Below, piece after piece: positions 1 to 64,000 of a DNA stretch of 64,000 nt. Both the position numbers and the translations under genes were made by a program. Numbering within the stretch: the first letter of the stretch is position 1; each line of letters starts with the position of its first letter. This DNA comes from Deltaproteobacteria bacterium (GTDB taxonomy: Bacteria; Myxococcota_A; Polyangia; Haliangiales; SHYZ01), in assembly GCA_016210055.1 (NCBI GenBank), contig JACQUZ010000155.1, positions 5,633-69,632 of the forward strand, read 5' to 3'. The notes under the pieces are model-generated. The model saw only the letters and a list, made by a program, of their open reading frames with translations, did not search any database and was not told the origin of the DNA.

Positions 1-55
1 GCTCCGCCCGCTCGACCCTACCCGCTCAGCCAACCCTGGTGTACCTTTCCTTGCC

Positions 56-1075
56 ATGACGCGAATCGAGACCCCGCTCACGCGCCACGTGGGAACCGAG
101 GTTCCCATCATTTGCGGCGCCATGTACCCCTGCTCCAATCCCGAGCTCATCGCCGCTGTTTCCAAGGCTGGCGCGGTGGGCATTATCCAGCCCATCTCGA
201 TGAGCTTTGTCCACGGCGTGGACCTCCGCGCCGGGATCAGGCGGATCCGGGCCATCACCGACAAGCCCATCGGCTTCAACGCCATCGTCGAAAAGACCTC
301 GAAGATCTACGAGGAACGGATGCGCGCCTGGGTCGATATCGCGCTCGAAGAAGGGGTGCGCTTCTTCGTCACTGCCCTCGGCAAGCCACGGTGGGTGGTG
401 GAGAAAGTCCACGCCGCGGGGGGGATCGTTTACCACGACGTAACCGAACGCAGGTGGGCCGAGAGAGCCCTCGAAGAAGGCGTTGATGGGCTCATTTGCG
501 TCAACGACCGCGCCGGTGGGCATGCGGGCCGCCTCACGCCCCGCGCGCTCTACGAAAGCATGGCCGACCTCAAGGTGCCCCTCGTTTGCGCCGGAGGAAT
601 CGGCGACGAGCGCGCGTTCATCGAAGCCCTCTCCATGGGCTATGCGGGGGTCCAAATGGGGACGCGCTTCATTGCCACGACGGAGTGCAACGCGCATGAG
701 GACTACAAGCGCGCCATTGTCCAGGCACGCGCCGAGGACATTGTCCTCACCGAGAAGCTCTCCGGCGTCCCGGCGGCGGTGATCAAGACGAGGCACGTGG
801 AGCGGATGGGGACCAAGGCAGGCTTTGTTGCCAAGCGCCTGCTTCGCCACCCCAGGGCGAAGCACTGGATGCGCACGTACTACGCTGTCAAGTCGATTTG
901 GCAGCTAAAGCGGGCGTCAATCAAGGGCACGGCCTATAAGGATTACTTCCAGGCCGGCAAGAGCGTGGCAGGGATTCATGGGGTGGAGCCCGTGGGGGAG
1001 ATCATTCGCCGGTTCGCGAATGCCGCAAGTCAGGACAGGGCGCCCTGCGCAGAGAGGATTGGAGCAAGTCACTAG
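56..1075 (+). CDS. Nitronate monooxygenase / 2-nitropropane dioxygenase family (FabK-like) FMN oxidoreductase
   Basis: 339-aa ORF. NMO-family segments are present in the translation: PIICGAMYPCSNPELIAAVSKAGAVG near the N-terminus and CAGGIGDERAFIEALSMGYAGVQMGTRFIAT (FMN-binding region). The antisense ORF 26..865 is treated as a GC shadow. Confidence 0.85.
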   Translation: MTRIETPLTRHVGTEVPIICGAMYPCSNPELIAAVSKAGAVGIIQPISMSFVHGVDLRAGIRRIRAITDKPIGFNAIVEKTSKIYEERMRAWVDIALEEGVRFFVTALGKPRWVVEKVHAAGGIVYHDVTERRWAERALEEGVDGLICVNDRAGGHAGRLTPRALYESMADLKVPLVCAGGIGDERAFIEALSMGYAGVQMGTRFIATTECNAHEDYKRAIVQARAEDIVLTEKLSGVPAAVIKTRHVERMGTKAGFVAKRLLRHPRAKHWMRTYYAVKSIWQLKRASIKGTAYKDYFQAGKSVAGIHGVEPVGEIIRRFANAASQDRAPCAERIGASH

Positions 1076-1081
1076 CGCCGG

Positions 1082-1738
1082 TTAGTTGATCGCGTTGCCA
1101 ATGGCAGCGCCCACGCAGGCTCCGCAAACCACGGCTCCGGCAAAACTAGGGAACGTGGCGCAGGCACCAAGCGTCACCCACCAGGGGCAGTTCGGGATTT
1201 TCGAGGCAAATGACGAGCAGATCTGACCATCCTCGGTCGCTGTGCACATGTTCGTACCTAGATCGGCCAGGTTGCTGCCCAGGACCGGGTCGTTCAGGAC
1301 CGCCTGCAGGACCTCCATCTCGCGCGTGAGCTCGCGGGGGAACTCGCCGCTTAGCACCTCGACGCCAGCCTCGCTGAACCTGACCCGGACCTTCTCGACG
1401 GTCCCGACGATAACCGCCAGCTCTTGTCCTTCACGCCGCACCACGAGGGGTGCGTCCGAGCTATCGAGCTGGATAGAGGACTCCTGGGTCCCGGCCGACT
1501 CCACACCACGCACGGTCCCGATCTCGACGCCCGAGAAATCGCGCAAGTGGATAAACGTCTCGGCTCCCGCGTAGATTTCATAGCTCCCAATCCCCAGGGC
1601 CCTCGGCTTCTCACCAGAAGCCACGATGACCGACTGCTCTGTGGACGCGCCTTCCGTGGAAGGGGCCTGGTCGGAGGCACATCCCCCGAATGCGAACGCA
1701 GCGACCAACATCGAAGAGAGCGAGAGTAGCTTTTTCAT
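1082..1738 (-). CDS. Hypothetical lipoprotein with a Cys-rich, Gly/Ala-rich hydrophobic C-terminal tail
   Basis: The start is moved to the internal ATG (1738), giving MKKLLSLSSMLVAAFAFGGCASDQ, a signal peptide with a lipobox-like FGGC. The C-terminus is CTATEDGQICSSFASKIPNCPWWVTLGACATFPSFAGAVVCGACVGAAIGNAIN. I recognise no family. Confidence 0.6.
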   Translation of the reverse strand: MKKLLSLSSMLVAAFAFGGCASDQAPSTEGASTEQSVIVASGEKPRALGIGSYEIYAGAETFIHLRDFSGVEIGTVRGVESAGTQESSIQLDSSDAPLVVRREGQELAVIVGTVEKVRVRFSEAGVEVLSGEFPRELTREMEVLQAVLNDPVLGSNLADLGTNMCTATEDGQICSSFASKIPNCPWWVTLGACATFPSFAGAVVCGACVGAAIGNAIN

Positions 1739-1795
1739 GGCGGTCCTTTTCTTTTTTCTAATGAGTTGTCCCAATTGTCCGTGATTAGCCTAAAG

Positions 1796-2002
1796 CTAGA
1801 AATAAACACCGCAGCAGCGCCGAATGCCCTGGGTCACGCTGACGCAGTCGCCGCACGCATAGCCGCCGCACTTGGTATAGCCTTCGCTTGGCCCCTTGGG
1901 CCAGGCGATGGCGCCCCCATTCAAGTCGGCGAGCTGCGCGTCCGAGAGATACTTGATGGTTTCCTTGTTCAGGCTCAGCTTCTTGGTGGTCTTGTTCGAC
2001 AT
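1796..2002 (-). CDS. Double-glycine (GG) leader peptide with Cys-rich core; putative bacteriocin/RiPP precursor
   Basis: 68 aa: MSNKTTKKLSLNKETIKYLSDAQLADLNGG | AIAWPKGPSEGYTKCGGYACGDCVSVTQGIRRCCGVYF. The leader matches the bacteriocin-type double-glycine pattern (LS-x2-EL/QL-x2-(I/L)-x-GG). The 38-aa core has 5 Cys. A strong SD lies upstream on the minus strand (ccaatAGGAGAaacgtcATG). Confidence 0.6.
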   Translation of the reverse strand: MSNKTTKKLSLNKETIKYLSDAQLADLNGGAIAWPKGPSEGYTKCGGYACGDCVSVTQGIRRCCGVYF

Positions 2003-2189
2003 GACGTTTCTCCTATTGGGGCGCTCAGTTTCGCCCGCGTTGGCCGGGGCGTATTGCAGCGGGCGTGCCTATCCCGAGCGCCTTGCAAGGTTCCGAAACT
2101 GCGATAAAACGCCGCGTGACGCTGACCGGGGACTGACACGGTGCCACTGTGTTGACCGCAGGGAATGAGTCAGAGGAGAGACGTAGTTT

Positions 2190-3290
2190 TCAAATCCACC
2201 GCAGGTCCAGGTAAGGCCGCGCGGTGGCGGCGGCTCCAAGCGGTGGGGCTTCCGCCCACTCGAGGAGATCCACGTCGGAGACGAACGACTGGAAGGGAAT
2301 CCCTTTCATCGCCGGGCGCAATGGGTCATCCCCGGCAAAGCCCACGTGGATCATGTGGACCCCGGTCCCGAGGAGGTCGTCGTGGAGGACGGCCAGGAGG
2401 TCCCGCAGGATTGCTGGATCCCCGCTCGGTACAGCCACGCGCGTCGTGGTCACTGTGCGGAAGGATTCGCCAGGCCGTGGAAGGGGAGCCGAGCGCCGCA
2501 GCCAAAGGCGGGCTGCGCGGTGGGCCAAGCGAATCGCGTGTCCCCTGGGGGAGAAGCCGAGGACGGTGGTTCGGCGCACGGCGCCCGCGTCCCAGGCCCC
2601 CATGACCCCGACGAGCTCCGAACCCACGTGAGCGAGATAGAAATCCCCAACCGAGAACCCTGGAAGACGCCGGACGTCGTCCGAGAGATCCTCGTCGGTG
2701 CAAGCGGGCGCGAAGAGCCGCCCCTCGTAGGCACGGGCCATTAGCTTGGCCATGGCGGGGAGATCCTCCACTTGGGCACGCCGCACCTTGCAGCGCCTCG
2801 GCTCTCCCAGAGGGCGGAGCACGAGGACGTTCGCTGCTTCGAAGGCACACAACCTGCGGACTCGGATGCTCGGAATGGCCAACCGATCCATCACTTGCCT
2901 GGCCGACGTGTTCCCCCTCTTCACCAGGCAGAAGCCGAGGGCAAGCGACCGCGGATCCACGGCGATGGCATGGGCGGCAGCGCGTTCTGTGAACCTGTGC
3001 CCGCGCTCGCTAGGAAGTACCCGCGCGTCCCCGCCGTAATAGAACGCACCCCACCCGGCGCCTGTATAGCCTCGTGCCCACCCGAAAAGAAAATAGGCGC
3101 AAAGCTCATCGTCGCGAAATCCGCCGAGGTACAGGTGCCGATCAAACACGGCGTCGGGCCAGCCAAAGAAGCATGGGGCCCGATCGAAGAAGAAAGTGAA
3201 GTCCGCTCGGATCGGGCACGCGCGGTTGATCTCGCGCATTCTGCCCTCGAGGCTCCTATCAAGCAGCCTGATTGCGAGCGCATCCCTCAT
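2190..3290 (-). CDS. Putative GNAT-fold acyltransferase (two-lobed), function unknown
   Basis: 366-aa ORF whose ATG overlaps the stop of the upstream DUF3419 gene (3287..3290). It carries weak GNAT-like segments (FYLAHVGSELVGVMGAWD; PSERGHRFTERAAAHAI). The family assignment is tentative. Confidence 0.55.
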   Translation of the reverse strand: MRDALAIRLLDRSLEGRMREINRACPIRADFTFFFDRAPCFFGWPDAVFDRHLYLGGFRDDELCAYFLFGWARGYTGAGWGAFYYGGDARVLPSERGHRFTERAAAHAIAVDPRSLALGFCLVKRGNTSARQVMDRLAIPSIRVRRLCAFEAANVLVLRPLGEPRRCKVRRAQVEDLPAMAKLMARAYEGRLFAPACTDEDLSDDVRRLPGFSVGDFYLAHVGSELVGVMGAWDAGAVRRTTVLGFSPRGHAIRLAHRAARLWLRRSAPLPRPGESFRTVTTTRVAVPSGDPAILRDLLAVLHDDLLGTGVHMIHVGFAGDDPLRPAMKGIPFQSFVSDVDLLEWAEAPPLGAAATARPYLDLRWI

Positions 3291-4384
3291 GGGATACGAC
3301 GCCGCGCCACGCTGGCGGGCACCACCTGGTAAAAGGGGAAGCGGTCTCTTTGGGTCAGCTCACGACCAAGGGCATCATCCACGCACACCGTCTCGCGGAG
3401 GCGCTCGGGTAAAGGACGGTTCACGTGGATGTAACGCCACGCGACCCGCCCCCCGTCGGGCATGCGGGTGGCCACGGCGTCCAAGAGGTCACCCCACTGC
3501 TCCTGAGAAAGCCAGTCGGGAAGATTCGAAAGCTGGACCTTTTGGAATGTCCCGACGGGCTCGCGCTTGAGGCACTGGCCGATATCCTCGTGCCTGAGGT
3601 CCAAGCAACCAGGCCGCGCGCGGAGGGTCTCGACCCCCGCACGAGAAAGATAGAATGGGCACGCGTCGGCGCTCGTCAGGCGACCGAGGAGGGACAGCGC
3701 CAAGAGTGGGTTGTCGGAAGCCAAGTGCCCCGTGCACAGCTTGCGAAACTGCTCGAAGAACTGATCGCCGAGTGGGACCTGCGAGTCGCGGTACTTAAGC
3801 GACCTCGGGTCCATCCCACGCTTGCGAAACAGGCGAGGATGGAACACCAGGCGGAAGACGCGCCGCAAGGATGGACGGGCAATCTCGCGGTCGAAGTGAG
3901 CGCACTGCTCCTCGAGGGTGGAGGCACGAAAAAGGCCCTCGAGCCTGCGCGACCCCACGAGCGGGCCAAAAGCCCTTCGCACGAGGCCCATGTAGCGCTC
4001 GTACCGGCCCGCCCAAATGACCCCTTTCTTGACAGCACTCTCGTGGCGCGTCCAGAACGCGCGTGCATCGTCGGACACGAGCGGCAGGACCTGGCGAAGC
4101 TGCTTCTTCCTCGCGGCGCCGCTGCATGGCACGTATCCGAGAAACCGCAGGGCATCCTCACGCAAGAGCGCCCGCACCGCCGCGAGCTTGAGCTCGACGA
4201 GAAAGAGCTGGGGCTTGCTCGTGTCCACGGCGACCACCCGGCTCGCCCCGAGCGCGAGGAGCGAAAGGGGCATCTCCCCGGCGCTGGCCACGCACAGGAT
4301 GTGGTCGCGGTCGCACAGCTTGAGCGCCCGTGCCTCGGTGCGCTCGTCCTCCTGGGACAGTCCAAAGTTGTAAAGGGCGCTCAC
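3287..4384 (-). CDS. DUF3419 / BtaA-like protein (family of S-adenosylmethionine:diacylglycerol 3-amino-3-carboxypropyl transferase)
   Basis: 365 aa. The N-terminal block LYNFGLSQEDERTEARALKL...ILCVASAGEMPLSLLALGASRVVAVDTSKPQLFLVELKLAAVRAL matches the conserved DUF3419/BtaA N-terminus (a SAM-binding Rossmann-like motif followed by the LELKLAA helix). There are 4-nt overlaps with both neighbouring genes. Confidence 0.8.
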   Translation of the reverse strand: MSALYNFGLSQEDERTEARALKLCDRDHILCVASAGEMPLSLLALGASRVVAVDTSKPQLFLVELKLAAVRALLREDALRFLGYVPCSGAARKKQLRQVLPLVSDDARAFWTRHESAVKKGVIWAGRYERYMGLVRRAFGPLVGSRRLEGLFRASTLEEQCAHFDREIARPSLRRVFRLVFHPRLFRKRGMDPRSLKYRDSQVPLGDQFFEQFRKLCTGHLASDNPLLALSLLGRLTSADACPFYLSRAGVETLRARPGCLDLRHEDIGQCLKREPVGTFQKVQLSNLPDWLSQEQWGDLLDAVATRMPDGGRVAWRYIHVNRPLPERLRETVCVDDALGRELTQRDRFPFYQVVPASVARRRIP

Positions 4385-7300
4385 TCCTCCTTGGATACCA
4401 TGGAAGCCGCGGAGGCCCTAAACCCGCCCCCGCCCAGCGCGGCGTAGAACCCAAGCCGCTCCCCGAGCGCATCGAGGGCTGCCACGCTTTGCGGATCGAT
4501 GTCGCCGACGAGCCTCAGGTCACGCGTCTCCTCGGGCGCGAGGCCGAGCAGCATGACCTCGGCGGCGCAGCAGAACGTGCTCCCCTCTGGAGTGTGAGAG
4601 CTCACGACGAAATCCGGCGCAGAAGGAACCGCGACGGTGCCAGCAAAAGGAACTACCCGCACGTTCGGCATGCCTTGTACCAGCGGCGACACGGCGCTCG
4701 GGACCGAGACGTCGGCAATAAGGACCGGGTGCCCTGTGGCCAGGTGGTGTGGAAACACCAGGGGCTCATTGGTGCTCGTGGCCACGGTCACCACGTGGCA
4801 GGCGCGAAGCAGGTGCAAGTCCGTGCCCACCTGGACGTCAATGGCGCCGCCTGCCCCTCTGCCCACCTCGGAGAGCACCTGGTCTCTCAAGGCCGCGAGC
4901 CGCCGCTGGTCGCGGCCGAGGAGCACCACGCGGCCAGGCCGCGGCAAGCCCGTGACGAGCTTGTGCACGAGCGCAGACCCGATGTTCCCCGTGGCACCGA
5001 CGACGCCCAGCACCGCGTCGCCCACGGCCACGCCCATGCCCGCGCATGCGCCTTGCAGGCGACGGGCCGCTACCGCGACGGTGAAGCTGTTCCCCGACGT
5101 AATTCGCACCCCATCTGGTGGAAGCAACGCCAACCCATCGCGCGCGAGGATGCTCGTGTACCCGCCCAGCGCCACGTGACCGCAGCCGAGAGACGCAGCC
5201 AGGTTGACCGCGTCCTGGAGCCGCTCGGTCTCTAGGTAGCGGTAGTTGCGGCGGAGCCTTTCCTCCAAGAACGCAGCGTCGGCTGGAATAACGATGGATA
5301 CAAACCAGAGTCGCCCGCCGAACAGGTTTCGCGAGAAACCCAGGATGGGCTTGAGCTCGAGGAACGTGGTGAGCCTTTGGAATAGCGCCCGCAAGGCGCC
5401 CCGCCCCAGGGCGGCGAGGGACGGCTCGGCCATGGCGATTTCCCGCTCCGGCAGGGCGAAGTGCGAAATGAAGGCCACTCGCGCGGCGCCCTCGGCAGGT
5501 CGCTCCACCCGCCCCGAGAACCTTGGAAGCGCCTGCGCTGGGAAACGATCTTGCTCGGCGAGATCCTCGCGCGGAAGAATGCCGCGGAGCAAGACGCCCA
5601 GGTCACGGCGAACGAGCACATCGCAAAGTCCCCGGAGTGCGTTCACAAGCTGATCCTGCCCATGGCTATCGAGGAATGCGCTCGGTTGAATTCGAAGGGT
5701 GCTCGGCGCCGACAAGGTCGGCAGGATACGGACGTGATGCTCGTGAAGGAGGAACGCGGAAGCCACGGCCCCCAGGAGGTCATGCGTCTCGAGGGCCCGA
5801 AGAACCAGCGAGTCCTCGGTAGCCTTCGGTGCAAGCTTGATCCCGAGAAGAAGCCCCCGACCCGAGACCCGCTCGATCACGTCAGGGTATTCGTGCGCCA
5901 GGCCGACGAGCGCAGCCTTTAGCGCCTCGCCACGTTCCCTCGCCCTCCTGGGAATGTCCTCCCTTTCGATGACATCTAGCACCCGGCGCGCCACGCGGCA
6001 GGAAAACGGGTCGCCCCCAAAGGTCGACGAGTAGTGCTCGTCAAAGCGATCCAAGTAGCGGCTCCGCTCCACGAGCAGCGCCGAGATCTTGGCCGCACCT
6101 CCCCCGAGCGCCTTGCCAAAAAGATAGTAATGCCCACGCACCCCCTCGGAGGCGAGGAAGGTCCCCACCCGGCCGAGGCCGCTCTGGATCTCATCCAAAA
6201 TGAGCGGGAACTCGTACCCGCCGAGCCTTGCGAGCAGGCGAGGATCGATCTCGGTCACCCCGCCCTCCCCCTGGATGGGTTCGGCGATCGCCGCCACGAC
6301 ATTCACGAAGGAGAGCGTTCCCAAGGCCGCGCCATGACCACGTGGAACGAGGATGGGCACGCAGGCCGTGTACTCGCAAACAAGGGCGTCGAGGTCAATC
6401 TCCCCGCTCCTCGGCACGAACCGGGTCTCGATCCCCATGAGGCTCTCGTAGGGCGCCCGCTTGCGCGCATTTCCCAAGACGGCCCTTGCTCCCAAGGAAT
6501 GGCCATGAAACGCCCCTTCCAAGGCAATGAGCGCCAGCCTCGACGCCCCCAGGATCCGCTCGGCCTCCGCCAGGCAGTGCGAGACGAGCTCGGGCTGGGC
6601 GCCCCCAAAACGCCGCTTCTGGTCTCGGGCGATCCTCCGCCAGCGCTCGTTTCGCTCGAGCGCCGCGTGGGAGATGGCCATCTCCACCGCCTCCGACCCG
6701 GTTGAACCGAAACGCACGACGTAGGCTTGTCCGGTGGTCTCCGCGACCTTCAGGGCGAGCTTCCTGGCCAGCTCGCCCTGCTCGGGACGCGCAGCCCCTT
6801 GGTCCCAGAAAAGAACCGAGTCGTCTTCCAGGGCCGCGGATGCCGCTTCTCGCACGGCCTCATGCGAATGGCCGAGCAAGTTGCCACCGAAGCCACCGAC
6901 GGCGTCGAGGACCTCGATCGGACGACTACCGTCGAGAAAAACGAGGCGATCCCCCTTTCCCGACACGTAGTGCTTGTCCATGCGCGTCGAGCGAAGAAGC
7001 GCCCCACGGCGTGGGCTCGCGAGCCGCACGTGGGTGGGCTGGAAGAAATGCTCTTCAGGCAAGAGCACGATGCCTGCACGCTTGGAGTAGGGCCCGCACA
7101 GGTTCGCGAGCAATGGGCCATAACGCCTATCAATCTCACTTCGGACGACCGACCCTTTTCGCGTGCGGGGAACCTGGTCGCGAACGCAGGCGAACCGCTT
7201 GATCGTGAGGTGGCGAAACTCGAATTCCTCGAGGGAATCCAGGAAATGCTCGTGCCTGGCCTCGAGCTGGCCTTGCACTGATGAAAGGATCGCCCGGGCG

Positions 7301-8856
7301 GTCACGAGGCATCCCGCCTCGGGCGCATGCTCGCCCAAGAGAAACACCAGGGCCGCAAGCCCTGGCTCCTCGCGCAGCGGGAAGCACTCCACATGAGCGA
7401 CGGGCGGCATGAGCCCCCCGTACAGCTCCTCCAAGCGGCCTCGCGATACCTTGACGCCAAAGCTGTCCTTGACGAAGTCCCCCTTCGCCCGGGCAAAGTA
7501 CTTGAGCCCCGCCTTCGACTTCACGACGAGATCGCCCGTATCCATGAATCCACCGGGGCCCGGGAAGTTCCCGCCCTGAGCGGCGCTATCTTCGTGGGCA
7601 AGATAGCCGAGCGAGGCGAATGGAGATCGGGCCCACAAGCGAAACACGCCCTCACCTTGGGAGGGTTCTGGCGCGAGTCCCAGCTCCACCCCGGGAAGCG
7701 GCGACCCGAGACTCCCAGGCTCGTGGGGACCTCCGACAAGCGTGCAGGCGATCATCTGAGTCTCGGTAGTGCCAAGCGCGTTTTCCAAGGGGAGGCCGAG
7801 GGCGACGTGGAGCCGCTTGGCCAAGCTTCCGTCGTAGGGCGCACCATTCGAGACAAGGCACTTGAGATCCTGGAAGCAGGTCTCCTTGAGCTGGGGGAAG
7901 ACCCGCGCGAGCTCGAGGAGCGCGCGATACGTGGCAGGACCAGCGAGCACGTGCTCTGGCCGCATCTCGAGAAGCAGGTCACGCACCCGACCAGGATGCT
8001 CGATCACTCTCTCGGGAGTCAGGAGGCACAAGGGCTTGCGCGTCCACAGCGCATTCCAGAGCGCGCGCACGCCCATGGAATGACCGAGGAGGAGGCTCAG
8101 ACCACGGTTTCCGAGTCGATCTTCACCGAGAAGCCCGGCCGCCTCCCAGCTCGCCGCGCTGCGAAGAAACGCCCCTTGTGCATAGCGAACGAGCCTCGCG
8201 CGGCCGGACGTCCCCGAGGTCGTCAGGAGCAATGCCTCCGTCTCGGCCGAAGTCGCTCCCATGAGGGTGGCAATGAGCGGATCGCTCGCGGGCGGGCTCT
8301 CCTCGTGCGTCTCGACAGCCCGTGCTCCCAGGTTCAAGTCCCCCTGCAAGCAAAGGGCAGGGATGCCGAGCGTGCGAGCCATGGCACGCAGGCGCCCAAG
8401 AAGCGCAAGATCTGCCTCGTGCTTCACGAGGTCTTCCACCTCGTGAGCATTCCAAAGAAGGAGCTTGCTTCCCGACGCCTTGAGCCAGGCTTCGAGGCGG
8501 TCGCACTCGATGTACATGGGAAGGAATACCCGCACCCCCCACGCAGAGAGCGCCACGAGCGACAAGGCGACGAGCGTTTCACTCGTGCGTGGCAGCCTGA
8601 GGACGCACACCGTGTCTCCCGGCTTCACTCCGCGGCGCGAAAGATCGGCAATGAGGCCAAGCGTCGCGTGCCGAAGTGCACGCAGGGATACACGCACGCC
8701 CCCCTCGTCAATGGTGCCCATGATGACGGGCTCAGCATCTGACCCGCCATCCGCGCGACCGAACAAAAGGTCGGCGAAATTCTGGAACCTGAGCAAGCAA
8801 GGCGCCGCGCCACCGGGCGACCGGATCACTTCGAACACCTCTAGAGAACGCGGCAT
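4381..8856 (-). CDS. Three-domain fusion enzyme: AMP-dependent acyl ligase + class-III (PLP) aminotransferase + acyl-ACP-reductase (AAR)-like NAD(P) domain
   Basis: 1491 aa. N-terminal third: AMP-binding core motif LLLTTSGTSGRARLV and a later GDLV...KG adenylation-type segment. Middle: class-III aminotransferase motifs (GSTGSEAVEMAI, LILDEIQSGLGRVG, FGKALGGGAAKIS with the PLP Lys). C-terminal about 340 aa align by eye with cyanobacterial acyl-ACP reductase: VAFISHF vs FGLIGHL, ALGGYTSIL vs ALGGFTSII, ITSGNSFTVAV vs FTTGNTHTAYV, VVGATGNIGSALV vs VVGATGDIGSAV, FCCAAEVMLL vs FACFAEAMLL (catalytic Cys). No phosphopantetheine carrier motif was noticed. Confidence 0.85.
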   Translation of the reverse strand: MPRSLEVFEVIRSPGGAAPCLLRFQNFADLLFGRADGGSDAEPVIMGTIDEGGVRVSLRALRHATLGLIADLSRRGVKPGDTVCVLRLPRTSETLVALSLVALSAWGVRVFLPMYIECDRLEAWLKASGSKLLLWNAHEVEDLVKHEADLALLGRLRAMARTLGIPALCLQGDLNLGARAVETHEESPPASDPLIATLMGATSAETEALLLTTSGTSGRARLVRYAQGAFLRSAASWEAAGLLGEDRLGNRGLSLLLGHSMGVRALWNALWTRKPLCLLTPERVIEHPGRVRDLLLEMRPEHVLAGPATYRALLELARVFPQLKETCFQDLKCLVSNGAPYDGSLAKRLHVALGLPLENALGTTETQMIACTLVGGPHEPGSLGSPLPGVELGLAPEPSQGEGVFRLWARSPFASLGYLAHEDSAAQGGNFPGPGGFMDTGDLVVKSKAGLKYFARAKGDFVKDSFGVKVSRGRLEELYGGLMPPVAHVECFPLREEPGLAALVFLLGEHAPEAGCLVTARAILSSVQGQLEARHEHFLDSLEEFEFRHLTIKRFACVRDQVPRTRKGSVVRSEIDRRYGPLLANLCGPYSKRAGIVLLPEEHFFQPTHVRLASPRRGALLRSTRMDKHYVSGKGDRLVFLDGSRPIEVLDAVGGFGGNLLGHSHEAVREAASAALEDDSVLFWDQGAARPEQGELARKLALKVAETTGQAYVVRFGSTGSEAVEMAISHAALERNERWRRIARDQKRRFGGAQPELVSHCLAEAERILGASRLALIALEGAFHGHSLGARAVLGNARKRAPYESLMGIETRFVPRSGEIDLDALVCEYTACVPILVPRGHGAALGTLSFVNVVAAIAEPIQGEGGVTEIDPRLLARLGGYEFPLILDEIQSGLGRVGTFLASEGVRGHYYLFGKALGGGAAKISALLVERSRYLDRFDEHYSSTFGGDPFSCRVARRVLDVIEREDIPRRARERGEALKAALVGLAHEYPDVIERVSGRGLLLGIKLAPKATEDSLVLRALETHDLLGAVASAFLLHEHHVRILPTLSAPSTLRIQPSAFLDSHGQDQLVNALRGLCDVLVRRDLGVLLRGILPREDLAEQDRFPAQALPRFSGRVERPAEGAARVAFISHFALPEREIAMAEPSLAALGRGALRALFQRLTTFLELKPILGFSRNLFGGRLWFVSIVIPADAAFLEERLRRNYRYLETERLQDAVNLAASLGCGHVALGGYTSILARDGLALLPPDGVRITSGNSFTVAVAARRLQGACAGMGVAVGDAVLGVVGATGNIGSALVHKLVTGLPRPGRVVLLGRDQRRLAALRDQVLSEVGRGAGGAIDVQVGTDLHLLRACHVVTVATSTNEPLVFPHHLATGHPVLIADVSVPSAVSPLVQGMPNVRVVPFAGTVAVPSAPDFVVSSHTPEGSTFCCAAEVMLLGLAPEETRDLRLVGDIDPQSVAALDALGERLGFYAALGGGGFRASAASMVSKEE

Positions 8857-8955
8857 GAAGACGCTTTTGTGAGGTTATCACGCCTAGAATGCCCCATGGG
8901 AGGCATCACTTGGCGAAGGCACAAAAACGGCATGAAGATTGCTGGCTAGACTTGC

Positions 8956-9612
8956 ATGCCCACAACCGACCGCGCCTTCATTCCGGCCGCCCGATTCCAT
9001 TGGCTCACGCCGGTCTATGATTCACTTTGCCGCTTGCTCGGGCTGGGCGCCGCGCTGCGGGACTTCGAGCTCGAACTCCTCGAGTCCGTCGAGGCATCTG
9101 ACATTCTCGAGGTGGGTTGCGGTACGGGTGAGCTCCTCCTTCGAGTAGCCCGGCGGTTTCCGTCAGCCCGAGTGGTCGGTATCGACCCCGACCCGCGCGC
9201 ACTCCGGATTGCGGCCAAGAAGCTTCCTCCCGAGCGCGACATCCGATTGGTCAAGGGGCGTGCCGAGTCCCTCGAGTTCCCAGACCATTCATTCGACCTG
9301 GTGCTGTCGAGCCTCATGCTCCACCACCTCGACACCGAGAGTAAGATCGCCGCTCTGAGGGAATGGAAGCGGGTCTTGAGGCCTGGCGGTCAAATCGTCC
9401 TGGTTGACCTTGGGGAGCCGCGCTCCCTGACTACCAAGGTTCTTCTCTACCCGCTGCGGTTCAACCTCTTCGAAAAACAGGCCGACAACTTGAGGGGTAA
9501 GATACCGTCGTTCATCCAGCAGGTGGGCCTCGCGCTTTCCGAGGCGGCCGTATTCCGCTCTGCCGTGGTGGCCTACCGCGCTTGGCTGCCGGGGACGCCG
9601 CCGAGAGCGTAG
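8956..9612 (+). CDS. Class I SAM-dependent methyltransferase (UbiE/COQ5-like)
   Basis: 218 aa. SAM motif I is ILEVGCGTGELLL, followed by an acidic post-I residue (VVGIDPD) and a downstream LRPGGQIVLVD motif. It is transcribed divergently from the 4381..8856 operon across a roughly 100-bp gap. Confidence 0.85.
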   Translation: MPTTDRAFIPAARFHWLTPVYDSLCRLLGLGAALRDFELELLESVEASDILEVGCGTGELLLRVARRFPSARVVGIDPDPRALRIAAKKLPPERDIRLVKGRAESLEFPDHSFDLVLSSLMLHHLDTESKIAALREWKRVLRPGGQIVLVDLGEPRSLTTKVLLYPLRFNLFEKQADNLRGKIPSFIQQVGLALSEAAVFRSAVVAYRAWLPGTPPRA

Positions 9613-9634
9613 GCGTCCATGCAGGGGATAACGA

Positions 9635-9672
9635 TGGCGACCCCAGCGGGATTCGAACCCGCGTCACCAACG
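9635..9672 (-). pseudogene. Truncated 3' half of tRNA-Glu (anticodon-stem 3' strand through acceptor end, with encoded CCA)
   Basis: The reverse complement reads GTTGG TGAC GCGGG TTCGAAT CCCGC TGGGGTC G CCA. It is identical over 36 nt to the 3' part of the intact tRNA-Glu 80 nt downstream. There is no matching 5' acceptor strand or D-arm upstream, so it cannot fold as a tRNA. Confidence 0.7.
9637..9672. repeat. 36-nt direct repeat, copy 1 (tRNA-Glu 3' segment)
   Basis: gcgaccccagcgggattcgaacccgcgtcaccaacg is identical to 9717..9752. Confidence 0.9.
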
Positions 9673-9716
9673 CCGAAACGACAAAGACGCGTGTCCTGCA
9701 CCTGCCAAAAACAGAA

Positions 9717-9752
9717 GCGACCCCAGCGGGATTCGAACCCGCGTCACCAACG
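9717..9752. repeat. 36-nt direct repeat, copy 2 (inside the intact tRNA-Glu)
   Basis: Identical to 9637..9672. Confidence 0.9.
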
Positions 9753-9791
9753 TGAAAGGCTGGTGTCCTAGGCCGACTGGACGATGGGGTC
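9718..9791 (-). tRNA. tRNA-Glu (anticodon UUC)
   Basis: Manual cloverleaf on the minus strand: GACCCCA TC GTCC AGTCGGCCTA GGAC A CCAGC CTTTCAC GTTGG TGAC GCGGG TTCGAAT CCCGC TGGGGTC G. 74 nt, CCA not encoded. It closely resembles bacterial tRNA-Glu. Confidence 0.9.
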
Positions 9792-9823
9792 TTAAGTGAT
9801 TTCTTCTACCAAACTTTTCGCCG

Positions 9824-9896
9824 TGAGCCCAGCAGGGATCGAACCTGCGACCAACGGGTTAAAAGCCCGCTGCTCTACCGGCTGAGCTATGGGCTC
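9824..9896 (-). tRNA. tRNA-Lys (anticodon UUU)
   Basis: Manual cloverleaf on the minus strand: GAGCCCA TA GCTC AGCCGGTA GAGC A GCGGG CTTTTAA CCCGT TGGTC GCAGG TTCGATC CCTGC TGGGCTC A. 73 nt. Confidence 0.9.
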
Positions 9897-10006
9897 CCCT
9901 TCCGGTCAAGGCGTGTTTTCCTATCATTGCGGATCCGGCAAGTCAAGGCGCCTACGCCCGAGCGTAAATTTTTTCCTGGCTGCCCCATCGTGCTACTGTC
10001 GCTCCC

Positions 10007-10354
10007 GTGATTGACCAACGCCGTGCGACGCGCGTGGCCTCAGATCTTCCGGCCCGGTACCAGACGAGCGAAATTCTCCTCGAAGGGTGGGCCGGCAACT
10101 TGAGTCAGGGGGGGATGTTCTTCGTCGGCCCAGCCATCGACAGGGGGGTCGGGGACGTTCGCGTGGAGATAGCACTCCCGGAGTTCAGCCCGCTCATGTT
10201 GGCTGGTGAAGTCCGGTGGGTCGAAGAAGGACCCGTTCACTTCGGCATGGGGATTCGCTTCGTGAACGTTGCCCGATTCGAGCGTCAGCTCCTCGCGAAC
10301 TACTTGCTCCGCCGGACGTACCACCACTCGTCGTCGGGCTCTTCGCCCGCTTGA
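10007..10354 (+). CDS. PilZ domain protein (c-di-GMP binding type)
   Basis: 115 aa with a GTG start. Contains the bipartite PilZ motifs RxxxR (QRRATR) and (D/N)xSxxG (GNLSQGG). Confidence 0.8.
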   Translation: MIDQRRATRVASDLPARYQTSEILLEGWAGNLSQGGMFFVGPAIDRGVGDVRVEIALPEFSPLMLAGEVRWVEEGPVHFGMGIRFVNVARFERQLLANYLLRRTYHHSSSGSSPA

Positions 10355-10402
10355 CTCCCCCTAGATGCACAGTAAGATGGATCGGAGCGCAGGATCGTCG
10401 AC

Positions 10403-10738
10403 GTGAAGAAGTCTCTGAACATCGATGTCGCCGGGCAGAGGTTTACCTTGAAAACCGATGCCGACGAGGCCTACGTCCGGTCTTTGGCCCAGTTCGTGAC
10501 CGAAAAAATCGACGAAGCGCGGCAAAACGCCAAGGCCGTCACGACCCAGTCGCTGGCAATCTTGGCGGCAATGAACATTGCCGACGATCTTTTTCAGGCA
10601 AGGCGCCAGCAATCGGACTTGAAGCGACGGATTCGGGACAAGTCACATACGATCCTGGAACTCTTGGAAAAGGAGGCAAAGCTGATCGGATCCTCTCGCG
10701 AGCCGGTCCACATGACCGGCGAGAGCGAACGACAATAA
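10403..10738 (+). CDS. zapA: Cell division protein ZapA
   Basis: 111 aa. ZapA-like N-terminus (LNIDVAGQRFTLKTDADEAYVRSLAQFV) and a coiled-coil tail. It sits in the conserved position upstream of 5-FCL. Confidence 0.8.
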   Translation: MKKSLNIDVAGQRFTLKTDADEAYVRSLAQFVTEKIDEARQNAKAVTTQSLAILAAMNIADDLFQARRQQSDLKRRIRDKSHTILELLEKEAKLIGSSREPVHMTGESERQ

Positions 10739-10740
10739 TA

Positions 10741-10925
10741 GGGCTTCCCCTGCCCGACTCGTGATGAGGTGTCGGTCAACCTAGCACCTCAAAGGGAGGG
10801 GGTCGCACCGGCCATGGTGAGCACGCCCCGGTGTGCCTGAAGTGGCCGTTCGATCCCGGCCTTTGGTTCCCTGGTCCAGTTTTGGTTCGAGTCGTCGCCC
10901 ACACGGCCGAGGCGGGGGACTTATG
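10741..10925 (+). ncRNA. ssrS: Candidate 6S RNA (ssrS)
   Basis: A roughly 240-nt gap with no convincing coding signal lies between zapA and the 5-formyltetrahydrofolate cyclo-ligase gene. That is the conserved zapA-ssrS-ygfA arrangement known from many bacteria. The 5' end (gggcttcccctgcccgactcg) and 3' end (cgagtcg...ggccgaggcgggggac) are partly complementary, as expected for a 6S closing stem. Boundaries are approximate and no covariance model was run. Confidence 0.4.
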
Positions 10926-10982
10926 AGTCGAGTCGATCCTTATCGTCGCACATTAGTTCCGATCGGCGCCTTTTGCGCTACC

Positions 10983-11606
10983 ATGAGCCTATCCGTCCTT
11001 TCGATGCGCGCTTTAAAAGATGAGCTCCGCCGCGAGATGCGAATCCGGCGTCTCGATGTCTCGATGGAGCAATCGAGGAAGTGCGCAGAAATGGCGGCCA
11101 GGCACATCGCCAGGATTCCAGGGTTCCGCGAAGCCGGTGTCGTCGCCGTGTATGCTCCCGTGCGCGGAGAACTCGACACCGCTCCGCTCGTCAGTGAGCT
11201 CCGCTCCCGCGGCAAGACGGTGTGCTATCCCTGCATGGCGCCAAGCCACCGCCTGCTCGCCTTCCACGCTGTTGATGATGAAACCCGGCTGGTGCCAAGC
11301 CGGCTCGGAATCCCTGAACCTACCGAGGACATGCCCGTCGTCCCATCCGATCGGATTGAATGGATTATCGTCCCCGGACTCGCGTTTGATGCGCGAGGAG
11401 GAAGGCTTGGGTGGGGACGCGCTTACTACGACACCACTCTTGCGGCCAAGCCGCTGGCCCTGCGCGTCGGGTTGGCCCACGGCTTCCAAATCGTCCACTC
11501 CGTCCCGGAAACGGCAGACGACGAACGGATGGACGCCATCGTCACGGAGCTGGGCGCTCGGCTCACGCTCGCCAGAACCCAGCTCAACATGCGGAGGAAA
11601 CGTTGA
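10983..11606 (+). CDS. 5-formyltetrahydrofolate cyclo-ligase
   Basis: Family motifs are present: AVYAPVRGELD, GIPEP, IIVPGLAFDARGGRLGWGRAYYD. The start is moved from 10833 to the internal ATG 10983 (MSLSVLSMRALKDELRR). The longer form would cover the 6S candidate and adds an Arg/Pro-rich non-homologous extension. Confidence 0.8.
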   Translation: MSLSVLSMRALKDELRREMRIRRLDVSMEQSRKCAEMAARHIARIPGFREAGVVAVYAPVRGELDTAPLVSELRSRGKTVCYPCMAPSHRLLAFHAVDDETRLVPSRLGIPEPTEDMPVVPSDRIEWIIVPGLAFDARGGRLGWGRAYYDTTLAAKPLALRVGLAHGFQIVHSVPETADDERMDAIVTELGARLTLARTQLNMRRKR

Positions 11607-13165
11607 TCATTATCTACTTGCTTCTCGGCGTGCTGGCCGGCGCCCTCCTTTCGTACCTGGTCATCCCCAGGGTTTGGGGGAAGGCGGGCGCGGATGCGGC
11701 TGACGGCGCAGAGGCCGAGGGACAGAAGATCCTCGACGCCGCCCGCGCCGAGGCAGAAGCCATCCGGAAAGACGCCTTGGTCAAGGGGAAGGAGCTCGCG
11801 TTTGGGCTCAGGGCGGAGGTCGAAGAGGAAATCCGAGGGAGAAGAACCGATCTCGCCAAGCAGGAAGAGGCCCTGTCGGTTCGGGAAGAACAGGCCGAAA
11901 AGCGGGCCCGAGACGCGGGGCGCCGAGAGGAGGACCTGCAAAAGAAAGAAAAGACTATCGCGGCTCGCGAGCAGGCGGCAGAGGCCATGGCACGTCAAGC
12001 TGAGCAAGCAGTCGCCGAGGCCAAGGCACGACTCGAGAAGGTTGCCGGAATGACGGCGGCGGAGGCACGGCAGAAGCTGGCCGACCAGATGATTGACGAG
12101 GCCCGCAAGCTCGCCGCGGCAGAGGTCAAGCGAATCGAGACCACGGCCCAAGAGGAAGCGGCGGAAAAAGCAAAAAAGGTCATCGGCACTGCGATCCAGC
12201 GCTTTGCGAGCGAGTACGTGGCGGAGCGAACCGTCGCCGTCGTCCCCCTGCCCTCCGATGACATGAAGGGGCGACTGATCGGTCGCGAAGGCCGAAACGT
12301 ACGAGCCCTCGAGGCTGCCACGGGTATCGACCTCATTATCGATGACACCCCCGAGGCGATCACGATCTCCTGCTTCAACCCGATTCGGCGCGAGATCGCC
12401 CGCCTTGCAATCGGCCGCTTGGTCGCGGATGGACGAATCCACCCGACTCGAATCGAAGAGGTCGTCGCCAAGTGCGAGGAAGAGGTCCAGAACCAGTGCA
12501 AGGAGGCCGGCGAGCAGGCGGTCTTTGACCTTGGCCTGCACCGCGTGCATCCGGAGCTCATCAAGCTCCTGGGTGGGCTCAAGTACCGCTCGAGCTACGC
12601 GCAAAACCTCCTCGCGCACAGCATCGAGGTCGGCTTTCTCGCCGGGATCATGGCGGCAGAGCTGGGGCTCAACATCAAGCAGGCACGGCGTGCGGGCCTT
12701 TTCCACGACATTGGCAAGGCGGTCGACCACCAGCAGGAAGGCTCCCACGCGGTCGTGGGCGCGCAGCTGCTCAAGAAATACGGCGAGTCGCCGAGGATTT
12801 GCCAGGCGGTGGCCGCGCACCACGACGACGTGCCCCAGGAGGGCGTGCTCGATCACGTCGTGGACGCGGCCAATCGCCTAAGTGGCCAGCGGCCTGGCGC
12901 ACGAAGGGAGACCCTCGAGTCCTATATCAAGCGCCTGCACGATCTTGAAGCGCTCGCAAGGGGCTACAAGGGGGTCGACAAGGCATTCGCCATCCAGGCA
13001 GGCCGGGAGGTGCGGGTCGTCGTCGAAAATGGGCAGATCAATGACGAGCAGGCCATCCTCCTATCGAAGGACATCGCGAGAAAGATTGAGACTGAAATGT
13101 CCTATCCAGGCCAGGTGCGCGTTTGCGTGATACGCGAGACCAGGGCCACGGACTACGCACGATAG
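11603..13165 (+). CDS. rny: Ribonuclease Y
   Basis: N-terminal TM helix (IIIYLLLGVLAGALLSYLVI), a long Glu/Ala/Lys coiled coil, a KH domain (GRLIGREGRNVRALE) and an HD domain (LFHDIGKAVDH). I propose a TTG start at 11603, preceded by GGAGGA and overlapping the 5-FCL stop (TTGA). This gives about 520 aa, the typical RNase Y length. Confidence 0.9.
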   Translation: MIIIYLLLGVLAGALLSYLVIPRVWGKAGADAADGAEAEGQKILDAARAEAEAIRKDALVKGKELAFGLRAEVEEEIRGRRTDLAKQEEALSVREEQAEKRARDAGRREEDLQKKEKTIAAREQAAEAMARQAEQAVAEAKARLEKVAGMTAAEARQKLADQMIDEARKLAAAEVKRIETTAQEEAAEKAKKVIGTAIQRFASEYVAERTVAVVPLPSDDMKGRLIGREGRNVRALEAATGIDLIIDDTPEAITISCFNPIRREIARLAIGRLVADGRIHPTRIEEVVAKCEEEVQNQCKEAGEQAVFDLGLHRVHPELIKLLGGLKYRSSYAQNLLAHSIEVGFLAGIMAAELGLNIKQARRAGLFHDIGKAVDHQQEGSHAVVGAQLLKKYGESPRICQAVAAHHDDVPQEGVLDHVVDAANRLSGQRPGARRETLESYIKRLHDLEALARGYKGVDKAFAIQAGREVRVVVENGQINDEQAILLSKDIARKIETEMSYPGQVRVCVIRETRATDYAR

Positions 13166-13174
13166 CCAACTCCC

Positions 13175-14440
13175 ATGCATGTACTCGACGACCTGACAGC
13201 GCGCGGCCTGGTTTACGACGTGACGGATCGCGAAGGGCTCGCCAAGCTCCTCGCAGAAGGGCCGGTTACGTTTTACTGCGGCTACGATCCCACTGCGATT
13301 TCCCTGCACGTGGGAAACCTAGTCCCTCTGGGCATCATGCGCAGGCTGGCCATGGCGGGGCACAGGATGGTCGCCGTAATCGGCGGCGCCACGGGGATGA
13401 TCGGAGATCCGTCGGGCAAGACCACGGAGAGGAAACTCCTCGACAAGGAGACGCTCGTCCGAAACCAAGAAGCCATCTCGGCTCAGGTAAAGCAGCTGGT
13501 CGCAGGCAACGCGATTGTTCTAAACAATGCGGATTGGATTGCCCCATTGAGCTTGCTCGATTTCCTACGGGACGTTGGGAAGCTCATGACAATCAACTAC
13601 ATGCTGGCCAAGGAGAGCGTGCGCGCTCGGCTCGAGGATCGCGAGCACGGGATTAGCTACACCGAGTTCTCGTACATGCTCCTGCAGGCCTTCGACTTCA
13701 CGTACCTGGCCAAGCAGCATGGCTGCCGCCTGCAGATTGGCGCATCAGATCAATGGGGCAACATCACGTGCGGAATTGAGCTATGCCGCAAGATGGGCGG
13801 TCCAGAGCTATTTGGATTGGTCGCGCCTCTATTGACCGACAAGTCAGGAGTCAAGTTCGGGAAGAGCGAGGCGGGGACGAGCGTGTGGCTCGACCCGAGC
13901 TTGACCTCGCCCTATCGGTTCTATCAGTTCTGGGTCAACACCGAGGACGCGAATCTCGATCGGCTCCTCAAGATCTTTACCTTCTTGCCGCTCGAAGAGA
14001 TCGACCGGGTCGTCAGGGAGCACCAGGAAATCCCCAGCAAGCGGATTGGCCAGCGTCGGCTCGCGGGCGAGGTCACGACGTGGGTACACGGGGCCGAAGC
14101 GGCCCGGCGCGCCCAGGCCGCGTCGGAAGTCATGTTCGGTGGATCGATTGAAAACCTGGGGGATGCCGACCTCGAGCCGCTCCTCGCCGACTTGCCGTGG
14201 ACGCAGCTCGCGCGCGCCGAGCTGGAAAAGGGGTTGCCGCTCGTGGACCTCATGGCGCGCACCAAGCTGGTTGATTCCAAGGGAGCGGCACGTCGCCTGT
14301 TGTCCCAAGGTGGCGTGTACGTAAACAACGTGAGGCAGGACGATCCGAATCGTGTCCTTTGGCCCGCCGACTTGGCTACCGAGACGATGGTTGTCCTTCG
14401 CGCGGGCAAGAAGAGCTATCACGTGCTGAAAATCCTCTAG
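13175..14440 (+). CDS. tyrS: Tyrosine--tRNA ligase
   Basis: 421 aa with a HIGH-type motif (LHVGNL), a KMSKS-type motif (KFGKS) and a C-terminal S4-like domain. Confidence 0.95.
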   Translation: MHVLDDLTARGLVYDVTDREGLAKLLAEGPVTFYCGYDPTAISLHVGNLVPLGIMRRLAMAGHRMVAVIGGATGMIGDPSGKTTERKLLDKETLVRNQEAISAQVKQLVAGNAIVLNNADWIAPLSLLDFLRDVGKLMTINYMLAKESVRARLEDREHGISYTEFSYMLLQAFDFTYLAKQHGCRLQIGASDQWGNITCGIELCRKMGGPELFGLVAPLLTDKSGVKFGKSEAGTSVWLDPSLTSPYRFYQFWVNTEDANLDRLLKIFTFLPLEEIDRVVREHQEIPSKRIGQRRLAGEVTTWVHGAEAARRAQAASEVMFGGSIENLGDADLEPLLADLPWTQLARAELEKGLPLVDLMARTKLVDSKGAARRLLSQGGVYVNNVRQDDPNRVLWPADLATETMVVLRAGKKSYHVLKIL

Positions 14441-14458
14441 AATTGGCTCCGTCGCTCC

Positions 14459-16522
14459 TTAGTTTTGCCCACCCACTGCGCCTCTTCGGAGGCGGGGAAG
14501 GCTTGCTCGGGCGTCCGGTTCGCTCGGATCCAGGCGCAGGGCGTTTTCCAAGTGGCGTTGTGCCTCGGCGACCTCCCCGGCACGTGCCTCGATGATGCCG
14601 AGAAGTGACCAGGCGTCTGCCCGGTGAGGGGCGACCTTGACCGCGCGCAGTGCATGACGCCGGGCCGCCATGTCGTCCCCCAGCGCCAAGCGATACCTCG
14701 CCGCGTTCACGAGCGCGCCGTCGTGGTTCGGTCGCACCGCAAGGGCTTCCTCGGTGACGAGGGCCGCAGCCACGTGGTCCCCCGCTTGCGCGTGCAAGAC
14801 ACCGAGGTTCACGTACGACGACACGTGGCGCGGATCGACCTCACGTCCGGCGGCGAACAGGAGCTGTGCCTGCGCCCGGTCTCCGTTCATGAGCACCCCA
14901 CGGCCCAGGGCCGAAAGGGCCTGTGCGTGTTGGCGCCTTGCATTGGGGTCCGGGTCCCGTTCCGTTCCGAAGATCCGCTTGAGCACTTGGATCGAAGTGA
15001 GAGGTTCCGATTCGGTACCGTCCACCAGGGCAAGCGGAACCCCCCAGGCGAGCTTGCGTCCACCCGGGGGCAAATCGGCGCCCGGCTCCCAAGCCACCGG
15101 TCGTCCCGAGGAAAAGATCACCCCGAGCACGTTCTTCGGCCGTGCTCCAAGACGCACCCCCACCGCACCGAGAACGTCCCGGTCCCTGCGTAGATCCCAA
15201 AGATGCTGCCGCGCGAGCACGGCCACGTCGGGCCTTGCGCCTTCGACCAGCGTAAGCCACAAGAGACCTGCGGCCGTGGAGTCGCCCTGTACGAGCGCAA
15301 CGCTGCGCGAAGGGCACTGTGCCAGTGCCACTTCGCTCCATCGCCGCGGGGCATCGCTCGCCCGCGTCGAGAGCTTTTCGCCGTGCGAGACGAACCACGC
15401 TGGGACGAGCGCCATGAACCCCAGGGCCGCGGTCCCATGGGGTGCCATTCGGCCCAGGCGCCGCACGGCCAAAGACATGCCCACGCCTGCGAGCAGTGAG
15501 AGCGCCACGGCCATGGGCACGCCGTTTTGCCGATCCTCGAGGCCCATGGGGTTGACCCAGGCGCCGTAGGCGAAGTCAGCGATCGCCATCCACGCCAGGA
15601 TCCCACCCAAGAGGCGCCCGCCGCCTCCACGGCGCGACGCGAGGAGCGCGATCAGCCCGAGCGCCGAGCAGGAGATCGCGATGGGGCCAAGATCCTCCTC
15701 GAGAACGCGGCCGAGCGCTCGCCCATTCTCGAGAAACACCTCCGGGACCGACGACATGATCTCGCCCTGGAAGGCCTCTCGTATGCGCTGCGCGGTCAGG
15801 TGGCTCCATAGGGCCGAGACCGTGCTGGGATGCCCCCAGTCGAGCGCCGGGACGCGGCCGCTTGCCGACCGAACAGGCAGGTACAAGGTCATCGCCAACA
15901 TGCCGAGCGCAGCCAGGAGCGGCGCCATTCGCAACCAGCGTCGTCGCCTAGCGCCGAGGACGAACAAGACGAAAAGGGGCGGACCCACAACGATTCGATA
16001 CGAAGCGTGCACGCCGACGGCGCCGATGCCAAAGGCCAGCGACAGGAGGAGCCCGGCTCGCGCGCCACCGCCACGCATCGTCCTAAGGACTAGCCACAGC
16101 GATAGCGCTATCCATGCAGCCGTCGGGGTGTATACCTCCGCGACGCTCGCCTGGCGGAAAAAAGTCCCTGACGCGAAAAGGAGGCCGCCGGCAGCGACTG
16201 CGCCTACAAGGGAAGTCGCGTTGTCCCCGTTCAATTCGAGGACGATCCTGGTCGTCATCGCGACGGCGACCGCCGCGCAAGCAGACGAAACCAGGTGAAT
16301 GCGAAACGCGAGCTCACCCCACGGGATCCAAGACGCCAGGTGCGCGATTACCATGTACAGGGGGAATCCCGTGGGGTGAGGAACGCCGAGCCGCACGGCG
16401 GACGCGGCGAGCTCCTGGGAGTCCAGCCAGTAGGGCCCAGGAGCCACCGCCACGACGAGCCCCCCAAAAGCAAGAAGCCCCACGATGCGGGGGACTGCGC
16501 GAGCGCATCGAGGCGATGTCAC
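14459..16522 (-). CDS. DUF2723-family polytopic membrane protein (putative glycosyltransferase) with C-terminal TPR repeats
   Basis: 687 aa. The N-terminus PGPYWLDSQELAASAVRLGVPHPTGFPLYMV matches the DUF2723 signature. It has many TM segments and C-terminal TPR-like repeats (ALRLDPSEPDA, AVKVAPHRADAW). Confidence 0.75.
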   Translation of the reverse strand: MTSPRCARAVPRIVGLLAFGGLVVAVAPGPYWLDSQELAASAVRLGVPHPTGFPLYMVIAHLASWIPWGELAFRIHLVSSACAAVAVAMTTRIVLELNGDNATSLVGAVAAGGLLFASGTFFRQASVAEVYTPTAAWIALSLWLVLRTMRGGGARAGLLLSLAFGIGAVGVHASYRIVVGPPLFVLFVLGARRRRWLRMAPLLAALGMLAMTLYLPVRSASGRVPALDWGHPSTVSALWSHLTAQRIREAFQGEIMSSVPEVFLENGRALGRVLEEDLGPIAISCSALGLIALLASRRGGGGRLLGGILAWMAIADFAYGAWVNPMGLEDRQNGVPMAVALSLLAGVGMSLAVRRLGRMAPHGTAALGFMALVPAWFVSHGEKLSTRASDAPRRWSEVALAQCPSRSVALVQGDSTAAGLLWLTLVEGARPDVAVLARQHLWDLRRDRDVLGAVGVRLGARPKNVLGVIFSSGRPVAWEPGADLPPGGRKLAWGVPLALVDGTESEPLTSIQVLKRIFGTERDPDPNARRQHAQALSALGRGVLMNGDRAQAQLLFAAGREVDPRHVSSYVNLGVLHAQAGDHVAAALVTEEALAVRPNHDGALVNAARYRLALGDDMAARRHALRAVKVAPHRADAWSLLGIIEARAGEVAEAQRHLENALRLDPSEPDARASLPRLRRGAVGGQN

Positions 16523-16652
16523 GGAGTGAGGTTATCCCAGTCGCTGCGCGGAAGCGAGTTGACGCATGACGCCAGTCGGTGCAACCCTCGCCCCTTGACG
16601 CGGCGCAGGGCCGACCCACAACCAGGCCGATGCCGCGGGCAGGTCAAACCAA

Positions 16653-17600
16653 ATGGAAGTATTCCGCGGTGCCAAAAATCTTACGCGCCCCCTCCGTGAG
16701 CCCGTCGTGGCGATTGGAAACTTCGACGGCGTGCACGTGGGCCACCGGGCGCTCTTGTCCAAGGCAAGACAGGCCGCGCGAGCACGTGGCGGGGAGGCGG
16801 TGGTATTGACCTTCGATCCCCATCCGGCAAAGGTCCTTGCGCCCAAGCTCGCCCCTCCGCTCATCGCGAACCTTGAGCAGAAGCTGGAGCTCCTCGCGGG
16901 AATTGGGGTGGACGCGTGCGTGCTTGAGCCGTTTTCCTGGGAGCTCGCGTCGAAGAGCCCGGACGAGTTCGTGGCAGAAAACCTGGTCACGTTGCTCCAT
17001 GCCCGAGAAGTGGTGGTTGGACACGACTTCACTTATGGAAGCAAGCGCCAAGGAGACACCAAGAGCCTGAAGGAGGCAGGCGCCGCCCATGGCTTCCAGG
17101 TGCACGTGATACCCGCCGTCACGATCAACGGCCTGGTCGTGTCGTCGACGAAGGTCCGCGAGCTCGTGCTCGAGGGGAACGTGGAGGGCGCGAACCTCCT
17201 CCTCGGCCGCGAGCTCGAAGTTGACGGCGTCGTCGTCAAGGGCGCGGGCCGAGGGCGGTCGATCGGGTTCCCGACCGCCAACGTCGTAACCGAGAACGAG
17301 CTCCTGCCTCGCCCTGGCGTGTACGCTGGCCACCTCGCGCTCCTTTCCGCCGAAGGCCGCGATCGGTGGGACGCAGTGATAAGCCTGGGGAGAAACCCTA
17401 CCTTTGTCACCGAGGGTGAGCTCACCCTAGAAGTCCACGTGCTCGAATTCGATCGCGACCTCTACGACCAACGGGTACGGGTGGGTTTTCACTCGTGGTT
17501 GCGTGGGGAAGAGCGCTTTCCGTCGGTCCAATCCCTCCTTGAGCAAATCCACGAGGACATCGGCGTCGCCAGGCTTAGGCTCTCAGGAAAACGATCATGA
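16653..17600 (+). CDS. ribF: Bifunctional riboflavin kinase / FMN adenylyltransferase
   Basis: 315 aa. FAD synthetase motif VVAIGNFDGVHVGHRALL, and a C-terminal riboflavin kinase domain (GFPTANV ... RFPSVQSLLEQIHEDI). Confidence 0.9.
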   Translation: MEVFRGAKNLTRPLREPVVAIGNFDGVHVGHRALLSKARQAARARGGEAVVLTFDPHPAKVLAPKLAPPLIANLEQKLELLAGIGVDACVLEPFSWELASKSPDEFVAENLVTLLHAREVVVGHDFTYGSKRQGDTKSLKEAGAAHGFQVHVIPAVTINGLVVSSTKVRELVLEGNVEGANLLLGRELEVDGVVVKGAGRGRSIGFPTANVVTENELLPRPGVYAGHLALLSAEGRDRWDAVISLGRNPTFVTEGELTLEVHVLEFDRDLYDQRVRVGFHSWLRGEERFPSVQSLLEQIHEDIGVARLRLSGKRS

Positions 17601-18640
17601 CGGACAACGACAAGAGACGCCCGGACCGAGGGATTATCGGCCAAGCGCGAGAGATAGCGCGCCGCGCGCTGTCAGAGGCGGCCAAGAAGATCTCCCGGAG
17701 AACAGGCAGTGCCAAGGAACCGGAAATGGTACGCGTCGCCCCACCTCCAGTCGCTGTTTCCGAGCAGGTCGAAGCGCCGAAGCAGAGGATCCCGGGCGAA
17801 GAAGCGCCTGGTTCGCCAGTGCCTGGGCCCGAACGAGAACCCGCGTCACCACCGCCTCTCGCCGCAGATATGGCTCCACAGGCGGGTTCTGCAGCGCCGA
17901 TCGAGGGCTTGCTGGGAAGCAGCCCATGGCGATCCACGCCGCCTTATCCGGAGGAGGAGAAGACCTCGGAAGCGCCTCTGGGCGAGCCCATCGGAATTCT
18001 CGACATCGAGGAGCCCCCTGAAACCTATGGCGTGGACGAAGTGACCGTTCTCGCGCGCGATCCGTTCACGCTCTTCGCGTACTGGGAGGTCACGGGCGAG
18101 GGCTGGAACAATGCACGCCAGATGCTCGGCGGAAACGGGACGCTCGTCCTGCGGGTCTACTCGGCCCACCCGGCCCCCGACGGAAAGCCCACGACCAGCA
18201 CTCAAGATATAACGCTCGGCTGGGACCACGGCAGGAAGTATTTCCCAGCCCCCAGGCCAGGAGCTTGCGTGACCGCAGCGATTGGCCTCCTGTCGGTGGA
18301 TGGACGATTTGCGCCAATGGCCCACTCGCCGCGGGTCCGCGTGCCTCACGCCGAGCCCGGCCCCGACGGCCCTGTGGAGTGGATTGAAGTCGTGCCGGCC
18401 CAATCGCGCGGCGCAAGGCTCGAGCCGCCCCAAGTGCGGATGCGTGGTCCGGCCCGGGAAATACCTGGCGCGCCGGGGACCGCGACTCCCGGAGGGGAGC
18501 GGCTGCCACGATGGCATGAAGGGGCTTGGGAGCACTTCGCAGGCAGCCGCGTCCCGCCGCGGCCTGGAGAGGGGCGCCTGCCTACCTCGGGAGAGCTGCC
18601 CGCGTCCCCGTGGCGTTGGCTCGGGAGCTCTTCCCAATGA
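17597..18640 (+). CDS. DUF4912 domain protein with a Pro/Ala-rich N-terminal region
   Basis: 347 aa. DUF4912 core YGVDEVTVLARDPFTLFAYWEVT. ATGA overlaps with both ribF and the downstream GH57 gene. Confidence 0.7.
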   Translation: MTDNDKRRPDRGIIGQAREIARRALSEAAKKISRRTGSAKEPEMVRVAPPPVAVSEQVEAPKQRIPGEEAPGSPVPGPEREPASPPPLAADMAPQAGSAAPIEGLLGSSPWRSTPPYPEEEKTSEAPLGEPIGILDIEEPPETYGVDEVTVLARDPFTLFAYWEVTGEGWNNARQMLGGNGTLVLRVYSAHPAPDGKPTTSTQDITLGWDHGRKYFPAPRPGACVTAAIGLLSVDGRFAPMAHSPRVRVPHAEPGPDGPVEWIEVVPAQSRGARLEPPQVRMRGPAREIPGAPGTATPGGERLPRWHEGAWEHFAGSRVPPRPGEGRLPTSGELPASPWRWLGSSSQ

Positions 18641-20247
18641 CGAATCAGCGGCGAGCAAGTCCTCACATGGGCACTCTTGCGCTCGTGCTTCATGCGCACC
18701 TGCCCTTTGTGCGCCACCCCGAGCATCGTTACCACCTGGAAGAGAACTGGCTCTTTGAAGCCGTGACGGCGACGTACCTCCCGCTCCTCGAGGTATTCCG
18801 GAACTTGGTCAAGGATGGCGTGTTCTTCCGCGTCACCATGTCGATGTCGCCGCCCCTCGTGTCGATGCTTCGCGACGACCATCTCAAGCTGAGGACCGCG
18901 GCGTACCTCGACCGGCTCCTCGATCTCGCCGAGAAAGAGCAACGCCGGACGGCTGGAGATCCGACGTTCCATCGCCTCGCCCGTTTTTATGGCGATCGAT
19001 TCGGCCGCCTCAAGGCGCTCTACGATGAGATCCGCGGCGACCTCGTCGATGGGTTTCGACGATTGCAGGACGACGGGTTCCTCGAAGTCGTCACGGTCGG
19101 CGCCACCCATGGCTACCTGCCGACCATCCGCGAGCCCGCCGCACGGAGGGCCCAGGTACAGGTGGCGGCCCAGCACTACCGCCAGCATTTCGGTCGCTGG
19201 CCCCGGGGGATTTGGCTCCCGGAATGCGGCTATACCGAAGGCATCGAGGACGTCCTCGCCGAGGCTGGCATCCGTTACTTCTTCGTCGACGCGCACGGGC
19301 TGCTGCTCGGGCGTCCCCGCCCCCCCCTGGGCACAGCGGCACCGGTGTACACGCGTGCAGGCGTGGCGGCGTTCGGCCGCGACATGGAATCCTCCAAGCA
19401 GGTCTGGTCGGCGCAAGAAGGGTATCCTGGGGACGCAGCATATCGGGATTTCTACCGCGACATCGGCTTTGACCTCCCGATGGAGCAGATCCGTCCGTAT
19501 ATCCACCCAGACGGGATTCGCATCCATACTGGGCTGAAGTACTTCCGCGTGACCGGACGGGTGGATCTGGCCCACAAGGAGCCCTACGATCCCGACCTGG
19601 CGCGTGAACGTGCGGCCACCCATGCGGGCAACTTCATGTTCAACCGCGAGCAGCAAGTCCGCTGGCTCGCCAAGCACATGGATCGCCGGCCCATAATCGT
19701 CTCCCCCTACGACGCCGAGCTTTACGGCCACTGGTGGTTCGAGGGACCCCAGTTTTTGGACGTCCTCTGCCGCAAGCTGCACTTCGACCAGGACGTGGTG
19801 AAGCTCCAGACTCCATCCGAGCACTTGGAGGAGTACCCGACCCAGGCCTTGTGCGAGATATCTCCGTCGAGCTGGGGAGAAGGAGGCTTCTCGTCGGTTT
19901 GGATTGACGGAGCAAACGATTGGATCTACCGCCACCAGCACCGCGCCGAAGCCCGCATGGTCGACTTGGCGCGCCGGTTCCAAGCGGACTGTCCGGAGCT
20001 CACGCGGCGGGCGCTCAACCAAGCGGCCCGCGAGCTCCTCCTGCTTCAATCGAGTGATTGGGCGTTCATCTTGAAGACCGGCACGGCAACGGGTTACGCG
20101 ATAAGCCGCGTGAAGGCCCACCTGGCACGCTTTCGGCGGCTCGACCGGGAGATCGCCAACCAGCGCATTGACGAGGGTTGGCTCGCAGACCTCGAACGCC
20201 GCGACAACGTCTTCCCTGACATCGACTTCCGCGTGTACGCGAGCTAG
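18637..20247 (+). CDS. Glycoside hydrolase family 57 protein (1,4-alpha-glucan branching enzyme-like, DUF1957 C-terminus)
   Basis: The start is set at ATG 18637, which overlaps the upstream stop. The N-terminus GTLALVLHAHLPFVRHPE plus WLPECGY and YDAELYGHWWFEG are typical of GH57 branching enzymes. Confidence 0.85.
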   Translation: MTNQRRASPHMGTLALVLHAHLPFVRHPEHRYHLEENWLFEAVTATYLPLLEVFRNLVKDGVFFRVTMSMSPPLVSMLRDDHLKLRTAAYLDRLLDLAEKEQRRTAGDPTFHRLARFYGDRFGRLKALYDEIRGDLVDGFRRLQDDGFLEVVTVGATHGYLPTIREPAARRAQVQVAAQHYRQHFGRWPRGIWLPECGYTEGIEDVLAEAGIRYFFVDAHGLLLGRPRPPLGTAAPVYTRAGVAAFGRDMESSKQVWSAQEGYPGDAAYRDFYRDIGFDLPMEQIRPYIHPDGIRIHTGLKYFRVTGRVDLAHKEPYDPDLARERAATHAGNFMFNREQQVRWLAKHMDRRPIIVSPYDAELYGHWWFEGPQFLDVLCRKLHFDQDVVKLQTPSEHLEEYPTQALCEISPSSWGEGGFSSVWIDGANDWIYRHQHRAEARMVDLARRFQADCPELTRRALNQAARELLLLQSSDWAFILKTGTATGYAISRVKAHLARFRRLDREIANQRIDEGWLADLERRDNVFPDIDFRVYAS

Positions 20248-20259
20248 ACTCCCCACCCC

Positions 20260-21462
20260 ATGTCCAAGCAGGATGAACCCGAGGATTTCGCCGCGCTCCT
20301 CCTGGAGTACGAGCAGAAGGAGCCCAAGAAGAATCGGCGTGGCCCCCAGGTCGGGGAGACGGTGCGTGGCCGCGTCCTCTCGATCGGGCGAGAGGCCATC
20401 TTCCTGGATCTAGGTTTCAAGTCCGAGGCCATGCTCGACATCGGCGAGGTGCGCGATGAGGACGGCAAGCTCACCGTCGCCGTAGGTGATGAGATCGAGG
20501 CCCGTGTCGTCGATACCCAAGGCGGCTCGGGAATGATCGTGCTCCGCCGCGTGCTCAAGCGTGGCCCCGAGGCGCGAGCGGAGCTTTTGCAGGCGCACAT
20601 GCTGGCCATCCCCATCGAGGGGCTGGTGTCCTCCGTCAACAAGGGAGGCGTCGAGGTACAAGTGGCCGGGTTGCGCGCGTTTTGCCCCATCTCGCAGCTC
20701 GACCTGCGGCACGTGGAGGACGCGTCCAAGTATGTCGGGGAGCGCTTCACCTTCCGGATCACGCGCTATGAAGCAGGGGGGCCTAGGGGTCCGAACATCG
20801 TGCTGTCTCGCCGCGTCCTCCTCGAAGAGGAAGCAAGGGCCCGCGCGGTCGAGACCAGGGCTCGACTCACCGTCGGAGCGGTGCTACGAGGAACCGTCTC
20901 TACCCTCAAGGACTACGGGGCGTTTGTTGACCTCGGGGGCATCGAGGGCATGCTCCATGTTTCCGAAATTGGCTTCTCACGCGTCGCCCACCCGCGCGAG
21001 GTCCTCACCGTCGGCCAGAACCTAGAGGTCCAAGTAAAGAAGATCGAGAAGGGGGATGACCCGGAGCGGCCGCGTATCTCGTTGTCCCTGAAGTCCCTGG
21101 AACGAGATCCGTGGTCCGATGTCACCGAGCGATTCCCTGAAGGCACGCGATGCAAGGGGAGCGTCGTGCGAGTAGAATCGTTCGGCGCCTTTGTCGAAAT
21201 CTCCCCCGGCGTCGAGGGGCTCCTTCACGTGAGTGAGCTGGCCACGGGGCGCAAGGTGAACCACGCCCGCGAGCGCACAAAGGTGGGGCAGGCCCTCGAG
21301 GTCACCATCCTGGCCGTTGATGTGGAGAAGCGCCGCCTCTCTTTGTCGCTGGCAGGTTCCGCGGAACCCGACGACGACATGCCCATGCCGACGACCCCAT
21401 CGCAGAAGCAGGGTTTCGGAACCCTGGGTGACCTGCTCAATCGCTCCGTGCGGAAAAGTTAG
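20260..21462 (+). CDS. S1 RNA-binding domain protein (four S1 repeats)
   Basis: 400 aa with repeated S1 motifs: GETVRGRVLSIG, GLVSSVNKGGVEVQV, GAVLRGTVSTLKDYGAFVDLGGIEGMLHVSE, TRCKGSVVRVESFGAFVEISPGVEGLLHVSE. Confidence 0.85.
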   Translation: MSKQDEPEDFAALLLEYEQKEPKKNRRGPQVGETVRGRVLSIGREAIFLDLGFKSEAMLDIGEVRDEDGKLTVAVGDEIEARVVDTQGGSGMIVLRRVLKRGPEARAELLQAHMLAIPIEGLVSSVNKGGVEVQVAGLRAFCPISQLDLRHVEDASKYVGERFTFRITRYEAGGPRGPNIVLSRRVLLEEEARARAVETRARLTVGAVLRGTVSTLKDYGAFVDLGGIEGMLHVSEIGFSRVAHPREVLTVGQNLEVQVKKIEKGDDPERPRISLSLKSLERDPWSDVTERFPEGTRCKGSVVRVESFGAFVEISPGVEGLLHVSELATGRKVNHARERTKVGQALEVTILAVDVEKRRLSLSLAGSAEPDDDMPMPTTPSQKQGFGTLGDLLNRSVRKS

Positions 21463-21632
21463 CCGCATCCGCGCCCGATGCGCGACGCGATGTGCGGCTC
21501 GCGCACATGACCAGCGACCCGCGTGATCAATCGCACGTAAACCCGAGGCGCCAAGCCCTGCTCCCGCGCCCAACTTGGCGGGGGTTGCGGGTACGCACGT
21601 TGCATGAGTCCCGTAGGTCTCTGTGAAGGTTA

Positions 21633-22109
21633 TTGCAAGGAGGCGACGGTGAAAAACGGAGGGAACGCGTGATGGAAGGTGGAGCCGAGCAGTTCCTGCG
21701 CGTGGATGAGCCCGTGGGGGCATTTCCCCGCCGGAGACAAGACCGCGTGCCTAGCGTACTCGTAGTGGACGACGAAGAGGATTTCTTAGAACTCACTGAG
21801 CTGTTTCTCGAGGCGGACGGCATCCGCATCATGAAGGCACGTTCCGCGAGCGAAGCCCTGTGGCATGCCTTGAGGACGCCGCCCGACATCGTGTTCTTGG
21901 ACTTGATGCTTCCTGGAGCGGACGGCTTTCAGGTGCTGCGTGCTCTTCGCTCCGAGCCGGAAACGCGTGACATCCCCGTGTTTGCCTGCAGCGCTGCCGA
22001 CATCGGAGACGGCCATCGGATCCTGCGCGCAGGTTTCGACGGGCACTTCCCAAAGCCCGTCAACTGGCCGCGGCTTCGTCAGGTGCTGCGCAGGTTGCTT
22101 GGAAGTTAG
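21633..22109 (+). CDS. Single-domain response regulator (receiver, CheY-like)
   Basis: VLVVDDEEDF acidic pocket, phospho-acceptor context IVFLDLMLPGADG, and a conserved Lys in GHFPKPV. The start is uncertain (21633 or the ATG at 21672). Confidence 0.8.
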   Translation: MQGGDGEKRRERVMEGGAEQFLRVDEPVGAFPRRRQDRVPSVLVVDDEEDFLELTELFLEADGIRIMKARSASEALWHALRTPPDIVFLDLMLPGADGFQVLRALRSEPETRDIPVFACSAADIGDGHRILRAGFDGHFPKPVNWPRLRQVLRRLLGS

Positions 22110-22171
22110 CACCGCCGACAGAAGTACCGCCGCACCTGGACACGCCGCGCATGGCTCGCTAGATTTCCTGC

Positions 22172-23065
22172 ATGACTCAGCGTGCCAAGCCGTTCGAAGG
22201 AGTCTTCACTGCTCTCGTTACCCCCATGCGCGGAGGAAAGGTCGACGACAAGGCGCTCGCGGAACTCGTAGAGGAGCAGGTGGCCCACGGGATCCACGGC
22301 CTAGTGGCCGTGGGTACCACCGGCGAAAGCCCCACCCTTTCCTTTGAGGAGCACGTTCATGTCGTCGCCCAGGTGGTGAAACAGGCAAGAAACCGGGTTC
22401 CTGTGATCGCGGGGACCGGCTCGAACAGCACCGCCGAGGCCATTGAGCTCTCCAAGGCGGCGCGCGAAGTTGGGGCAGACGGCTTGCTGCTCGTCACGCC
22501 CTATTACAACAAGCCCACCCAGGATGGGTTGGTGAGGCACTTCCGCGCGGTGTGCGAGGCGGTACCCCTTCCTGCCATCGTCTACAACATCCCAGGCCGC
22601 ACCGGGTGCGACATGCTTGCCGAAACCGTAGCCAGGCTCGCTGCCGAGGTTCCGACGGTCGTCGGGATTAAGGAAGCAAGCGGCAGCATTCAACGGGCCA
22701 CGCAGATCCTCCGCCTCGTGGGAGATCGGTTGGCCGTGCTCGCCGGTGATGACGCCCTCGCCTTCCCCACCCATGCCGTTGGCGGACGCGGGGTCATCGC
22801 GGTCGTATCCCATCTGCACCCACGAGCCATGGTCGAAATGTGGGAAGCCGCGAAATCCTTGGACCTTGCGCGAGCGCGCGAGCTTCACTTCAAGATTCAA
22901 CCGCTCGTGGAGCTTCTCTTCGTGGAGGCCAATCCCATCCCAGTCAAGAGCGCGCTCGCGATGATGGGGAAGATCGCCGACGAGATCCGACCTCCCCTCT
23001 ATCCGCTAGCAGGCGAGGCACGCGAGCGTCTCCGCAAGCAGCTCGTTGCTGAAGGGCTCCTGTGA
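22172..23065 (+). CDS. dapA: 4-hydroxy-tetrahydrodipicolinate synthase
   Basis: 297 aa. GTTGESPTLS motif, YYNKP, and the Schiff-base Lys context VVGIKEASG. Confidence 0.95.
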   Translation: MTQRAKPFEGVFTALVTPMRGGKVDDKALAELVEEQVAHGIHGLVAVGTTGESPTLSFEEHVHVVAQVVKQARNRVPVIAGTGSNSTAEAIELSKAAREVGADGLLLVTPYYNKPTQDGLVRHFRAVCEAVPLPAIVYNIPGRTGCDMLAETVARLAAEVPTVVGIKEASGSIQRATQILRLVGDRLAVLAGDDALAFPTHAVGGRGVIAVVSHLHPRAMVEMWEAAKSLDLARARELHFKIQPLVELLFVEANPIPVKSALAMMGKIADEIRPPLYPLAGEARERLRKQLVAEGLL

Positions 23066-23844
23066 TCCGCGTCGCGGTGCCCGGCGCGGCCGGCAAGATG
23101 GGACAAATGGTCCTTCAGGCGCTTCAAGAGCGGAGCGACATGCGCCCTTCAGCCGCCGTCGAGCGGGCCGGCCATCCGAAGCTCGGGCAAGAGCTCTTGC
23201 CCTCCGTGCGTCTCACGAGCGACCTGGCCACAGCGCTTGCCCAGGCAGACGTGTACGTGGACTTCACAGTCCCAGATGCCACGGTCCAGGCGGTCTCGCT
23301 TGCTGCTGAGCTCGGGGTTGCGGCGGTGGTGGGCACGACCGGGCTTTCGCCCACCGAGCGGGGTGCCCTCGAGCGAGCGGCAAGCCGAATTCCGATCGTC
23401 TTTTCCCCAAACTTCTCGCTCGGCGTGAACCTCCTCTTGGGCTTGGCAGAGCAAGCAGCCCGAGCGCTCGGGGATGACTTCGACCTCGAAATCGTCGAGT
23501 TGCACCACCGGGCCAAGCGGGACGCGCCGTCGGGAACCGCCATCGCCTTGGCGGATGCGCTGGCACGGGGGCGAGGCCTGTCGCTGGACAAGGTCAAGAG
23601 GTTCAGTCGAGAGGGGGACGTGGGGGCGCGTTCCCAAGACGAGCTCGGCGTCTTTGCCGTTCGGGGAGGAGATGTCGTGGGTGAGCACACGGCTTTCTTC
23701 CTCGGGAACGGGGAGCGGGTCGAGCTCACCCACCGAGCGACGACCCGAATGATTTTTGCTCGCGGCGCCGCGCGCGCCGCCGCCTGGGTGGTTGGCAAGC
23801 CACCAAGGCTTTACTCCATGGCGGACGTGCTCGGGTTCTCTTGA
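23062..23844 (+). CDS. dapB: 4-hydroxy-tetrahydrodipicolinate reductase
   Basis: 260 aa with a GTG start overlapping the dapA stop. N-terminal GAAGKMG Rossmann motif and the EIVELHHRAKRDAPSGTA signature. Confidence 0.9.
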   Translation: MIRVAVPGAAGKMGQMVLQALQERSDMRPSAAVERAGHPKLGQELLPSVRLTSDLATALAQADVYVDFTVPDATVQAVSLAAELGVAAVVGTTGLSPTERGALERAASRIPIVFSPNFSLGVNLLLGLAEQAARALGDDFDLEIVELHHRAKRDAPSGTAIALADALARGRGLSLDKVKRFSREGDVGARSQDELGVFAVRGGDVVGEHTAFFLGNGERVELTHRATTRMIFARGAARAAAWVVGKPPRLYSMADVLGFS

Positions 23845-23848
23845 TCCC

Positions 23849-24796
23849 ATGACGAAACCACGGGGGCTCTCCAACAAGGCGTACGCGACCCTTCCCACAG
23901 AGCGGGTCTTGGCAGCGGCAGAGGGCCTGGATACTTTTCCGGCGAAGCGCATCGTCAGCCTCCTCGCATCTGAAGAAGAGCGAAGCGTCCGAGCGGTCAA
24001 CCGAGTAGCCGCACGAATTGCACGTGCGGCTCGAACTTGCGCACGCTCTCTCGAAGATGGGGGGCGCATCGTCTACGTGGGAGCTGGCACGAGCGGTCGC
24101 CTGGCTGCCCTTGATGCCGCCGAGTGCCCTCCCACCTTCGGCGTTCGCCCATCCCAGGTGGTGGCGGTTGTTGCCGGGGGACCGCGCGCCTTGCGACGAG
24201 CCGTCGAGGGCGCGGAAGACCGGGGAGACGACGCCGTGCGCGCCCTCACCAAGCTCCGCCTCGGCCCCAAGGACACGATGATTGCCATTGCGGCCTCTGG
24301 TGTCACGCCGTTCGCACGTGCGGCGCTCTTGTTCGCCCGTCATGCCTCGGTGCCGTCGATCCTCATTACCTGCGCGCCCATGGCCGCGCGGGCAGGAGGT
24401 GCGCGAGCCGACCTCGTGATCGGGCTGGACGTGGGTCCCGAGGTCATCGCCGGCTCAACACGCCTCAAGGCCGGCACGGCCACCAAGATCACCCTCAACG
24501 CGATTTCGACCACCGCCATGGTGCTTCTCGGGAAGTGCTATGGCCCACGCATGGTTGATCTCCGGGCCGGGAGTGCCAAGCTCAGGGCGCGAGCCCAGCG
24601 AATTGTCGTCGAGGTCGGGCAAGTGCCAGGCGACCGGGCCGACGACCTCCTTGCGGCGGCCCACGGAAATGCGAAGATCGCGATCGTCATGGCCAGGCTC
24701 GGGGTTTCCCGCAAGGAGGCGGAAGTGCTGCTTCATCAATCGGCCGGACGCCTCCGTCGTCTCCTCGGGCCCAAGGTCCCGAGGAGACGACCGTGA
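23849..24796 (+). CDS. murQ: N-acetylmuramic acid 6-phosphate etherase
   Basis: SIS-domain etherase motifs are present (VYVGAGTSGRLAALDAAECPPTFG; AGSTRLKAGTATK). The start is moved to the internal ATG 23849, just after the dapB stop. Confidence 0.85.
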   Translation: MTKPRGLSNKAYATLPTERVLAAAEGLDTFPAKRIVSLLASEEERSVRAVNRVAARIARAARTCARSLEDGGRIVYVGAGTSGRLAALDAAECPPTFGVRPSQVVAVVAGGPRALRRAVEGAEDRGDDAVRALTKLRLGPKDTMIAIAASGVTPFARAALLFARHASVPSILITCAPMAARAGGARADLVIGLDVGPEVIAGSTRLKAGTATKITLNAISTTAMVLLGKCYGPRMVDLRAGSAKLRARAQRIVVEVGQVPGDRADDLLAAAHGNAKIAIVMARLGVSRKEAEVLLHQSAGRLRRLLGPKVPRRRP

Positions 24797-25962
24797 CTGA
24801 CCCACTCACTCGCATCCTGGACTTGCGCAATCGACCGATCCGACGCGTGGTGGGCCTGCTTTCGGGCACCAGCGCCGACGGCATCGACGCCGCGCTCGTC
24901 GAGGTTTGCGGCGTTTCCGAAACCACGCGTGCCCATCTCTTGGCCTTTGAAACGACCCCATTCGAGGAGCCCCTCCGCACGCGCCTCCTCACCGCGTCGA
25001 GAGCAACGGGCAGCGAGCTGTGCGAGCTCGACTTCACCCTGGGTGAAGCCTTCGCGCGTGCAGTGCTCTCGGTGGCCCATCGCGCGGGGCTCCCTCCCTC
25101 CGATGTCGATCTCGTCGGCTCCCATGGGCAGACCGCCTCGCACCAGCCCCGCTCGGCCGGCGCGACCGGCGCTACGCTACAAATCGGTGAAGCCGCGGTC
25201 ATCGCCGAACGGGTGGGTGCCCCGGTGGTATGCGACTTCCGGGTGCGAGACGTGGCCGCAGGGGGCGAAGGAGCGCCACTCGTCCCACTCGCCGACTTCT
25301 ACCTATTCAGGCAGCCCGGTAGTGTCCGCGCGCTTCAAAACATCGGCGGCATCGCGAACGTCACCGTGGTGACCGACCACCTGGATGGCGTGTTCGCGTT
25401 CGACAACGGCCCAGGCAACATGCCGCTCGACGTGGTGGCGCACGTGGCGTCGGACGGGAAGCGGTCTTACGACACGAATGGAGAGTGGGCGGCGCGCGGG
25501 CGCATCGACAGGGCCTTGCTTGAAGAGCTGCACAAGTCCCCCTTCTTCGACCGTCCGCCACCACGTTCGACCGGGCGCGAGGCGTTTGGTGAGGAGTGGC
25601 TCGCCCCACTCCTCACCACGCACCAAGGGCAGTGGGAAGACCTCCTTGCCACCTTGACCCGCTTCACCGCAGAAGCAATCCGCCGCAGCTACGCTGAGTA
25701 CGTCGATACGCGCGTGCGCGTCTCGGAGGTTCTCATCAGCGGGGGTGGAGTCCACAACCGCACCCTCATGGGCCACCTCCAGGAGCTCTTTGCCCCGATC
25801 CCGGTTCGCTCCACGTCTGATGCGGGGATAGACCCTGACGCCAAGGAAGCCATGGCCTTCGCGATCCTCGCGAACGAGACCATGTACGGGCTCCCAGGGA
25901 ACCTCCCAGCCGCCACGGGTGCTATCGGCCCACGAGTCCTCGGGAAAATCGTTCTGCCGTGA
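24793..25962 (+). CDS. anmK: Anhydro-N-acetylmuramic acid kinase
   Basis: 389 aa. N-terminus GLLSGTSADGIDAALVE, then NIGGIANV and DNGPGN motifs. Its start overlaps the murQ stop. Confidence 0.9.
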   Translation: MTDPLTRILDLRNRPIRRVVGLLSGTSADGIDAALVEVCGVSETTRAHLLAFETTPFEEPLRTRLLTASRATGSELCELDFTLGEAFARAVLSVAHRAGLPPSDVDLVGSHGQTASHQPRSAGATGATLQIGEAAVIAERVGAPVVCDFRVRDVAAGGEGAPLVPLADFYLFRQPGSVRALQNIGGIANVTVVTDHLDGVFAFDNGPGNMPLDVVAHVASDGKRSYDTNGEWAARGRIDRALLEELHKSPFFDRPPPRSTGREAFGEEWLAPLLTTHQGQWEDLLATLTRFTAEAIRRSYAEYVDTRVRVSEVLISGGGVHNRTLMGHLQELFAPIPVRSTSDAGIDPDAKEAMAFAILANETMYGLPGNLPAATGAIGPRVLGKIVLP

Positions 25963-26897
25963 ATCGGTTGGGCATTGGCCTTGCATCGTCGTGGCCCATG
26001 GAGCCGAAACTTAACCCGCATGATCGTGAGGTGTTTCGGCGAGCGCTCACCGCGCTGAACCGCGAGCGTGTCCGCTATGTGGTCGCCGGAGCGTTCGCGC
26101 TCAATCATTACACCGGAGTCTGGAGGTACACGAAAGACCTCGACGTCTTCTGCGAGCCGATTGCGTCCCAGGGTGCGCTCTCTGCCCTCGCTCGGGCCGG
26201 GTTTCAGACTTATGTCGAGGAGAAGCATTGGCTGGGGAAAGCGGTCCTCCACGACACGCTCGTCGATGTGATATGGGCAGGCGGGAACTGGGCCACGTTC
26301 GTCGACGAAGGGTGGTTTGGACGGGCACACGTGGGACGCGTCCTGGGCATCGACGTCCTCGTCGCCAGCCCGGAGGACATCGTCTTGTCGAAAGCCTACG
26401 TGGCCGGCCGCGAGCGCTTTGACGGCGCAGACATCGCGCACCTGATTCACGCTTGCGGAGAGGCATTCAATTGGGACGACCTCGCCGTCCGGTTTGGCGA
26501 TCACTGGCCTCTTCTCCTCCATTACATGGTGCTGTTCCGCTTCGTGTACCCCGAGGATCGGGAAACGGCACCAGCACGGATCGTTCACGAGCTCGCCATG
26601 AGGATCGGGACGGAAGACGAGACCACGGACGGCCTCACGTTCCGAGGGCCGCTCCTCGACCGATACGGATATCTCCACGATCTCCACGCCCATGGGCGTC
26701 CAGATCCACGCGAGGTCTTGGCGGCAAGGGCAGGCCTCCCCGTCGCCGACGTGAAAAGGCGACGGCTTCTCGACAAGCTGGCCCTAGAGGACGGTCGTGT
26801 CACCCCAAGCCGGCCAAATGGCCGCAGCACGAGACCTACCGTCCGAGCCAGGAAGCCCCGCGACAAGCGACACGCGCTTTCAGCGCACGACAGGTAG
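25959..26897 (+). CDS. Nucleotidyltransferase-fold protein (uncharacterised family)
   Basis: 312 aa. YVVAGAFALNHYTGVWRYTKDLDVF resembles the G-x-A...T-x-D-x-D minimal nucleotidyltransferase motif. The start overlaps the anmK stop (GTGA); an alternative ATG lies at 25998. The C-terminal tail is basic and low-complexity. Confidence 0.5.
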   Translation: MNRLGIGLASSWPMEPKLNPHDREVFRRALTALNRERVRYVVAGAFALNHYTGVWRYTKDLDVFCEPIASQGALSALARAGFQTYVEEKHWLGKAVLHDTLVDVIWAGGNWATFVDEGWFGRAHVGRVLGIDVLVASPEDIVLSKAYVAGRERFDGADIAHLIHACGEAFNWDDLAVRFGDHWPLLLHYMVLFRFVYPEDRETAPARIVHELAMRIGTEDETTDGLTFRGPLLDRYGYLHDLHAHGRPDPREVLAARAGLPVADVKRRRLLDKLALEDGRVTPSRPNGRSTRPTVRARKPRDKRHALSAHDR

Positions 26898-27887
26898 CGT
26901 TGCGACGACGGGTAGCGTCGCTACCGTGTGCAGGCCCGGTGGCGAAGCGGCGACGATGGGAATGGCGTTCAGCACGGCGCCGACGGTCGCCCGGTCCCCT
27001 TGGAAGCCTCCCTGCACGACGACTTCCAGCGGTGGATCACCTTCCACCCACACCTGGTCACGCGGCGCCTCCGCACCCACGTACATTTCGAGGACGAGCT
27101 CCACCACCGGCTGTTCACCGTGGGTAACCCATGCGACCTGCTTCACGCCCAACACGCGGCCTTGGGTTACTCCCGCGGCATCCACTTGGGCGATCACCGG
27201 CTCGATCGTCTCCTCTACGCCGGAGAACGGAAGCCCCAGCCCACTCGCAAGGAGCGCAGCCGACTCGGCAAGCCCTACGTGGCCAAGCCGCCCTTGTGAA
27301 ACCCCCTGTCGGAACTCATCTGGAGAGAGCCCTGCCCCGACCTTGGCCCGGAGCGGCCCACGACGCTTCGCAGCGTCCACCACGCGGTGCACCCGCACCT
27401 TGTCCACGCGCACGCACGCCGACGTAATGACGAGTGGCAGGCGATCCATGACCATTCCAGGGTTCACCCCAGTGCCGAGAACCACTACGCCTCGTTCCCG
27501 CGCACGCTTGTCCAAGGACCGCGCGATCTCCGCATGCCTCTGCCAGGGAAACGCAAGCTCCTCGCAGGTCGACACGACGTGCAACCCTACATCGACAGCC
27601 TGCTCCAGCTGGGGCGCCACTTGGTCGAGTCGTGACCCGGTGCACACCACCGCGACGTCCTCATGTCCACGGCTTCCCTGGGTACGGGCATAGAGCTCTC
27701 GCGCCTCCCCTACGACAAGGTCGCCACGGGGCGGCATTCCGAGGAGTATCCCCAGGTCAGCCCCCACTTTTCCAGGCATGGGATCCGCTGCCCCGAGGAG
27801 GTTCATGTCTGACCGCGTGAGGATTGCCTTGCCCACCTCAATGCCGATGGGGCCCAAGCCTAATAGGAAAACGCGCGCGTGCGTCAC
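26880..27887 (-). CDS. DapB-N-like NAD(P)-dependent oxidoreductase (amine dehydrogenase / dihydrodipicolinate reductase-like family)
   Basis: 335 aa. N-terminal Rossmann motif VFLLGLGPIGIEVG. The overall layout resembles the 2,4-diaminopentanoate dehydrogenase-like family. There is a 4-nt overlap with the upstream gene. Confidence 0.65.
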   Translation of the reverse strand: MTHARVFLLGLGPIGIEVGKAILTRSDMNLLGAADPMPGKVGADLGILLGMPPRGDLVVGEARELYARTQGSRGHEDVAVVCTGSRLDQVAPQLEQAVDVGLHVVSTCEELAFPWQRHAEIARSLDKRARERGVVVLGTGVNPGMVMDRLPLVITSACVRVDKVRVHRVVDAAKRRGPLRAKVGAGLSPDEFRQGVSQGRLGHVGLAESAALLASGLGLPFSGVEETIEPVIAQVDAAGVTQGRVLGVKQVAWVTHGEQPVVELVLEMYVGAEAPRDQVWVEGDPPLEVVVQGGFQGDRATVGAVLNAIPIVAASPPGLHTVATLPVVATLPVVR

Positions 27888-30271
27888 GGCCGCCCGTCGC
27901 TGCGGCTGCTCGCGGCAGTCGCCTCGGCAAGGATCCGATCCAGCATCGCCGCCACGTCGAGGGCTGAGCGGCCAAGCGCCTGGTCGCGTGCCGAGCGCAG
28001 CCTGTCTACCACCTCGTCGACTTGCTTGCGGGCTCGCGCCAGCTCGCTATCGGTGGGGACAGGCTCGGGGATCTTCTTCGCCTCGACGAGAAGCGCCCGC
28101 AACCCGTCCTCGAGCGCCACCAGCCTGAGCTCCTCCTCACGCATTCCGGCGTCCAGGATGCGAACGAGCTCGTCGATTTCATCGACGCGTGCCAGCGCCC
28201 GCGTGCCGTCGACACGTGGATGATCGGCCTCCCGCCTCGCCGCCAGCGCTTGCTCGGCCGAAGTTACCGCGTCCCGTGCGACTCGAAGCTCGGACTCCTT
28301 CTCGGCGAGCGAGCCGCGGAGCTTTGCGAGCTCTTCTTCGCGCTCGACATCTTTTCGAGCGACCACCTCCTTGAGCTCGGCGGCCTGCTTCTCGAGCTCC
28401 TTTCGCTCCCTCTCCGTGCGGATGACCTCATCACGAACCGACACGAGCTTCTTCGAGGCCTCTTCCATCGCGCGAGTCAGCGCCACCTGGGCCGCCTGCC
28501 TCTGGGCGCGCGCGTTCTCCACGGCCTGCTCACGCGCGGTCTCGGCCTCCCTCTGCATCTCACCGATCTTGCGCCACAGCTCGTTGGTCTTGCTTTCGGC
28601 TTCTTTCCAGCGTGCCGCAGCCTTTTCTGCCGCCGTGGTTTTTTCGGCGACAGAAGCCTCCAGCTCGGCGATCCGTGAGACCTGGGCGGGGTCTGGTCCC
28701 ACCACTCGCTCACCTCGGAGCCTGAGCACCTCCCCTTCGGCTCGGGCTGCTCGGGAGCGTAGCTCTCGCAGCTCCTTTTCCAGGGAGCTGGCCGTGGCGG
28801 CACGGCGTTTCTCGGCCACGGCTGTCTCGGCGACAGCTTGCTGGGCCCGGGCCAGCTCGTCCCGAAGCTCGTCGATATATGCGTCTCGTTCCTCGATCTC
28901 TGCCCTCGACTCGCGCATCGAGTGCTCGTGCTTGAGTGCCGCTTCGGCGACGAGCTCCGCGGCTTCCTGACCTTTCGGCGCAGGCGGCGCCACGGCCCAT
29001 TCACCCTCTGCTCGGCAGAGCTTCCCCTGGAGCTCGCCCACCTGCCATGAAGTCGCCTGGAGGTCGGCGGAGAGGCTCAGGATCTCGGCCTCCCGCTCGC
29101 GCAAGAGAAGCTTGGTCCTTGAAAGCTCCACGCCATCGCTTTCCGGAGGCAGGGACGGCTCTACCTGAGCCTGCGTCGCCGACACGTTCCGGATGTTCAC
29201 AGCCTCGGCGAGCTTATCCGTGAGCTGTTCCACGACCTTGGTAAGCCGGCGGATCTCCTTCGAGGACTGCTCGCTGACCCGTTTCTTCTCTGCCTCGGCT
29301 TCACTTGCGCTCGTACGCAGTTGCTTGGCCTCGATTTCTGTCTTCGAGCGTAGCTCCTCCGCACGTGCAAGCTTCTGGCGCAAGTCCTCGAGCTTCTGGG
29401 CGTGGGAAGCGCGCGCAGTATCGAGCTCGCGCTCGAGCTCGCCGGCTTTCTTGGACGCGCAAGAAGCCTCCGCTTCTGCCTCGACTAGGCGCGACTTTAG
29501 GTCCTCGGCCACAGGGACCGGATCCGGACCGGAAGGCAAGAGAGCGCTCTTCGGATCGCCAATCACGTCAGTGAACAGGAGCTGGGTTCCCTCCCGAACT
29601 GGAAGCTGAACCACCATGAAGCCGCGTTTTCCCGGCGCCCGCCCTGCTACGACCACGTACTGCAAGACGTGGTCGTCGTCAGAACCGTCCGCGGGGAGAA
29701 GCGTCGCGTCTAGGTCTACATCGGGAACCTCGTTGACCTGATCCGAAAACTCCGCCAGGGAGATGCCCACAAAAGGCGAAACTCCGACGAGACGCACTTG
29801 ACCAAAAAGCGGCGAAACGCGGGCGATGACATCCTCGGAGACCCCCGCCTGTTCGGATGGCGTGCTTCCCCGCGCCACCGCCAAGAGGAGAACGCCATCC
29901 TTCTTGAGAACCCGGCGGACCTCCTGGAGGTAATGGGGGTTGCTCAGAAACAGGTTCCCTTCCGGGATGCACGCAACGTCAAAAATGCCCTCGTCCAATC
30001 CCAAGGACCCGAATTCCGCCGCGCGAAAGCCCAGGTTGCGCAGCCTGTGCCTGCGTCTCGCGACGTCGATCAGCTTGGGCGACGAATCGACTCCAAGGAC
30101 CGTGCGTGCACCGTTTTGCGCCAGGAAGCGTGCACCGTGCCCTTCGCCGCAGCCGAGCTCGATGGCCTTTCGTCCACTCCAGGCATCTTCGAGGTACACG
30201 TAGGTGGGGAGACGCCGAAACTTGCTGGTGTCGCGAGAATCCATCGAACCTCCGGTGGGACCTAAGCTCAC
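27884..30271 (-). CDS. Class I SAM methyltransferase domain fused to a roughly 550-aa coiled-coil region
   Basis: 795 aa. The N-terminal region carries methyltransferase motifs (AIELGCGEGHGARFL; VLGVDSS; LKKDGVLLLAV). The rest is highly charged Glu/Ala/Arg/Lys/Leu heptad-like sequence running to the C-terminus. Confidence 0.75.
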   Translation of the reverse strand: MSLGPTGGSMDSRDTSKFRRLPTYVYLEDAWSGRKAIELGCGEGHGARFLAQNGARTVLGVDSSPKLIDVARRRHRLRNLGFRAAEFGSLGLDEGIFDVACIPEGNLFLSNPHYLQEVRRVLKKDGVLLLAVARGSTPSEQAGVSEDVIARVSPLFGQVRLVGVSPFVGISLAEFSDQVNEVPDVDLDATLLPADGSDDDHVLQYVVVAGRAPGKRGFMVVQLPVREGTQLLFTDVIGDPKSALLPSGPDPVPVAEDLKSRLVEAEAEASCASKKAGELERELDTARASHAQKLEDLRQKLARAEELRSKTEIEAKQLRTSASEAEAEKKRVSEQSSKEIRRLTKVVEQLTDKLAEAVNIRNVSATQAQVEPSLPPESDGVELSRTKLLLREREAEILSLSADLQATSWQVGELQGKLCRAEGEWAVAPPAPKGQEAAELVAEAALKHEHSMRESRAEIEERDAYIDELRDELARAQQAVAETAVAEKRRAATASSLEKELRELRSRAARAEGEVLRLRGERVVGPDPAQVSRIAELEASVAEKTTAAEKAAARWKEAESKTNELWRKIGEMQREAETAREQAVENARAQRQAAQVALTRAMEEASKKLVSVRDEVIRTERERKELEKQAAELKEVVARKDVEREEELAKLRGSLAEKESELRVARDAVTSAEQALAARREADHPRVDGTRALARVDEIDELVRILDAGMREEELRLVALEDGLRALLVEAKKIPEPVPTDSELARARKQVDEVVDRLRSARDQALGRSALDVAAMLDRILAEATAASSRSDGRP

Positions 30272-30331
30272 TACCGTTTCAAATGAGAAGTAAGGACCGT
30301 GTCGAAAGTAGAACCGCTCGCAATCTTATAC

Positions 30332-30637
30332 CTAGTGGCGGACACGGAAACCATGATTTTCCCCGGTTGGGTCCTTCCACTCGGCGCGCACGGAGGCGAC
30401 GTGCGCCAAGGGTGGCCCTTCCTTGCAACAGGCGAGGAGAGACTCGAGCGCGGCTTTGGGTCCCTCGGCTTCGAGCTCAACGCTCCCATCGGGCAAGTTT
30501 CGCACCCACCCACTCAACCCCAAGCGGTGGGCTTCTTGTGCCGTCCACGCCCTGAACGATACTCCCTGAACCCGTCCTGTCACGACGGCGCGAAAACGAG
30601 CTCGTTCCACGTTTAATCTCCTTGACAGCTTTCGCAA
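30332..30637 (-). CDS. Acylphosphatase
   Basis: 101 aa with the VTGRVQGVSFRAW signature and GWVRNLPDGSVE. Confidence 0.8.
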   Translation of the reverse strand: MRKLSRRLNVERARFRAVVTGRVQGVSFRAWTAQEAHRLGLSGWVRNLPDGSVELEAEGPKAALESLLACCKEGPPLAHVASVRAEWKDPTGENHGFRVRH

Positions 30638-30761
30638 CAGCGCCTAAACGTACAAAGGCATCGCGCGGTAGTTCCCGCTATCAACCCATTCCGAGATACC
30701 GCAACAACCTCCCCATGAAAATAGGTAAGGCGGGGGCCTTCCCCTCTAAGGAGTCGAACGG

Positions 30762-32009
30762 ATGAACCTGACCGAAATCAAGCGCAAGAACATCAAAGAT
30801 CTCTATCAGATGGCGGCTGAATACAACATCGAAGGGTTCTCCGCCATGCGAAAGCAGGAGCTGATTTTCGCGCTCCTCAATGCTCGCGCAGACCAGCGAG
30901 GCGAGATCTGGGCAGAGGGTGTCCTCGAGACTCTCCCCGACGGCTTTGGGTTCCTCCGCGCCCCGGACTACAACTACCTGCCGGGCCCCGACGACATCTA
31001 CGTGTCCCCCTCGCAGATTCGACGATTCGGACTGCGCACCGGCGACACCATTACCGGGCAAATCCGCCCTCCCAAGGACTCCGAGCGCTATTTTGCGCTC
31101 CTCAAGGTCGAGAGAATCAACCACGAAACTCCCGAGGTTCAGCGCGACAAGATCCTGTTCGACAACCTCACCCCTCTCTACCCGAACAAGAAGCTCAACC
31201 TCGAGTACCACTCCAAGAATCTCTCAACCCGCATCATCGACCTCCTTTGTCCCATCGGCAAGGGCCAAAGGTGCCTGATTGTCTCGCCTCCCCGAGCGGG
31301 GAAGACCGTCCTCCTCCAGGACATTGCGCACGCTGTGACCTCGAACCATCCGGACGTTGTGCTCATTGTGCTCTTGATTGATGAGCGCCCCGAAGAAGTG
31401 ACGGACATGCAGCGCACCGTGAAGGGGGAGGTCATCAGCTCCACCTTTGACGAGCCAGCGGCGCGCCACGTGCAAGTCGCAGAGATGGTCATTGAAAAGG
31501 CGAAGCGGCTCGCGGAGCACAAGAAGGACGTCGTGATCCTCCTGGACTCCATTACGCGCCTCGCCCGCGCCTACAACACGGTCGTGCCCCCGTCGGGAAA
31601 GATCCTGTCTGGCGGCGTTGATTCGAACGCCCTGCACAAGCCCAAGAGGTTCTTCGGAACCGCACGGAATATCGAGGAAGGCGGCTCGGTCACCATTATC
31701 GCCACGGCCCTCGTCGATACAGGCTCCCGAATGGACGAGGTTATCTTCGAGGAGTTCAAGGGTACCGGTAACTCCGAAATCCACCTCGATCGCAAGCTCA
31801 TGGAGAAGCGCATCTTCCCGTGCTTGGACATCAACAAGTCGAGCACCCGCAAGGAAGAGCTACTCATGCCAGACAACGTTCTCAACCGCGTCTGGATCCT
31901 CCGCCAGCTCATCCATCCGCTGAACGTCATCGACGCCATGGAGTTCCTCCGCGACAAGATTGCCAAGGTCGAGTTGAACCGCGAGTTCGTCGAGTCGATG
32001 TCAGCCTAG
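30762..32009 (+). CDS. rho: Transcription termination factor Rho
   Basis: 415 aa. N-terminal Rho_N ([27 protein letters not shown]), an RNA-binding CSD-like domain, Walker A ([10 protein letters not shown]) and an F1-ATPase-like core. Confidence 0.95.
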
Positions 32010-32080
32010 CGCTTCCCCACCGTTTCCTTGCCACTCGAGAGCGCAGCCCTCTCGAGTCCCGTGTGGTAAAGTCGTCGGGG

Positions 32081-32923
32081 ATGGCCCGTGTGCTTCGCCT
32101 GCCGGACCACGGACGCCTGCTCGTCGCCACCGACCTGCAGGGCTGTCTCCGGGATTTCGTGCGCATGGAGAGGATCTTCCGTGCGGCCGAGGACAAGAGC
32201 CTGGGAGAGGTCCACCTTCTTTTCACTGGCGACCTCATCCACGGCCCTCGAATTCCAGAGGATGGGTGGCCCGACTATCTCGGGGAGTTCTATAAGGACG
32301 AGTCCCCCAAGCTCATTGACCGCTTCATTGCCTTGCAAGAACGCTTCCCCAAGCAGGTCCACTCACTGCTCGGGAACCACGAGCACGGCCACATTGGCGG
32401 ACCGCATACGGCCAAGTTCGCCTACGACGAGGTAGCACTGCTCGAATCGATCCTGGGCCCCAAGAATACAGAGAAACTCCGCCGGCTGTTCCGGGATTTC
32501 CCCTTGGTTGCCGTCGCTCCGTGCGGGATCGTGTTTACCCATGGGGCACCTGCGGCCCACATCCGCTCCATCGCCGAAATTGAAGCGGCCAAGCTGGACG
32601 GCATCACATATCGTTCTCCGGTCGATATCCTCCACGTGCCTGTCATCGGACAGATCCTCTGGGCGCGATCGGCCTCAGCCGAGGCAGCGCGGAAGTTCGT
32701 CGGCGCCCTTGGCGGACGCGTGTCGGTGTTCGGGCACGACGTCGTCCCCCAAGGCTTTGAGCGGGTGGGCGACGAGCAGATCATCATCTCGACGAGCTTT
32801 GGCGTCGCCGATGCCCAGAAGGTCTACCTGGACATCGACCTGTCGAGGAGATTCGACACGGTCCACGACCTGCGGGAGGGGATCGAAATCGTTCCCCTCT
32901 ACCCCCAGCGGCAACGCAGTTGA
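32081..32923 (+). CDS. Metallophosphoesterase (calcineurin-like phosphatase family)
   Basis: The start is moved to ATG 32081 ([21 protein letters not shown]). Metallophosphoesterase motifs D-x-(H/Q)G, GDLIHGP and GNHEHGH are present. Confidence 0.75.
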
Positions 32924-33016
32924 CAGATTCCATAAGACCTGCCTACGTTTATAATGTTGGGAAAAGACTGCTCCTTGGCTTCTGCTCACTCCCCGTGCTC
33001 ACGACATTGCGCGCGC

Positions 33017-34360
33017 ATGGCGGTCCTCTTGCTCGCCGTTTCCTGGGCATGCGGACCCAATGGAGGAAAAGGGGATAGCATCGACGGGGGGCGCGCCGAG
33101 CCCCGCATCGATAGTGGTCCCACGCCCTGCCGTGGCGCCGAATGCCAGAACTTCTGCCCCGACGGGAAGAAAACGACCCTGAGCGGGACTGTCACTGCGC
33201 CCAACGGCATTGACCCGGTAGCAGGCGCCATTGTCCTCGTGCCCTCGGAGATAGATGAAATCCCGAGCACCGTGTCCTGCGATCTCTGCGCCCACATCTC
33301 GGGCCGGGCGAAAGTCCAAGCCACAACCCGACCGGACGGCAGTTTCTCGCTCTCTCCAATTCCCACTCAAGCGGATCAACTTCCCGGCAAGTCGATCCAA
33401 TTGGTTGTTCAGAAGGGCCGATTTCGTCGCGTTTCCACGGTCACGATTGACAACCCGTGCGGTGAAAACGTCGTCGAAGAAGGCCTGGTCAGTCTTCCCA
33501 AGAAGAGCGAGGGGCAAAACCACGTGCCCAAGATCGCGATCGCGACGGGTCGGTATGACGCCATGGAATGCGTCCTTCTGCGCATGGGTCTCGACCAAGA
33601 CGCATTCACGATTTTTGAGGGAGACGACTACAGCAACGCTCCCCACTTTCTCGACGCGCTGCTTCGTGACCCCTCCCAAATGGCCGAATACGACGTCCTT
33701 TTCCTTAATTGCGGCAACGACTACGAAGGCCTCCTCGCAGACCAGGCGATCCGAAATAACCTCGCGTCCTACGTCGAAAAAGGTGGTCGGCTATACGTCA
33801 CCGACCAGGCGTACGACTTCGTCGAGCAGGTGGAAGTATTTTCACGGTTTATCGATTTCGGCCCCACCAAGACCACCGCCACGACTCCGGAGCTCAAGGA
33901 CGCGGCGCAGGTTGGAGCCGGCGGCTTGGTTGTCCAGGCTTCTATCTTGGATTCCGAGTTGGCAAGTTGGTTGTCGGCAATCGAGAAGCGCACGGGAAAG
34001 GAAGTGATCGGCAACGACAACCGGGTGAAAGTAGAGCACTTCGTCGAGGGCTGGGCTGTCCCATACGCGGTGCCACCGGGGCCCGACTCACATGCATGGG
34101 TCGAAGGGGAAGTCTCGGGAGAGGCGATGCCTACGAGCGTACGCCCGCTTACGATGACCTTTGACTACAAGCAATGCGGTCGGGTGCTCTTTTCCAGCTA
34201 CCACACGACGGGCAAGGGGACGACTACGGGAATTCCCCCGGTTGGCGGGAAGAACAGCGGGTACCTCACGCACTGCGCCATCGACCAGACCCTCACGCCC
34301 CAGGAACGGATCCTCGAGTATCTCATTCTGCACGTGGCCGACTGCTTGACCATCGAATGA
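33017..34360 (+). CDS. Hypothetical secreted/lipoprotein with a carboxypeptidase-regulatory-like N-domain
   Basis: The start is set at MAVLLLAVSWACG, a signal/lipobox-like sequence. LSGTVTAPNGIDPVAGAIVLVP resembles a CarboxypepD_reg-type beta-sandwich. The C-terminal part has no family I recognise. Confidence 0.55.
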   Translation: MAVLLLAVSWACGPNGGKGDSIDGGRAEPRIDSGPTPCRGAECQNFCPDGKKTTLSGTVTAPNGIDPVAGAIVLVPSEIDEIPSTVSCDLCAHISGRAKVQATTRPDGSFSLSPIPTQADQLPGKSIQLVVQKGRFRRVSTVTIDNPCGENVVEEGLVSLPKKSEGQNHVPKIAIATGRYDAMECVLLRMGLDQDAFTIFEGDDYSNAPHFLDALLRDPSQMAEYDVLFLNCGNDYEGLLADQAIRNNLASYVEKGGRLYVTDQAYDFVEQVEVFSRFIDFGPTKTTATTPELKDAAQVGAGGLVVQASILDSELASWLSAIEKRTGKEVIGNDNRVKVEHFVEGWAVPYAVPPGPDSHAWVEGEVSGEAMPTSVRPLTMTFDYKQCGRVLFSSYHTTGKGTTTGIPPVGGKNSGYLTHCAIDQTLTPQERILEYLILHVADCLTIE

Positions 34361-34384
34361 GGCGCATGCCCTACGCCGCGGTGC

Positions 34385-34413
34385 TTGAAACGACGTTCAT
34401 CCTCTGCTATACG
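34385..34413 (+). promoter_or_regulatory. Possible sigma-70-type promoter upstream of rpmE
   Basis: TTGAAA (34385-34390), a 17-nt spacer, then TATACG (34408-34413), about 30 nt upstream of the rpmE ATG. This is a pattern match only. Confidence 0.25.
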
Positions 34414-34443
34414 ACGTGACTTCGACACCCGAGGACTACGCTC

Positions 34444-34668
34444 ATGAAGCCAGAAGTGCACCCCAACTACAAGCCCGCCACCATCACCTGTGCCTGTGGG
34501 TTTGCCTACGAGACCTTTTCGACCCGCGGCTCCTTCATGGTGGAAATCTGCTCCAATTGTCACCCTTTCTACACCGGAAAGCAGAAACTCCTAGACACCG
34601 CCGGACGCATCGACCGCTTCAATAAGAAGTACGGGCGCACCCCCAAGAAGGAAAAGGCTACCGAATAG
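34444..34668 (+). CDS. rpmE: 50S ribosomal protein L31
   Basis: 74 aa: MKPEVHPNY...[13 protein letters not shown]...RIDRFNKKY. Confidence 0.95.
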
Positions 34669-34680
34669 CTGCAGCGTTCC

Positions 34681-35763
34681 ATGCCAAAGCGTTTTGACGT
34701 CGGCGGTCAAGCGGTCATCGAGGGCGTGATGATGCGCTCGCCCCGTTCTTTCGCCGTGGTCTGCCGGCGGCCAAGCGGCGAGATCGTCATCAAAGAGGAC
34801 GCCTGGCAGCCTATCTGGAAAGGTTTCAAGCCTCTTCGCTGGCCCTTCTTGCGCGGGACGATCGTCCTTCTCGAGTCCCTCTGGAATGGGATATCAGCAC
34901 TGTCGTTTGCGGCCGAGCAGCAAGCCATCACGAGCGAGAGTCCCAAGCCCAGGTCCCTAGGAGCACGTGCGGCCCGCGAGCCTTCTGACCCCAGCCCGAC
35001 AGGAAACCAAGCTCCAAGTTCTGGGTCGGGCCAGGACGAAGTTCAGCTGACATGGCTAGCCAAACTGGGAATGATCGGCACGTCCATCCTCTTTGCGCTT
35101 CTGCTCTTCGTGGGCGCACCCCACTTGGTTGCCTGGGGACTGGGTACAGTCCTTGGATTTGATGCGACGAGCTTCTGGTTTCATGCGGTCGATGGCGTGG
35201 TGAAGCTGGCCATCCTCATCGGCTACCTGGCCGCCATCTCGCTAATCCCCGAGATTCGCAGGGTTTTCCAGTACCATGGCGCCGAGCACAAGTCGATCTT
35301 CACCTACGAGAAAGACCTTCCGCTGACCCTCGAGAACGCCCGGATACAGTCCCGGTTTCACCCGCGCTGTGGTACGTCGTTCCTCCTCATCGTGATCATG
35401 GTTTCCGTGGTCCTGTTTGCGGCCTTGCTCCGCGGGAAGATGGCAGAGCCCCCGATGCTCGACCATCTCGCCAAGATCATCATCAAAGTTCCGCTGATGT
35501 TTCCGGTGGCCGGCGTCGCCTACGAGCTGATCAAGCTCACCGGGCGCTTTGCGGAATCCAGCCCGCTCGCACGGGCGGTTGCCGCGCCTGGCATGTGGTT
35601 GCAGGCCATTACGACGCGTGAGCCTAGCGACGATCAACTCGAGATCGCGCTGATCTCCATTCGAAAAACCCTTTGGCGCGAGCGGATGGGGGACACCGCG
35701 GGCCCTCCGGGCGGAATCGAGGTCTTCTCCTCGACTGCTGAAATCGATCTCCCCCTTTTCTAG
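34681..35763 (+). CDS. DUF1385 domain membrane protein
   Basis: 360 aa. N-terminus VGGQAVIEGVMMRSP and the later YHGAEHK motif are typical of DUF1385. It sits in the conserved position between rpmE and prfA. Confidence 0.85.
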   Translation: MPKRFDVGGQAVIEGVMMRSPRSFAVVCRRPSGEIVIKEDAWQPIWKGFKPLRWPFLRGTIVLLESLWNGISALSFAAEQQAITSESPKPRSLGARAAREPSDPSPTGNQAPSSGSGQDEVQLTWLAKLGMIGTSILFALLLFVGAPHLVAWGLGTVLGFDATSFWFHAVDGVVKLAILIGYLAAISLIPEIRRVFQYHGAEHKSIFTYEKDLPLTLENARIQSRFHPRCGTSFLLIVIMVSVVLFAALLRGKMAEPPMLDHLAKIIIKVPLMFPVAGVAYELIKLTGRFAESSPLARAVAAPGMWLQAITTREPSDDQLEIALISIRKTLWRERMGDTAGPPGGIEVFSSTAEIDLPLF

Positions 35764-35772
35764 CGACGACAC

Positions 35773-36861
35773 ATGTTTGACGATCCCAAGTTCCTTTCCA
35801 AGTTGGAGAGCATCGAGCAGCGAAACGAAGAGCTGACCCGCCTTCTCGGCGAGCCGGAGATCATCGGCAACAGGACCGAGTTCCTCAAGCTCTCACGGGA
35901 ACATGCGAGCACGGGCGAGCTCACCGAGGCCATCCGAAATCGGCGCAAGGTAGTCGCCGACCTCGAGGAGGCCAAGGCCATGCTGCGAGAGGGCGACCCT
36001 GAAATGAGGGAGCTCGCCAAGGAAGAGGTCGCTCGCCTGGAATCCGAGAAGGAAAATGTCGAGCAGCGAATAAAGATCCTGCTCCTGCCAAGAGACTCCA
36101 ACGACGAAAAGAACATCCTCCTCGAGATACGGGCTGGAACGGGCGGAGAAGAGGCCGCCCTTTTTGCCGCAGACCTCTTCCGCATGTACCTGCGGTTCGC
36201 CGAGAGGAAGAGGTGGCGTGTTGAGATCATGTCCCGCTCCGACAGCTCGGCAGGGGGCATCAAGGAAGCCATAGCGCTCGTGGAAGGGAAAGAGGTCTAC
36301 TCGCACCTCAAGTACGAGTCGGGCGTGCACCGGGTGCAGCGCGTCCCAGCAACCGAGACCCAGGGACGCATTCATACCTCGGCAGCAACCGTTGCCGTGC
36401 TCCCAGAAGCAGAAGAAGTGGACATCAAGATCGAAGAGAAAGACCTGCGGATCGACGTCATGCGCGCTGGCGGCCCCGGTGGCCAGTCCGTCAACACCAC
36501 CGACTCCGCGGTTCGTATCACGCACATCCCATCGGGCTTGGTCGTCTTGTGCATGGACGAGAAGTCACAGCACAAGAACAAGGCCAAAGCCATGAAGATC
36601 CTCCGTTCCCGTCTTCTGGACATGGAACGGGAAAAGCAGGAGGCGGCTGAGCGAGAAGCGCGCCGCATGCAGGTGAAGAGCGGCGACCGCTCGGACAAGA
36701 TTCGCACCTACAATTTTCCCCAGGACCGTATCACCGACCATCGAATCGGCCTCACCAAGCACAACCTCCCTTCGGTCCTGGATGGTGATCTCGACGACTT
36801 TGTCGAGGCCCTTCGAGCCAACGCTCAAGCGGAGGCACTCAAGGCATCGGCTGGTGACTGA
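35773..36861 (+). CDS. prfA: Peptide chain release factor 1
   Basis: 362 aa. PAT-type tripeptide (RVPATE) and GGQ motif ([11 protein letters not shown]). Confidence 0.95.
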
Positions 36862-37076
36862 GCTCTCCCATCGCCACCCACAAGATACGGGCGACCTGTT
36901 GTCCTTGACACCGGAGGTTGCCTTTACTATCCATTTGGCACGATTGACCCGTAGAGGTGCGTTCCAAGGAAGTTGCCGCGGGTCAAAGGTACTGCCTTGA
37001 AACCATGCCCCAAAGGATCCACAAGGTTTTCGCCCGGTGTCGAAGCCTAGGTCGTGTGATGCCGTAAAAGGAAGTC

Positions 37077-38021
37077 ATGCACCGTCTTGCCATCACCACA
37101 GCCCTAGCCACATTTCTGCTCCTGATTGTCGGAGGGGCCGTGCACGCCACGGGCTCGAGCCTTGCCTGCCCCGACTGGCCCTTGTGCTACGGCCAGCTGA
37201 TGCCGGAAATGAAGGGAGGAGTGCTTTATGAGCACAGTCATCGCCTCCTTGCCACGCTTGTCGGGCTGCTCACGATCGCGCTCACGGTGGTCCTCGTCAG
37301 GAAACGGAAGGACGATCGAGCCCTTGGCTGGCTTGGCCCTCTTGCTTTAGTTGCGGTGATTGTTCAGGGAGTCCTAGGTGGGATCACGGTCCTGTACCGC
37401 CTGCCCACCCTGGTCTCGACAGCGCACCTTGCGCTGTCGATGCTCTATTTCCTGCTCCTGATCTACATCGCCTTCCGCACAGCGCCACCTGGCGTCGTCG
37501 CCCGGGTGACCTTGCATCCGACGCAGCGGCGATGGGTCTGGCTCGCGGCCACCGCCGTGTACTTGCAGGTTATCCTGGGCGGGCTCGTGCGGCATACCGG
37601 CGCCGGGCTGTCGTGTCTCGACATTCCTCTCTGCAGGGGGACGATTTGGCCGGCTTACGGGCCCGTGCTCGCTCAAGTGCACATGCTTCATCGCCTCGCG
37701 GCGGTACTGGTTTCGATCGTCGTGATTCTCGCGAGCGCGCGGGTGCTCCGAGGGATGCGAGGGCAGCGGGGAGCGTTCGTGCGATTCCTTGCGCTCGCGG
37801 CGCCGGTCCTGGTCTCCATCCAGGTTGGACTGGGCATCTGGAGTGTCTGGGCATATCTCGGCACGATCCCTGTGACGGCACACCTCGCGGTGGGAGCGCT
37901 CATCGTAGGCACCCTGCAAGCCCTTTATCTTGCGACAAAGGCGCAGCCTGTCGCCATCACGGAAGCGAGCAAGGGATCGGAAACTGCAGTTCATGCCGGG
38001 ATTCGGCCATGCAGTTCGTAG
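37077..38021 (+). CDS. ctaA: Heme A synthase (COX15/CtaA)
   Basis: 314 aa, polytopic. Contains CPDWPLCYG and a second Cys pair context (GAGLSCLDIPLC), plus conserved His residues. Confidence 0.85.
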   Translation: MHRLAITTALATFLLLIVGGAVHATGSSLACPDWPLCYGQLMPEMKGGVLYEHSHRLLATLVGLLTIALTVVLVRKRKDDRALGWLGPLALVAVIVQGVLGGITVLYRLPTLVSTAHLALSMLYFLLLIYIAFRTAPPGVVARVTLHPTQRRWVWLAATAVYLQVILGGLVRHTGAGLSCLDIPLCRGTIWPAYGPVLAQVHMLHRLAAVLVSIVVILASARVLRGMRGQRGAFVRFLALAAPVLVSIQVGLGIWSVWAYLGTIPVTAHLAVGALIVGTLQALYLATKAQPVAITEASKGSETAVHAGIRPCSS

Positions 38022-38866
38022 CTGGCCAGTCCATGCGCGAGCTCGTCTTGCTCATGAAGCCGCGCATTACGCTCCTTTCGGTGGCAACCGCGGCCACCGG
38101 GCTTTGGCTTGCTCCTGGGAGCCCCTCGGCGTCTCTCGTGATGCTCACCCTGGTCGGAACCCTTCTTCTCGTGGGGGCTGCGAGCACGCTCAACATGTAC
38201 TTCGAGCGCGACGTCGATGGGCTGATGGCGAGGACTCGGAATCGGCCGCTTCCCGCGGGCAGGCTGCAGCCACGCGTGGCGTTTTGGTTTGGAATCGGAC
38301 AGGCCCTCGTTGCCATCCCGATGCTGGCTCTTGGGACTAACCCGCTCACCGGTGTACTCGGGGCCTTCTCTCTCCTCACGTACGTTTGGATCTATACCCC
38401 TCTCAAGCGCAAGACGGTGCTCTCACTTCCCATAGGCGCCATCCCGGGGGCAATGCCTCCCCTGCTCGGATGGACCGCAGCCACGGCCCAGATCGAGCTT
38501 CCTGCATTACTGCTCTTCGCCGTCGTTTTTTTCTGGCAACTCCCCCATTTTCTGGCCATTGCCTTGTTCCGCAAGGGGGAATACGTGGCTGCAGGACTCA
38601 AGATCATGCCCGCGGTGAATGGTGAACAGGCAACCAAGCACGCGATCTTCGTGATCCTCGTGCTGCAAGTCCTCGTCACGCTGCTCCTGGTACCTGCGGG
38701 CATTGGCGGTCATGGCTACCTGATTGGGGCCTCGCTGCTGGGCGCCATCATGCTCAGCTTTGGCTATTCGGGCCTTCACCGCCCGGCCGTCGACGCGTGG
38801 GCCCGCAAGCTATTCATCCTATCCGTGATCTACCTACCCGTGCTGTTCGCGCTGCTGTTCCTGTGA
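38009..38866 (+). CDS. ctaB: Protoheme IX farnesyltransferase (heme O synthase)
   Basis: The internal ATG at 38009 is chosen within the longer ORF 37532..38866. UbiA-family motif LNMYFERDVDGLMARTRNRPL, and multiple TM segments. Confidence 0.85.
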   Translation: MQFVAGQSMRELVLLMKPRITLLSVATAATGLWLAPGSPSASLVMLTLVGTLLLVGAASTLNMYFERDVDGLMARTRNRPLPAGRLQPRVAFWFGIGQALVAIPMLALGTNPLTGVLGAFSLLTYVWIYTPLKRKTVLSLPIGAIPGAMPPLLGWTAATAQIELPALLLFAVVFFWQLPHFLAIALFRKGEYVAAGLKIMPAVNGEQATKHAIFVILVLQVLVTLLLVPAGIGGHGYLIGASLLGAIMLSFGYSGLHRPAVDAWARKLFILSVIYLPVLFALLFL

Positions 38867-39861
38867 TGAGTCACGCCCTCATTTCGGCTCATGGTCTCGT
38901 GCGTCGCTATGGCGCGGTAAAGGCGCTTCAGGGCGTCTCGTTTCACGTTTCTCGGGGGGAGATTTTTGGCTTCCTCGGGCCAAACGGCGCGGGCAAGACA
39001 ACTACATTTGAGCTGCTTTCAGGCCTACGTTCGGCCGACGAAGGGGAAGTGCGCTGGAACGGTGAGCGCATGCACCCAACGGATTCCCGATTCCGGGCTC
39101 GATTGGGCGTAGTGTTCCAGAAGCCGAGCGTTGACGACAAGTTGACTGCCCGAGAGAACCTTCTCCTTGGGGCGGCGCTCTACGGGCTAACCGGACGAGT
39201 GGCGCGCGAGCGCATGGAGCAAGCCCTAAGGCTCGTGGAGCTCCAAGGTCGCGACCGTGGGCCGGTGGCTGGGTTCTCTGGCGGGATGCGTCGTCGCCTG
39301 GAGCTCGCGAGGGTGCTGCTCCACGAGCCAGAGCTCCTGATCCTCGACGAACCTACCCAGGGATTGGATCCTGCTTTTTTCAAGAAGTTCTGGAGCCAGA
39401 TCGAGGCGCTCAGGCGAGAGCGGAACCTGACCATCCTCATTACGACCCACGATCCCAAGGAGGCCGAGATCTGCGACCGTCTTGCGATTCTGGATGCCGG
39501 AAGAATCATCGCCGAGGGAACTCCGCATGAGCTGAAGAAGCAGGTGGGTGGCGACGTGGTCGTGGTGGAGGCGGATCGCCCCGACGAGCTCGTCCCGTTC
39601 ATTTCGGACCGCCTCGACGTTCCCATTCAGCTTGCGGATGGACGCCTGTACCTCACGCGCCCGAACGGGCACGAGCTCATCCCACGGCTCGTCGAGCTGT
39701 TCCCAGCCGGTAGGCTGAAAAGCGTGGGCTTGCACGCGCCCACGCTCGCAGACGTCTTTGTCACGCTCGCGGGCCGTAGGCTATCCGTGGACGTGCCGGC
39801 GTCATGCCATGTCGGCAGGTCTGAGTCCGAGGCGCTCGAGGGAGTCGCGCGCGCCTCATGA
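38866..39861 (+). CDS. ABC transporter ATP-binding protein (ABC-2 type)
   Basis: The start ATG at 38866 overlaps the ctaB stop. Walker A GPNGAGKTT, signature FSGGMRRRLELA, Walker B LLILDEPTQGLD. Confidence 0.85.
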   Translation: MSHALISAHGLVRRYGAVKALQGVSFHVSRGEIFGFLGPNGAGKTTTFELLSGLRSADEGEVRWNGERMHPTDSRFRARLGVVFQKPSVDDKLTARENLLLGAALYGLTGRVARERMEQALRLVELQGRDRGPVAGFSGGMRRRLELARVLLHEPELLILDEPTQGLDPAFFKKFWSQIEALRRERNLTILITTHDPKEAEICDRLAILDAGRIIAEGTPHELKKQVGGDVVVVEADRPDELVPFISDRLDVPIQLADGRLYLTRPNGHELIPRLVELFPAGRLKSVGLHAPTLADVFVTLAGRRLSVDVPASCHVGRSESEALEGVARAS

Positions 39862-40640
39862 ACCGCAACCTGGCCACCATCGTCGTTCTGTTCCGCCGCG
39901 AGCTCGTGCGCTTCTTCCGCCAGCGAAGTCGTGTCCTAGGCGCCCTCGCGCAGCCAATCATCTTCTGGGTGATCATTGGCGGTGGGCTGGATCGCTCCTT
40001 CTTGGTGCCGGGCGCGGAGGGGCTCGGGTATCGGGAATACTTCTTCCCGGGCGTGCTCATGATGGTCGTGCTGTTCACGTCGATCTTTTCCACGATGTCG
40101 ATCATCGAGGACCGCCATGCGGGGTTTCTTCAAGCGGTGCTTGTGGCCCCGTCATCGCGGTCCGCGCTGGTCCTGGGAAAAGCACTCGGCGGCGTGTCGA
40201 TCGCGCTCCTGCAAGCCCTCTTGCTCCTGCTCGCAGCGCCGGTCGCGGGGTTTTCTCTTGGCCAGATAAACCTGCCGCACGTCCTCCTCGTGCTCGTTTC
40301 GTCCTCATTGGCGCTGACTGCACTGGGATTCGCGATCGCGTGGTGGCTCGATTCGGTGCAGGGTTTTCACGCCATCATGAGCGTTCTCCTCATCCCGGCG
40401 TGGATTCTGTCTGGAGCCATGTTCCCCGTAGAGAAGACCTCCAAGTGGATGGGCGCGCTCATGCACGTCAATCCGATAACTTATGGGGTGGAGGGGCTCC
40501 GTCGTGCCCTCTACGGGGGAGTGCTCCCTCCGGGCGTTGGGGTCTCTGGGTCTTCGATGCTCTTGGAGCTTGGGGTTGTGGCAGGCTTTGCGGTGAGCAC
40601 CTTGGCGCTGGCCGCGTGGACCTGCAAGAGGCAAGCATAG
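39858..40640 (+). CDS. ABC-2 type transporter permease
   Basis: 260 aa with six predicted TM segments. Its start overlaps the stop of the ATPase gene. Confidence 0.8.
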   Translation: MNRNLATIVVLFRRELVRFFRQRSRVLGALAQPIIFWVIIGGGLDRSFLVPGAEGLGYREYFFPGVLMMVVLFTSIFSTMSIIEDRHAGFLQAVLVAPSSRSALVLGKALGGVSIALLQALLLLLAAPVAGFSLGQINLPHVLLVLVSSSLALTALGFAIAWWLDSVQGFHAIMSVLLIPAWILSGAMFPVEKTSKWMGALMHVNPITYGVEGLRRALYGGVLPPGVGVSGSSMLLELGVVAGFAVSTLALAAWTCKRQA

Positions 40641-40647
40641 GAAAGGC

Positions 40648-41079
40648 ATGAAACCCGTCGATATCCTTCCCGCATTCAACGCAGCGCTAAATGGGGTGAG
40701 TTGTGCGCTCCTGTTTCTTGCGGTTCGCGCCATTCGAGCAGGACGACGGGAAAAGCATCGGCAGCTCATGCTTGGCGCGCTCGGATGCTCAACCGTCTTT
40801 CTCGCGTCGTACCTCGTTCGCTTTGCGCTGACCGGCGCCCATCGCTACCCAGTGGCCGACTTCACGCGGACCGTGTACTACGTGGTCCTGTTTTCGCATA
40901 CGGTCCTCGCAGCCGTGGTACTCCCGCTGATTGTTCGCACGCTCTTCTTGGCCCTCAAGCAGCGATTTGACAGCCACAGCCGGATCGCGCGGCTGACGTT
41001 CCCCATCTGGGCGTACGTTTCCGTCACTGGTGTCCTCGTGTACTTGATGCTGTATCAGCTTGCTCCGCGGCTAAGGTAG
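40648..41079 (+). CDS. DUF420 membrane protein (cytochrome oxidase assembly-associated)
   Basis: 143 aa with four TM helices. The N-terminus LPAFNAALNGVSCALLFLAVRAIRAG...H is typical of DUF420. Confidence 0.75.
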   Translation: MKPVDILPAFNAALNGVSCALLFLAVRAIRAGRREKHRQLMLGALGCSTVFLASYLVRFALTGAHRYPVADFTRTVYYVVLFSHTVLAAVVLPLIVRTLFLALKQRFDSHSRIARLTFPIWAYVSVTGVLVYLMLYQLAPRLR

Positions 41080-41082
41080 TTC

Positions 41083-41700
41083 CTACCGCATGATCAGCTT
41101 GATGTCCCGCACCAGGTCGGCCTGGCCTTGGTCATCCGAGCGGTAATAGCCGCGGATGTTCCCCGCTTGATCCACGAGCACGAACTGCTCTCCATGAAAG
41201 ATCTGAAGGATTTCCCCCTTTTCTCCCGTGGGCTCCTTCCCCATGGCGATCTTGAACCCACCGACAACCGTCTTTTCCACGTCGGAAGAAGGTCCAGTCA
41301 AGAACGTCCAGATCTCGGGATTCGCGCCGTGCGCCCTGGCGTACTCGGCCAATTTCTCGGGGGTGTCATTCTCCGGGTCCACCGTAAATGTCACGAGCCG
41401 CACCCGGTCGCCCAGGGATTCGAGTTTTTCCTGCAGGGCTTTCATGCGCGAGGTGAGGCGTGGGCACACGCTTGGACACGCCAGGAATACGAAGTCAGCA
41501 ACCCACGCTCGGCCCAAGAGATCTGCACGACCAAAGGGCCCCCCTCTCTCGCTGGTCAGGCGAAACTCAGGTAGCTCGAGGAGGACGGGTGGAACCGGTC
41601 GCTCGGCCCGCAGCGAGCGAAGCAATGGCGTCGCGAGCACCGCGACGAGAAGTAGGAAAGAAACCGGGGAGCTGAAAAAGCGTCTTGCCGCCGCGCGCAT
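41083..41700 (-). CDS. SCO1/SenC family copper chaperone / thiol-disulfide oxidoreductase
   Basis: 205 aa with an N-terminal anchor. CxxxC motif FLACPSVCP, followed by a conserved His (IFHGEQFVLVD). Confidence 0.85.
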   Translation of the reverse strand: MRAAARRFFSSPVSFLLLVAVLATPLLRSLRAERPVPPVLLELPEFRLTSERGGPFGRADLLGRAWVADFVFLACPSVCPRLTSRMKALQEKLESLGDRVRLVTFTVDPENDTPEKLAEYARAHGANPEIWTFLTGPSSDVEKTVVGGFKIAMGKEPTGEKGEILQIFHGEQFVLVDQAGNIRGYYRSDDQGQADLVRDIKLIMR

Positions 41701-41835
41701 CTCGGCTGCGTTATGCGCCGCGCGGCGTGCACCGTCAAGCGGCGCTGCAAGCGGTGCCTACCGAGCTTCTGCTGCCCGCCGATGATAATCGGCGGGCATG
41801 GTGCGCGCCCCGGCCCTTGCATTACACTCCGCACC

Positions 41836-42807
41836 GTGCCTCGCTTTCCCTTCTTGCTTGCCGCTTTTCTAGTCCCGGTCGCGGCTGCGCACGCCGATCA
41901 AAAACAACTCCATGAGGTGCGCGCTGACCTCGATCTCGAGGCGGGAAACCCATCGAGCCAGTCGAACCTGGACGTTCAATATACCTTCACTCCGTCGGGC
42001 ATCGATCGCCGTGATGAGGTGGTGCCGCCCTTGCGACGATTCGTACGCCACCCTAGTGCGGCCTGGCTTAGGGGATCGTACGACGGGTCCTTCCGCGGAA
42101 GTGCAGCCTCCGCCCGAGGAGGAGGAATCGCTTACCTCCTTCAAGGAAGAGCTCATGCCCAGGGCGAGATCGGCATCGAGCGCGTGACGATTGACTACGA
42201 CGCCCATGAAGAAGGATTCATTTCCGCGCCCCTTCGGGCAGAGCTCGGGGCCCGTCCATTCCCACTCGTCGCCGTGGCGGCGCATGTCCGCTGGAACCCC
42301 GTTCTCGACGCCCTTTCCAGCAGCAACAGGTCTCCAGCCGAACGTTCGGGGGCAGAGCGCGAGGTTGGAGCCACTCTCACGACGGCTATCCCAGGCGATC
42401 GGCTCCTTTTTTCTGCGGGCGTCGGACGCAATGAAATTGATTGGACGTTCAGCGGGTTCCATCCGGGCTCCGTGACGGCGAGCGGCATTCGGGCGAGCAC
42501 GATCACGAGCATCCAGGCCTCACCTACCCTTTCGTTCCAGCTCAGCCTCGCTTGGCGCCGAGAAGACTGGGACAACCGGCGCACTGGAGAGCAAGAGGAC
42601 GGCTTCATGAAGGGCAGCCTGTCGCGCCGCGTGCATGGAATCCAGGGCGACCTGGGGGTTACGTTTTGGTTTCGCGGGAGGCTCGCGTTCCGGGCTGCAC
42701 TGGGCGGCGGTTTCGAGAATCCGCCGCCGATTTATTACCGGGAAACCGGATTGGACAAGGACCGCCCCTTCCTCAAGCTTCGGCTCGGGCTGACAAAGCG
42801 CTATTGA
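41836..42807 (+). CDS. Hypothetical secreted protein, possibly an outer-membrane beta-barrel
   Basis: A GTG start at 41836 gives the signal peptide VPRFPFLLAAFLVPVAAAHA. The sequence has alternating hydrophobic/polar strand-like segments and a C-terminal aromatic residue (…LTKRY). No family recognised. Confidence 0.5.
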   Translation: MPRFPFLLAAFLVPVAAAHADQKQLHEVRADLDLEAGNPSSQSNLDVQYTFTPSGIDRRDEVVPPLRRFVRHPSAAWLRGSYDGSFRGSAASARGGGIAYLLQGRAHAQGEIGIERVTIDYDAHEEGFISAPLRAELGARPFPLVAVAAHVRWNPVLDALSSSNRSPAERSGAEREVGATLTTAIPGDRLLFSAGVGRNEIDWTFSGFHPGSVTASGIRASTITSIQASPTLSFQLSLAWRREDWDNRRTGEQEDGFMKGSLSRRVHGIQGDLGVTFWFRGRLAFRAALGGGFENPPPIYYRETGLDKDRPFLKLRLGLTKRY

Positions 42808-43382
42808 CGCTTGCCCTTCACGAGCTCCTCGACTTCTCGCTCGACGGCGCGTTCATCGCCAGGCCTGTACCCCTTGTGAACAAAACGCGCGATTCCTCTC
42901 GCGTCAATGACGAAAAGAGAGGGCATGGCGGGCAAGCGGTACGCTTCGGCGGTGTGCGAAGTGGGGTCCAAGAGCACCCGCAGCGCCGAGACGCCTGCAT
43001 CCTTCAGGAATTTCTCGGCACTCCTGCGTTCGGAGTCGATGTTGATGGCGAGGAGGACCACATCCTTTCGCTGGCGCCACTTCTTGGCCAATCGGTCCAG
43101 GGCAGGCAGTTCCTTGCGGCACGGAACACACCAGCTCGCCCAGAAATCGACGATGACAACTTTTCCCCGAAGCGATGAGAGGGTGACCGACGTGCCCGCA
43201 AGATCCTCCAGCGAAAACTCCGGGGCTGCGTCCCCGGGTTTCACGGCGCTCGCCACGCAAGGCCAAAGAAGCAACAAAATCGCGAGCAAGGCTAGCACTG
43301 CTAGGCCAGGAGCGCTCCCCAAGCCCTTCCGCTTGCCACGCTTGCCGCTCGCCTCGTCACCGATGGAGGGCGAGTTCTTCAC
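42801..43382 (-). CDS. TlpA/ResA-like thioredoxin-fold thiol:disulfide oxidoreductase
   Basis: WCVPC active site (FWASWCVPCRKE) behind an N-terminal membrane/signal segment. The start is uncertain. GTG at 43382 is preferred over ATG at 43445 because the latter overlaps the upstream gene by 89 nt. Confidence 0.75.
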   Translation of the reverse strand: MKNSPSIGDEASGKRGKRKGLGSAPGLAVLALLAILLLLWPCVASAVKPGDAAPEFSLEDLAGTSVTLSSLRGKVVIVDFWASWCVPCRKELPALDRLAKKWRQRKDVVLLAINIDSERRSAEKFLKDAGVSALRVLLDPTSHTAEAYRLPAMPSLFVIDARGIARFVHKGYRPGDERAVEREVEELVKGKRQ

Positions 43383-44295
43383 GAACCACGTCCACGAGGT
43401 CAGACAAGGTCCCAGCCATGTCGTATTCCGAGACCTTGCGACCACTCACGTACAGCGTTGGCGTTCCTTCGAGATCGGCCTTGAGCCCTTCTTCCCTGTC
43501 GGCCATCACCTTGGCGCGCGTCGCCGGATCCTGCATGTCCGCCTCGAACTTCGCCTGGTCCAGGCCAATTTCTTTCGCGTACCGGAAGAGGTCTTCCTTT
43601 GAGTGCTTCGTCTGGAAGGAGAAGAGCTTGCGGTGCATCTCGCGGAACTTTCCCTGCTTTGCCGCCGAAACGGCCGCCATCGCCGCTGGGATGGAATCGG
43701 GATGGGAGCTCAGGGGGAAATTCTTGTAGTAAACGACAACCTCCGACGGAAGCTCGGCGACCAGGTCCTCGAGCTTCATGGAAAACTGCTTGCAGGCCGG
43801 GCAGCCGTAATCAAAGAACTCGACGAGCACCACCGGCGAATTGGGCGCACCGTCAAATGGAGTGCTCTTTAGGTCGAACTGATATCCCCCCTTGCGAAGG
43901 TAGCGGGCCTCGTAGACCACCTCAAGCTCCTCTTCGCTAAGGTCTTGTGCCGCTCGACGGGCAAGGTGACGTGCTGCAAGCAACGAGCGCTTGCACTCTG
44001 GGTCAGTCGCAAGCGATGTCTTGAGCGCATGCGCCTTGCCGCAGGGAGACTGAAGCTTGTCGACGAGCTTGAGCAAGCGGGCTTTCTGCTCGGAACCGAG
44101 GGACGACAGGTCGACCCCAGGGAGCTCATTGGACGGTGCAGGCGGTGCAGTGCCTTTGGCCTGGGCTTCAGTCCCAGCGCCCACAGCCGGTGTCTCGACC
44201 TTCTTCTTTCCGTCACAAGAGGCGCCCAAGAAAGGAAGAGACATGGCCGCCAGCGCCGACGCCAGTATCACCCCATGCAAGCTTCTTTTGTGCAT
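43357..44295 (-). CDS. DsbA-family thioredoxin-domain lipoprotein
   Basis: 312 aa. Signal with a Cys (LPFLGASCDG) and a CPAC active site (FFDYGCPACKQF). Confidence 0.8.
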   Translation of the reverse strand: MHKRSLHGVILASALAAMSLPFLGASCDGKKKVETPAVGAGTEAQAKGTAPPAPSNELPGVDLSSLGSEQKARLLKLVDKLQSPCGKAHALKTSLATDPECKRSLLAARHLARRAAQDLSEEELEVVYEARYLRKGGYQFDLKSTPFDGAPNSPVVLVEFFDYGCPACKQFSMKLEDLVAELPSEVVVYYKNFPLSSHPDSIPAAMAAVSAAKQGKFREMHRKLFSFQTKHSKEDLFRYAKEIGLDQAKFEADMQDPATRAKVMADREEGLKADLEGTPTLYVSGRKVSEYDMAGTLSDLVDVVREELALHR

Positions 44296-44430
44296 CGCGG
44301 CACTTTGTAAACTAGCTTGGCCGCCATCGCAAGCTCATGGTGTTGGCGACAAGCGCCCACCTGGATGAAAACGCGCCAAATACGTCCCCTTTCGCCTTGA
44401 CTTGGCGCGTCAGGGTCGATACAAAACGAA

Positions 44431-44448
44431 TGAATGAATCATCATTCA
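44431..44448. promoter_or_regulatory. Perfect 7-4-7 inverted repeat overlapping the TetR start codon (candidate operator)
   Basis: TGAATGA atca TCATTCA at 44431-44448. A TTGACT-N17-TACAAA promoter-like pattern lies just upstream (about 44397-44425). Confidence 0.3.
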
Positions 44449-45039
44449 GTCCGTGGAGGCGACAAGCGTGCTCGGATTCTCGAGTCCGCGTTGAAAGTAT
44501 TCGCCTCCAAGGGGTTCTACGCAGCCAAGGTAGCGGACGTAGCTGCTGAAGCTGGAGTCGCCGACGGGACCATCTACCTGTACTTCAAGTCAAAGGACGA
44601 CCTCCTCATCTCGCTCTTCGAGGAGCAAATGCAGCAGGTCAACTCGCAGCTCACCACAGCGCTCGTGGGCGCCATCAGTGCTACTGATAAGCTCCAGCGG
44701 TTTTTCAAGGCCTATCTCGGCATGGTCGAGACCCACCGCCATGCGACCGAGATCATCACCATTGAGCTCCGCCAATCGGCGAAGTTCATGAAGGACTACG
44801 CGAACCCTCGCTTTGCCGAGTTCCTGAAGCTCTTGGCCGGCATCATCGACGAGGGGCAAGCAAGCGGCACGTTCGTGAGTGGTACGCCACCGACGGTCCT
44901 AGCCCGCGCGATCTTCGGGCTTCTCGACGAGTTGGCCTTGATGTGGGTGACAACCAAGGGAGATAAGATCGACATCCGCAAGGCTGCCGATTGGGTCGGC
45001 AGGCTTGTGCTAGAAGGGCTCGAAAGGAGGAGTGCGTGA
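44434..45039 (+). CDS. TetR/AcrR family transcriptional regulator
   Basis: 201 aa. N-terminal HTH region (RILESALKVFASKGFYAAKVADVAAEAGVADGTIYLYFKSKDDLL). Confidence 0.85.
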   Translation: MNHHSVRGGDKRARILESALKVFASKGFYAAKVADVAAEAGVADGTIYLYFKSKDDLLISLFEEQMQQVNSQLTTALVGAISATDKLQRFFKAYLGMVETHRHATEIITIELRQSAKFMKDYANPRFAEFLKLLAGIIDEGQASGTFVSGTPPTVLARAIFGLLDELALMWVTTKGDKIDIRKAADWVGRLVLEGLERRSA

Positions 45040-45854
45040 AGATCCTCGTCACTGTGAAGCGGGTTCCAGACCCGGAAATGAAGCCAAAGTTCAAGGGCGC
45101 CTCGCTGGATCTTTCCAGCGCGAGCTGGGTGGTCAACACCTTCGACGAGTACGCCGTGGAGACAGCGCTACGCCTCACGGAAAATGGGGCTACGGGCGAG
45201 CGATTTGGCGAAGTCGTCGTGCTGTCCATCGGCCCCAAGGACGCTTCCCAGCAGCTTCGCTCGGCGCTTGCCATGGGGGCTGATCGCGCCATTCTTGTCG
45301 ACGCCCTCGACGAGAATCTCGACTCCGACTCGGTCGCACGTATCGTTCAGGCCGTTGTCTCGCGGGAGAAGCCCGATCTCCTCCTCATGGGCAAGCAGGC
45401 CGTCGACGGAGATGCCAACCAAGCGGGGCAAGTCGTGGCGGGGCTCCTAGGCTGGGCTCAAGCCACCTTTGCCGCCGAAGTAAGCCTGGCCGCTGATGCC
45501 AAGAGCGTCCTCGTTTCGCGCGAAGTAGACTCCGGCGTGGAATCCAAGCGCATCCCGCTGCCGGGTGTCGTTACCGTCGATCTCCGGATCGTGGCGCCCA
45601 AGGCGGTCAAGAACGGGAAGACCCCCGACTCGCACGCCTACGCGGACGGCCCTCGCTACGCGTCGCTCAAGGGCATCATGGCCGCGAAGAAGAAGGAGAT
45701 TAAGGAGCTCAAGCTCGCTGACCTGGGGGTATCCGTGACTCCAAAGGTCAAGTGGATCTCCGTCGAGCCGCCACCTGCGCGAAAGGCCGGCATCAAGGTG
45801 GGAGACGTGCAAGAGCTGGTAAAGCGCCTCCATGACGAGGCAAAGGTCCTGTAA
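45036..45854 (+). CDS. etfB: Electron transfer flavoprotein subunit beta
   Basis: The GTG start at 45036 overlaps the TetR stop (GTGA) and is preceded by AGGAGG. N-terminus VKILVTVKRVPDPE, and the LLLMGKQAVDGD motif. Confidence 0.9.
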   Translation: MKILVTVKRVPDPEMKPKFKGASLDLSSASWVVNTFDEYAVETALRLTENGATGERFGEVVVLSIGPKDASQQLRSALAMGADRAILVDALDENLDSDSVARIVQAVVSREKPDLLLMGKQAVDGDANQAGQVVAGLLGWAQATFAAEVSLAADAKSVLVSREVDSGVESKRIPLPGVVTVDLRIVAPKAVKNGKTPDSHAYADGPRYASLKGIMAAKKKEIKELKLADLGVSVTPKVKWISVEPPPARKAGIKVGDVQELVKRLHDEAKVL

Positions 45855-45869
45855 AGGAGCGGAGCGATC

Positions 45870-46838
<969 letters not shown>

Positions 46839-46874
46839 GAACCAATCTCACGACCAAGTCGCCCCTGGCGATTC

Positions 46875-47657
46875 ATGCCTTTCGTCACTCAACCCACCTA
46901 TCGTATTCGCTATCGCGAGTCGGGGGAGGGGCGCCCTCCCCCACCCGTATTGTTCATCCATGGTGCCGGGGCCTCTTCCGCTGCTTGGATGGGAATCCTT
47001 TCCCGCGTCGGACGTTTCCGCCGCTCCCTTGCGTTCGATCTTCCGGGCCACGGACAGTCGACTGGCGCCGTATCTTCAGTCGACGAGATGCGTGACGCCA
47101 TAGGTGTCTCGGCGGCGAAGCTATGCCTTGGGCCATCCGTTGTCGTTGGGCACAGCCTTGGGGGACTCGTCGCCCTCTCGGCGGCGCTCTCTTGGCCAGA
47201 CAAGGTCGCTGGATTGGTCGTCGTGTGCGCCGGGGCACGCATGAAGGTCGCGCAACCGGTTTTCGATGTCCTCGAAAAGAGCTGGCCGGCCTGGCCAAGG
47301 CTCCTAGCCGAGACGGCCTACTCGCCTGAAACACCCCCCGACATCCGTGCCCAGGGAGCGAGCATCGCGGTAGCCGCCTCGCAGGCACAGACGACCGCGG
47401 ACTTCCGTGCCGTGGCCGAATGTGATCTACGTCACCGGGTGGGCCAGGTAGGAGCGATCCGCTGTCCAACCCTCATCGTGGCCGGGGGAGACGATTTCCT
47501 TGCCCCCGTCAAGTGGGGCGCTCTCCTCGCCGAGGCGATACCTGGCGCCAAAATCGCTCTGCTCCCACGCTGTGGCCACATGCCCATGCATGAACAGCCC
47601 GACGCGCTCGCTAAGGTATTGCTCGAGTTTCTGGGTGGCATCACGGCTCGAACGTAG
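46875..47657 (+). CDS. Alpha/beta hydrolase fold protein
   Basis: 260 aa. HG oxyanion motif (LFIHGAG), nucleophile elbow GHSLGG, and a C-terminal catalytic His (CGHMPMHE). Confidence 0.8.
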   Translation: MPFVTQPTYRIRYRESGEGRPPPPVLFIHGAGASSAAWMGILSRVGRFRRSLAFDLPGHGQSTGAVSSVDEMRDAIGVSAAKLCLGPSVVVGHSLGGLVALSAALSWPDKVAGLVVVCAGARMKVAQPVFDVLEKSWPAWPRLLAETAYSPETPPDIRAQGASIAVAASQAQTTADFRAVAECDLRHRVGQVGAIRCPTLIVAGGDDFLAPVKWGALLAEAIPGAKIALLPRCGHMPMHEQPDALAKVLLEFLGGITART

Positions 47658-47684
47658 TAGGCTGCCCGGGTCACTAACTTCCGG

Positions 47685-48575
47685 ATGGCAACCATGGTGC
47701 CGTGGGTGGAGCGGTCCCTTAGAATCGCTGACGTCGAGATCTTGCTAAGATCGAACCGCGCCGAGCTCTTGGACGCGTTCTTCGCCCCGCTCAAGGGATA
47801 TGAATCCCCGGGCGCCCCCCCCGAGATCATTCAGCAGTACGTAGTGGCCTCAGGTTTCCGTCCATTCCTGCCTGCCGAGCGCGAGTACCCCGGATACAAC
47901 TTCCGCCCTGAAGTCGACGCGGACGGCAAAGCGGGAGCGTCCGCGCGCTATCTTTTCAGTCGCCGTGATTCTGGCGGAACCATCGAAGTTCCCGACGCTC
48001 CATCGGAACCAGTCGTAGGGACTTTTGAGGGGCGCGGAGCTCGGTCAGTGCTCGAGGCTACGCTTCGTATTTCCCTTTGCATGGCGCTCCTTAGGAATGG
48101 TGGCCTCATGCTGCACTCCGCGGGGGCTGCCGCTGCCAGTGACGAGGAAGCGCGCGTGTTCACGGGGCAAAGTGGTGCCGGCAAAAGCACGCTTTTTGGG
48201 CTGCTGCATGGCAGTGGTCTATTTCGACACATGCTCGGGGATGAGATGATCGTGCTCCGCCCCGATCCCGGGTCGCCCACAGCGTGGCGTGCCCACGCGA
48301 CCCCGTTCGGCGGCGAACGGGGTCCGTGTGCTCGTGCGAGCGCACCCCTTAGGGCCATCTATTTCCTCGAGAAAGCGCCTCACCACCGGGCTGTCCCGCT
48401 TCAAGGCCCACGCGTGGTGCCAGGGATCCTGCGTAACACCTTGGCCTATGTAGGCGACCGCGCCAATGCCGCTCGAGCCCTGGCAAGCGCCACGCGGCTC
48501 GTCAAGGACGTGGCGACCTATAGGCTTGAATTCCAAAAGGACGAACACGTGGTGAGCGTGCTTGGTCTCACTTGA
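47685..48575 (+). CDS. HPr kinase-related (HprK C-terminal-like) P-loop protein
   Basis: 296 aa. LLHSAGAAAASDEEARVFTGQSGAGKSTLFGLL resembles the HprK/P catalytic-domain P-loop (G-x-SG-x-GKS). The arrangement next to a PqqD-family gene matches the HprK-related kinase families described in peptide-modification neighbourhoods. Confidence 0.65.
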   Translation: MATMVPWVERSLRIADVEILLRSNRAELLDAFFAPLKGYESPGAPPEIIQQYVVASGFRPFLPAEREYPGYNFRPEVDADGKAGASARYLFSRRDSGGTIEVPDAPSEPVVGTFEGRGARSVLEATLRISLCMALLRNGGLMLHSAGAAAASDEEARVFTGQSGAGKSTLFGLLHGSGLFRHMLGDEMIVLRPDPGSPTAWRAHATPFGGERGPCARASAPLRAIYFLEKAPHHRAVPLQGPRVVPGILRNTLAYVGDRANAARALASATRLVKDVATYRLEFQKDEHVVSVLGLT

Positions 48576-48605
48576 AACCGCTCTCGAATTTGGAGTAGGC
48601 TCGGG

Positions 48606-48884
48606 ATGCACGAGGACAGTGTGATCACCTATCGACAGAATCCCCGGACCGCGGGGCGCGTAGTAGACGGATTGGCGTTTGTCGTCACCCCGGACGACAA
48701 CAAGCTTCACACCCTGAATGGCACGGGCGCGCTGATTTGGCAGCTTGCTGAGAATGGCTGCACCCTTGACGAGATCGTTTCGGCGATAACCAGTCGCTAT
48801 TCGGTAGAACCCGAGCGCGCCCGGCAGGATGCCGAGACGTTTGCGACCGACCTCCTCAGGCGCCGCATCTTGGAGACGCCATGA
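48606..48884 (+). CDS. PqqD-family protein (RiPP recognition element / peptide chaperone)
   Basis: 92 aa. Has the PqqD pattern: beta-strands (AGRVVDGLAFVVTPDDNKLHTLNGTGALIW) followed by helices (CTLDEIVSAITSRYSV...ARQDAETFATDLLRRRIL). Confidence 0.85.
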   Translation: MHEDSVITYRQNPRTAGRVVDGLAFVVTPDDNKLHTLNGTGALIWQLAENGCTLDEIVSAITSRYSVEPERARQDAETFATDLLRRRILETP

Positions 48885-50092
48885 TGGAAAACAGCGAGTC
48901 CATCAGCACCCAAGAGCAGGAGATGCCGGAGGTGCAAGCAGTCGGCCAGAAGCGATTCGCGGGGGAGATATTCGCCAAGGCGGCGAGCAAGGTCGGCGCT
49001 CCGGCTTCCGTGTCGTTCCGGGTGACGGATCGCTGTAATTACGAGTGCGTCCACTGCTATCAGACCCATGACGACAAGAACGAGCTCCGCCTCGATGAAA
49101 TTGACCGCATTCTCGGCGAAATCGCCGATGAAGGAGCGCTCTTCCTCACGTTCATGGGCGGCGAGTTCTTCATGCGGCGCGATGCGGACGCAATCCTCAT
49201 CGCGGCACGAAAGCGGAAGTTCGCGATAAAGCTCATGACAACCGGGCATCATGTCGATGACCGTCGGGCGGATCTTCTGCGTGATCTCGGCTCCATCCAG
49301 GTGGACCTGTCGCTCTACTCCTCGGATCGGCATGTTCATGATCAGGTAACGCAAGTGAAGGGCTCGTGGGAGCGAACCCTCGCTGCGGCCAATCGCCTGC
49401 GCGCCCGCGGTATCATCGTCGTACTAAAGTCTCCCCTCATGTCGATTAATGCGAGCACCATTACAGGTGTCGCGAGCATTGCCCAGGACATCGGCGCCAA
49501 GTTCACTTTTGATCCCAAGGTAACCGCTCGTGAAGATGGCGACCAAGGTCCCACATCGCTACGAGTCGACGAAGAAACACTAAAGGGCTTTTACGGTTCT
49601 GATTTCGCGGGAATTTGGGCGTTCATCAAGAATCGGTTCGGGCCTTCAGACGGAATGCCCGAGAAACCCTTGGACGCAACCCCATGTCGGGCGGGGAGCG
49701 CGATCGCTTCGATTAACCCCCAAGGCCTCGTTTACGCCTGCACTGCCCTTCCAATAGCGTGCGGCGACCTGCGAAAACAGAGCTTCCGTGAGGTCTGGCG
49801 CCATTCGCGACGGCTAGACGAAATACGAGGCCTTACCTGGGGGCAAATCGAGGAATGCAACCGCTGTGATGTACGAAAGTACTGCAAGCGGTGTCACGCC
49901 ATGGCTCTCATCGAGGACGGCAAGATGGATGGTCCTTCCACGGAGGCCTGCCGCCACGCCGTGGTCTTGCGTGACCTGCTCCGAGAGCAAGGACTAATCG
50001 ATAAGGCGGATAACGCAATGCCCGCCACGTTCGCGCGCGAACAACGCAACAAGCTGTCGATTCGTTCCTCGGCACTTCGCGTAGTCGGCTAA
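48881..50092 (+). CDS. Radical SAM enzyme with a C-terminal SPASM-type auxiliary cluster domain
   Basis: 403 aa. CxxxCxxC (VTDRCNYECVHCYQ). C-terminal Cys-rich region (CRAGSAIASINPQGLVYAC ... CNRCDVRKYCKRCHA). ATGA overlap with the PqqD gene. Confidence 0.9.
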   Translation: MMENSESISTQEQEMPEVQAVGQKRFAGEIFAKAASKVGAPASVSFRVTDRCNYECVHCYQTHDDKNELRLDEIDRILGEIADEGALFLTFMGGEFFMRRDADAILIAARKRKFAIKLMTTGHHVDDRRADLLRDLGSIQVDLSLYSSDRHVHDQVTQVKGSWERTLAAANRLRARGIIVVLKSPLMSINASTITGVASIAQDIGAKFTFDPKVTAREDGDQGPTSLRVDEETLKGFYGSDFAGIWAFIKNRFGPSDGMPEKPLDATPCRAGSAIASINPQGLVYACTALPIACGDLRKQSFREVWRHSRRLDEIRGLTWGQIEECNRCDVRKYCKRCHAMALIEDGKMDGPSTEACRHAVVLRDLLREQGLIDKADNAMPATFAREQRNKLSIRSSALRVVG

Positions 50093-50138
50093 TCGGCAGC
50101 CCAAACGCTGGCTGTAAAGGGAATAGGGGGAGTTGAAC

Positions 50139-53100
50139 ATGCGCCTGTCTCAATTATCACTCCGAGTTATCCTAGCCGGTTCAATGGGATTGGGAGTGCT
50201 CGCCTGTAGTGACGATCCCAAGGACCTGCGGACACTCAAGATCAAGTCGCCGACCTCAACGGGAGGCCCCGTCGAGCTTTGCCTCGATGAAGACGAGAAC
50301 ACCACGACGAGTGGTATTCAGTACAGCGTCCAGGTGGATGCGGATCATTTCAAGAACGGGGCGCTCGTTTCACTCCTGATCGATGGCAAGGTAGACAAGC
50401 AGCTCGATAAGGCGGTGACCGACGAGACAGTGACCTGGAGCGGGATTACGTTCGCGGCCGGCTCCCACACCATCCAGGTGAAATCACAGGATGGCAAGAT
50501 CCAATCAGAGACCATACCAATCCTCGTCAATGAGACCGCCCCAGCGGTCTCATTCATTTCCCCAGCGACTGGGGATACGCTAGGCATGGGAAAAGACACC
50601 GATGCAGGGACGGCAGGGCTGCAAGCGACCATTCGGGTTTTCGCTGCAGTCGCGGACGACCAGGAAGCGACCATTAGCGTTATTCCTCCTTCAGGCGGCA
50701 CCGCACCAACGTTGACGCCCGTCAAGGTCAAGAACCAAGAAGCCACTTGGGACAAGGTGACATTCAACAAGTCTGGCAAGTGGACCCTTACCGCGAACAC
50801 CAAGTCGGAGTGCGGAAATCCAGGCACCAAGAGCATTGACGTCCAGGTGGACCTCGACGCCGACGCGTGCACCATCGAGGTCGTACCCACGCCGGTTTCA
50901 AGGAAAGGGAAGCTCTTCTTGAACAAGGCGATGGATACCAATCCATCGGCAGGCTTCCAGGCAAGAGTCAACGTCGTGGCGTCCCAAGGGAGTCGGGTGA
51001 CGCTCCTTCAGAACGGCGCGGATAAGGGATCGATCATCGTCGGTACCACGGCGTTGGCGAACTACGACCTCACGCTCACGGAAGGCGAGCAGGTGTTTTC
51101 TGCTTCGTGTCGCGACTCCGCCGGCAATGAAAAAACGTCCAAGGATCCAGTCACTGTCCACGTGGATACGCAAGCACCCAAGTGCGAGATCACGGCACCG
51201 GCGGACGGCGCGATCCTCCATCCAGGCCTCGACGCGAACAAGGATACGCCTGACACCGACTTCGATATCACCGTCTCGGTCGACCCCGACGTGAACGGCG
51301 AGAATGTCTCGGTTTCCGTCGGCGGGGCAGCAATTACTCCGGTCAAGGAGGCCGCGGCAGGAACGGTTGCATACAGGAAGGGGCTAAATGCTCCCGGGAA
51401 AGACATCGAGGTCAAGGCGACTTCCAATGACCAAGCCGGGAACACCTGCCAGGATACGATCAAGGTCAATCATTACACCACGGGTTGCTCGATAGCGATC
51501 CTCGAGCCCACCCTGTTCACTTCGGACGCGAACGGCACCGTGTCCGGCGTCCAAGTCCCGGTCATCGTGCAGGTGGGTGACGAGTGCAAGGGGAAAGAAG
51601 TCTCGCTCTTTTGCGGCAACCAGCCGGTCAAGAAGGCCGCGGCCGATGGCAACACCGCCAAGGCGAGCTTTGAAATCACCTCATGTCCGACCATTGCCTG
51701 TGAAACGCAAGTCAAGTGCGTGGCGAAGGTGACGAGCCCGAGCACGATTGAGACCCAGTCGCTCGAGGCAACGATTACCACGGACACGGTCGCCCCGTCG
51801 GTGATCGTCAGCGTGGTTAACCCCGCCATTTCGTGCGGTTCTTCCATTACCAAGGACCAGGATATCGATCCCGATACTGACGGCGTGCAGATCAAGATCA
51901 TGCAGGACGGGTCGGATGCAGTCACGCGCTCGTTCAACATCACGACCGCTACCGCTGGTACCAAGAACGTGGCAGCAGACGTGGATAGGAGCGTTGTTCT
52001 CACGCTTGAGTCAGGAAAGAACACGATCGAGGGCAAGGCAACCGACTCGTCCGGGCTGGAAGGCAAGTCGAGCACTTGTTCCGTTACGCTGGCAAACCTG
52101 GCAGTGGCGTTCACCAAGCCTACGGACAACCAAGTGCTTGGGCCTGGAAACGACCTCATTCCGGGAGGTTCATTGGACTACAGCGTCTGTGGCACGTTTA
52201 GCTCGTCCCATGACACCACGACGGTGACCGTTCAACTCGACGGGCAGCCCCCTCTTACGGCAATCGTGGCGGTGGACAAGTCCTTCTGCGCGACCGTCAA
52301 CGGCATCGCTCGCGGAGCCCACAAGCTGAAGGCACAGGCAAGAGACAGCTCCAACGAGAACTCCGGAGAAGCAACCATCTCGTTCTCCGTCGATGATCAA
52401 GAACCAGGTGTGCCGATTGTGGTCGTCATGAAAAGCAACCGTCATTCGCACTCGGTGGAGCTGACCGCGACCGCTGATGACTTCCCAGGTGTTGACCGGT
52501 GCGTGTTAAAGCGTTCTCTTGATCCGATCGTGCTCGAGACCTTTGATGCCGCCACGACGGTCGCGACCTTTGAAGACGCCACGAACGACTCGACCCACAC
52601 CTACCCGGCGCCGAGTAACGACCTTAGAGATTGGTATTACGCCGCACGCTGCTACGACGCGGTAAACAACGGGTCCTTCCTGGGTACCGCGAATATTGAC
52701 ATGGGCTTCGAGAAGGGGCCACTCTTGGTTCCGGCGCCATTTCTTGACGCCAACATATCGAAGCCGCGCTTCGGGATGAGCGCGGCGAGCGCTGACCTCA
52801 ATAATGACACGTTTTTGGATCTGGCCGTGGGTTACACCGCTGCGGACATCGGTATCCACACCACGAAGCAGAACAACGAAGGGGCCGTCTATGTATTCAT
52901 GGGTGGAGCCGACGGCATTTCGTCCACTCCAAGCTTCGTCATCTCTGGGGATGCCGCCCAAACGAAGGGCGAATTCGGCTACGCGATCACTCGAGTCCGG
53001 TGGAACGCCGACACCATCGATGACATCGCGGTCGGTTATCCGGGCAAGTCCCAGGTGCTCATTTTCTTCGGCAGCGATACGACTTGGAAGCCAGGCGAAA

Positions 53101-54224
53101 GCATCACGGCTTACGACCATACGAATGCCAATGTCGTCATTGGGAAGGATACTACGACGGACGGCGCCTGGTATGGCACCATGGGCCACCGAGTCGAGCG
53201 GTTGGACTTTGACGGCAACGGTAAGGACGATCTCCTGATCTCGGCGTCCGGCGGTGATTGGAAAGGAGGTGCCTTCGTCCTGTTCGGCGGCAGCACAAAA
53301 CCAGCGGGTAGCGGCGGTCAGATCGGCATCGACCTGCCAACCGACCTTAGTCCTAGTACTGGAACGAACACCAAGGTTACTCGATTCACGTTCGCTTCCA
53401 TTACAGCGGACAATACTTTTCCGTCCTACGGGCAATCACTGGCGAACCTCGGCAAGCTAGGTAATGGAACGACCGCCGACAAGGAGGACGATGTCGCTAT
53501 AGGCGCCGAACCCTCGTCTTCCCACGTCGCAAACAATCCGTCACCCGAGGTATTTGTCTTCTACGGGCGTCCCGCCCCGGCAGATCCAAGCGCGTCCGAG
53601 GAAATCAAGTGGGGCGATGCGGACCAGAGGATTAAGGCCGCGTCATTCACGCCGGTCGTAACCCCCGATGGCGTGGTCGCAACATCCTATTTTGGCCAGG
53701 CCATCGCTTCGATTTCCGATCTCGACGGGGACGGGAAGCGCGACATCGCCGTTTCCACGGCATTGGGCGGTGGCGATCTTCATGGCATCATTAACATCGT
53801 TCCAGGCGGCATCAAGACGGATACCCAGGCGGTCCAGGATCTCGGCGTAGCAGCAACGTCGATCGTCACCATTACTGGTACCCGGTTTGACGAAGAAATC
53901 GGAGCTATGATTGCCAACTCGGGGACTGGACTCGGAAGCGACGTGGATGGGGATGGAAAGGAAGATCTCGTCACCGCCAATGCTGTACTTAGGGGCGGTG
54001 CATCTTACACAGCGGTCCGAGTGTTCCTCAACGCGAGCCTCAAAGGGAACCTGCTCGGTAGTCAAGCCGATAGCGTATTGCTCCCAACTACGGCGACCGT
54101 TAAGACAACATGGGCGCTCCCATGGTGTGGTGACCTTAACAAGGATGGACTCATGGACCTAGCGTGGACCGACCCCAGGAAAACGATTGGAGAAGCAGCC
54201 GGTTTCGTGCAGGTACTGTATTGA
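50139..54224 (+). CDS. Giant surface lipoprotein: about seven Ig-like repeats followed by a seven-blade FG-GAP (integrin-alpha-like) propeller
   Basis: MRLSQLSLRVILAGSMGLGVLAC is a lipoprotein signal. Repeated module starts are visible: ETAPAVSFISPATG, DADACTIEVVP, DTQAPKCEITAPADG, TTGCSIAILEP, DTVAPSVIVSVVNP, ANLAVAFTKPTDN. The C-terminal third has seven Ca-binding FG-GAP-like loops: DLNNDTFLDLAVG, NADTIDDIAVG, DFDGNGKDDLLIS, TTADKEDDVAIG, DLDGDGKRDIAVS, DVDGDGKEDLVTA, DLNKDGLMDLAW. The ORF track starts at TTG 50133; ATG 50139 is preferred. Confidence 0.85.
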   Translation: MRLSQLSLRVILAGSMGLGVLACSDDPKDLRTLKIKSPTSTGGPVELCLDEDENTTTSGIQYSVQVDADHFKNGALVSLLIDGKVDKQLDKAVTDETVTWSGITFAAGSHTIQVKSQDGKIQSETIPILVNETAPAVSFISPATGDTLGMGKDTDAGTAGLQATIRVFAAVADDQEATISVIPPSGGTAPTLTPVKVKNQEATWDKVTFNKSGKWTLTANTKSECGNPGTKSIDVQVDLDADACTIEVVPTPVSRKGKLFLNKAMDTNPSAGFQARVNVVASQGSRVTLLQNGADKGSIIVGTTALANYDLTLTEGEQVFSASCRDSAGNEKTSKDPVTVHVDTQAPKCEITAPADGAILHPGLDANKDTPDTDFDITVSVDPDVNGENVSVSVGGAAITPVKEAAAGTVAYRKGLNAPGKDIEVKATSNDQAGNTCQDTIKVNHYTTGCSIAILEPTLFTSDANGTVSGVQVPVIVQVGDECKGKEVSLFCGNQPVKKAAADGNTAKASFEITSCPTIACETQVKCVAKVTSPSTIETQSLEATITTDTVAPSVIVSVVNPAISCGSSITKDQDIDPDTDGVQIKIMQDGSDAVTRSFNITTATAGTKNVAADVDRSVVLTLESGKNTIEGKATDSSGLEGKSSTCSVTLANLAVAFTKPTDNQVLGPGNDLIPGGSLDYSVCGTFSSSHDTTTVTVQLDGQPPLTAIVAVDKSFCATVNGIARGAHKLKAQARDSSNENSGEATISFSVDDQEPGVPIVVVMKSNRHSHSVELTATADDFPGVDRCVLKRSLDPIVLETFDAATTVATFEDATNDSTHTYPAPSNDLRDWYYAARCYDAVNNGSFLGTANIDMGFEKGPLLVPAPFLDANISKPRFGMSAASADLNNDTFLDLAVGYTAADIGIHTTKQNNEGAVYVFMGGADGISSTPSFVISGDAAQTKGEFGYAITRVRWNADTIDDIAVGYPGKSQVLIFFGSDTTWKPGESITAYDHTNANVVIGKDTTTDGAWYGTMGHRVERLDFDGNGKDDLLISASGGDWKGGAFVLFGGSTKPAGSGGQIGIDLPTDLSPSTGTNTKVTRFTFASITADNTFPSYGQSLANLGKLGNGTTADKEDDVAIGAEPSSSHVANNPSPEVFVFYGRPAPADPSASEEIKWGDADQRIKAASFTPVVTPDGVVATSYFGQAIASISDLDGDGKRDIAVSTALGGGDLHGIINIVPGGIKTDTQAVQDLGVAATSIVTITGTRFDEEIGAMIANSGTGLGSDVDGDGKEDLVTANAVLRGGASYTAVRVFLNASLKGNLLGSQADSVLLPTTATVKTTWALPWCGDLNKDGLMDLAWTDPRKTIGEAAGFVQVLY

Positions 54225-54243
54225 CAGGAAAAGAGGAACTGCC

Positions 54244-54411
54244 ATGTCGAAAGTAGACTTATCGCCGCAAGGAAGTTCGTCGGAGCAAGGCAAGGCTCCT
54301 TATGAGCCCCCCGCAGTCATTTCCGATGAAGCGTTCGAAACACTCGCCCTCGCTTGCGGAAAAGTTTCTGACGTCCCTCCGAGCGATTGCACCGGAGATA
54401 ACGCGTCGTAG
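54244..54411 (+). CDS. 55-aa acidic peptide, candidate RiPP precursor
   Basis: MSKVDLSPQGSSSEQGKAPYEPPAVISDEAFETLALACGKVSDVPPSDCTGDNAS. The ATG is preceded by AAGAGGAA at a 6-nt spacing and lies 20 nt after the giant gene's stop and 8 nt before the peptidase gene. The track lists it only as a longer ORF starting at 54187, which overlaps the upstream gene. Confidence 0.5.
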   Translation: MSKVDLSPQGSSSEQGKAPYEPPAVISDEAFETLALACGKVSDVPPSDCTGDNAS

Positions 54412-54419
54412 AAATAAAC

Positions 54420-54833
54420 ATGCCCCCTCTCCCTGACTCGGCCCACTTGCTCCTCGTCGGCCAGCTTCTGCGTCAACGTGGATGGTGGGACGTGACCGTC
54501 ACAACCGGGTCCATGCGGCCAACCATTCCCGTGGGCGCGCGGGTTCGCGTCGTAGCATCCAACCGGGTCAAGCTGGGAGAAGTCGCGGCCCTTGCCATTG
54601 GGGATCGCGTGTACATTCACCGGGTATTGGCCAGGTTCCCGACACCCATGGGCACAATGCTCGTGCACGGCGGAGACGCGCCGCAGGCGCTACCCAGTTT
54701 CGTTTTTGAATCACGCCTCATCGGTCGAGCCGATGTTCCTAGGAAACGGATCTCCGTGCCCAAGCGATTGGCGAGCCTGGCAAGGGCTGCACTTGTCTAC
54801 TTGAGACGACGGCGAGCGCACGTAGCGCCGTGA
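54420..54833 (+). CDS. Minimal S26-family (signal peptidase I-like, Ser/His type) peptidase
   Basis: 137 aa. Catalytic Ser motif TTGSMRPTI, GDxV-like segment (IGDRVYIHRVL) with the HRV His motif typical of archaeal/ER-type S26B enzymes, and a basic C-terminal tail. Confidence 0.6.
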   Translation: MPPLPDSAHLLLVGQLLRQRGWWDVTVTTGSMRPTIPVGARVRVVASNRVKLGEVAALAIGDRVYIHRVLARFPTPMGTMLVHGGDAPQALPSFVFESRLIGRADVPRKRISVPKRLASLARAALVYLRRRRAHVAP

Positions 54834-54896
54834 GACCTAATCCAAAGGCCAAAACAGGAAGGCCCCCAAAGGGGGGCGTCTGATATACTCGGGTCA

Positions 54897-55874
54897 ATGT
54901 CTCTTGTCGCCGCGCATCCTCGCCCGGCCCCCACTGAGGCAATAGGCGCGCTCCGCCAGGTCGAGGAGAGCATGGGGCACGTCGTTCGTGGGAAGCCCGA
55001 CGCGATTCGATTGGCCCTTTCTGCCCTCTTGGCTAAGGGGCATCTGCTCATCGAAGACGTCCCCGGGGTAGGAAAGACTACCCTCGCTCGCTCTCTCGCC
55101 CGCTGCCTGGGCGGAACATTCAGGCGAATTCAGTTCACGAGCGATCTCCTGCCTTCGGACATCATCGGGGTGTCTGTGTTTGACCAGAAATCCGGGCGCT
55201 TCGAGTTTCGTCCCGGGCCGATCTTTGCGAACGTCGTGCTCGCCGACGAGATCAATCGGACAACTCCACGCACTCAATCATCACTCCTGGAAGCCATGGC
55301 CGAGGGGCAGGTCTCCGTCGACGACAGGACCCACCCCCTCGATCAGCCGTTCTTTGTCATTGCCACCCAGAACCCACAGGAGCATTACGGCACGTATCCC
55401 CTGCCCGAATCGCAGATGGACCGATTCCTCCTGCGAATTCGCCTCGGGTATCCCTCACTCGACGATGAGCGGCGAGTGCTCAGGGAACGCGGCGGTGGGG
55501 ATCCCGTGGATACGCTGCGCCCGGTGCTGCAGCTGGATGTCCTCCGGGGTCTTCAGGGGATGGTTGATCAGGTACGCGTGGACGATCGGCTGCTCGATTA
55601 CGCCATGCAGCTCATTACCCAAAGCCGGAAGAGCCAGCACCTGTCACTCGGGGTTTCCACTCGCGGCGGCATCGCCTGGTACCGCGCTGCGCAGGCCCAC
55701 GCACTCGCCTGCGGGCGGGATTACTGCGTGCCCGACGACTTCAAGACGCTGGCCAGCCCGGTGCTTGCGCACAGGGTCGTCCTGGCGTCGCAGCACGAGT
55801 CCCTTGGCCGCGCCCGCGAGGAAAGTGAGAAGATCATAGGAGATCTGCTCGATCGCGTTGCGGTACCGACCTGA
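54897..55874 (+). CDS. MoxR-family AAA+ ATPase
   Basis: 325 aa. Walker A GVGKTTLA, Walker [10 protein letters not shown], followed by [12 protein letters not shown], the AAA_3 signature. Confidence 0.9.
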
Positions 55875-55923
55875 GCCCCACCCCCATGTTCGTGCCATGC
55901 CAGGTACAGAGCGTCGAGTGGGC

Positions 55924-57060
55924 ATGCAAGCGCTGAAGAAGTGGTTCCGGCCACCGCGACGCCTCAAGATCATGAGGGAGGGCAAGTACTTCATTGCCAT
56001 TACCATTGGCATCGGCTTTGCGGCGATTAACACCGGGAACAACTTGCTCTACCTGATTCTCGGCTGGCTTCTCTCGGTCATTATCGCGTCCGGCATCATG
56101 AGCGAGCAGGTGCTCCGTGGGCTGCGGGTGTCCCGAGTGCCTCCTGCATCCCGCTATGCCGGGCGCCCATTCCTCATGGGCATTACGCTCAAGAACGAGA
56201 AGCGCCGAATTCCGTCCTTCTCGATCGAGGTGGAGGATCTTATCGACGAAAAGCCGCTCGACAAGAAGTGCTTCTTCTTGAAAATTCCGCCGGGACGCGC
56301 CCAATCCACAAGCTACCGCCACGCGTTCTCACGACGCGGACTCTATCGTTTTCAAGGGTTCCGCCTGTCGACCAAGTTCCCGTTCGCGCTCTTTCGCAAG
56401 TCCAGGGATATCGACCTGCCGGGTGAAATCATCGTGTATCCAGAGATCTACCCGCTCCCCACCCCTGCCCCTGCGGCGACACATGGCGGCGACGAGGAGC
56501 GAGCCCGGCTGGGCCGCCGGGGCGAGTTCTTCGGGCTCCGTGACCTCCGGCAGGGAGACGATCGCCGCGACGTGCACTGGCGTTCGACCGCACGAATTGG
56601 CCGGATGATGGTGCGCGAGTACGAGGAGGAGTCACACCGCCGGGCTACCGTTTTCCTCGACAACGGTCTCCCAGAGAACGCCTCCCATGAGGATCGCGAG
56701 GCGCTCGAACGGGCGATCAGCCTGGCTGCATCTCTAGCCAAGTGCTTCCTCGAGCAGCAGTACGCAGTTCGCTTGGTTACCCGTGGCGGGCAAGTCCCAT
56801 CAGCATTAGGGCCAACTCACTTGGTCAGAATCCTGCGCACCTTGGCACTGCTCGAGTCCACGCCCCTTGGCACGCCTTTCGCCGGCACACCCGACCGAGG
56901 GGCAGACAACACGCTCGTCGTCCGGCACGGGCAGGCACCTTCCGCCTCACCCATGGGGATGAGCCGGGTTCTGGTCGCCCCGAGCCCGACCGAAAAACGT
57001 GCGAGGCCACCGTCAATTGAAACCAAGCTCCCGGCGAGCGGGATTGTCATGGTCGGCTAA
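55924..57060 (+). CDS. DUF58 domain protein
   Basis: The start is moved to ATG 55924 (MQALKKWF...). It has two N-terminal TM helices and the DUF58 motif FGLRDLRQGDDRRDVHWRSTAR. Confidence 0.85.
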   Translation: MQALKKWFRPPRRLKIMREGKYFIAITIGIGFAAINTGNNLLYLILGWLLSVIIASGIMSEQVLRGLRVSRVPPASRYAGRPFLMGITLKNEKRRIPSFSIEVEDLIDEKPLDKKCFFLKIPPGRAQSTSYRHAFSRRGLYRFQGFRLSTKFPFALFRKSRDIDLPGEIIVYPEIYPLPTPAPAATHGGDEERARLGRRGEFFGLRDLRQGDDRRDVHWRSTARIGRMMVREYEEESHRRATVFLDNGLPENASHEDREALERAISLAASLAKCFLEQQYAVRLVTRGGQVPSALGPTHLVRILRTLALLESTPLGTPFAGTPDRGADNTLVVRHGQAPSASPMGMSRVLVAPSPTEKRARPPSIETKLPASGIVMVG

Positions 57061-59300
57061 TGCGATTCCGTGACATTCACAAGCTCTCGAGTTACTTGAT
57101 GGTGATTGCCGCCTATGCCGCCGTCGCATTTTCCGACGAGCTCGGGACGTTGACGGTCGCTCTTGGAGTCGTCGGAATCGCCATTAGCTGGTTTTGGGAG
57201 CCGCCCCGTGTTCGGCCAGACCGCTGGACGATTGCGTGGAACATCGCGGCCATCTTCGCCCTCGTCTATACCTTCCTGTCGGTGATTGGGGGCGGAGGTG
57301 TCGTCGACTCCTTTGCCCGTTTCTTGGTTTTCCTACTGGTCGCCAAGCTCTTCTCCCGCGTGACGTCGAGGGATTACCTCTGGTGCTACGTGCTGGCCTT
57401 TAGTCTCCTCACCGCGGGGAGCGCGCTAAATGGCGACTTGAGCTACGCCCTCTGCTTCCTGGCGTTTGTCGTTTTCGCGACCTGGGCGCTCATCCTGTTC
57501 CACCTGCGCCGGGAGATGGACGAGAACTACCTCCTCAAGCATGCAGACGACGCGAGCTCCGAAAAGGTCGAGGTAGAGCGCATCCTCCTCTCGCGGCGCA
57601 TCGTGGGTCCAGCTTTCTTGGTAACCACTTCGACGGTTTCTCTCGCGATCTTCTTGGGCGCTTCGCTCATGTTCTTCCTGTTTCCGCGTGTCGGTTTCGG
57701 CCTCTTCTTTCAGAAGTCCCGCTCGGGCCTGTCGATGGCGGGCTTCTCCGATGGAGTGAGCCTCGGTGGTCACGGCGTCATCCGCGACGACCCACGAGTG
57801 GTCATGCGGGTTACGATGGGTGACAAGCCAGACCAGGGAAAGTTCGTTCCTCCGCTCCATTGGAGGGGCGTAGCATTCGATTACTATGAGGGCGGGCAAT
57901 GGTCTCGGTCACCGGCGGGACATCCGACGAGGTTCGTGGAGCACCGCACGGGGACTGGCAAGTCGATTTTCATCTCCATGAACGACCGTGAACCCGATCC
58001 CAAGCAAGCCAAGCGTGGGCTTAGGCAAGAGATATACCTCGAGCCCATTGACACCACGGTGCTTTTCGGCGCATCGATGCCCGTGCGAATGGATCTCGAC
58101 CTGCCGCGATTCGGTGGGCGAATGAGCCGACCGGGTTGGGGATTGAATGGCGAGATCCGGTTTCCGCACTCCGCCGGAATCAAGTATGTCGTCACCTCGG
58201 ATGTGAACTTGCCGAAGGAAGATCTCCTCAATCAGTCCCCGAGCACGCCCCCCGGGAAGATGACCCCATACCTGCAACTGCCGAGGGAGCTCCCTCCACG
58301 CGTCATCCAGCTCGCGAGGTCAATTACCGAAAAGGCAACCACTCCGTTCGAAAGAGCAATGGCCATTAAGAGGTTCCTGCTCGCCAATTACAGGTACACG
58401 CTCAAGCTCCACGACGAGGCGGGGCGAGAGCCGGTCGATGACTTCCTCTTCGAGCGAAAAATGGGCCATTGCGAGTACTTCTCGACTGCGATGGCGATTC
58501 TTCTTCGGGCAGTGGGTATTCCTTCCCGCAACGTGAACGGTTTCTACGGCGGCGAATGGAACGAGTACGGCAATTACGTTGCCGTCCGCAGCGGGGACGC
58601 GCACTCCTGGGTGGAGGCTTGGTTCGAAGGCGTTGGCTGGGTCACGCTCGATCCAACGCCACCGGGGGCGGTCTCACCTTTTGGGCGACGCGGCGACTCC
58701 ATCCTGGACGAGATGCGCCGCATGGTCGACACCCTTCGCCTGCAGTGGTTCAAGTGGATCATCGAGTACGACTTGGCGCGCCAGGTGGGGATGTTCAAGA
58801 AGGCGGCAGAGTGGCTGACTCCATCAAAGGGGGGTGGACGAAGGGGTGCGGCCACGGTTGGTGGTTTTCTCAATCAGCACAAGCGCACGCTATCCTTGGT
58901 CCTCGTCGGTGGTGCAGTCCTCGCCGTCGGGGGGACCATTCTGTGGCGTCGCCGCGACATGCGGCTTTCTCTGCGACTCGGCAGTGGGCGGGCGCGGGTC
59001 CATCCCGTGACGGCGTTGTATCTTAGGACGGCCGCATTTCTTGCTCGCCGGGGGTACAGGCGGCCCGAAGGTCGGACCCCGAGAGAGCATGCGGCCAAGC
59101 TATGCGAAAAGGGGATTCCTGGTGCGGTGGACTTTGCAGCGCTGACCGAGATGTATTACGCGGCGCGCTTTGGCGAAGGCGCTGCCCTGGCACGTGCGGT
59201 GAAGGTCGAAGAGGCTCGCCGCCTGGCCGAAGTGGTTCGGAAGGCCATCCGCCGTCCCCGCGCAGCGGGCGAGCCGATGGTCAATCGCGCCACCCACTGA
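57060..59300 (+). CDS. Transglutaminase-like membrane protein (TgpA-like: DUF3488 + transglutaminase core + DUF4129-like tail)
   Basis: 746 aa. N-terminal polytopic region, Cys-His-Asp core (KMGHCEYFSTAMAILLRAVGIPSR; GDAHSWVEAWF; VTLDPT), and a C-terminal TM followed by an Arg-rich helix. The TAATG overlaps the DUF58 stop. Confidence 0.85.
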   Translation: MRFRDIHKLSSYLMVIAAYAAVAFSDELGTLTVALGVVGIAISWFWEPPRVRPDRWTIAWNIAAIFALVYTFLSVIGGGGVVDSFARFLVFLLVAKLFSRVTSRDYLWCYVLAFSLLTAGSALNGDLSYALCFLAFVVFATWALILFHLRREMDENYLLKHADDASSEKVEVERILLSRRIVGPAFLVTTSTVSLAIFLGASLMFFLFPRVGFGLFFQKSRSGLSMAGFSDGVSLGGHGVIRDDPRVVMRVTMGDKPDQGKFVPPLHWRGVAFDYYEGGQWSRSPAGHPTRFVEHRTGTGKSIFISMNDREPDPKQAKRGLRQEIYLEPIDTTVLFGASMPVRMDLDLPRFGGRMSRPGWGLNGEIRFPHSAGIKYVVTSDVNLPKEDLLNQSPSTPPGKMTPYLQLPRELPPRVIQLARSITEKATTPFERAMAIKRFLLANYRYTLKLHDEAGREPVDDFLFERKMGHCEYFSTAMAILLRAVGIPSRNVNGFYGGEWNEYGNYVAVRSGDAHSWVEAWFEGVGWVTLDPTPPGAVSPFGRRGDSILDEMRRMVDTLRLQWFKWIIEYDLARQVGMFKKAAEWLTPSKGGGRRGAATVGGFLNQHKRTLSLVLVGGAVLAVGGTILWRRRDMRLSLRLGSGRARVHPVTALYLRTAAFLARRGYRRPEGRTPREHAAKLCEKGIPGAVDFAALTEMYYAARFGEGAALARAVKVEEARRLAEVVRKAIRRPRAAGEPMVNRATH

Positions 59301-59456
59301 GACCGTTGACCTCCTTGCCAAAAAGTCACTCGCACGAGACGGGAACTGCCACCCTGTCACGACATTGCCGCCAGGTGATTGGGCGTGCTAGTAGTTATCG
59401 CTAAGTCAAGCCGCCTGGCGCTGCCAGGCATCCTCCTTGCAGGCAAGGGTCTCGAC

Positions 59457-61376
59457 ATGCGTAGATGGGTATCGATATTTCTCGCCTTGGTTTTCTCTGC
59501 TCCTCTTTCGCCGGGGGTGGCGTGGGCGGTGGAGAACGCTGCGACCATTAAGATTGGGGAGTTGAAGGACGGCAAATTCACGGAGTTCACCAATCAAACC
59601 CAACTGGATGAGTTCTTTAATCGGGCGAATTGCCTATGTGCCACAAAGCAAGTGGCGCTGGAAATCGAAGCCACAAGCGACCTGCCGACAGATGTCGATG
59701 ATGGAGCCAGCGTTGTCCTCTGGGCGGGAACCGAATGCAACAAGGCCTCTAATGAAGTAGATCGAAAGAAGACCTGCCGGAAGCTTGGCATTGAGTTGTT
59801 TACCGTTGGCGAGCTAAGGAAAGCAAAGGTCACGAAGTCAGTCACGGTTGGCCCACTTGTACAGCGCCCCGAAGATGAGGTTCTGGACTGCAGTGGACAA
59901 AGAGACCTAGCGGTCTTTGCTCTTATCGACACTGGCGGTGACGCGACGCCTGAGCACTTCGGGCAGTCCGCCAAGGTCGGATACGATGGCGATCCGCCAA
60001 CCCAGCCTAGCTCGACCACGGCTGAAGCCGGTAGTTCCAGCATCACGGTTTCAGGAAGTAGCGTCGCGACGACTTCGGACATCTTTATCCAGGTGCTTTG
60101 CGCGAAGGCCGACGGTACTTCAGTCTTCACCGATAATAAGACGGACGCGAAGTACGAGCTAAGCGAGCAGACCTGCCAAGTCAAAGACGAGAAGCTCACG
60201 CTCCCACTCTCCTGCACCAAAGAAGACGCGGCTGTATCGGGTGGCACGAATGGGGATGCGGGGGTCACTGGTGTAAAGAAGCTCAACGAGCTCGACAAGG
60301 ACTTTGTCTGCAGCGAACGAACACAAGGCACCACCGCGACGATCAACCTCCAAGGCTTGGACCTAGACCCCAACGAGAAAATCCTCATTCGCGCTATTTA
60401 TACTGACGCTGCACTCAACACCGTGGCCTCCTGCGTGAGCGCCGTGCAGCTCACGCCATCGAGCGGCTTCTGGGGCGAATACCAAAAGGACGGCGGCCTG
60501 GCTGAGGAAGGCTGCTCCTTGGCCCCGCCAAGGCGTGCGCGTGGGCGCTCCCTCCTCGGAGTCCTTGCGCTCTTTGCGGTCACGGGCGTCGCATGGCTCG
60601 CGCGCAGGCGGCGGCTCAAGGCGAGGCACATCGTTCCGTTTCTCCTCGCAGGGCTCGCCGCCAGCACCACGAGCACTGCCCGCGCCCAGGTATTCATTGA
60701 AGAGGGATATCCCGCCGCAGAGCAGGCCCGTGTTTCCACCTCGGTATTCGAGGTGAAGCTCGGACCCTACTTCCCCGACGTCGACAAGGAAGACGCGCTG
60801 GTCCGCGCAGGAAAGACCCCGTACGAGACGTTCTTTGGCGACGACTCCTCCCTGATGACCCAAATCGAATACGACCGGTTCTTCCTCTGGCCCGCTGGAC
60901 AGCTCGGGATAGGGCTAGGCGCCGGTTACATGCAAGAATCCGGGGACAACTGCAAGCTCGTCGGTGGCGTCAGCAACTGCTCCCAGCGCGTCACGGCCGA
61001 CGAAACGATCTTCCACCTGATTCCCCTGCACCTGTCCGCGGTGTACAGGTTCACGTACCTCGCAGATAGACGCTTTTTCCCCGTGGCGCCTTACGGAAAA
61101 ATCGGCTTGTCCTACTACATCTGGCTGATCCGCGACGAAGCTGCAGGAGGAGACGCCGAAGGTGCCACCCTCGGCTGGCAGTGGTCCCTCGGCCTCACCC
61201 TCCGCGCCGACGACCTCGACCCCGGGGCGACGCGAAACCTACGCAACGACTTTGGCGTGGAGCATGCCGGCTTCTTTGCGGAAATGACCAAGGCTACCGT
61301 CGACGGCCTAGGTCAGGAGCGCAAGCTCTCCGTCGGCGATTTCACCTGGTCCGCGGGCGTCAACTTCGAGTTTTAG
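59457..61376 (+). CDS. Composite ORF: secreted Cys-containing domain with an internal MYXO-CTERM-like motif, fused in frame to a beta-barrel-like C-terminal domain
   Basis: The start is set at MRRWVSIFLALVFSAPLSPGVAWA, a signal peptide. The internal segment EEGCSLAPPRRARGRSLLGVLALFAVTGVAWLARRRR has a GC motif, a TM helix and an Arg cluster. It is immediately followed by LKARHIVPFLLAGLAASTTSTARAQ, which looks like a signal peptide. After that comes a domain with alternating strands ending in ...SAGVNFEF. Confidence 0.65.
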   Translation: MRRWVSIFLALVFSAPLSPGVAWAVENAATIKIGELKDGKFTEFTNQTQLDEFFNRANCLCATKQVALEIEATSDLPTDVDDGASVVLWAGTECNKASNEVDRKKTCRKLGIELFTVGELRKAKVTKSVTVGPLVQRPEDEVLDCSGQRDLAVFALIDTGGDATPEHFGQSAKVGYDGDPPTQPSSTTAEAGSSSITVSGSSVATTSDIFIQVLCAKADGTSVFTDNKTDAKYELSEQTCQVKDEKLTLPLSCTKEDAAVSGGTNGDAGVTGVKKLNELDKDFVCSERTQGTTATINLQGLDLDPNEKILIRAIYTDAALNTVASCVSAVQLTPSSGFWGEYQKDGGLAEEGCSLAPPRRARGRSLLGVLALFAVTGVAWLARRRRLKARHIVPFLLAGLAASTTSTARAQVFIEEGYPAAEQARVSTSVFEVKLGPYFPDVDKEDALVRAGKTPYETFFGDDSSLMTQIEYDRFFLWPAGQLGIGLGAGYMQESGDNCKLVGGVSNCSQRVTADETIFHLIPLHLSAVYRFTYLADRRFFPVAPYGKIGLSYYIWLIRDEAAGGDAEGATLGWQWSLGLTLRADDLDPGATRNLRNDFGVEHAGFFAEMTKATVDGLGQERKLSVGDFTWSAGVNFEF

Positions 61377-61438
61377 CCTGGCTCCAAGCGAACGCCCCGC
61401 TTCGCCTCCAACGTCCACCACTGCTAGACTTCTCCGCC

Positions 61439-62191
61439 TTGACGCAACCCCAACGCAACCTGAAGCTCACCCTCGAGTACCTCGGCACCGACTTCGCGGG
61501 CTGGCAGAGACAACTGCCCCGGTTTCGCACGGTCCAGCAGGTCCTTGAGGAAGCCATCGAGAAGATGACCCGCGAAAAAGTATTCGTCCGTGGTGCAGGA
61601 CGCACGGACGCGGGGGTTCATGCCAAGGGACAGGTCGCTAATTTTCGCTCCACATCTGCGATCCCCCTGATCGGGTTCCTTCGCGGCCTCAACGGCACGT
61701 TGCCACCCGACGTCTCGGTCGTGAGCGTTGACGAGGCGGACCCTGCGTTCGATGCACTTCGCTACGCCAAGGGGAAGCACTACACGTACCGCATTTGGAA
61801 CCGAGAAGCGCGCGCGCCGCTCCGCGCGAGCACGAGCTGGCACGTGTATCGCCACCTCGACTTCGAGGCCATGAAGGAAGCGGCGCGCCACCTCGCCGGA
61901 GAGCATGACTTTACGTCGTTCCGCGCCGCCGACTGTGATCGAAGAAACCCGGTGCGCCAAATGCGCCGGATCGAGGTGTCCACGCCCGAACCTCACCTCA
62001 TCGCCATCGACCTCGAATCCACAGGGTTTCTCAAGCACATGGTCCGCGTCATCGCGGGCACCCTCTTCGAAGTTGGCGCCGGGTTCCGCAGATCGGACGA
62101 AATCCCAACGATCCTCGCGGCCCGAGACCGTACCCGAGCCGGACGCACAGCCCCTTCCTCAGGGCTGACCCTCGAGAAGGTCTTCTACTAG
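61439..62191 (+). CDS. truA: tRNA pseudouridine(38-40) synthase
   Basis: LKLTLEYLGTDFAGWQRQ, catalytic Asp context GAGRTDAGVHAKGQV, and FLKHMVR. There is no in-frame ATG near the conserved N-terminus, so a TTG start at 61439 is proposed. The start is uncertain. Confidence 0.8.
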   Translation: MTQPQRNLKLTLEYLGTDFAGWQRQLPRFRTVQQVLEEAIEKMTREKVFVRGAGRTDAGVHAKGQVANFRSTSAIPLIGFLRGLNGTLPPDVSVVSVDEADPAFDALRYAKGKHYTYRIWNREARAPLRASTSWHVYRHLDFEAMKEAARHLAGEHDFTSFRAADCDRRNPVRQMRRIEVSTPEPHLIAIDLESTGFLKHMVRVIAGTLFEVGAGFRRSDEIPTILAARDRTRAGRTAPSSGLTLEKVFY

Positions 62192-62351
62192 CCCGGAACG
62201 CCCTCCATGATCGCGCACCGTGTCAAGCGCCATCACCCCCATCACCCATGTGCGTTCCTGGCACATCACTAAGCCTCTTCGATGTGATTCTGCGCACCGA
62301 GGCCGCTTCTCCAGAGGGCCCCTGGAACGGGGCGTGCTAAAATCTAACAGG

Positions 62352-63098
62352 ATGGACGTGCGCAGGGCAGCCTTTGTCCTCCCCAACCTGTTCACGCTCA
62401 GCAGTCTATTCTGCGGCTTTTTTTCTATCGCGCAGAGCTTCGGAGCGGGCAGCACGGATGAGCTCCATGCAGCGGCTATAGCCATCCTCTACGGGGCGTT
62501 TTTTGACGCCTTTGACGGTCGAGTCGCGCGGCTCACGAGGACTCAAACGGCTCTCGGACTCGAGCTCGATTCGTTGTGCGACGTGGTGACGTTCGGTGTC
62601 GCCCCTGCGTCCCTCGTGTACAACTGGGGACTCGAGCGCCTTGGTCTCGTCGGCATGTTGATCAGTTTCGTTTGGATCGCCGCCGGTGCGCTCCGGCTGG
62701 CACGATTCAACGTCCTCGCCCAGCGCGCCGAAGCCAAGCCTGGCAAGTACATCGTCGGTCTTCCCATTCCGATGGCAGCGATGGTAATCGTGGCCCTGGT
62801 CGTTCTGGCGAACCAGGTGGGCGGCGAGCGCTACATCCTGGGGCAGGGAAGCCTCGCGCTCGTCGTGCTCGGGTTGTCGTTCCTGATGGTCAGTCGGATC
62901 CGGTTTCGCTCCTTCAAGGATGTGAAATGGCGCAGCCGAAAGACCCTTGGGTTGATCTTGCTCCTGGGAGTGAGCAGCACAGCGGTATGGGTCGGACTGC
63001 GTGGCGCACACGTGTTCCTGTTCCTGCTCGCGATCTACATCAGTCTCGGGATCGCGGAAACGCTCTTGTGGAGGCATGGAGACAACGTGAACCGCTAA
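62352..63098 (+). CDS. pssA: CDP-diacylglycerol--serine O-phosphatidyltransferase (CDP-alcohol phosphatidyltransferase family)
   Basis: The start is moved to ATG 62352 (MDVRRAAFVLPNLFTL). The CDP-alcohol motif D-x2-DG-x2-AR-x8-G-x3-D-x3-D is present as DAFDGRVARLTRTQTALGLELDSLCD. Confidence 0.85.
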   Translation: MDVRRAAFVLPNLFTLSSLFCGFFSIAQSFGAGSTDELHAAAIAILYGAFFDAFDGRVARLTRTQTALGLELDSLCDVVTFGVAPASLVYNWGLERLGLVGMLISFVWIAAGALRLARFNVLAQRAEAKPGKYIVGLPIPMAAMVIVALVVLANQVGGERYILGQGSLALVVLGLSFLMVSRIRFRSFKDVKWRSRKTLGLILLLGVSSTAVWVGLRGAHVFLFLLAIYISLGIAETLLWRHGDNVNR

Positions 63099-63108
63099 GG
63101 AGAGTAAA

Positions 63109-63711
63109 GTGGGACCTGAAGCGGCAAAGGCACGATTCCTGGAGGAAGAACGGAAGCTCGTCGAGCGGGCTCGCCATGGGGACCTTGGCGCCTTCCGAGC
63201 GTTGTTCGAACGCCACGCGGATGCGCTGTTTTGTGGCGTGGTTCTCCCACGGCTCGGAAACGCCACGGCCGCAGGGGAGGTCTTGCGCGAAACGTTCGTC
63301 TCGGTAGTGCACGAAATCCACGAGCTTCGCGAAGACCAGGGTCTATACGCATGGATGCGCGACCTTGCGCTCAAGAAGGTGATCGATATCCACCGGCAGG
63401 CCCGACGCGCCGGCAAGCTGGTCGAGGCGCTCGCGGCGGAGCTCTCCGGCGGATCGCCCGGCGAGGAAACTGAAAGTCAGGCGCTCATGGCTGAGGAGCG
63501 CAGGCGGAACATCGCCCGCGTCGAAGCCACTCTCGCAGGCTTGCCCCCCCGAGACCAGGAAGTCATCAGGATGCGCCTCCGGGGCGGCCTCCCGAGAGAG
63601 GAGTGCGCGCGCAGGCTCTCGATGACGCTCTTGGGGTTCGACGTGGCCTTGACCCGCGCGCTTAAGCGGTTTCGAAATGAATTCGGCGGCTTCGAGAAAC
63701 ACGAGGGGTAA
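63109..63711 (+). CDS. ECF-type RNA polymerase sigma-70 family factor
   Basis: 200 aa with a GTG start preceded by AAGGAGAG. Region 2-like segment (LVERARHGDLGAFRALFERHADAL...) and region 4 HTH (EVIRMRLRGGLPREECARRLSMTL). Confidence 0.85.
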   Translation: MGPEAAKARFLEEERKLVERARHGDLGAFRALFERHADALFCGVVLPRLGNATAAGEVLRETFVSVVHEIHELREDQGLYAWMRDLALKKVIDIHRQARRAGKLVEALAAELSGGSPGEETESQALMAEERRRNIARVEATLAGLPPRDQEVIRMRLRGGLPREECARRLSMTLLGFDVALTRALKRFRNEFGGFEKHEG

Positions 63712-63719
63712 GGCTCCAC

Positions 63720-64000
63720 ATGATCCAATCCGATGACGATCCAGAAAGTGCCGGTGAGAGCGAGAGAGCCCGCGCGCAATCGCTTTCGCGCCTCGTCGAC
63801 GCCATGACCGCCGGGGAATCCCCCCCTCCAGCCCTCGAGGCAGAAGATCGGGCGCTCCTAGAGACAGCCACGGAAATCCACGCAGCGGGTCACGCCACCC
63901 TCGACGCATCCAGGCGGGACCGCGTCATCGATTCAGCCCTCGCCGTGCCGGTCGATGAGCCCGTGGGCAACCTTGCGGTGCTCCCTCTGCTCGTCAAGCA
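63720..64000 (+). CDS. Partial ORF (5' end only), possible anti-sigma factor
   Basis: The ATG lies 9 nt after the sigma factor stop, and the frame stays open to the window edge (MIQSDDDPESAGESERARAQSLSRLVDAMTAGE...). The function is inferred only from its position after an ECF sigma gene. Confidence 0.4.
   Translation, partial: MIQSDDDPESAGESERARAQSLSRLVDAMTAGESPPPALEAEDRALLETATEIHAAGHATLDASRRDRVIDSALAVPVDEPVGNLAVLPLLVK

Follow-up and report, generated by a model that had tools for sequence, protein, structure and literature searches.

The question raised by this locus is how a peptide that carries a double-glycine leader could leave the cell when no C39-peptidase ABC exporter (PCAT) is encoded near it, and what kind of peptide it would be once outside. 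The window, meaning the whole stretch of 64,000 nucleotides that was analysed, corresponds to C136:5633-69632, where C136 is a 72.6-kb contig of a 5.4-Mb assembly in 180 contigs with a GC content of 64%. The host is a metagenome-assembled genome (MAG), 98% complete, whose Rho is at most 79% identical to that of any species representative, the nearest being a Myxococcales MAG, and it represents an uncultured, deep-branching member of the Myxococcota. A sequence-only reading of the window had singled out the missing exporter as an anomaly and had offered a disulfide-rich bacteriocin, a signalling peptide and a RiPP substrate as possible products.

The 68-codon open reading frame at 1796..2002 on the minus strand is a genuine gene, as seen from its leader-model scores, its GC3 and the ratio of dN to dS in its leader. 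Its codon GC content (GC3 0.84, against 0.46 for GC1 and 0.49 for GC2) follows the coding pattern of a 64% GC genome, and a Shine-Dalgarno sequence, AGGAGA, is located at 2009..2014 (minus strand), 6 nt 5' of the ATG. The leader takes up residues 1-30 (nt 2002-1913) and ends in Gly-Gly, while the core takes up residues 31-68 (nt 1912-1799), a stretch of 38 amino acids with four Ser/Thr and five Cys in the scaffold C-x4-C-x2-C-x9-CC; the 68-aa translation, the 38-aa core with five Cys and the Shine-Dalgarno site read earlier were all reproduced from this frame. PF28317 is the precomputed annotation attached to the peptide, and a Pfam scan of the whole peptide and of the core alone gave no significant match. 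A PDB sequence search with the core detected no similarity, and among 5.8 billion proteins a word-indexed search with the peptide returned only the paralogues from the same genome. Conservation of the ORF in relatives, whose absence had been named at the outset as a refutation, is lacking for the core, which has no counterpart in the 40 relatives examined, and three diverged paralogues under selection serve as a substitute.

These paralogues are the product of a 1.2-kb unit triplicated in tandem, of which the third copy spans 933..2172 on the minus strand, with 78-80% identity between copies by self-BLAST. The copies occupy C136:3057-4264, 4351-5550 and 6565-7804 (the last being the one in the window), with copies 1 and 2 to the left of the window start and their peptide genes 0.1-1.7 kb beyond its edge. 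Every unit contains the peptide gene with some 170 nt upstream of it, the gene of a lipoprotein and a 3' fragment of the nitronate monooxygenase (NMO) gene. The intact monooxygenase gene lies at window 56-1075, and its 3' end is found at C136:2978-3163, at about C136:4295-4400 and at window 933-1075; because every copy carries such a fragment, the triplication came about by segmental duplication, with the adjoining gene clipped in the process. All six ORFs, three for peptides and three for lipoproteins, are intact despite a DNA divergence of around 20%, and the Shine-Dalgarno site of the peptide gene is kept in 3/3 copies. Between paralogues, the leader shows a dN of 0-0.04 against a dS of 0.11-0.41 and is under strong purifying selection, the lipoprotein has a dN/dS of 0.31-0.40, and the core, with a dN/dS of about 0.6-1.2, retains its five Cys, its four Ser/Thr and the block SEGYTxCGGYACGDCVSV. 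The genes of the cassette are real and under selection, and a conserved leader joined to a variable core is a pattern typical of RiPP and bacteriocin precursors.

The rule for double-glycine leaders asks for GG (or GA/GS) at positions -2/-1, hydrophobic residues at -4, -7 and -12, and a helical leader (PMC6363468), the latter three residues having been placed by Bobeica et al. in a hydrophobic groove of the C39 domain (PMC6363468). The leader of this peptide follows the rule, with Gly-Gly at -2/-1, Leu at -4, -7 and -12, and Ile at -15, and in paralogue 2 the cleavage site is G-A instead of Gly-Gly. The peptide is a genuine double-glycine precursor and, as first proposed, would need a PCAT from outside the window. 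Its leader had been called a textbook bacteriocin-type one; the double-glycine part of that description holds, and the type turned out to be more specific, the LxLxKx5L...GG kind known from class I lanthipeptides of the Bacteroidetes type, with LSLNKETIKYL as the motif. The leader scored 35.7 bits against NF038153 (class I lanthipeptide leader, lant_leader_L1a), for which the curated cut-off is 22, a value reached in 0/14 control genomes, and on this score it is assigned to the LxLxKx5L...Gly-Gly family. It also scored 27 bits against TIGR04149, a model of radical-SAM targets with a curated cut-off of 25. Leaders with LxLxKx5L...GG are found on many class I LanAs of the Bacteroidetes, whose clusters often include a C39 protease (Walker et al. 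2020, PMC7268733).

Paralogous double-glycine peptides, one of the suggested checks, are present in the genome. A six-frame scan with the leader model gave about 12 ORFs in total, of which seven exceed the cut-off; two of the ORFs are on C136, to the left of the window. Eight more small ORFs with this leader are scattered over other contigs (C65:20881, C55:17925, C115:36865, C48:16893, C154:11188, C76:10279, C111:24581 and C106:67911); their cores are unrelated and mostly Cys-rich, and the lists of neighbouring ORFs held no obvious maturase or exporter. The one on C154 adjoins a 1017-aa kinase/WD40-like protein. Within the order, the leader occurs in 7/41 genomes. At four loci in three relatives (L112, L113, L114 and L118, in G003, G015 and G023), an ORF of some 910-950 aa ends about 100-160 nt before a match to the leader model; a motif scan at these sites recovered a peptide ORF in L112 only, and at L118 a LanC-like gene is found close downstream of the match.

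That the window has no C39-peptidase ABC exporter was confirmed: the 5.4-Mb assembly gave a single Peptidase_C39 match, and this falls on contig C125. It belongs to an intact PCAT at C125:4895-7186, so the genome as a whole is not without one. The protein, 763 aa in length, consists of Peptidase_C39 (103 bits), ABC_membrane and ABC_tran domains, and its protease should be active because the catalytic Cys/His motifs are present, as QMTATDCGAAC (QxxxxDCG..C), NHFVVF (HFVV) and IIDP (DP). Two different HlyD-family adaptor genes are found directly upstream. Ahead of these, in the stretch C125:4895-9701, is a response regulator whose C-terminal part is an XRE-like helix-turn-helix. A regex search found no leader-bearing ORF beside the PCAT. 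C39 domains as such are widespread, being present in 40/41 genomes of the order.

The enzymes of lanthipeptide formation are dispersed in the same way. A full-length LanB, with Lant_dehydr_N and Lant_dehydr_C, stands alone on C180, and its Lant_dehydr_N score is 120 bits as against 460-570 bits in relatives. In C180:32072-37074, this divergent LanB is followed by a 644-aa Ser/Thr-kinase-like protein. A 416-aa LanC with the WCYG and CHG zinc motifs is encoded on C47, and further LanC-like or LanM-like genes are present on C52, C90 and C161 (LanC-like on C90, LanM-like on C161). At C47:19244-20721, the LanC directly follows another precursor with the same type of leader, MQKKSLSKMTVTKETLRNL...QGG, and since this pair sits on a contig other than that of LanB, action in trans is already required in this genome. 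The 72.6 kb of C136 hold no LanB, LanC or LanM, so the precursor is not clustered with its enzymes, clustering being a usual feature of such systems and not an obligatory one. A double-glycine peptide without an exporter is explained by a genome in which precursors, LanB, LanC and PCAT are all unlinked, and the lack of a nearby exporter is no longer an anomaly.

The tie between leader and enzymes was seen in two independent ways. Among the 41 genomes of the order, LanB is present in 6/7 that have the leader and in 8/34 that do not (Fisher p = 0.004), with the reservation that three of the six genomes with both are congeneric and hence not fully independent. In metagenomes, the LSLNKETI...GG leader is common: a scan seeded with the peptide alignment yielded 24 loci, mostly of low GC, in which near-identical LSLNKETI leaders are joined to unrelated cores rich in Cys, Ser and Thr; where at least 3.5 kb of flank was available (n = 13), a homologue of the C47 LanC was found in nine, LanB in three and PCAT in three. 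Because the leader is tied to LanB in genomes and to LanC at metagenome loci, a lanthipeptide ranks above an unmodified bacteriocin as the reading of this peptide. The earlier range of a bacteriocin or a RiPP substrate was correct.

The partner gene in the cassette encodes a lipoprotein of 218 aa (1082..1738, minus strand), starts 57 nt past the stop codon of the peptide gene and has its own Shine-Dalgarno site, AAAGGA, at 1744-1749 (minus strand); its length across the cassette copies is 218-230 aa. By a PROSITE-type rule, which 6/7 members of the lipoprotein family follow, there is a lipobox with AFGG before Cys20, and six further Cys are present. The tail is hydrophobic and Cys-rich, with the pattern CPWWVxLGxC...CxxC (here CPWWVTLGAC...VCGAC) and a KD19 of 1.85 at residue 199. 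In an AlphaFold (AF2) model built from seven sequences (pLDDT 68, pTM 0.63), an antiparallel beta domain spanning about residues 34-165 is predicted with confidence and the tail with low confidence, while a model built from only three sequences (pLDDT 40) was unusable. Pfam and NCBIfam scans of the lipoprotein and its tail assigned no family, and a PDB profile search gave nothing below E = 0.1; across the Pfam scans of peptide, core, lipoprotein and tail, glycine-zipper (E = 0.06) and TmoB (E = 0.17) were the sole traces. The best Foldseek match of the model (pLDDT 68) in the PDB had E = 0.07 and a TM of about 0.2, with NisI and SpaI not among the 50 best matches listed.

No copy of the lipoprotein was found in the 40 relatives or in a collection of genome contigs, and the word-indexed search of 5.8 billion proteins returned the genome's own paralogues only. 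When the lipoprotein profile was run in full with HMMER against 1.8 billion representatives, it added only four remote relatives (E = 1e-9 to 3e-5), which have G-x-x-x-Y, CPW(W/Y) and C...CxxC in common. These adjoin trypsin-like proteases and other Cys-tail lipoproteins, and there was no double-glycine peptide on their contigs. Examples from metagenomes are L023:140-2737 and L024:1-1542, where relatives of the lipoprotein are found beside trypsin-like proteases and beside further lipoproteins or proteins whose C-terminal tails are rich in Cys and aromatic residues, such as ...SCTWLGGWWHYCYRDGHYHCCLF...; the arrangement may be an uncharacterised envelope protein module. On the evidence of these searches, the lipoprotein stands for a small, undescribed family whose pairing with a double-glycine peptide is confined to this lineage. 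Adjacency, co-duplication and envelope location make the lipoprotein a candidate immunity or partner protein, adjacency being the criterion used for validated microcin immunity genes, where the neighbour is small and membrane-associated (PMC12219008).

The best explanation, given about an even chance of being right, is that the ORF encodes the orphan precursor of a secreted peptide of the class I lanthipeptide type, which would be matured and exported in trans and have a lipoprotein at its side as candidate immunity or partner protein. In a wider form of this reading, the peptide is either of that type or bonded by disulfides in another way. The precursor would be translated with a 30-residue helical leader and served by the unlinked PCAT and, probably, by the unlinked LanB and LanC as well. 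The leader would first dock the peptide to LanB (C180) and to a LanC such as that of C47. By these enzymes, a number of the four Ser/Thr would be dehydrated and linked to a number of the five Cys, the candidate ring residues kept in the three paralogues, and the Cys of the core left over would form disulfides. The same leader would then place L-4, L-7 and L-12 in the C39 groove of the sole PCAT (C125), which would cleave on the C-terminal side of Gly-Gly and, together with its pair of HlyD-type adaptors, expel a cationic core of about 4 kDa. The lipoprotein, presumably co-transcribed and thrice co-duplicated, would most likely provide self-protection to the producer or act as a partner at the envelope. 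Trans action, thioether formation, antibacterial activity and an immunity role are thus all predicted parts of this scheme, and the odd number of conserved Cys would fit a mixture of thioethers and disulfides better than disulfides alone. Several points speak against it. Neither a modifying enzyme nor an exporter is encoded on C136 (72.6 kb), the leader is not exclusive to LanB/LanC, since it passes TIGR04149 as well, Cys (five) outnumber Ser/Thr (four) in the core, and the LanB of this genome is divergent. Neither the core nor the lipoprotein occurs in the 40 relatives; the lipoprotein, for its part, shows no resemblance in fold or sequence to LanI or to any other solved protein, and its remote relatives are found beside trypsin-like proteases, not double-glycine peptides.

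Some of the same points would suit an unmodified, disulfide-bonded toxin like a class II bacteriocin or microcin, in which the leader would serve only for recognition by the PCAT, the core would be folded through disulfide bonds, either periplasmic or extracellular, and the lipoprotein would be the cognate immunity protein, with triplication and core divergence the marks of a toxin-immunity arms race. Such a toxin would account for a contig without a maturase and for a leader that also matches TIGR04149, a family outside the lanthipeptides. Its core of 38 aa with five Cys and a pI of 8.4 would resemble the bacteroidetocins (42 aa, four Cys, GG leader; PMC6671954), the adjacent gene for a small, membrane-associated protein would match validated microcin immunity genes (PMC12219008), and PCAT plus MFP is the architecture of a type I microcin exporter. 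However, the leader family is strongly tied to LanC and LanB in metagenome loci and in relatives, an odd number of conserved Cys would leave one thiol unpaired, four Ser/Thr are kept in a core that otherwise evolves fast, and no thiol oxidoreductase is linked as in bacteroidetocin loci. An unmodified toxin is considered unlikely, if well short of far-fetched.

A secreted signal, such as a pheromone of the ComC/BlpC type, or the substrate of another maturase (a radical SAM enzyme or a LanM) is improbable. The double-glycine leader and the remote PCAT would be in keeping with either, TIGR04149 is passed, LanM-like genes exist on C161, and a possible sigma-54/enhancer architecture would suggest regulated expression. 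The possible -24/-12 element, GGCACGcccgcTGCAAT, is located at 2053..2069 (minus strand), about 50 nt 5' of the ATG, and does not differ between the three copies; the genome has rpoN. The evidence for a sigma-54-type promoter is weak, because the core motif, with 20 occurrences genome-wide for about 21 predicted from composition, is no commoner than chance, and because identity is about 80% throughout the repeat anyway. An imperfect palindrome, ACACaGTGGCACCGTGT, at 2136..2152 is kept upstream of all three peptide genes and could be the site of a putative regulator. Against a signal, none of the three cassettes has a linked histidine kinase or response regulator, which leaves the signalling role first suggested for the peptide without support. 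ComC/BlpC-type pheromones are usually linear and Cys-free, and three diverged copies per genome are a misfit with a single pair of signal and receptor.

Very unlikely, too, is that the copies are silent or decaying and have no current function. The cassette is known from one genome only, and the NMO fragments at its flanks are signs of recent rearrangement, but decay is hard to reconcile with six intact ORFs at 20% DNA divergence, a leader dN of about 0 against a dS of 0.1-0.4, a lipoprotein dN/dS of 0.3-0.4 and Shine-Dalgarno sites that have been kept.

Upstream of the cassette and co-oriented with the peptide gene (minus strand), an operon at 2190-8856 encodes a GNAT-like protein, a DUF3419 protein and a 1491-aa ligase (acyl-activating)/aminotransferase/reductase. 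The peptide gene was considered as part of this operon and rejected, given that the repeat stops at 2172, short of the GNAT-like gene by 18 nt, that it includes its own upstream region and that the two sister cassettes occur without the operon. On the metagenome contigs L106, L108 and L109, an unrelated convergent gene follows the three-gene operon at 27-118 nt, too close for a peptide gene to fit in between, and the operon is a unit separate from the cassette. That the peptide is a lipidated RiPP made by this operon, as the shared strand and a distance of only 187 nt from the GNAT-like gene might suggest, is scarcely credible in view of the repeat boundary, the upstream region, the sister cassettes and the operon's other occurrences.

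Modestly new are an orphan core scaffold from the little-explored, uncultured Myxococcota, the threefold tandem peptide-lipoprotein cassette and the family of lipoproteins with a CPWW tail. Mining tools that look for clusters would miss such peptides because precursors and machinery are unlinked. If the peptide is active, the three natural variants of the peptide-lipoprotein pair would form a specificity series already at hand; if not, it is a further addition to a very large family of precursors that is already catalogued.

Known systems offer several comparisons. The immunity lipoproteins of the LanI type, NisI and SpaI, are encoded beside the precursor of a class I lanthipeptide. The lipoprotein described here is likewise found beside a class I lanthipeptide-type precursor, hence self-protection is plausible, but no similarity to NisI or SpaI in sequence or fold was detected, the envelope is Gram-negative and the CPWW...CxxC tail is distinct. 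Judged from the predicted structure, it is not a member of LanI by fold.

The bacteroidetocins and class II microcins (PMC6671954, PMC12219008) are, like this peptide, Gram-negative Cys peptides of about 40 aa with a GG leader and PCAT export (with MFP and TolC in the microcins), and an adjacent gene for a membrane-associated immunity protein is seen in microcins as it is here, where it is a candidate. In contrast, their leaders are 15-16 aa long and lack LxLxKx5L, and their PCAT is linked, as is a thiol oxidoreductase in the bacteroidetocins, whereas the leader here has 30 aa and the PCAT is unlinked. The core has no sequence similarity to either group, and membership was rejected on the basis of the 30-aa leader, the unlinked PCAT and a core without Pfam or PDB similarity.

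Closer are the Bacteroidetes-type class I LanAs (NF038153, PMC7268733), which are related to the pinensins. Leader motif, length and GG site match, the cores in both are hypervariable and rich in Cys, Ser and Thr, and the relatives are tied to LanC, LanB and C39 exporters. The differences are the host, an uncultured member of the Myxococcota with 64% GC, the unlinked enzymes, the excess of Cys over Ser/Thr and the co-duplicated lipoprotein partner, which was not seen in other loci.

In organization, the resemblance is to the prochlorosins of Prochlorococcus MIT9313 (ProcA, ProcM and PCAT, discussed in PMC6363468), where many scattered precursors with one conserved leader and diverse cores are served by a single enzyme set acting in trans and by a GG protease/exporter. 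The prochlorosins are of class II (LanM), with Nif11-type leaders, around 30 precursors and no partner lipoprotein, whereas the enzymes here are of the class I type and the leader-bearing ORFs number about 12. A bolder version of the preferred explanation, and a rather doubtful one at present, is that this genome holds a class I (LanB/LanC) counterpart of the prochlorosins, in which about a dozen scattered precursors would depend on a single dispersed set of enzymes and on one PCAT with its two adaptors. The cassette would then pair each diversifying lanthipeptide toxin with its own co-evolving CPWW-tail lipoprotein, a new type of immunity or partner protein for lanthipeptides of Gram-negative bacteria.

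Follow-up and report, generated by a model that had tools for sequence, protein, structure and literature searches.

The question raised by this locus is what three adjoining genes, encoding a multidomain fusion enzyme, a DUF3419 protein and a GNAT-like protein, make together. The original prediction, drawn from the window (the whole 64,000-nucleotide stretch analysed here), was that they form a pathway for an amino-lipid or head group other than the betaine lipid DGTS.

Organization and conservation of the three-gene unit

Three open reading frames lie on the minus strand: gene 1 (4381-8856, 1491 aa), encoding a tri-domain enzyme with ANL adenylation, class-III omega-transaminase (TA) and AAR-like thioester reductase (TR) domains; gene 2 (3287-4384, 365 aa), encoding a divergent DUF3419 (BtaA-superfamily) protein and putative SAM-dependent transferase; and gene 3 (2190-3290, 366 aa), encoding a predicted tandem-GNAT N-acyltransferase with an N-myristoyltransferase (NMT)-like fold. 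As predicted, the genes overlap by 4 nt each, and the reading frames and junction reads agree exactly. The gene 1 stop codon and the GTG start of gene 2 share GTGA at 4381-4384 (...GAGGAGTGAGC), and the gene 2 stop codon and the gene 3 start share ATGA at 3287-3290 (...CCCATGAGG), both on the minus strand. The GTG start is supported by the gene 2 orthologues, which begin at the same 'MxxLYNFG' position. The 4-nt gene 1/gene 2 overlap also occurs in loci L004, L006, L007, L008 and L009, and the ATGA overlap is kept in L002, L004, L007, L008 and L009. Dozens of independent contigs carry full-length orthologues at 35-60% identity, so the three reading frames are genuine genes and have not arisen by chance.

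Upstream of gene 1 lies a divergent intergenic region of 99 nt (8857-8955), which presumably bears the promoter; a promoter scan found no sigma-70-like site in it, and it gave no Rfam riboswitch match. The neighbours in the window are housekeeping-type genes (NMO, lipoprotein, tRNA-Glu, tRNA-Lys, PilZ, 5-FTHF cyclo-ligase, RNase Y, TyrRS and RibF). No glycerolipid gene was present among the annotated neighbours of genes 1-3, in agreement with the original prediction.

Conservation of the gene neighbourhood, which had been proposed as a check, was borne out. The full cassette was present in 15/15 loci sampled from the gene 2 (DUF3419) or gene 3 (GNAT) side, and when tri-domain loci were sampled from gene 1, a DUF3419 gene adjoined in 20/22 and a GNAT gene in 15/16. 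Nearly all sampled cassette loci come from Myxococcota metagenome-assembled genomes (MAGs). In an all-against-all comparison of 16 loci the flanks were unrelated to one another and nothing else recurred. Genes 1-3 form a conserved, mostly translationally coupled unit. The methyltransferase at 8956, suggested earlier as a possible partner, was not found at any other cassette locus examined and is not part of the module.

Gene 1 encodes a tri-domain enzyme with intact active sites

The ANL (AMP-binding) domain of gene 1 spans aa 1 to about 590 (7087-8856, minus strand; PF00501, E 2.5e-24, match aa 51-419). Its core motifs A3, A5, A7, A8 and A10 are present and all invariant, namely the P-loop TTSGTSG (aa 212-218, nt 8203-8223), GTTET (aa 362), TGD (aa 440-442), R456..D464..K469, and K567 in PRTRKG (nt 7150-7170). 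The best NCBIfam match is a FadD7-family fatty-acid-CoA ligase (E 3e-16), and among solved structures in the PDB malonyl-CoA and oxalate-CoA ligases come nearest (E 3e-9 to 3e-6). By these matches the domain is very divergent, and the fatty chain length is not predictable from the nearest structures. At L024, the ANL domain is a separate 584-aa protein (46% identity) whose gene is located after the GNAT gene, so the domain may serve the GNAT rather than the reductase.

A class-III aminotransferase domain follows at aa 630 to about 1070 (5647-6969, minus strand; PF00202, E 1e-44, match aa 630-1048). It carries DEIQSG (aa 888) and the invariant PLP lysine K915 in FGKALGGG (nt 6097-6120), and its best NCBIfam matches are PigE and putrescine aminotransferase. 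The AAR-like reductase domain (aa about 1122-1470; 4447-5493, minus strand) matches PDB 6jzu (E 2e-13), TIGR04058 (E 5e-14) and the N-terminal region of PigE (E 7e-16). Two motifs are invariant in it: GATGNIG (aa 1287-1293, nt 4978-4998), and FCCAAE (nt 4558-4575) with Cys1430, which aligns with Cys294 of AAR (6jzu). The catalytic motifs of the whole protein (P-loop, TGD, K567, K915, GATGNIG and Cys1430) are intact and invariant in 8 aligned orthologues. No carrier (PP-binding) domain was found in gene 1 at E<=0.01 (E<=10 for the terminal segments), and the flanks of the 16 compared loci share no small open reading frame. The prediction that this enzyme forms a fatty amine or aldehyde appears credible, as its TA-TR half has the PtTamH domain order and an AAR-type reductase.

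The same domains bear on another reading, which we consider unlikely though worth weighing, that the operon makes no lipid but a small polar compound, such as a compatible solute or a chelator of the polyamine, opine or nicotianamine type. By this route the ANL domain would take a short, dicarboxylic or amino acid, the TR and TA domains would turn it into a di- or polyamine precursor, to which the DUF3419 enzyme would attach an aminocarboxypropyl arm, and acetylation would fall to the GNAT. The solved malonyl-CoA and oxalate-CoA ligase relatives are in keeping with such substrates, and the transaminase domain also resembles putrescine and acetylornithine aminotransferases. However, the reductase has its matches in AAR and PigE, whose substrates are aliphatic thioesters (a medium-chain acyl thioester for PigE), and not in amino-acid semialdehyde enzymes, and TamH, the closest architecture, yields fatty amines.

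Gene 2 is a predicted SAM-binding DUF3419 protein distinct from BtaA

Gene 2 contains a full-length DUF3419 domain (PF11899, E 1.8e-52, profile positions 10-378 of 385), with E12-D13, motif I VASAGEM (G36, nt 4271-4291), motif II VVAVD (D54, nt 4223-4237) and LSNLPDW at aa 285-291. The SAM residues, to which the original prediction had drawn attention, are retained: neither the motif-I glycine G36 nor the motif-II aspartate D54 varies among 40 close homologues or in comparison with canonical BtaA-type and other DUF3419 clades. Gene 2 is only 24% identical to a canonical BtaA (from the btaA-btaB pair of Sinorhizobium sp. RAC02) and scores 179 bits on the Pfam model against 382 bits for the latter, and by these measures it is not a BtaA orthologue. 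The earlier description of gene 2 as BtaA-like therefore holds for its full-length domain and SAM motifs and fails where orthology is concerned.

Ordinary DGTS synthesis would have gene 2 acting as BtaA on diacylglycerol and the 8956 methyltransferase as BtaB, with the other two genes as unrelated neighbours. The full-length DUF3419 domain would suit this, as would the divergent 218-aa UbiE-like methyltransferase, which is BtaB-sized and 29% identical to a BtaB-like protein. Yet the methyltransferase is missing from every other locus, gene 2 has under half the family-model score of BtaA, it is translationally coupled to the GNAT gene and fused with GNAT in relatives, and its linkage to the tri-domain enzyme is conserved. 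We regard this full scenario as highly improbable. A canonical DGTS role for the operon is unlikely, and the claim that its product is something other than DGTS is upheld, as gene 2 is not a BtaA orthologue and the methyltransferase is absent elsewhere.

In the AlphaFold2 (AF2) model of gene 2 (pLDDT 94), about 200 aa of helical insertion interrupt the Rossmann core; its Foldseek matches are weak and limited to class-I methyltransferase folds, and we found no solved DUF3419 structure. The gene 2 sequence does not separate aminocarboxypropyl from methyl transfer. It is conceivable, though quite improbable, that the enzyme performs methyl transfer or other SAM chemistry, giving an N-methylated and/or N-acylated long-chain amine that lacks an amino-acid head group. 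This would accord with the class-I methyltransferase core, with Foldseek matches that are all methyltransferases, with the low identity to BtaA, and with the finding that the activity of aminocarboxypropyl transferases is not predictable from sequence (PMC11869996). Against it, gene 2 and canonical BtaA have in common the family-wide invariant residues E12-D13, LS[N/D]xxDW, R313, D347 and Y352. Acylation of a methylamine would also suit the tandem GNAT, with its large acceptor domain and its fusion to DUF3419 in relatives, less well than acylation of an alpha-amine that has just been installed. To our knowledge, BtaA is the only characterised member of the large DUF3419 family, and it is an aminocarboxypropyl transferase; this too argues for aminocarboxypropyl transfer.

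Gene 3 is a predicted tandem GNAT

Gene 3 has no match of its own in Pfam (E<=10), in NCBIfam or, by sequence, in the PDB. Its homologues match PF00583 (weakly) and PF13527, in the N-terminal half. The AF2 model (pLDDT 94.3, pTM 0.92) gave Foldseek matches to NMT1 (E 2e-12, TM 0.6) and to the tandem GNAT MAB_4324, both with probability 1.0 and spanning TM 0.55-0.6. On the weak PF00583 matches of the homologues, the model and the tandem-GNAT matches, we call gene 3 a GNAT, which is what had been expected of the third gene; as modelled, it is a tandem GNAT and comes nearest in fold to N-myristoyltransferase. The structural alignments with NMT have about 10% identity, so the likeness is at the level of fold. 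The N-terminal GNAT half contains a predicted acyl-CoA loop, GDARVLPSERGHRF (aa 87-100, nt 2991-3032), with an invariant R96-G97; the gene 3 family has 351 representatives at E<=1e-30. Membership of the NMT family proper was rejected, given the lack of a Pfam match at E<=10 and the roughly 10% structural identity. Assignment as an OlsB/GlsB aminolipid N-acyltransferase was likewise not supported, with no PF13444 (Acetyltransf_5) or other Pfam match at E<=10.

Relatives and their neighbourhoods

In some relatives (P0153 and P0247) DUF3419 and the tandem GNAT are single polypeptides, and in one Chloroflexota MAG the two occur without the tri-domain fusion enzyme, which indicates that they are the tighter unit. 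Among distant relatives, an MMPL-GNAT fusion adjoins a phosphatidylserine-decarboxylase homologue. In another case an MMPL gene overlaps that of a DUF3419-GNAT fusion, and the divergent strand carries FabH-like and NAD_binding_4 reductase genes. The cultured Mycobacterium riyadhense has a weakly related cluster with, in a row, DUF3419, a Haem_oxygenas_2-family iron redox enzyme, GNAT and MmpL. The MmpL links derive from distant relatives and not from the close family. SAM synthetase genes adjoin the cassette in L002 and L024.

The neighbourhoods also speak to the polar-metabolite reading. The products of genes 1-3 have no predicted transmembrane segments, the 16 compared loci of the close family share no exporter, and an amino-acid permease lies near the cassette in L004 and an asparagine synthase near that in L002, all of which would suit a soluble product. 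Known small-molecule aminocarboxypropyl transferases make metallophores or, with a GNAT, modify microcin C (MccD/MccE) (PMC10491745). On the other side, MMPL, FabH and a phosphatidylserine-decarboxylase homologue occur in linkage with distant DUF3419-GNAT modules, and the closest GNAT fold is NMT.

A proposed pathway to an amino-acid lipid

Genes 1-3 constitute a real, conserved and uncharacterised pathway. We propose, with a little less than even confidence, that it is a self-contained three-enzyme route in uncultured Myxococcota from a carboxylic acid, SAM and acyl-CoA to an amphiphile. The signs that the product may be a lipid are indirect: gene 1 is related to AAR, PigE and TamH, gene 3 has an NMT-like fold, and distant relatives have MmpL neighbours. 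In the first step, as domain homology and the intact active sites suggest, the ANL domain would adenylate an aliphatic acid, probably of medium or long chain, and convert it to a thioester. Since gene 1 lacks a carrier domain, the thioester may form on CoA, on a cellular carrier ACP or directly on Cys1430. The AAR-like domain, with NAD(P)H, would then reduce a Cys1430 thioester to the aldehyde, and the transaminase domain would convert this to a primary amine. By analogy, the whole step would follow TamA + TamH logic in one polypeptide. There is precedent in that PtTamH and TamA convert a C12 acid to the C12 amine in vitro and PtTamH converts a C12 thioester to dodecylamine (PMC9594044). However, PtTamH rejected acyl-CoA and required the fused carrier ACP of TamA (PMC9594044), which counts against this step because neither gene 1 nor any flank has a carrier.

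In the second step, going by its family, the DUF3419 enzyme would use SAM to alkylate the amine, or a hydroxyl on the same chain; the group transferred would most likely be 3-amino-3-carboxypropyl, as with BtaA, with release of methylthioadenosine. In the third, the tandem GNAT, as its fold suggests, would move an acyl group from acyl-CoA, possibly the product of the ANL domain, to a free amine of the intermediate. Such a pathway would end in a zwitterionic product with neither glycerol nor phosphorus, such as a lipid of the N-alkyl, N'-acyl-2,4-diaminobutyrate type. DUF3419 and the tandem GNAT would represent the conserved head-group core, and the tri-domain enzyme the tail-supplying accessory of this clade.

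A broader generalization is possible but rather doubtful: that a widespread head-group machine, often paired with MmpL, has DUF3419 and the tandem GNAT as its core and makes a new class of glycerol-free, phosphorus-free amino-acid lipids from SAM, and that in Myxococcota a unique carrier-less, single-chain fatty acid to fatty amine enzyme feeds it. Its range would take in Myxococcota, one Chloroflexota MAG and, in a distantly related form, Mycobacterium.

If the proposal is true, it would provide the first non-DGTS function for the DUF3419 family, and would mean that Myxococcota abundant in soil and groundwater but uncultured contain a new membrane or surface lipid that lacks phosphorus. Gene 1 would also be a natural enzyme that takes a carboxylic acid to the primary amine in a single polypeptide and needs no carrier protein, attractive for biocatalysis, which now uses carboxylic acid reductase + transaminase or TamA + TamH cascades. 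The distantly related DUF3419-GNAT-MmpL cluster in a cultured mycobacterium may offer an experimental entry point. If the product is instead a small polar metabolite, the module would still be a new biosynthetic route, of narrower interest.

Comparison with known systems

OlsB/OlsA-type aminolipid synthesis, like the proposed route, arrives at a phosphorus-free lipid through N-acylation of an amino-acid head group. PF13444 is common to its N-acyltransferases (PMC11631085), whereas gene 3 has no match to it and the operon has no O-acyltransferase. With BtaA/BtaB, gene 2 has in common the DUF3419 fold, SAM motifs I and II and the family-invariant residues; it differs in its 24% identity, the lack of a conserved BtaB and of diacylglycerol logic, and its coupling or fusion to a tandem GNAT. 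Gene 3 resembles N-myristoyltransferase and bacterial tandem GNATs (MAB_4324, 5kf2) in its two-GNAT pseudo-dimer with the acyl-CoA site in the N-terminal half, but it presumably acylates a small molecule or a lipid and not a protein N-terminus, and the likeness amounts to about 10% identity and a TM of about 0.6.

In the mollusc bur-ox pathway, an A-T-R NRPS reduces an adenylated carboxylate and a homoserine unit from SAM is then put onto the reduced product (PMC11869996). The operon would likewise join adenylated-carboxylate reduction to aminocarboxypropyl transfer from SAM; the bur-ox transferase, however, is of the isonocardicin-synthase family and not DUF3419, its reductase is an NRPS R domain with a carrier, and neither a transaminase nor a GNAT takes part. 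The cyanobacterial acyl-ACP reductase (AAR; PDB 6jzu) has the fold, nucleotide loop and acyl-enzyme residue (Cys294 or its equivalent) in common with gene 1. AAR is a stand-alone enzyme that makes alkanes together with aldehyde-deformylating oxygenase, whereas the gene 1 aldehyde would go to the fused transaminase.

PigE of the MAP branch of prodigiosin synthesis (PDB 4ppm) combines thioester reductase and transaminase functions (PMC8341465), and among NCBIfam models it fits these two parts of gene 1 best. It has the reversed order (TR then TA) and no ANL domain, and gene 1 scores 187 bits on its model, far under the equivalog cutoff of 850 bits. Tambjamine or prodiginine bipyrrole clusters are not present, the window flanks being housekeeping and those of the other loci unrelated, and TA-TR-only relatives at 32-38% identity are without DUF3419 and tandem GNAT partners. 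PtTamA and PtTamH, which make the tail of tambjamine YP1 in Pseudoalteromonas tunicata, likewise combine ANL fatty-acid activation, AAR-type reduction and omega-transamination to a primary amine, and PtTamH and gene 1 have in common the TA-then-TR order, a linker of about 50 aa, GxxGxxG and the catalytic Cys. Gene 1 differs in having all three domains in one 1491-aa chain, without the fused carrier ACP of TamA, and its partners are DUF3419 and a tandem GNAT rather than a condensing enzyme. The operon follows known enzyme logic in a new arrangement.

Organization of the operon and its surroundings

The cassette lies on the minus strand of the window and comprises gene 1, an adenylation-transaminase-reductase fusion (4381-8856, 1491 aa), gene 2, a DUF3419 protein with a GTG start (3287-4384, 365 aa), and gene 3, a tandem GNAT (2190-3290, 366 aa). 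The sequence at the two junctions reads as a GTGA overlap and an ATGA overlap, confirming the original prediction of an operon of three genes joined by 4-nt overlaps, and overlaps of the same kind occur in most orthologous loci. No riboswitch or promoter was found upstream of gene 1, and none of the three proteins has transmembrane segments.

Upstream of gene 1 and divergent from it, an ORF at 8956-9612 (+) encodes a UbiE/CpaM-like class-I methyltransferase of 218 aa with 29% identity to a BtaB-like protein. It had been considered a possible partner of the three genes; however, it occurs in this genome only and is missing from every other locus, and for that reason we rejected it as an unlikely member of the pathway. 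Downstream of gene 3, a predicted lipoprotein of 230 aa (1082-1774, minus strand) has a lipobox-like motif (FGGC) and a Cys-rich hydrophobic C-terminus; it matches no family and is not kept beside the cassette in other loci.

Genes for tRNA-Glu(TTC) and tRNA-Lys(TTT) (9717-9791 and 9823-9896, both minus strand) separate the methyltransferase from a PilZ-domain ORF (10007-10354). Farther along, a full-length match to 6S RNA (RF00013) at 10744-10922 (+) scores 30.2 bits (E 0.005), below the Rfam gathering score of 46.4. It lies directly upstream of 5-formyltetrahydrofolate cyclo-ligase, whose ORF spans 10833-11606 and whose Pfam match begins at aa 62. As 6S RNA upstream of this enzyme is the classical ssrS-ygfA arrangement, the match probably represents a genuine, divergent 6S RNA, and the true ORF start probably lies farther downstream than annotated.

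Conservation of the cassette

We then examined the gene neighborhood in relatives, the check proposed with the original prediction, and the cassette proved to be conserved. Sampled from the GNAT and DUF3419 sides, the order fusion, DUF3419, GNAT was found in 15/15 long-enough loci, the one exception being an Anaerolineaceae-binned MAG (L018) with the DUF3419-GNAT pair alone; at another locus, L002, the pair and the fusion gene are divergently oriented. In metagenomes, DUF3419 lies directly downstream of the tri-domain enzyme in 20 of the 22 loci with downstream sequence, and the tandem GNAT is present in 15 of the 16 tri-domain loci with wide enough flanks, the order being fusion-DUF3419-GNAT or GNAT-fusion-DUF3419. 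The exceptions are L040, without a GNAT, and L049 and L051, which belong to a divergent tri-domain clade (about 37% identity) and have neither DUF3419 nor GNAT neighbors, nor any neighbor with an informative match. TamH-like transaminase-reductase proteins without the adenylation domain (32-38% identity) never stand beside DUF3419 or a tandem GNAT; those of L057, L060, L062, L063 and L065 (32-36% identity) are on large contigs in unrelated contexts.

An all-against-all comparison of flanking ORFs from 16 loci recovered the three core genes with their antisense shadow ORFs and nothing else recurrent; no carrier protein, no transporter and no further conserved gene emerged. Directly after the tandem GNAT, L004 has a B12-binding radical-SAM enzyme (11117-12493) and L008 an FtsX/ABC (MacB-like) pair, both lineage-specific additions. 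All taxonomically labeled loci are MAGs (Myxococcales, Polyangiaceae, Polyangia and 'Deltaproteobacteria'), and the GTDB representatives with matches to the family patterns included no cultured species. One MAG, NC_groundwater_1658, has two copies on different contigs (L012 and L015). The L017 copy of the tri-domain gene is broken into two overlapping ORFs; a pseudogene, a frameshift or an error of assembly could explain this.

Gene 3 encodes a tandem GNAT

Direct sequence searches with gene 3 gave no match in Pfam, NCBIfam or PDB, and it was therefore approached through a structure model built with 21 homologues. The AF2 model (pLDDT 94.3) has two GNAT folds in tandem, and its best Foldseek matches are to N-myristoyltransferases with bound myristoyl-CoA (E about 2e-12, TM 0.6) and to MAB_4324, a bacterial tandem GNAT. 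The acyl-CoA loop is in the N-terminal half, with R96-G97 invariant; the weak PF00583 and PF13527 matches of orthologues also fall in this half. The family is sizeable: an exhaustive profile search collected 351 representatives with E<=1e-30, a number that rises to 1788 with E<=1e-10; a word-index search understated it, returning 25 matches against at least 351 representatives.

Gene 2 is a divergent DUF3419 protein

In gene 2 the DUF3419 domain is full-length (E 2e-52). For comparison we used a genuine btaA-btaB pair on pBSY16_1 of Sinorhizobium sp. RAC02, in which a 421-aa DUF3419 protein is followed by a 219-aa methyltransferase. This BtaA scores 382 bits against PF11899 versus 179 bits for gene 2, and the two proteins are 24% identical, which by sequence places gene 2 in a clade distinct from canonical BtaA. 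After this comparison a canonical DGTS operon was rejected, and DGTS synthesis is essentially excluded.

The residues expected for SAM binding are present in gene 2: motif-I G36 and motif-II D54 are invariant across all DUF3419 clades compared, as are the N-terminal E12-D13, LS(N/D)xxDW, R313, D347 and Y352. In the AF2 model (pLDDT 94), a Rossmann core is interrupted by a helical insertion of ~200 aa. Its Foldseek matches are weak (best TM-score 0.33) and are all class-I SAM methyltransferases; since these are the only matches, no solved homologue of DUF3419 was found. Use of SAM by gene 2 is well supported. [quoted passage not shown] None of the literature mentioning DUF3419 that we found concerns a system like this cassette.

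Distant relatives point to a possible lipid context

Fusion proteins of DUF3419 with the tandem GNAT also exist, P0153 and P0247. The gene of P0247 (762 aa; L026/L027) overlaps a downstream MMPL transporter gene by 4 nt, and on the divergent strand lie FabH-like, AurF-like, class-II aaRS-like and NAD_binding_4 thioester-reductase genes with an 87-aa ORF, possibly a carrier. P0204 (L025) is an MMPL-GNAT fusion adjoined by a phosphatidylserine-decarboxylase homologue. In L024, the ANL is a separate 584-aa protein (46% identity) between the GNAT and a SAM synthetase, and a SAM synthetase is also near the cassette in L002. Plasmid p1 of the cultured Mycobacterium riyadhense DSM 45176 (413165-418826) has DUF3419 (326 aa), Haem_oxygenas_2 (an iron redox enzyme), GNAT (325 aa) and MmpL/RND genes in a row. 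A profile of the wider tandem-GNAT family, built from those of the best 150 representative-search hits that were full-length (127 sequences of 300-420 aa), matches this GNAT in the N-terminal half only (E 1e-12). We found no characterization of this cluster in the literature, and it may serve as an experimental handle. These loci suggest that DUF3419 and GNAT together make up a module building the head groups of amphiphiles that MmpL-type transporters export, and that the enzymes supplying the tails are interchangeable; the MmpL and lipid links stem from distant relatives and are not proof for the window locus.

Other DUF3419 clades (22-27% identity) form small clusters of their own: iron redox enzyme, DUF3419, AspH-like protein and GNAT in Xylella fastidiosa pXF-CO33; MBL hydrolase, 'CoF synthetase', DUF3419 and a 368-aa unknown in Rhizobium pMK-2 and Shinella oryzae; and PEP-utilizing enzyme, DUF3419, unknowns and an AMP-binding protein in Roseinatronobacter. 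The DUF3419 family clearly serves more than one function. A wider triad of ANL, DUF3419 and tandem GNAT in the last three genera was not supported: between the ~368-439-aa proteins after DUF3419 and the tandem GNAT, neither BLASTP nor hhalign detected any similarity, and none was detected for the Xylella GNAT either.

Gene 1 and the proposed pathway

Gene 1 combines AMP-binding (aa 51-419) and Aminotran_3 (aa 630-1048) Pfam domains with a C-terminal ~350 aa that match cyanobacterial long-chain acyl-ACP reductase (AAR; PDB 6jzu, E 2e-13; TIGR04058) and also the reductase half of PigE. Eight aligned orthologues are invariant in the TTSGTSG P-loop, GTTE, TGD, the A10 lysine K567, the PLP lysine K915, GATGNIG and Cys1430, which aligns to the acyl-enzyme Cys294 of AAR. 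Domain searches detected no carrier domain. The adenylation domain is highly divergent; its top NCBIfam match is a FadD7-family fatty-acid-CoA ligase (E 3e-16), and among solved structures malonyl-CoA and oxalate-CoA ligases come closest.

In PtTamH, a ~50-aa linker joins a transaminase to an AAR-like thioester reductase; together with TamA, an ANL-ACP protein, this fusion converts a C12 fatty acid to the C12 amine, and TamH refuses acyl-CoA as substrate (PMC9594044). PigE catalyzes the same reactions and has its two domains in the opposite order (PMC8341465). From its domains, its motifs and this precedent, gene 1 is best read as a putative TamA plus TamH in a single chain, minus the ACP. The analysis shows the gene structure, the intact active sites, the folds and the co-occurrence of the genes; substrate class, the group transferred, reaction order and product we infer. 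On the most likely route, of three steps, gene 1 would take an acid through acyl-AMP, thioester and aldehyde to a primary amine, gene 2 would then add a SAM-derived group, and gene 3 would later carry out N-acylation. Instead of, or besides, feeding Cys1430, the ANL may provide the GNAT with acyl-CoA. The rival to such an acylated amine is a polar product resembling a polyamine or an opine.

Each enzyme type of the cassette is already known. Three features appear to be undescribed: the carrier-less tri-domain fusion, for which a literature search found no description, the DUF3419 clade of gene 2, and the obligate pairing of this clade with a tandem GNAT. The cassette offers bacterial lipid and SAM enzymology a solid lead that can be tested. 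Gene 1 is like PtTamH in its domain order (transaminase, then reductase) and ~50-aa linker, whereas it lacks the ACP of TamA and holds all three of its domains in one chain.

Follow-up and report, generated by a model that had tools for sequence, protein, structure and literature searches.

The window, a stretch of 64,000 nucleotides from a Deltaproteobacteria bacterium, carries a gene in which an adenylate-forming (ANL) ligase, a class-III aminotransferase (TA) and a thioester reductase (TR) resembling acyl-ACP reductase (AAR) are joined in one chain lacking an ACP, a new and uncharacterised combination of a ligase with a TamH-like module. The protein is probably a single-polypeptide equivalent of the TamA/TamH acid-to-amine cascade, and its operon is proposed to make a non-phosphorus amphiphile with an alkylamine backbone.

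The open reading frame fills its interval on the minus strand exactly, from an ATG start (Table 1). An NCBI record with the identical protein, from a “Deltaproteobacteria bacterium” MAG, has class-III aminotransferase as its sole annotation. The three-domain order is common to 113 full-length homologues with 33-56% identity, which places the architecture far beyond chance, and the family is spread over Myxococcota/Polyangia, Bacteroidota-like and other lineages. The catalytic residues of the fusion (A10 Lys567, PLP Lys915 and Cys1430) were found to be kept in a first set of 15 and then in 110 full-length homologues.

Table 1. Coordinates of the fusion gene, its domains and the adjoining genes in the window
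Feature	Position	Strand	Basis
Fusion gene for 1491 aa, with ANL, class-III aminotransferase and AAR-like thioester reductase domains	4381..8856	-	ORF and translation, Pfam and NCBIfam
ANL (adenylate-forming) domain including C-terminal subdomain, aa ~1-600	7057..8856	-	PF00501
Class-III omega-aminotransferase domain, aa ~601-1090	5587..7056	-	PF00202
AAR-like thioester reductase domain, aa ~1091-1491	4384..5586	-	PDB AAR, TIGR04058, AF2 and Foldseek
DUF3419 / BtaA-like protein, 365 aa	3287..4384	-	PF11899 1.8e-52
Tandem-GNAT acyltransferase, 366 aa	2190..3290	-	homologues PF00583, AF2 fold
Small class-I SAM methyltransferase, 218 aa, divergently transcribed	8956..9612	+	Methyltransf_25/11/23

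The N-terminal domain matches the Pfam AMP-binding family (PF00501) over aa 51-419 (1.6e-23; 83.6 bits vs a cut-off of 29.9). Members of the ANL superfamily are recognised by an A3 P-loop, (T/S)(T/S)G(T/S)(T/S)GxPK, an A5 GxTE, an A7 (T/S)GD, an A8 hinge, Rx(D/K)xxxxxG, and the A10 Lys; here we find TTSGTSG at 212-218, GTTE at 362-365, D442, R456/D460/K463/G467/K469 and Lys567 (codon 7156-7158), residues that are invariant or nearly so across 110 homologues, with Lys567 fully invariant. As judged by these motifs, the domain is a member of the ANL adenylate-forming superfamily, although its clade is set apart from generic ANLs and is rare, a search of 1.84 billion proteins giving 76 representatives at E<=1e-30. 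Its top PDB match is the malonyl-CoA ligase MatB (2.6e-9), and the others include oxalate-CoA ligase and FadD5, all of them CoA ligases with weak E-values. Structures of FAALs, a subclass marked by an insertion blocking the CoA-thioester conformation and by closest similarity to FadD32/FadD28-type enzymes, were absent from the PDB matches even at E<=10. That the substrate is a “fatty” acid is something we infer, because the ligase domain is too divergent for substrate assignment; with only malonyl- and oxalyl-CoA ligases, at weak E-values, as the closest enzymes of known structure, a non-fatty substrate such as an N-acyl amino acid or a dicarboxylate may also be considered.

The central domain matches Aminotran_3 (PF00202) over aa 630-1048 (1.1e-44; 153 bits vs a cut-off of 30.5), and its top PDB match is CrmG (7.5e-59), which acts as an aminotransferase on an aldehyde intermediate in caerulomycin biosynthesis. 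Class-III aminotransferases are fold-type I PLP enzymes in which a Lys forms the Schiff base and an Asp binds the pyridine N, and both residues can be recognised, as Lys915 (codon 6112-6114), invariant in 110 of 110 homologues, and as Asp888 (codon 6193-6195), which lies within DEIQSGLGR and is invariant too (DEIQxGLGR); the domain is thus a predicted class-III (omega) aminotransferase.

The C-terminal 392 aa match cyanobacterial AAR in the PDB (6jzu/6jzq; E 2e-13) and the NCBIfam model TIGR04058 AcACP_reductase (4e-14); they also match PigE in its N-terminal reductase region (5.6e-16), and Pfam yields a sub-threshold Shikimate_DH match at aa 1283-1402. The AAR family is defined by a Rossmann GxxGxxG, by the catalytic Cys294, set between the pockets for nucleotide and acyl group, and by the AAR fold. 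Here, the Rossmann motif GATGNIG occupies 1287-1293 and is invariant among homologues, while FCCAAEVMLL (aa 1428-1437) pairs with FACFAEAMLL of AAR, so that Cys1430 (codon 4567-4569; invariant in 109/109) falls on AAR Cys294. An AlphaFold (AF2) model of the domain (pLDDT 86) found AAR 6jzy as its best Foldseek match (E 1.3e-18; TM 0.76, normalised to AAR), whereas shikimate dehydrogenases reached a TM of only 0.3-0.45. Sequence and modelled fold both show the domain to be AAR-like and, together with the catalytic Cys, rule out a Cys-less fold of shikimate or GluTR type. Its score with TIGR04058, 52.7 bits vs an equivalog cut-off of 449.7, marks it as a distant relative of AAR, as opposed to a true orthologue partnering ADO; no ADO gene was found among the called neighbours of the window and related loci.

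The sequence-only reading had placed a ligase, a class-III aminotransferase and an AAR-like domain with its Cys in CAAEVM on one polypeptide. The ORF and the Pfam and NCBIfam calls agree with it, as do the alignment of Cys1430 and the fold, and no catalytic residue proved to be degenerate, Lys567, Lys915 and Cys1430 being invariant among homologues (n=110). All computationally accessible parts of that reading are thus supported, and the sequence-level outcomes that it had named as refuting did not occur.

That reading had also seen no phosphopantetheine motif, and none emerged from wider searches: Pfam gave no PP-binding match in the fusion at E<=1, PF00550 was present in 0 of 115 homologues and was not found in the called neighbours of the examined loci, phmmer detected no AcpP-like segment in 110 full-length homologues, neither interdomain linker contains an invariant Ser, and a tblastn search with AcpP over about 40 related loci, which would miss divergent ACPs, returned no match. 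Transfer of the acyl group would proceed via CoA, via an ACP in trans, or directly from acyl-AMP to Cys. The fusion need not be self-contained: PtTamH, which is NADH-specific, refuses C12-CoA and requires acyl-ACP (PMC9594044), so that the fusion may depend on CoA or on a housekeeping ACP in trans, and the same property weakens a simple CoA route. We give about the same weight to acyl-CoA formed with free CoA and to a direct reaction of Cys1430 with the acyl-adenylate, and less to a housekeeping ACP loaded in trans.

Judging from the gene overlaps, the fusion is translationally coupled to the DUF3419 and tandem-GNAT genes: the GTG start of DUF3419 overlaps the TGA stop of the fusion (GTGA), its Shine-Dalgarno AAGGAGGA sits within the last codons of the fusion, and the GNAT ATG overlaps the DUF3419 stop (ATGA), both overlaps being 4 nt long. 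This conserved DUF3419/BtaA-like and tandem-GNAT operon was absent from the sequence-only reading. The DUF3419 protein covers the PF11899 profile essentially in full (positions 10-378 of 385; 179.3 bits vs a cut-off of 28.2); no NCBIfam model matched it, and no solved structure was found. At 1.8e-52, it scores far under Rhodobacter sphaeroides BtaA itself, which matches DUF3419 at 2e-106 and the partner of which, BtaB, matches Methyltransf_23 (PMC6642084). The GNAT copy in the window has no Pfam match, PF00583 being matched by 13 of 18 GNAT homologues, and its AF2 model (pLDDT 93.5) finds N-myristoyltransferases (TM ~0.6) and the tandem GNAT MAB_4324 as the best PDB folds.

DUF3419 is the next gene downstream of the fusion in all but one of 35 informative loci (34), and 29 of about 31 loci informative for the tandem GNAT have it together with the fusion; one full-length homologue, from Fuerstiella, has neither gene nearby. 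Depending on the lineage, a PS-decarboxylase-like enzyme, a MacB-type (MacB/FtsX) ABC exporter, or an alpha/beta-hydrolase with a sulfotransferase is often present near the fusion. Gene order is rearranged in some loci (GNAT-PSD-fusion-DUF3419), and there are split versions with a stand-alone ANL adjoining DUF3419 and GNAT, as expected of a functional module. The stand-alone ANL variant adjoins a serine-palmitoyltransferase-like alpha-oxoamine synthase, and a Desulfobacterales locus contains the TA-TR and DUF3419 module with PPDK/PEP-utiliser-type enzymes and no ANL, indicating that the acid-activation step is interchangeable. The methyltransferase at 8956..9612 has no counterpart beside the fusion in any other locus examined, and may be an accessory gene in this genome only. 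It could possibly act as a head-group N-methylase, because BtaB also matches Methyltransf_23; synteny gives no support to such a role. In the window, the operon is flanked by genes with housekeeping functions, namely tRNAs, 5-FTHF cyclo-ligase, RNase Y and TyrRS.

By analogy with the experimentally studied TamH, PigE and AAR, we infer a reaction sequence in which the N-terminal ANL domain would adenylate a carboxylic acid with ATP, most likely a medium- or long-chain fatty acid, possibly hydroxylated; the acyl group would be bound as a thioester to Cys1430 in the C-terminal domain and would be reduced to the aldehyde by NAD(P)H; and the central PLP domain, which probably builds the dimer core, as in the TamH model, would transaminate the aldehyde to a primary amine with an amino-acid donor. 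BtaA, to our knowledge the one characterised member of its family, is a SAM:diacylglycerol 3-amino-3-carboxypropyl transferase, and the roles of the DUF3419 and GNAT proteins in the operon are extrapolated from the families to which they belong. With a BtaA-like DUF3419 protein and a tandem-GNAT N-acyltransferase encoded in translational coupling to the fusion, the amine would be an intermediate and not the end product. The activity of BtaA and the coupled operon neighbours are our grounds for proposing an alkylamine-backbone non-phosphorus amphiphile, for example, an N-(3-amino-3-carboxypropyl)alkylamine that would then be N-acylated and, in some lineages, decarboxylated. The lipid-type families seen as neighbours (BtaA-type, NMT-like tandem GNAT, PS-decarboxylase, MacB/FtsX exporters and SPT-like synthase) suggest an undescribed amine-based lipid pathway, with the fusion as its first enzyme. 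A bolder version, which is conceivable but doubtful, is a carrier-independent acid-to-amine machine in which the AAR-type Cys directly captures the acyl-adenylate without CoA or phosphopantetheine, and the operon makes undescribed phosphorus-free alkylamine lipids of the membrane or surface in Myxococcota, Bacteroidota and relatives. Direct capture has analogues in the attack of GluTR on Glu-tRNA, and in that of ASADH and ProA on acyl-phosphates.

The same chemistry could operate on another carboxylate, such as a GNAT-made N-acyl amino acid or a dicarboxylic or small polar acid, yielding a diamine/polyamine-type or other small metabolite modified by the DUF3419 protein. The nearest solved relatives of the ANL domain, malonyl-CoA and oxalate-CoA ligases, would fit such a substrate, as would the lack of any FAAL or long-chain acyl-CoA synthetase among the high-ranking matches, the isolation of the ANL clade from generic ANLs, and the Desulfobacterales locus in which PPDK/PEP-utiliser-type enzymes replace the ANL. 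We nevertheless regard it as unlikely, given that the neighbours, from the BtaA-like, PS-decarboxylase-like and SPT-like enzymes to the MacB exporter and NMT-like GNAT, are of lipid type.

The second-best fold matches of the C-terminal domain are the carmabin TAD structures (9e56, E ~4e-16), which raises the question of whether the acyl group might be kept on Cys1430 and supplied with nitrogen there, to give a primary amide with no aldehyde release. TADs are AAR-related domains proposed to amidate, with an invariant Cys and an NAD site as in AAR; built as a didomain whose NTD is of the macrodomain type, they form the C-terminus of an NRPS module, after the PCP (bioRxiv 10.1101/2024.10.28.620694). 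However, AAR is the better match (22-24% vs 16% identity), the present domain has no NRPS or PCP context and falls outside the TADs, the fused CrmG/TamH-type omega-transaminase needs an aldehyde acceptor, and TamH, which is also TA-TR, gave aldehyde and amine (PMC9594044), making amide formation very improbable. It is harder still to believe that the fusion is an ordinary TamH/PigE-type tail builder of a pyrrole-alkaloid (tambjamine/prodiginine-like) or other secondary-metabolite cluster with incidental neighbours, even though TamH and PigE are the sole characterised TA/TR fusions and PigE is the top NCBIfam model for our protein. With that model, the protein scores 187 bits vs a cut-off of 850, and neither the surroundings of the window gene nor any of about 40 related loci contain pig, tam, PKS or NRPS genes. 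What accompanies the fusion almost without exception, in translational coupling, is DUF3419 with the tandem GNAT, and the window operon is flanked by housekeeping genes.

The preferred reading, a fused TamA/TamH-type cascade, takes its model from the tambjamine YP1 tail of Pseudoalteromonas tunicata, for which PtTamA (ANL-ACP) and PtTamH (TA-TR) convert a C12 acid via a detected aldehyde into the C12 amine; in PtTamH, the TA is followed by a linker of ~50 aa and an AAR-like TR with GxxGxxG and the catalytic Cys887 (PMC9594044). The fusion has the same TA-TR arrangement, its TA at aa ~612-1070 and its TR at aa ~1120-1491 being joined by ~50 aa, and the activated acyl group, which an ANL enzyme provides to TamH, would come from the ANL domain here. 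Unlike in TamA/TamH, its ANL comes from a separate, rare clade and is placed in cis at the N-terminus of the TA-TR, without an ACP in the protein, homologues or loci; and whereas the TamH locus is a bipyrrole BGC, the fusion belongs to a DUF3419 and GNAT operon. PigE, from the MAP branch of prodigiosin synthesis, is a fusion with Cys296 for which an acid-to-amine order has been argued, with a 3-acetyloctanoyl thioester as substrate, the cyclisation of which follows the transamination (PMC8341465). PigE (PDB 4ppm) likewise combines an AAR-like reductase and a class-III aminotransferase in one chain, and both of these halves of our fusion match the PigE model and structure, but its order is reversed (TR-TA), and it lacks an ANL domain. 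The succession from acid to acyl-AMP, aldehyde and amine, as put forward in the sequence-only reading, was shown experimentally for the homologous TamA and TamH (PMC9594044) and argued for PigE (PMC8341465). That reading had not taken these precedents into account, and they make the chemistry less novel than it implied; what is uncharacterised is the tri-domain, ACP-less fusion alone.

AAR (6jzu/6jzy, TIGR04058) remains the best sequence and fold match of the C-terminal domain, in which the Rossmann motif and Cys are kept; unlike this domain, it is a stand-alone 340-aa enzyme passing its aldehyde to ADO for alkanes. CARs (A-PCP-R) adenylate an acid with ATP and reduce the enzyme-bound thioester to an aldehyde with NAD(P)H, for which they need a phosphopantetheinylated PCP, and their R domain is of the SDR type. 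Adenylation, reduction to the aldehyde and transamination would liken the fusion to a CAR combined with an omega-transaminase, but it has neither a PCP nor an SDR-type R, the reductase being AAR-type with a predicted covalent Cys intermediate, and the transaminase being built in. A CAR identity was rejected, as neither PP-binding nor NAD_binding_4 gave a match at E<=1; CARs, which contain an adenylation domain, are classed as NRPS-like (PMC11606446). The operon also recalls BtaA/BtaB of DGTS betaine-lipid synthesis in R. sphaeroides, in that the same Pfam family is found downstream and a Methyltransf_23/25-type methyltransferase adjoins in the window, although the window DUF3419 has a GNAT and an amine-forming enzyme as its coupled partners, and no link with diacylglycerol metabolism. 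What is new here, in comparison with all of these systems, is a ligase fused to a TamH-like module without an ACP, together with its genetic context.

The sequence-only reading had proposed a single polypeptide combining an acyl-adenylate (ANL) ligase, a class-III aminotransferase (TA) and an acyl-ACP reductase (AAR)-like thioester reductase (TR), and one open reading frame does carry all three, with matches in Pfam, among PDB sequences and in NCBIfam. A "Deltaproteobacteria bacterium" MAG contains an identical protein, encoded beside the gene with locus tag HY698_18550 and annotated solely as "aminotransferase class III-fold PLP-dependent enzyme". Pfam places AMP-binding at aa 51-419 (1.6e-23) and Aminotran_3 at aa 630-1048 (1.1e-44). 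The aminotransferase domain is nearest to CrmG (7.5e-59), an aminotransferase of caerulomycin biosynthesis which we take to act on an aldehyde intermediate. CrmG also serves as a structural comparator in the TamH paper (PMC9594044).

The C-terminal 392 residues match the cyanobacterial acyl-ACP reductase (6jzu/6jzq, E 2e-13), and in the alignment FCCAAEVMLL of the fusion pairs with FACFAEAMLL of AAR, so that Cys1430 takes the position of the AAR catalytic Cys294, as had been claimed from the CAAEVM motif. In NCBIfam, this part is matched by the reductase half of PigE (5.6e-16), by TIGR04058 AcACP_reductase (4e-14) and by glutamyl-tRNA reductase (GluTR, 7.5e-3). Because of a sub-threshold Pfam match to Shikimate_DH (PF01488, aa 1283-1402, 9.4e-5), a shikimate dehydrogenase or GluTR identity was weighed; it was rejected, as the AAR and PigE models fit better by more than 10 orders of magnitude, in agreement with the fold search. 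The AlphaFold2 model of aa 1091-1491 (pLDDT 86.4) has AAR 6jzy as its top structural match (E 1.3e-18, TM 0.76 normalised to AAR), while shikimate dehydrogenases reach a TM of only 0.3-0.45 and structures of the AAR-related terminal amidation domain (TAD) come second. The C-terminal domain is therefore AAR-like and has the catalytic Cys, contrary to what would have refuted the sequence-only reading.

Genes and tRNAs around the fusion (window coordinates) and diagnostic residues of its three domains (fusion aa; counts from full-length homologues)
Feature	Position	Strand or orientation	Description
NMO/FabK-like flavoprotein	56-1075	+	PF03060, 1.3e-41
ORF, 230 aa	1082-1774	-	no family match
Tandem GNAT	2190-3290	same strand as fusion, downstream	366 aa; window copy without its own Pfam match
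DUF3419 protein	3287-4384	same strand as fusion, downstream	PF11899, 1.8e-52, full length
Fusion ORF	4381..8856	-	1491 aa, ATG start, translation without interruption
Class-I methyltransferase	8956-9612	divergent from fusion	218 aa, BtaB-like in family terms
tRNA-Glu(UUC) and tRNA-Lys(UUU)	9717-9896	-	just beyond divergent methyltransferase
ANL P-loop (A3), TTSGTSG	212-218		conserved
ANL A5, GTTE	362-365		conserved
ANL A7	D442		110/110
ANL A8	R456 / G467		110/110
ANL A10 catalytic Lys	Lys567		110/110
Aminotransferase DEIQxGLGR	Asp888 / Gln891		109/110 and 110/110
PLP Schiff-base Lys	Lys915		110/110
Rossmann motif, GATGNIG	1287-1293		109/109
AAR-type catalytic Cys	Cys1430		109/109

Conservation was read from a 15-sequence alignment and from a MAFFT alignment of 110 full-length homologues. 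The diagnostic residues of all three domains are conserved among these homologues, with no sign of a degenerate domain. The adjoining Cys1429 varies (C/S/A/G), and Cys1430 is therefore singled out as the catalytic residue.

No phosphopantetheine motif had been noticed in the fusion, and the searches bear this out. Pfam yields no PP-binding domain at E<=1, no Ser is invariant in either of the linkers between domains in the 15-sequence alignment, and PF00550 does not occur among the precomputed Pfam assignments of 115 homologues. With an E. coli AcpP query, in searches blind to divergent ACPs, phmmer found no significant AcpP-like segment in 110 homologues and tblastn no AcpP-like gene in about 60 related loci; nor is there an ACP gene among the called neighbors in seven annotated loci. 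When the ANL domain was run by phmmer exhaustively against 1.84 billion representative proteins, a small and isolated clade emerged, with 76 representatives at E<=1e-30 followed by a drop to generic ANLs. It consists mostly of 1350-1560-aa fusions, with some stand-alone ligases of 570-634 aa, and no member recovered in that search looks like an ANL-ACP of roughly 700 aa.

The fusion overlaps the DUF3419 gene, and the latter the tandem GNAT gene, by 4 nt (GTGA and ATGA), and the fusion's closing codons, AAG GAG GAG, double as a perfect Shine-Dalgarno sequence for the DUF3419 start. The DUF3419 family includes BtaA, which in betaine-lipid synthesis acts as SAM:diacylglycerol 3-amino-3-carboxypropyl transferase; the R. 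sphaeroides protein matches the family at 2e-106 (PMC6642084). PF00583 is found in 13 of 18 homologues of the tandem GNAT, the AlphaFold model of which (pLDDT 93.5) resembles N-myristoyltransferases (TM ~0.6) as well as MAB_4324, a tandem-repeat GNAT. A genome scan by full-length alignment with generic aminotransferase motifs returned mostly unrelated aminotransferases, and of its loci only L001 and L002 held full-length fusions. Synteny was therefore assessed by tblastn in 51 metagenomic loci retrieved with an ANL-clade-specific motif, together with loci from other look-ups. DUF3419 lies directly 3′ of the fusion in 34 of the 35 loci extending far enough, and 29 of about 31 informative loci also encode the tandem GNAT, which follows DUF3419 or else lies upstream of the fusion, at the head of the series GNAT, phosphatidylserine (PS)-decarboxylase-like, fusion, DUF3419 (L093-L095, L099, L100). 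Recurrent additions are the PS-decarboxylase-family gene (the same five loci and L086), a MacB-type FtsX and ABC pair (L082, L084, L117, L118, L123), and an alpha/beta-hydrolase and sulfotransferase pair (L087, L121, L131).

The sole full-length exception to synteny, L002 (Fuerstiella sp. MAG JABABI010000087.1, 8001-12302), is a tri-domain homologue with 30-41% identity by domain, which has neither DUF3419 nor the tandem GNAT within 3.5 kb downstream or 8 kb upstream. Other loci carry the parts in separate form. L139 has the order DUF3419, tandem GNAT, stand-alone ANL, and in L133 (metagenome contig Ga0209668_10008989, 516-4629) an unfused ANL of 600 aa from the same clade directly precedes DUF3419 and is accompanied by a divergently paired BioF/Kbl/serine-palmitoyltransferase-like alpha-oxoamine synthase (TIGR01825, 2e-119; SPT-CFB model, 3e-114), which may represent an alternative long-chain amine route into the same DUF3419 step. 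L003 (Desulfobacterales MAG CALLDL010000047.1, 5293-17617) encodes a two-domain TA-TR protein of 985 aa, whose gene seems to share an operon with those for two PPDK_N/PEP-utiliser "swivelling-His" enzymes, a UbiA-family prenyltransferase, DUF3419, a 394-aa protein without assigned family, and a PS-decarboxylase-like protein. The PPDK/PEP-utiliser-type enzymes stand in place of the ANL, and such a phosphotransfer-type enzyme may replace it as the acid activator, in which case the reductase could take an acyl-phosphate. In L129 (metagenome contig Ga0118677_10004619, 9389-14918), an ANL-TA protein of 1111 aa without a reductase domain precedes a 683-aa protein without Pfam or NCBIfam match, and no DUF3419 or GNAT was detected downstream; this locus may use a different reductase or may have decayed. 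Module parts are spread over Myxococcota/Polyangia, Bacteroidota (Crocinitomicaceae) and others. Since the same parts occur fused, split and reshuffled across lineages, there is strong evidence that the fusion, DUF3419, GNAT and their companions constitute one functional module.

The divergent methyltransferase was considered as a conserved BtaB-like partner and rejected, having no counterpart in other loci; as it occurs in the window only, it is listed as a possible accessory, non-core gene. The two tRNA genes form the upstream boundary of the locus and are followed by housekeeping genes (5-FTHF cyclo-ligase, RNase Y, TyrRS). Just past the 3′ side of the operon lie the flavoprotein gene and the 230-aa ORF, neither of them kept beside the fusion elsewhere, and the ORF, matching no family, was dismissed as an operon member. 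Farther away, the window contains a gene for a 795-aa protein (27884-30271, minus strand) with a class-I methyltransferase domain at aa ~33-134 and about 650 residues without Pfam match, and a radical-SAM/SPASM maturase-type gene (403 aa) directly 5′ of that for a 1363-aa FG-GAP-repeat protein (48881-54224, plus strand). The layout at 54897-59300 (plus strand) resembles a MoxR-type gene set, unrelated to the fusion: a 325-aa ORF (54897-55874), a DUF58 protein (55858-57060) and a TgpA-type transglutaminase (57060-59300; TgpA_N, Transglut_core and DUF4129).

Computation shows which domains are present and in what order, that their active sites are intact, that the reductase has the AAR fold, that a carrier is absent, and that the genes are linked as an operon; onto this, homology to TamH, PigE and AAR allows a reaction sequence to be projected. 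The ANL domain would adenylate a carboxylic acid, the acyl group would pass to a thioester on Cys1430, NAD(P)H would reduce the thioester to an aldehyde, and the PLP domain would transaminate the aldehyde to a primary amine. We infer a medium- or long-chain fatty acid as the substrate because of the lipid-type neighbors and the TR/TA relatives, and not because of the ANL domain, for which malonyl- and oxalyl-CoA ligases are the nearest relatives of solved structure, with weak E-values; PDB similarity of this kind does not support a substrate assignment. These relatives could be taken to suggest a non-fatty acid, which the neighbors and TR/TA relatives make rather unlikely. A TAD-like amidation role for the reductase domain, for which the second-best fold matches might speak, is far less probable, given the aldehyde type of the fused transaminase and the TamH experiments. 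Least credible is an incidental enzyme of a tam/pig pigment pathway, a context that the synteny of the loci led us to reject.

If the fusion does convert a fatty acid to its amine, the BtaA-like enzyme might move the aminocarboxypropyl group from SAM onto the amine or a chain hydroxyl, the tandem GNAT might add an acyl group, the PS-decarboxylase-like enzyme of some lineages might trim a carboxylate, and the MacB-type pumps are possible exporters. Tentatively, the product could be an alkylamine-based, phosphorus-free amphiphile, a suggestion that we regard as speculative.

The architecture poses the mechanistic question of how the acyl-adenylate gets to the AAR-type cysteine. Free CoA might serve to form an acyl-CoA, as AAR can take acyl-CoA besides acyl-ACP; a thioester would likewise be needed by the alpha-oxoamine synthase that neighbors the stand-alone ANL, but the rejection of acyl-CoA by TamH would, by analogy, argue against this path. 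Alternatively, Cys1430 might attack the acyl-adenylate directly, in the manner of GluTR on Glu-tRNA or ASADH/ProA on acyl-phosphates, and the phosphotransfer-type activators in place of the ANL in L003 hint that TR can accept non-pantetheine acyl donors. As a third option, the acyl group might be loaded in trans onto a housekeeping ACP.

In several phyla the fusion is coupled, almost without exception, with a BtaA-family enzyme and an N-acyltransferase, which suggests an unrecognised nitrogen-containing lipid with a backbone of amine instead of glycerol, and the frequent PS-decarboxylase-like and MacB-exporter neighbors point in the same direction. The operon points towards an amine-based lipid pathway, so far undescribed, in bacteria that are for the most part uncultured. 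Lipids of this kind could have a part in membrane remodelling (e.g. phosphorus sparing) or in the surface chemistry of uncultured bacteria of soil and sediment. The fusion family is at present annotated as "aminotransferase class III" alone.

To our knowledge, no natural conversion of fatty acids to fatty amines has been characterised except that by TamA and TamH, which requires two proteins and a phosphopantetheinylated ACP; a single carrier-less chain would, if our reading is true, be a simpler catalyst. PtTamH has an N-terminal class-III transaminase, about 50 residues, and a C-terminal AAR-like thioester reductase with GxxGxxG and Cys887; with PtTamA (ANL-ACP), it converts C12 acid to C12 amine with detection of the aldehyde, is NADH-specific, and does not accept C12-CoA (PMC9594044). 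In PigE the order is reversed, TR-TA, with Cys296 (PMC8341465), and in a Streptomyces tambjamine pathway separate proteins do the equivalent job (bioRxiv 10.1101/2025.08.11.669332). In comparison, the fusion places a TamA-type ligase ahead of a TamH-like module and lacks the ACP of TamA, and it is not an orthologue of any of these proteins; it scores 187 bits with the PigE model (cut-off 850) and 52.7 bits with the AAR model (cut-off 449.7). The chemistry of the acid-to-amine assembly line proposed from the sequence is thus precedented by TamA and TamH, but the proposal had missed the precedents for its TA-TR part. It had cited no characterised enzyme of this build, and in the literature searched we likewise found neither such an enzyme nor a description of the tri-domain fusion or of a DUF3419-linked amine lipid. 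Papers of 2021-2022 had already described the core chemistry and the TA-TR module, so that the fusion is not categorically new, and the TamH/PigE precedent lessens the surprise, while the operon context adds a testable question. The new elements are the tri-domain, ACP-less architecture, kept in >100 sequence clusters with its active sites intact, the isolation of the ANL clade, and an operon in which a BtaA-family enzyme and a tandem GNAT almost always accompany the fusion.
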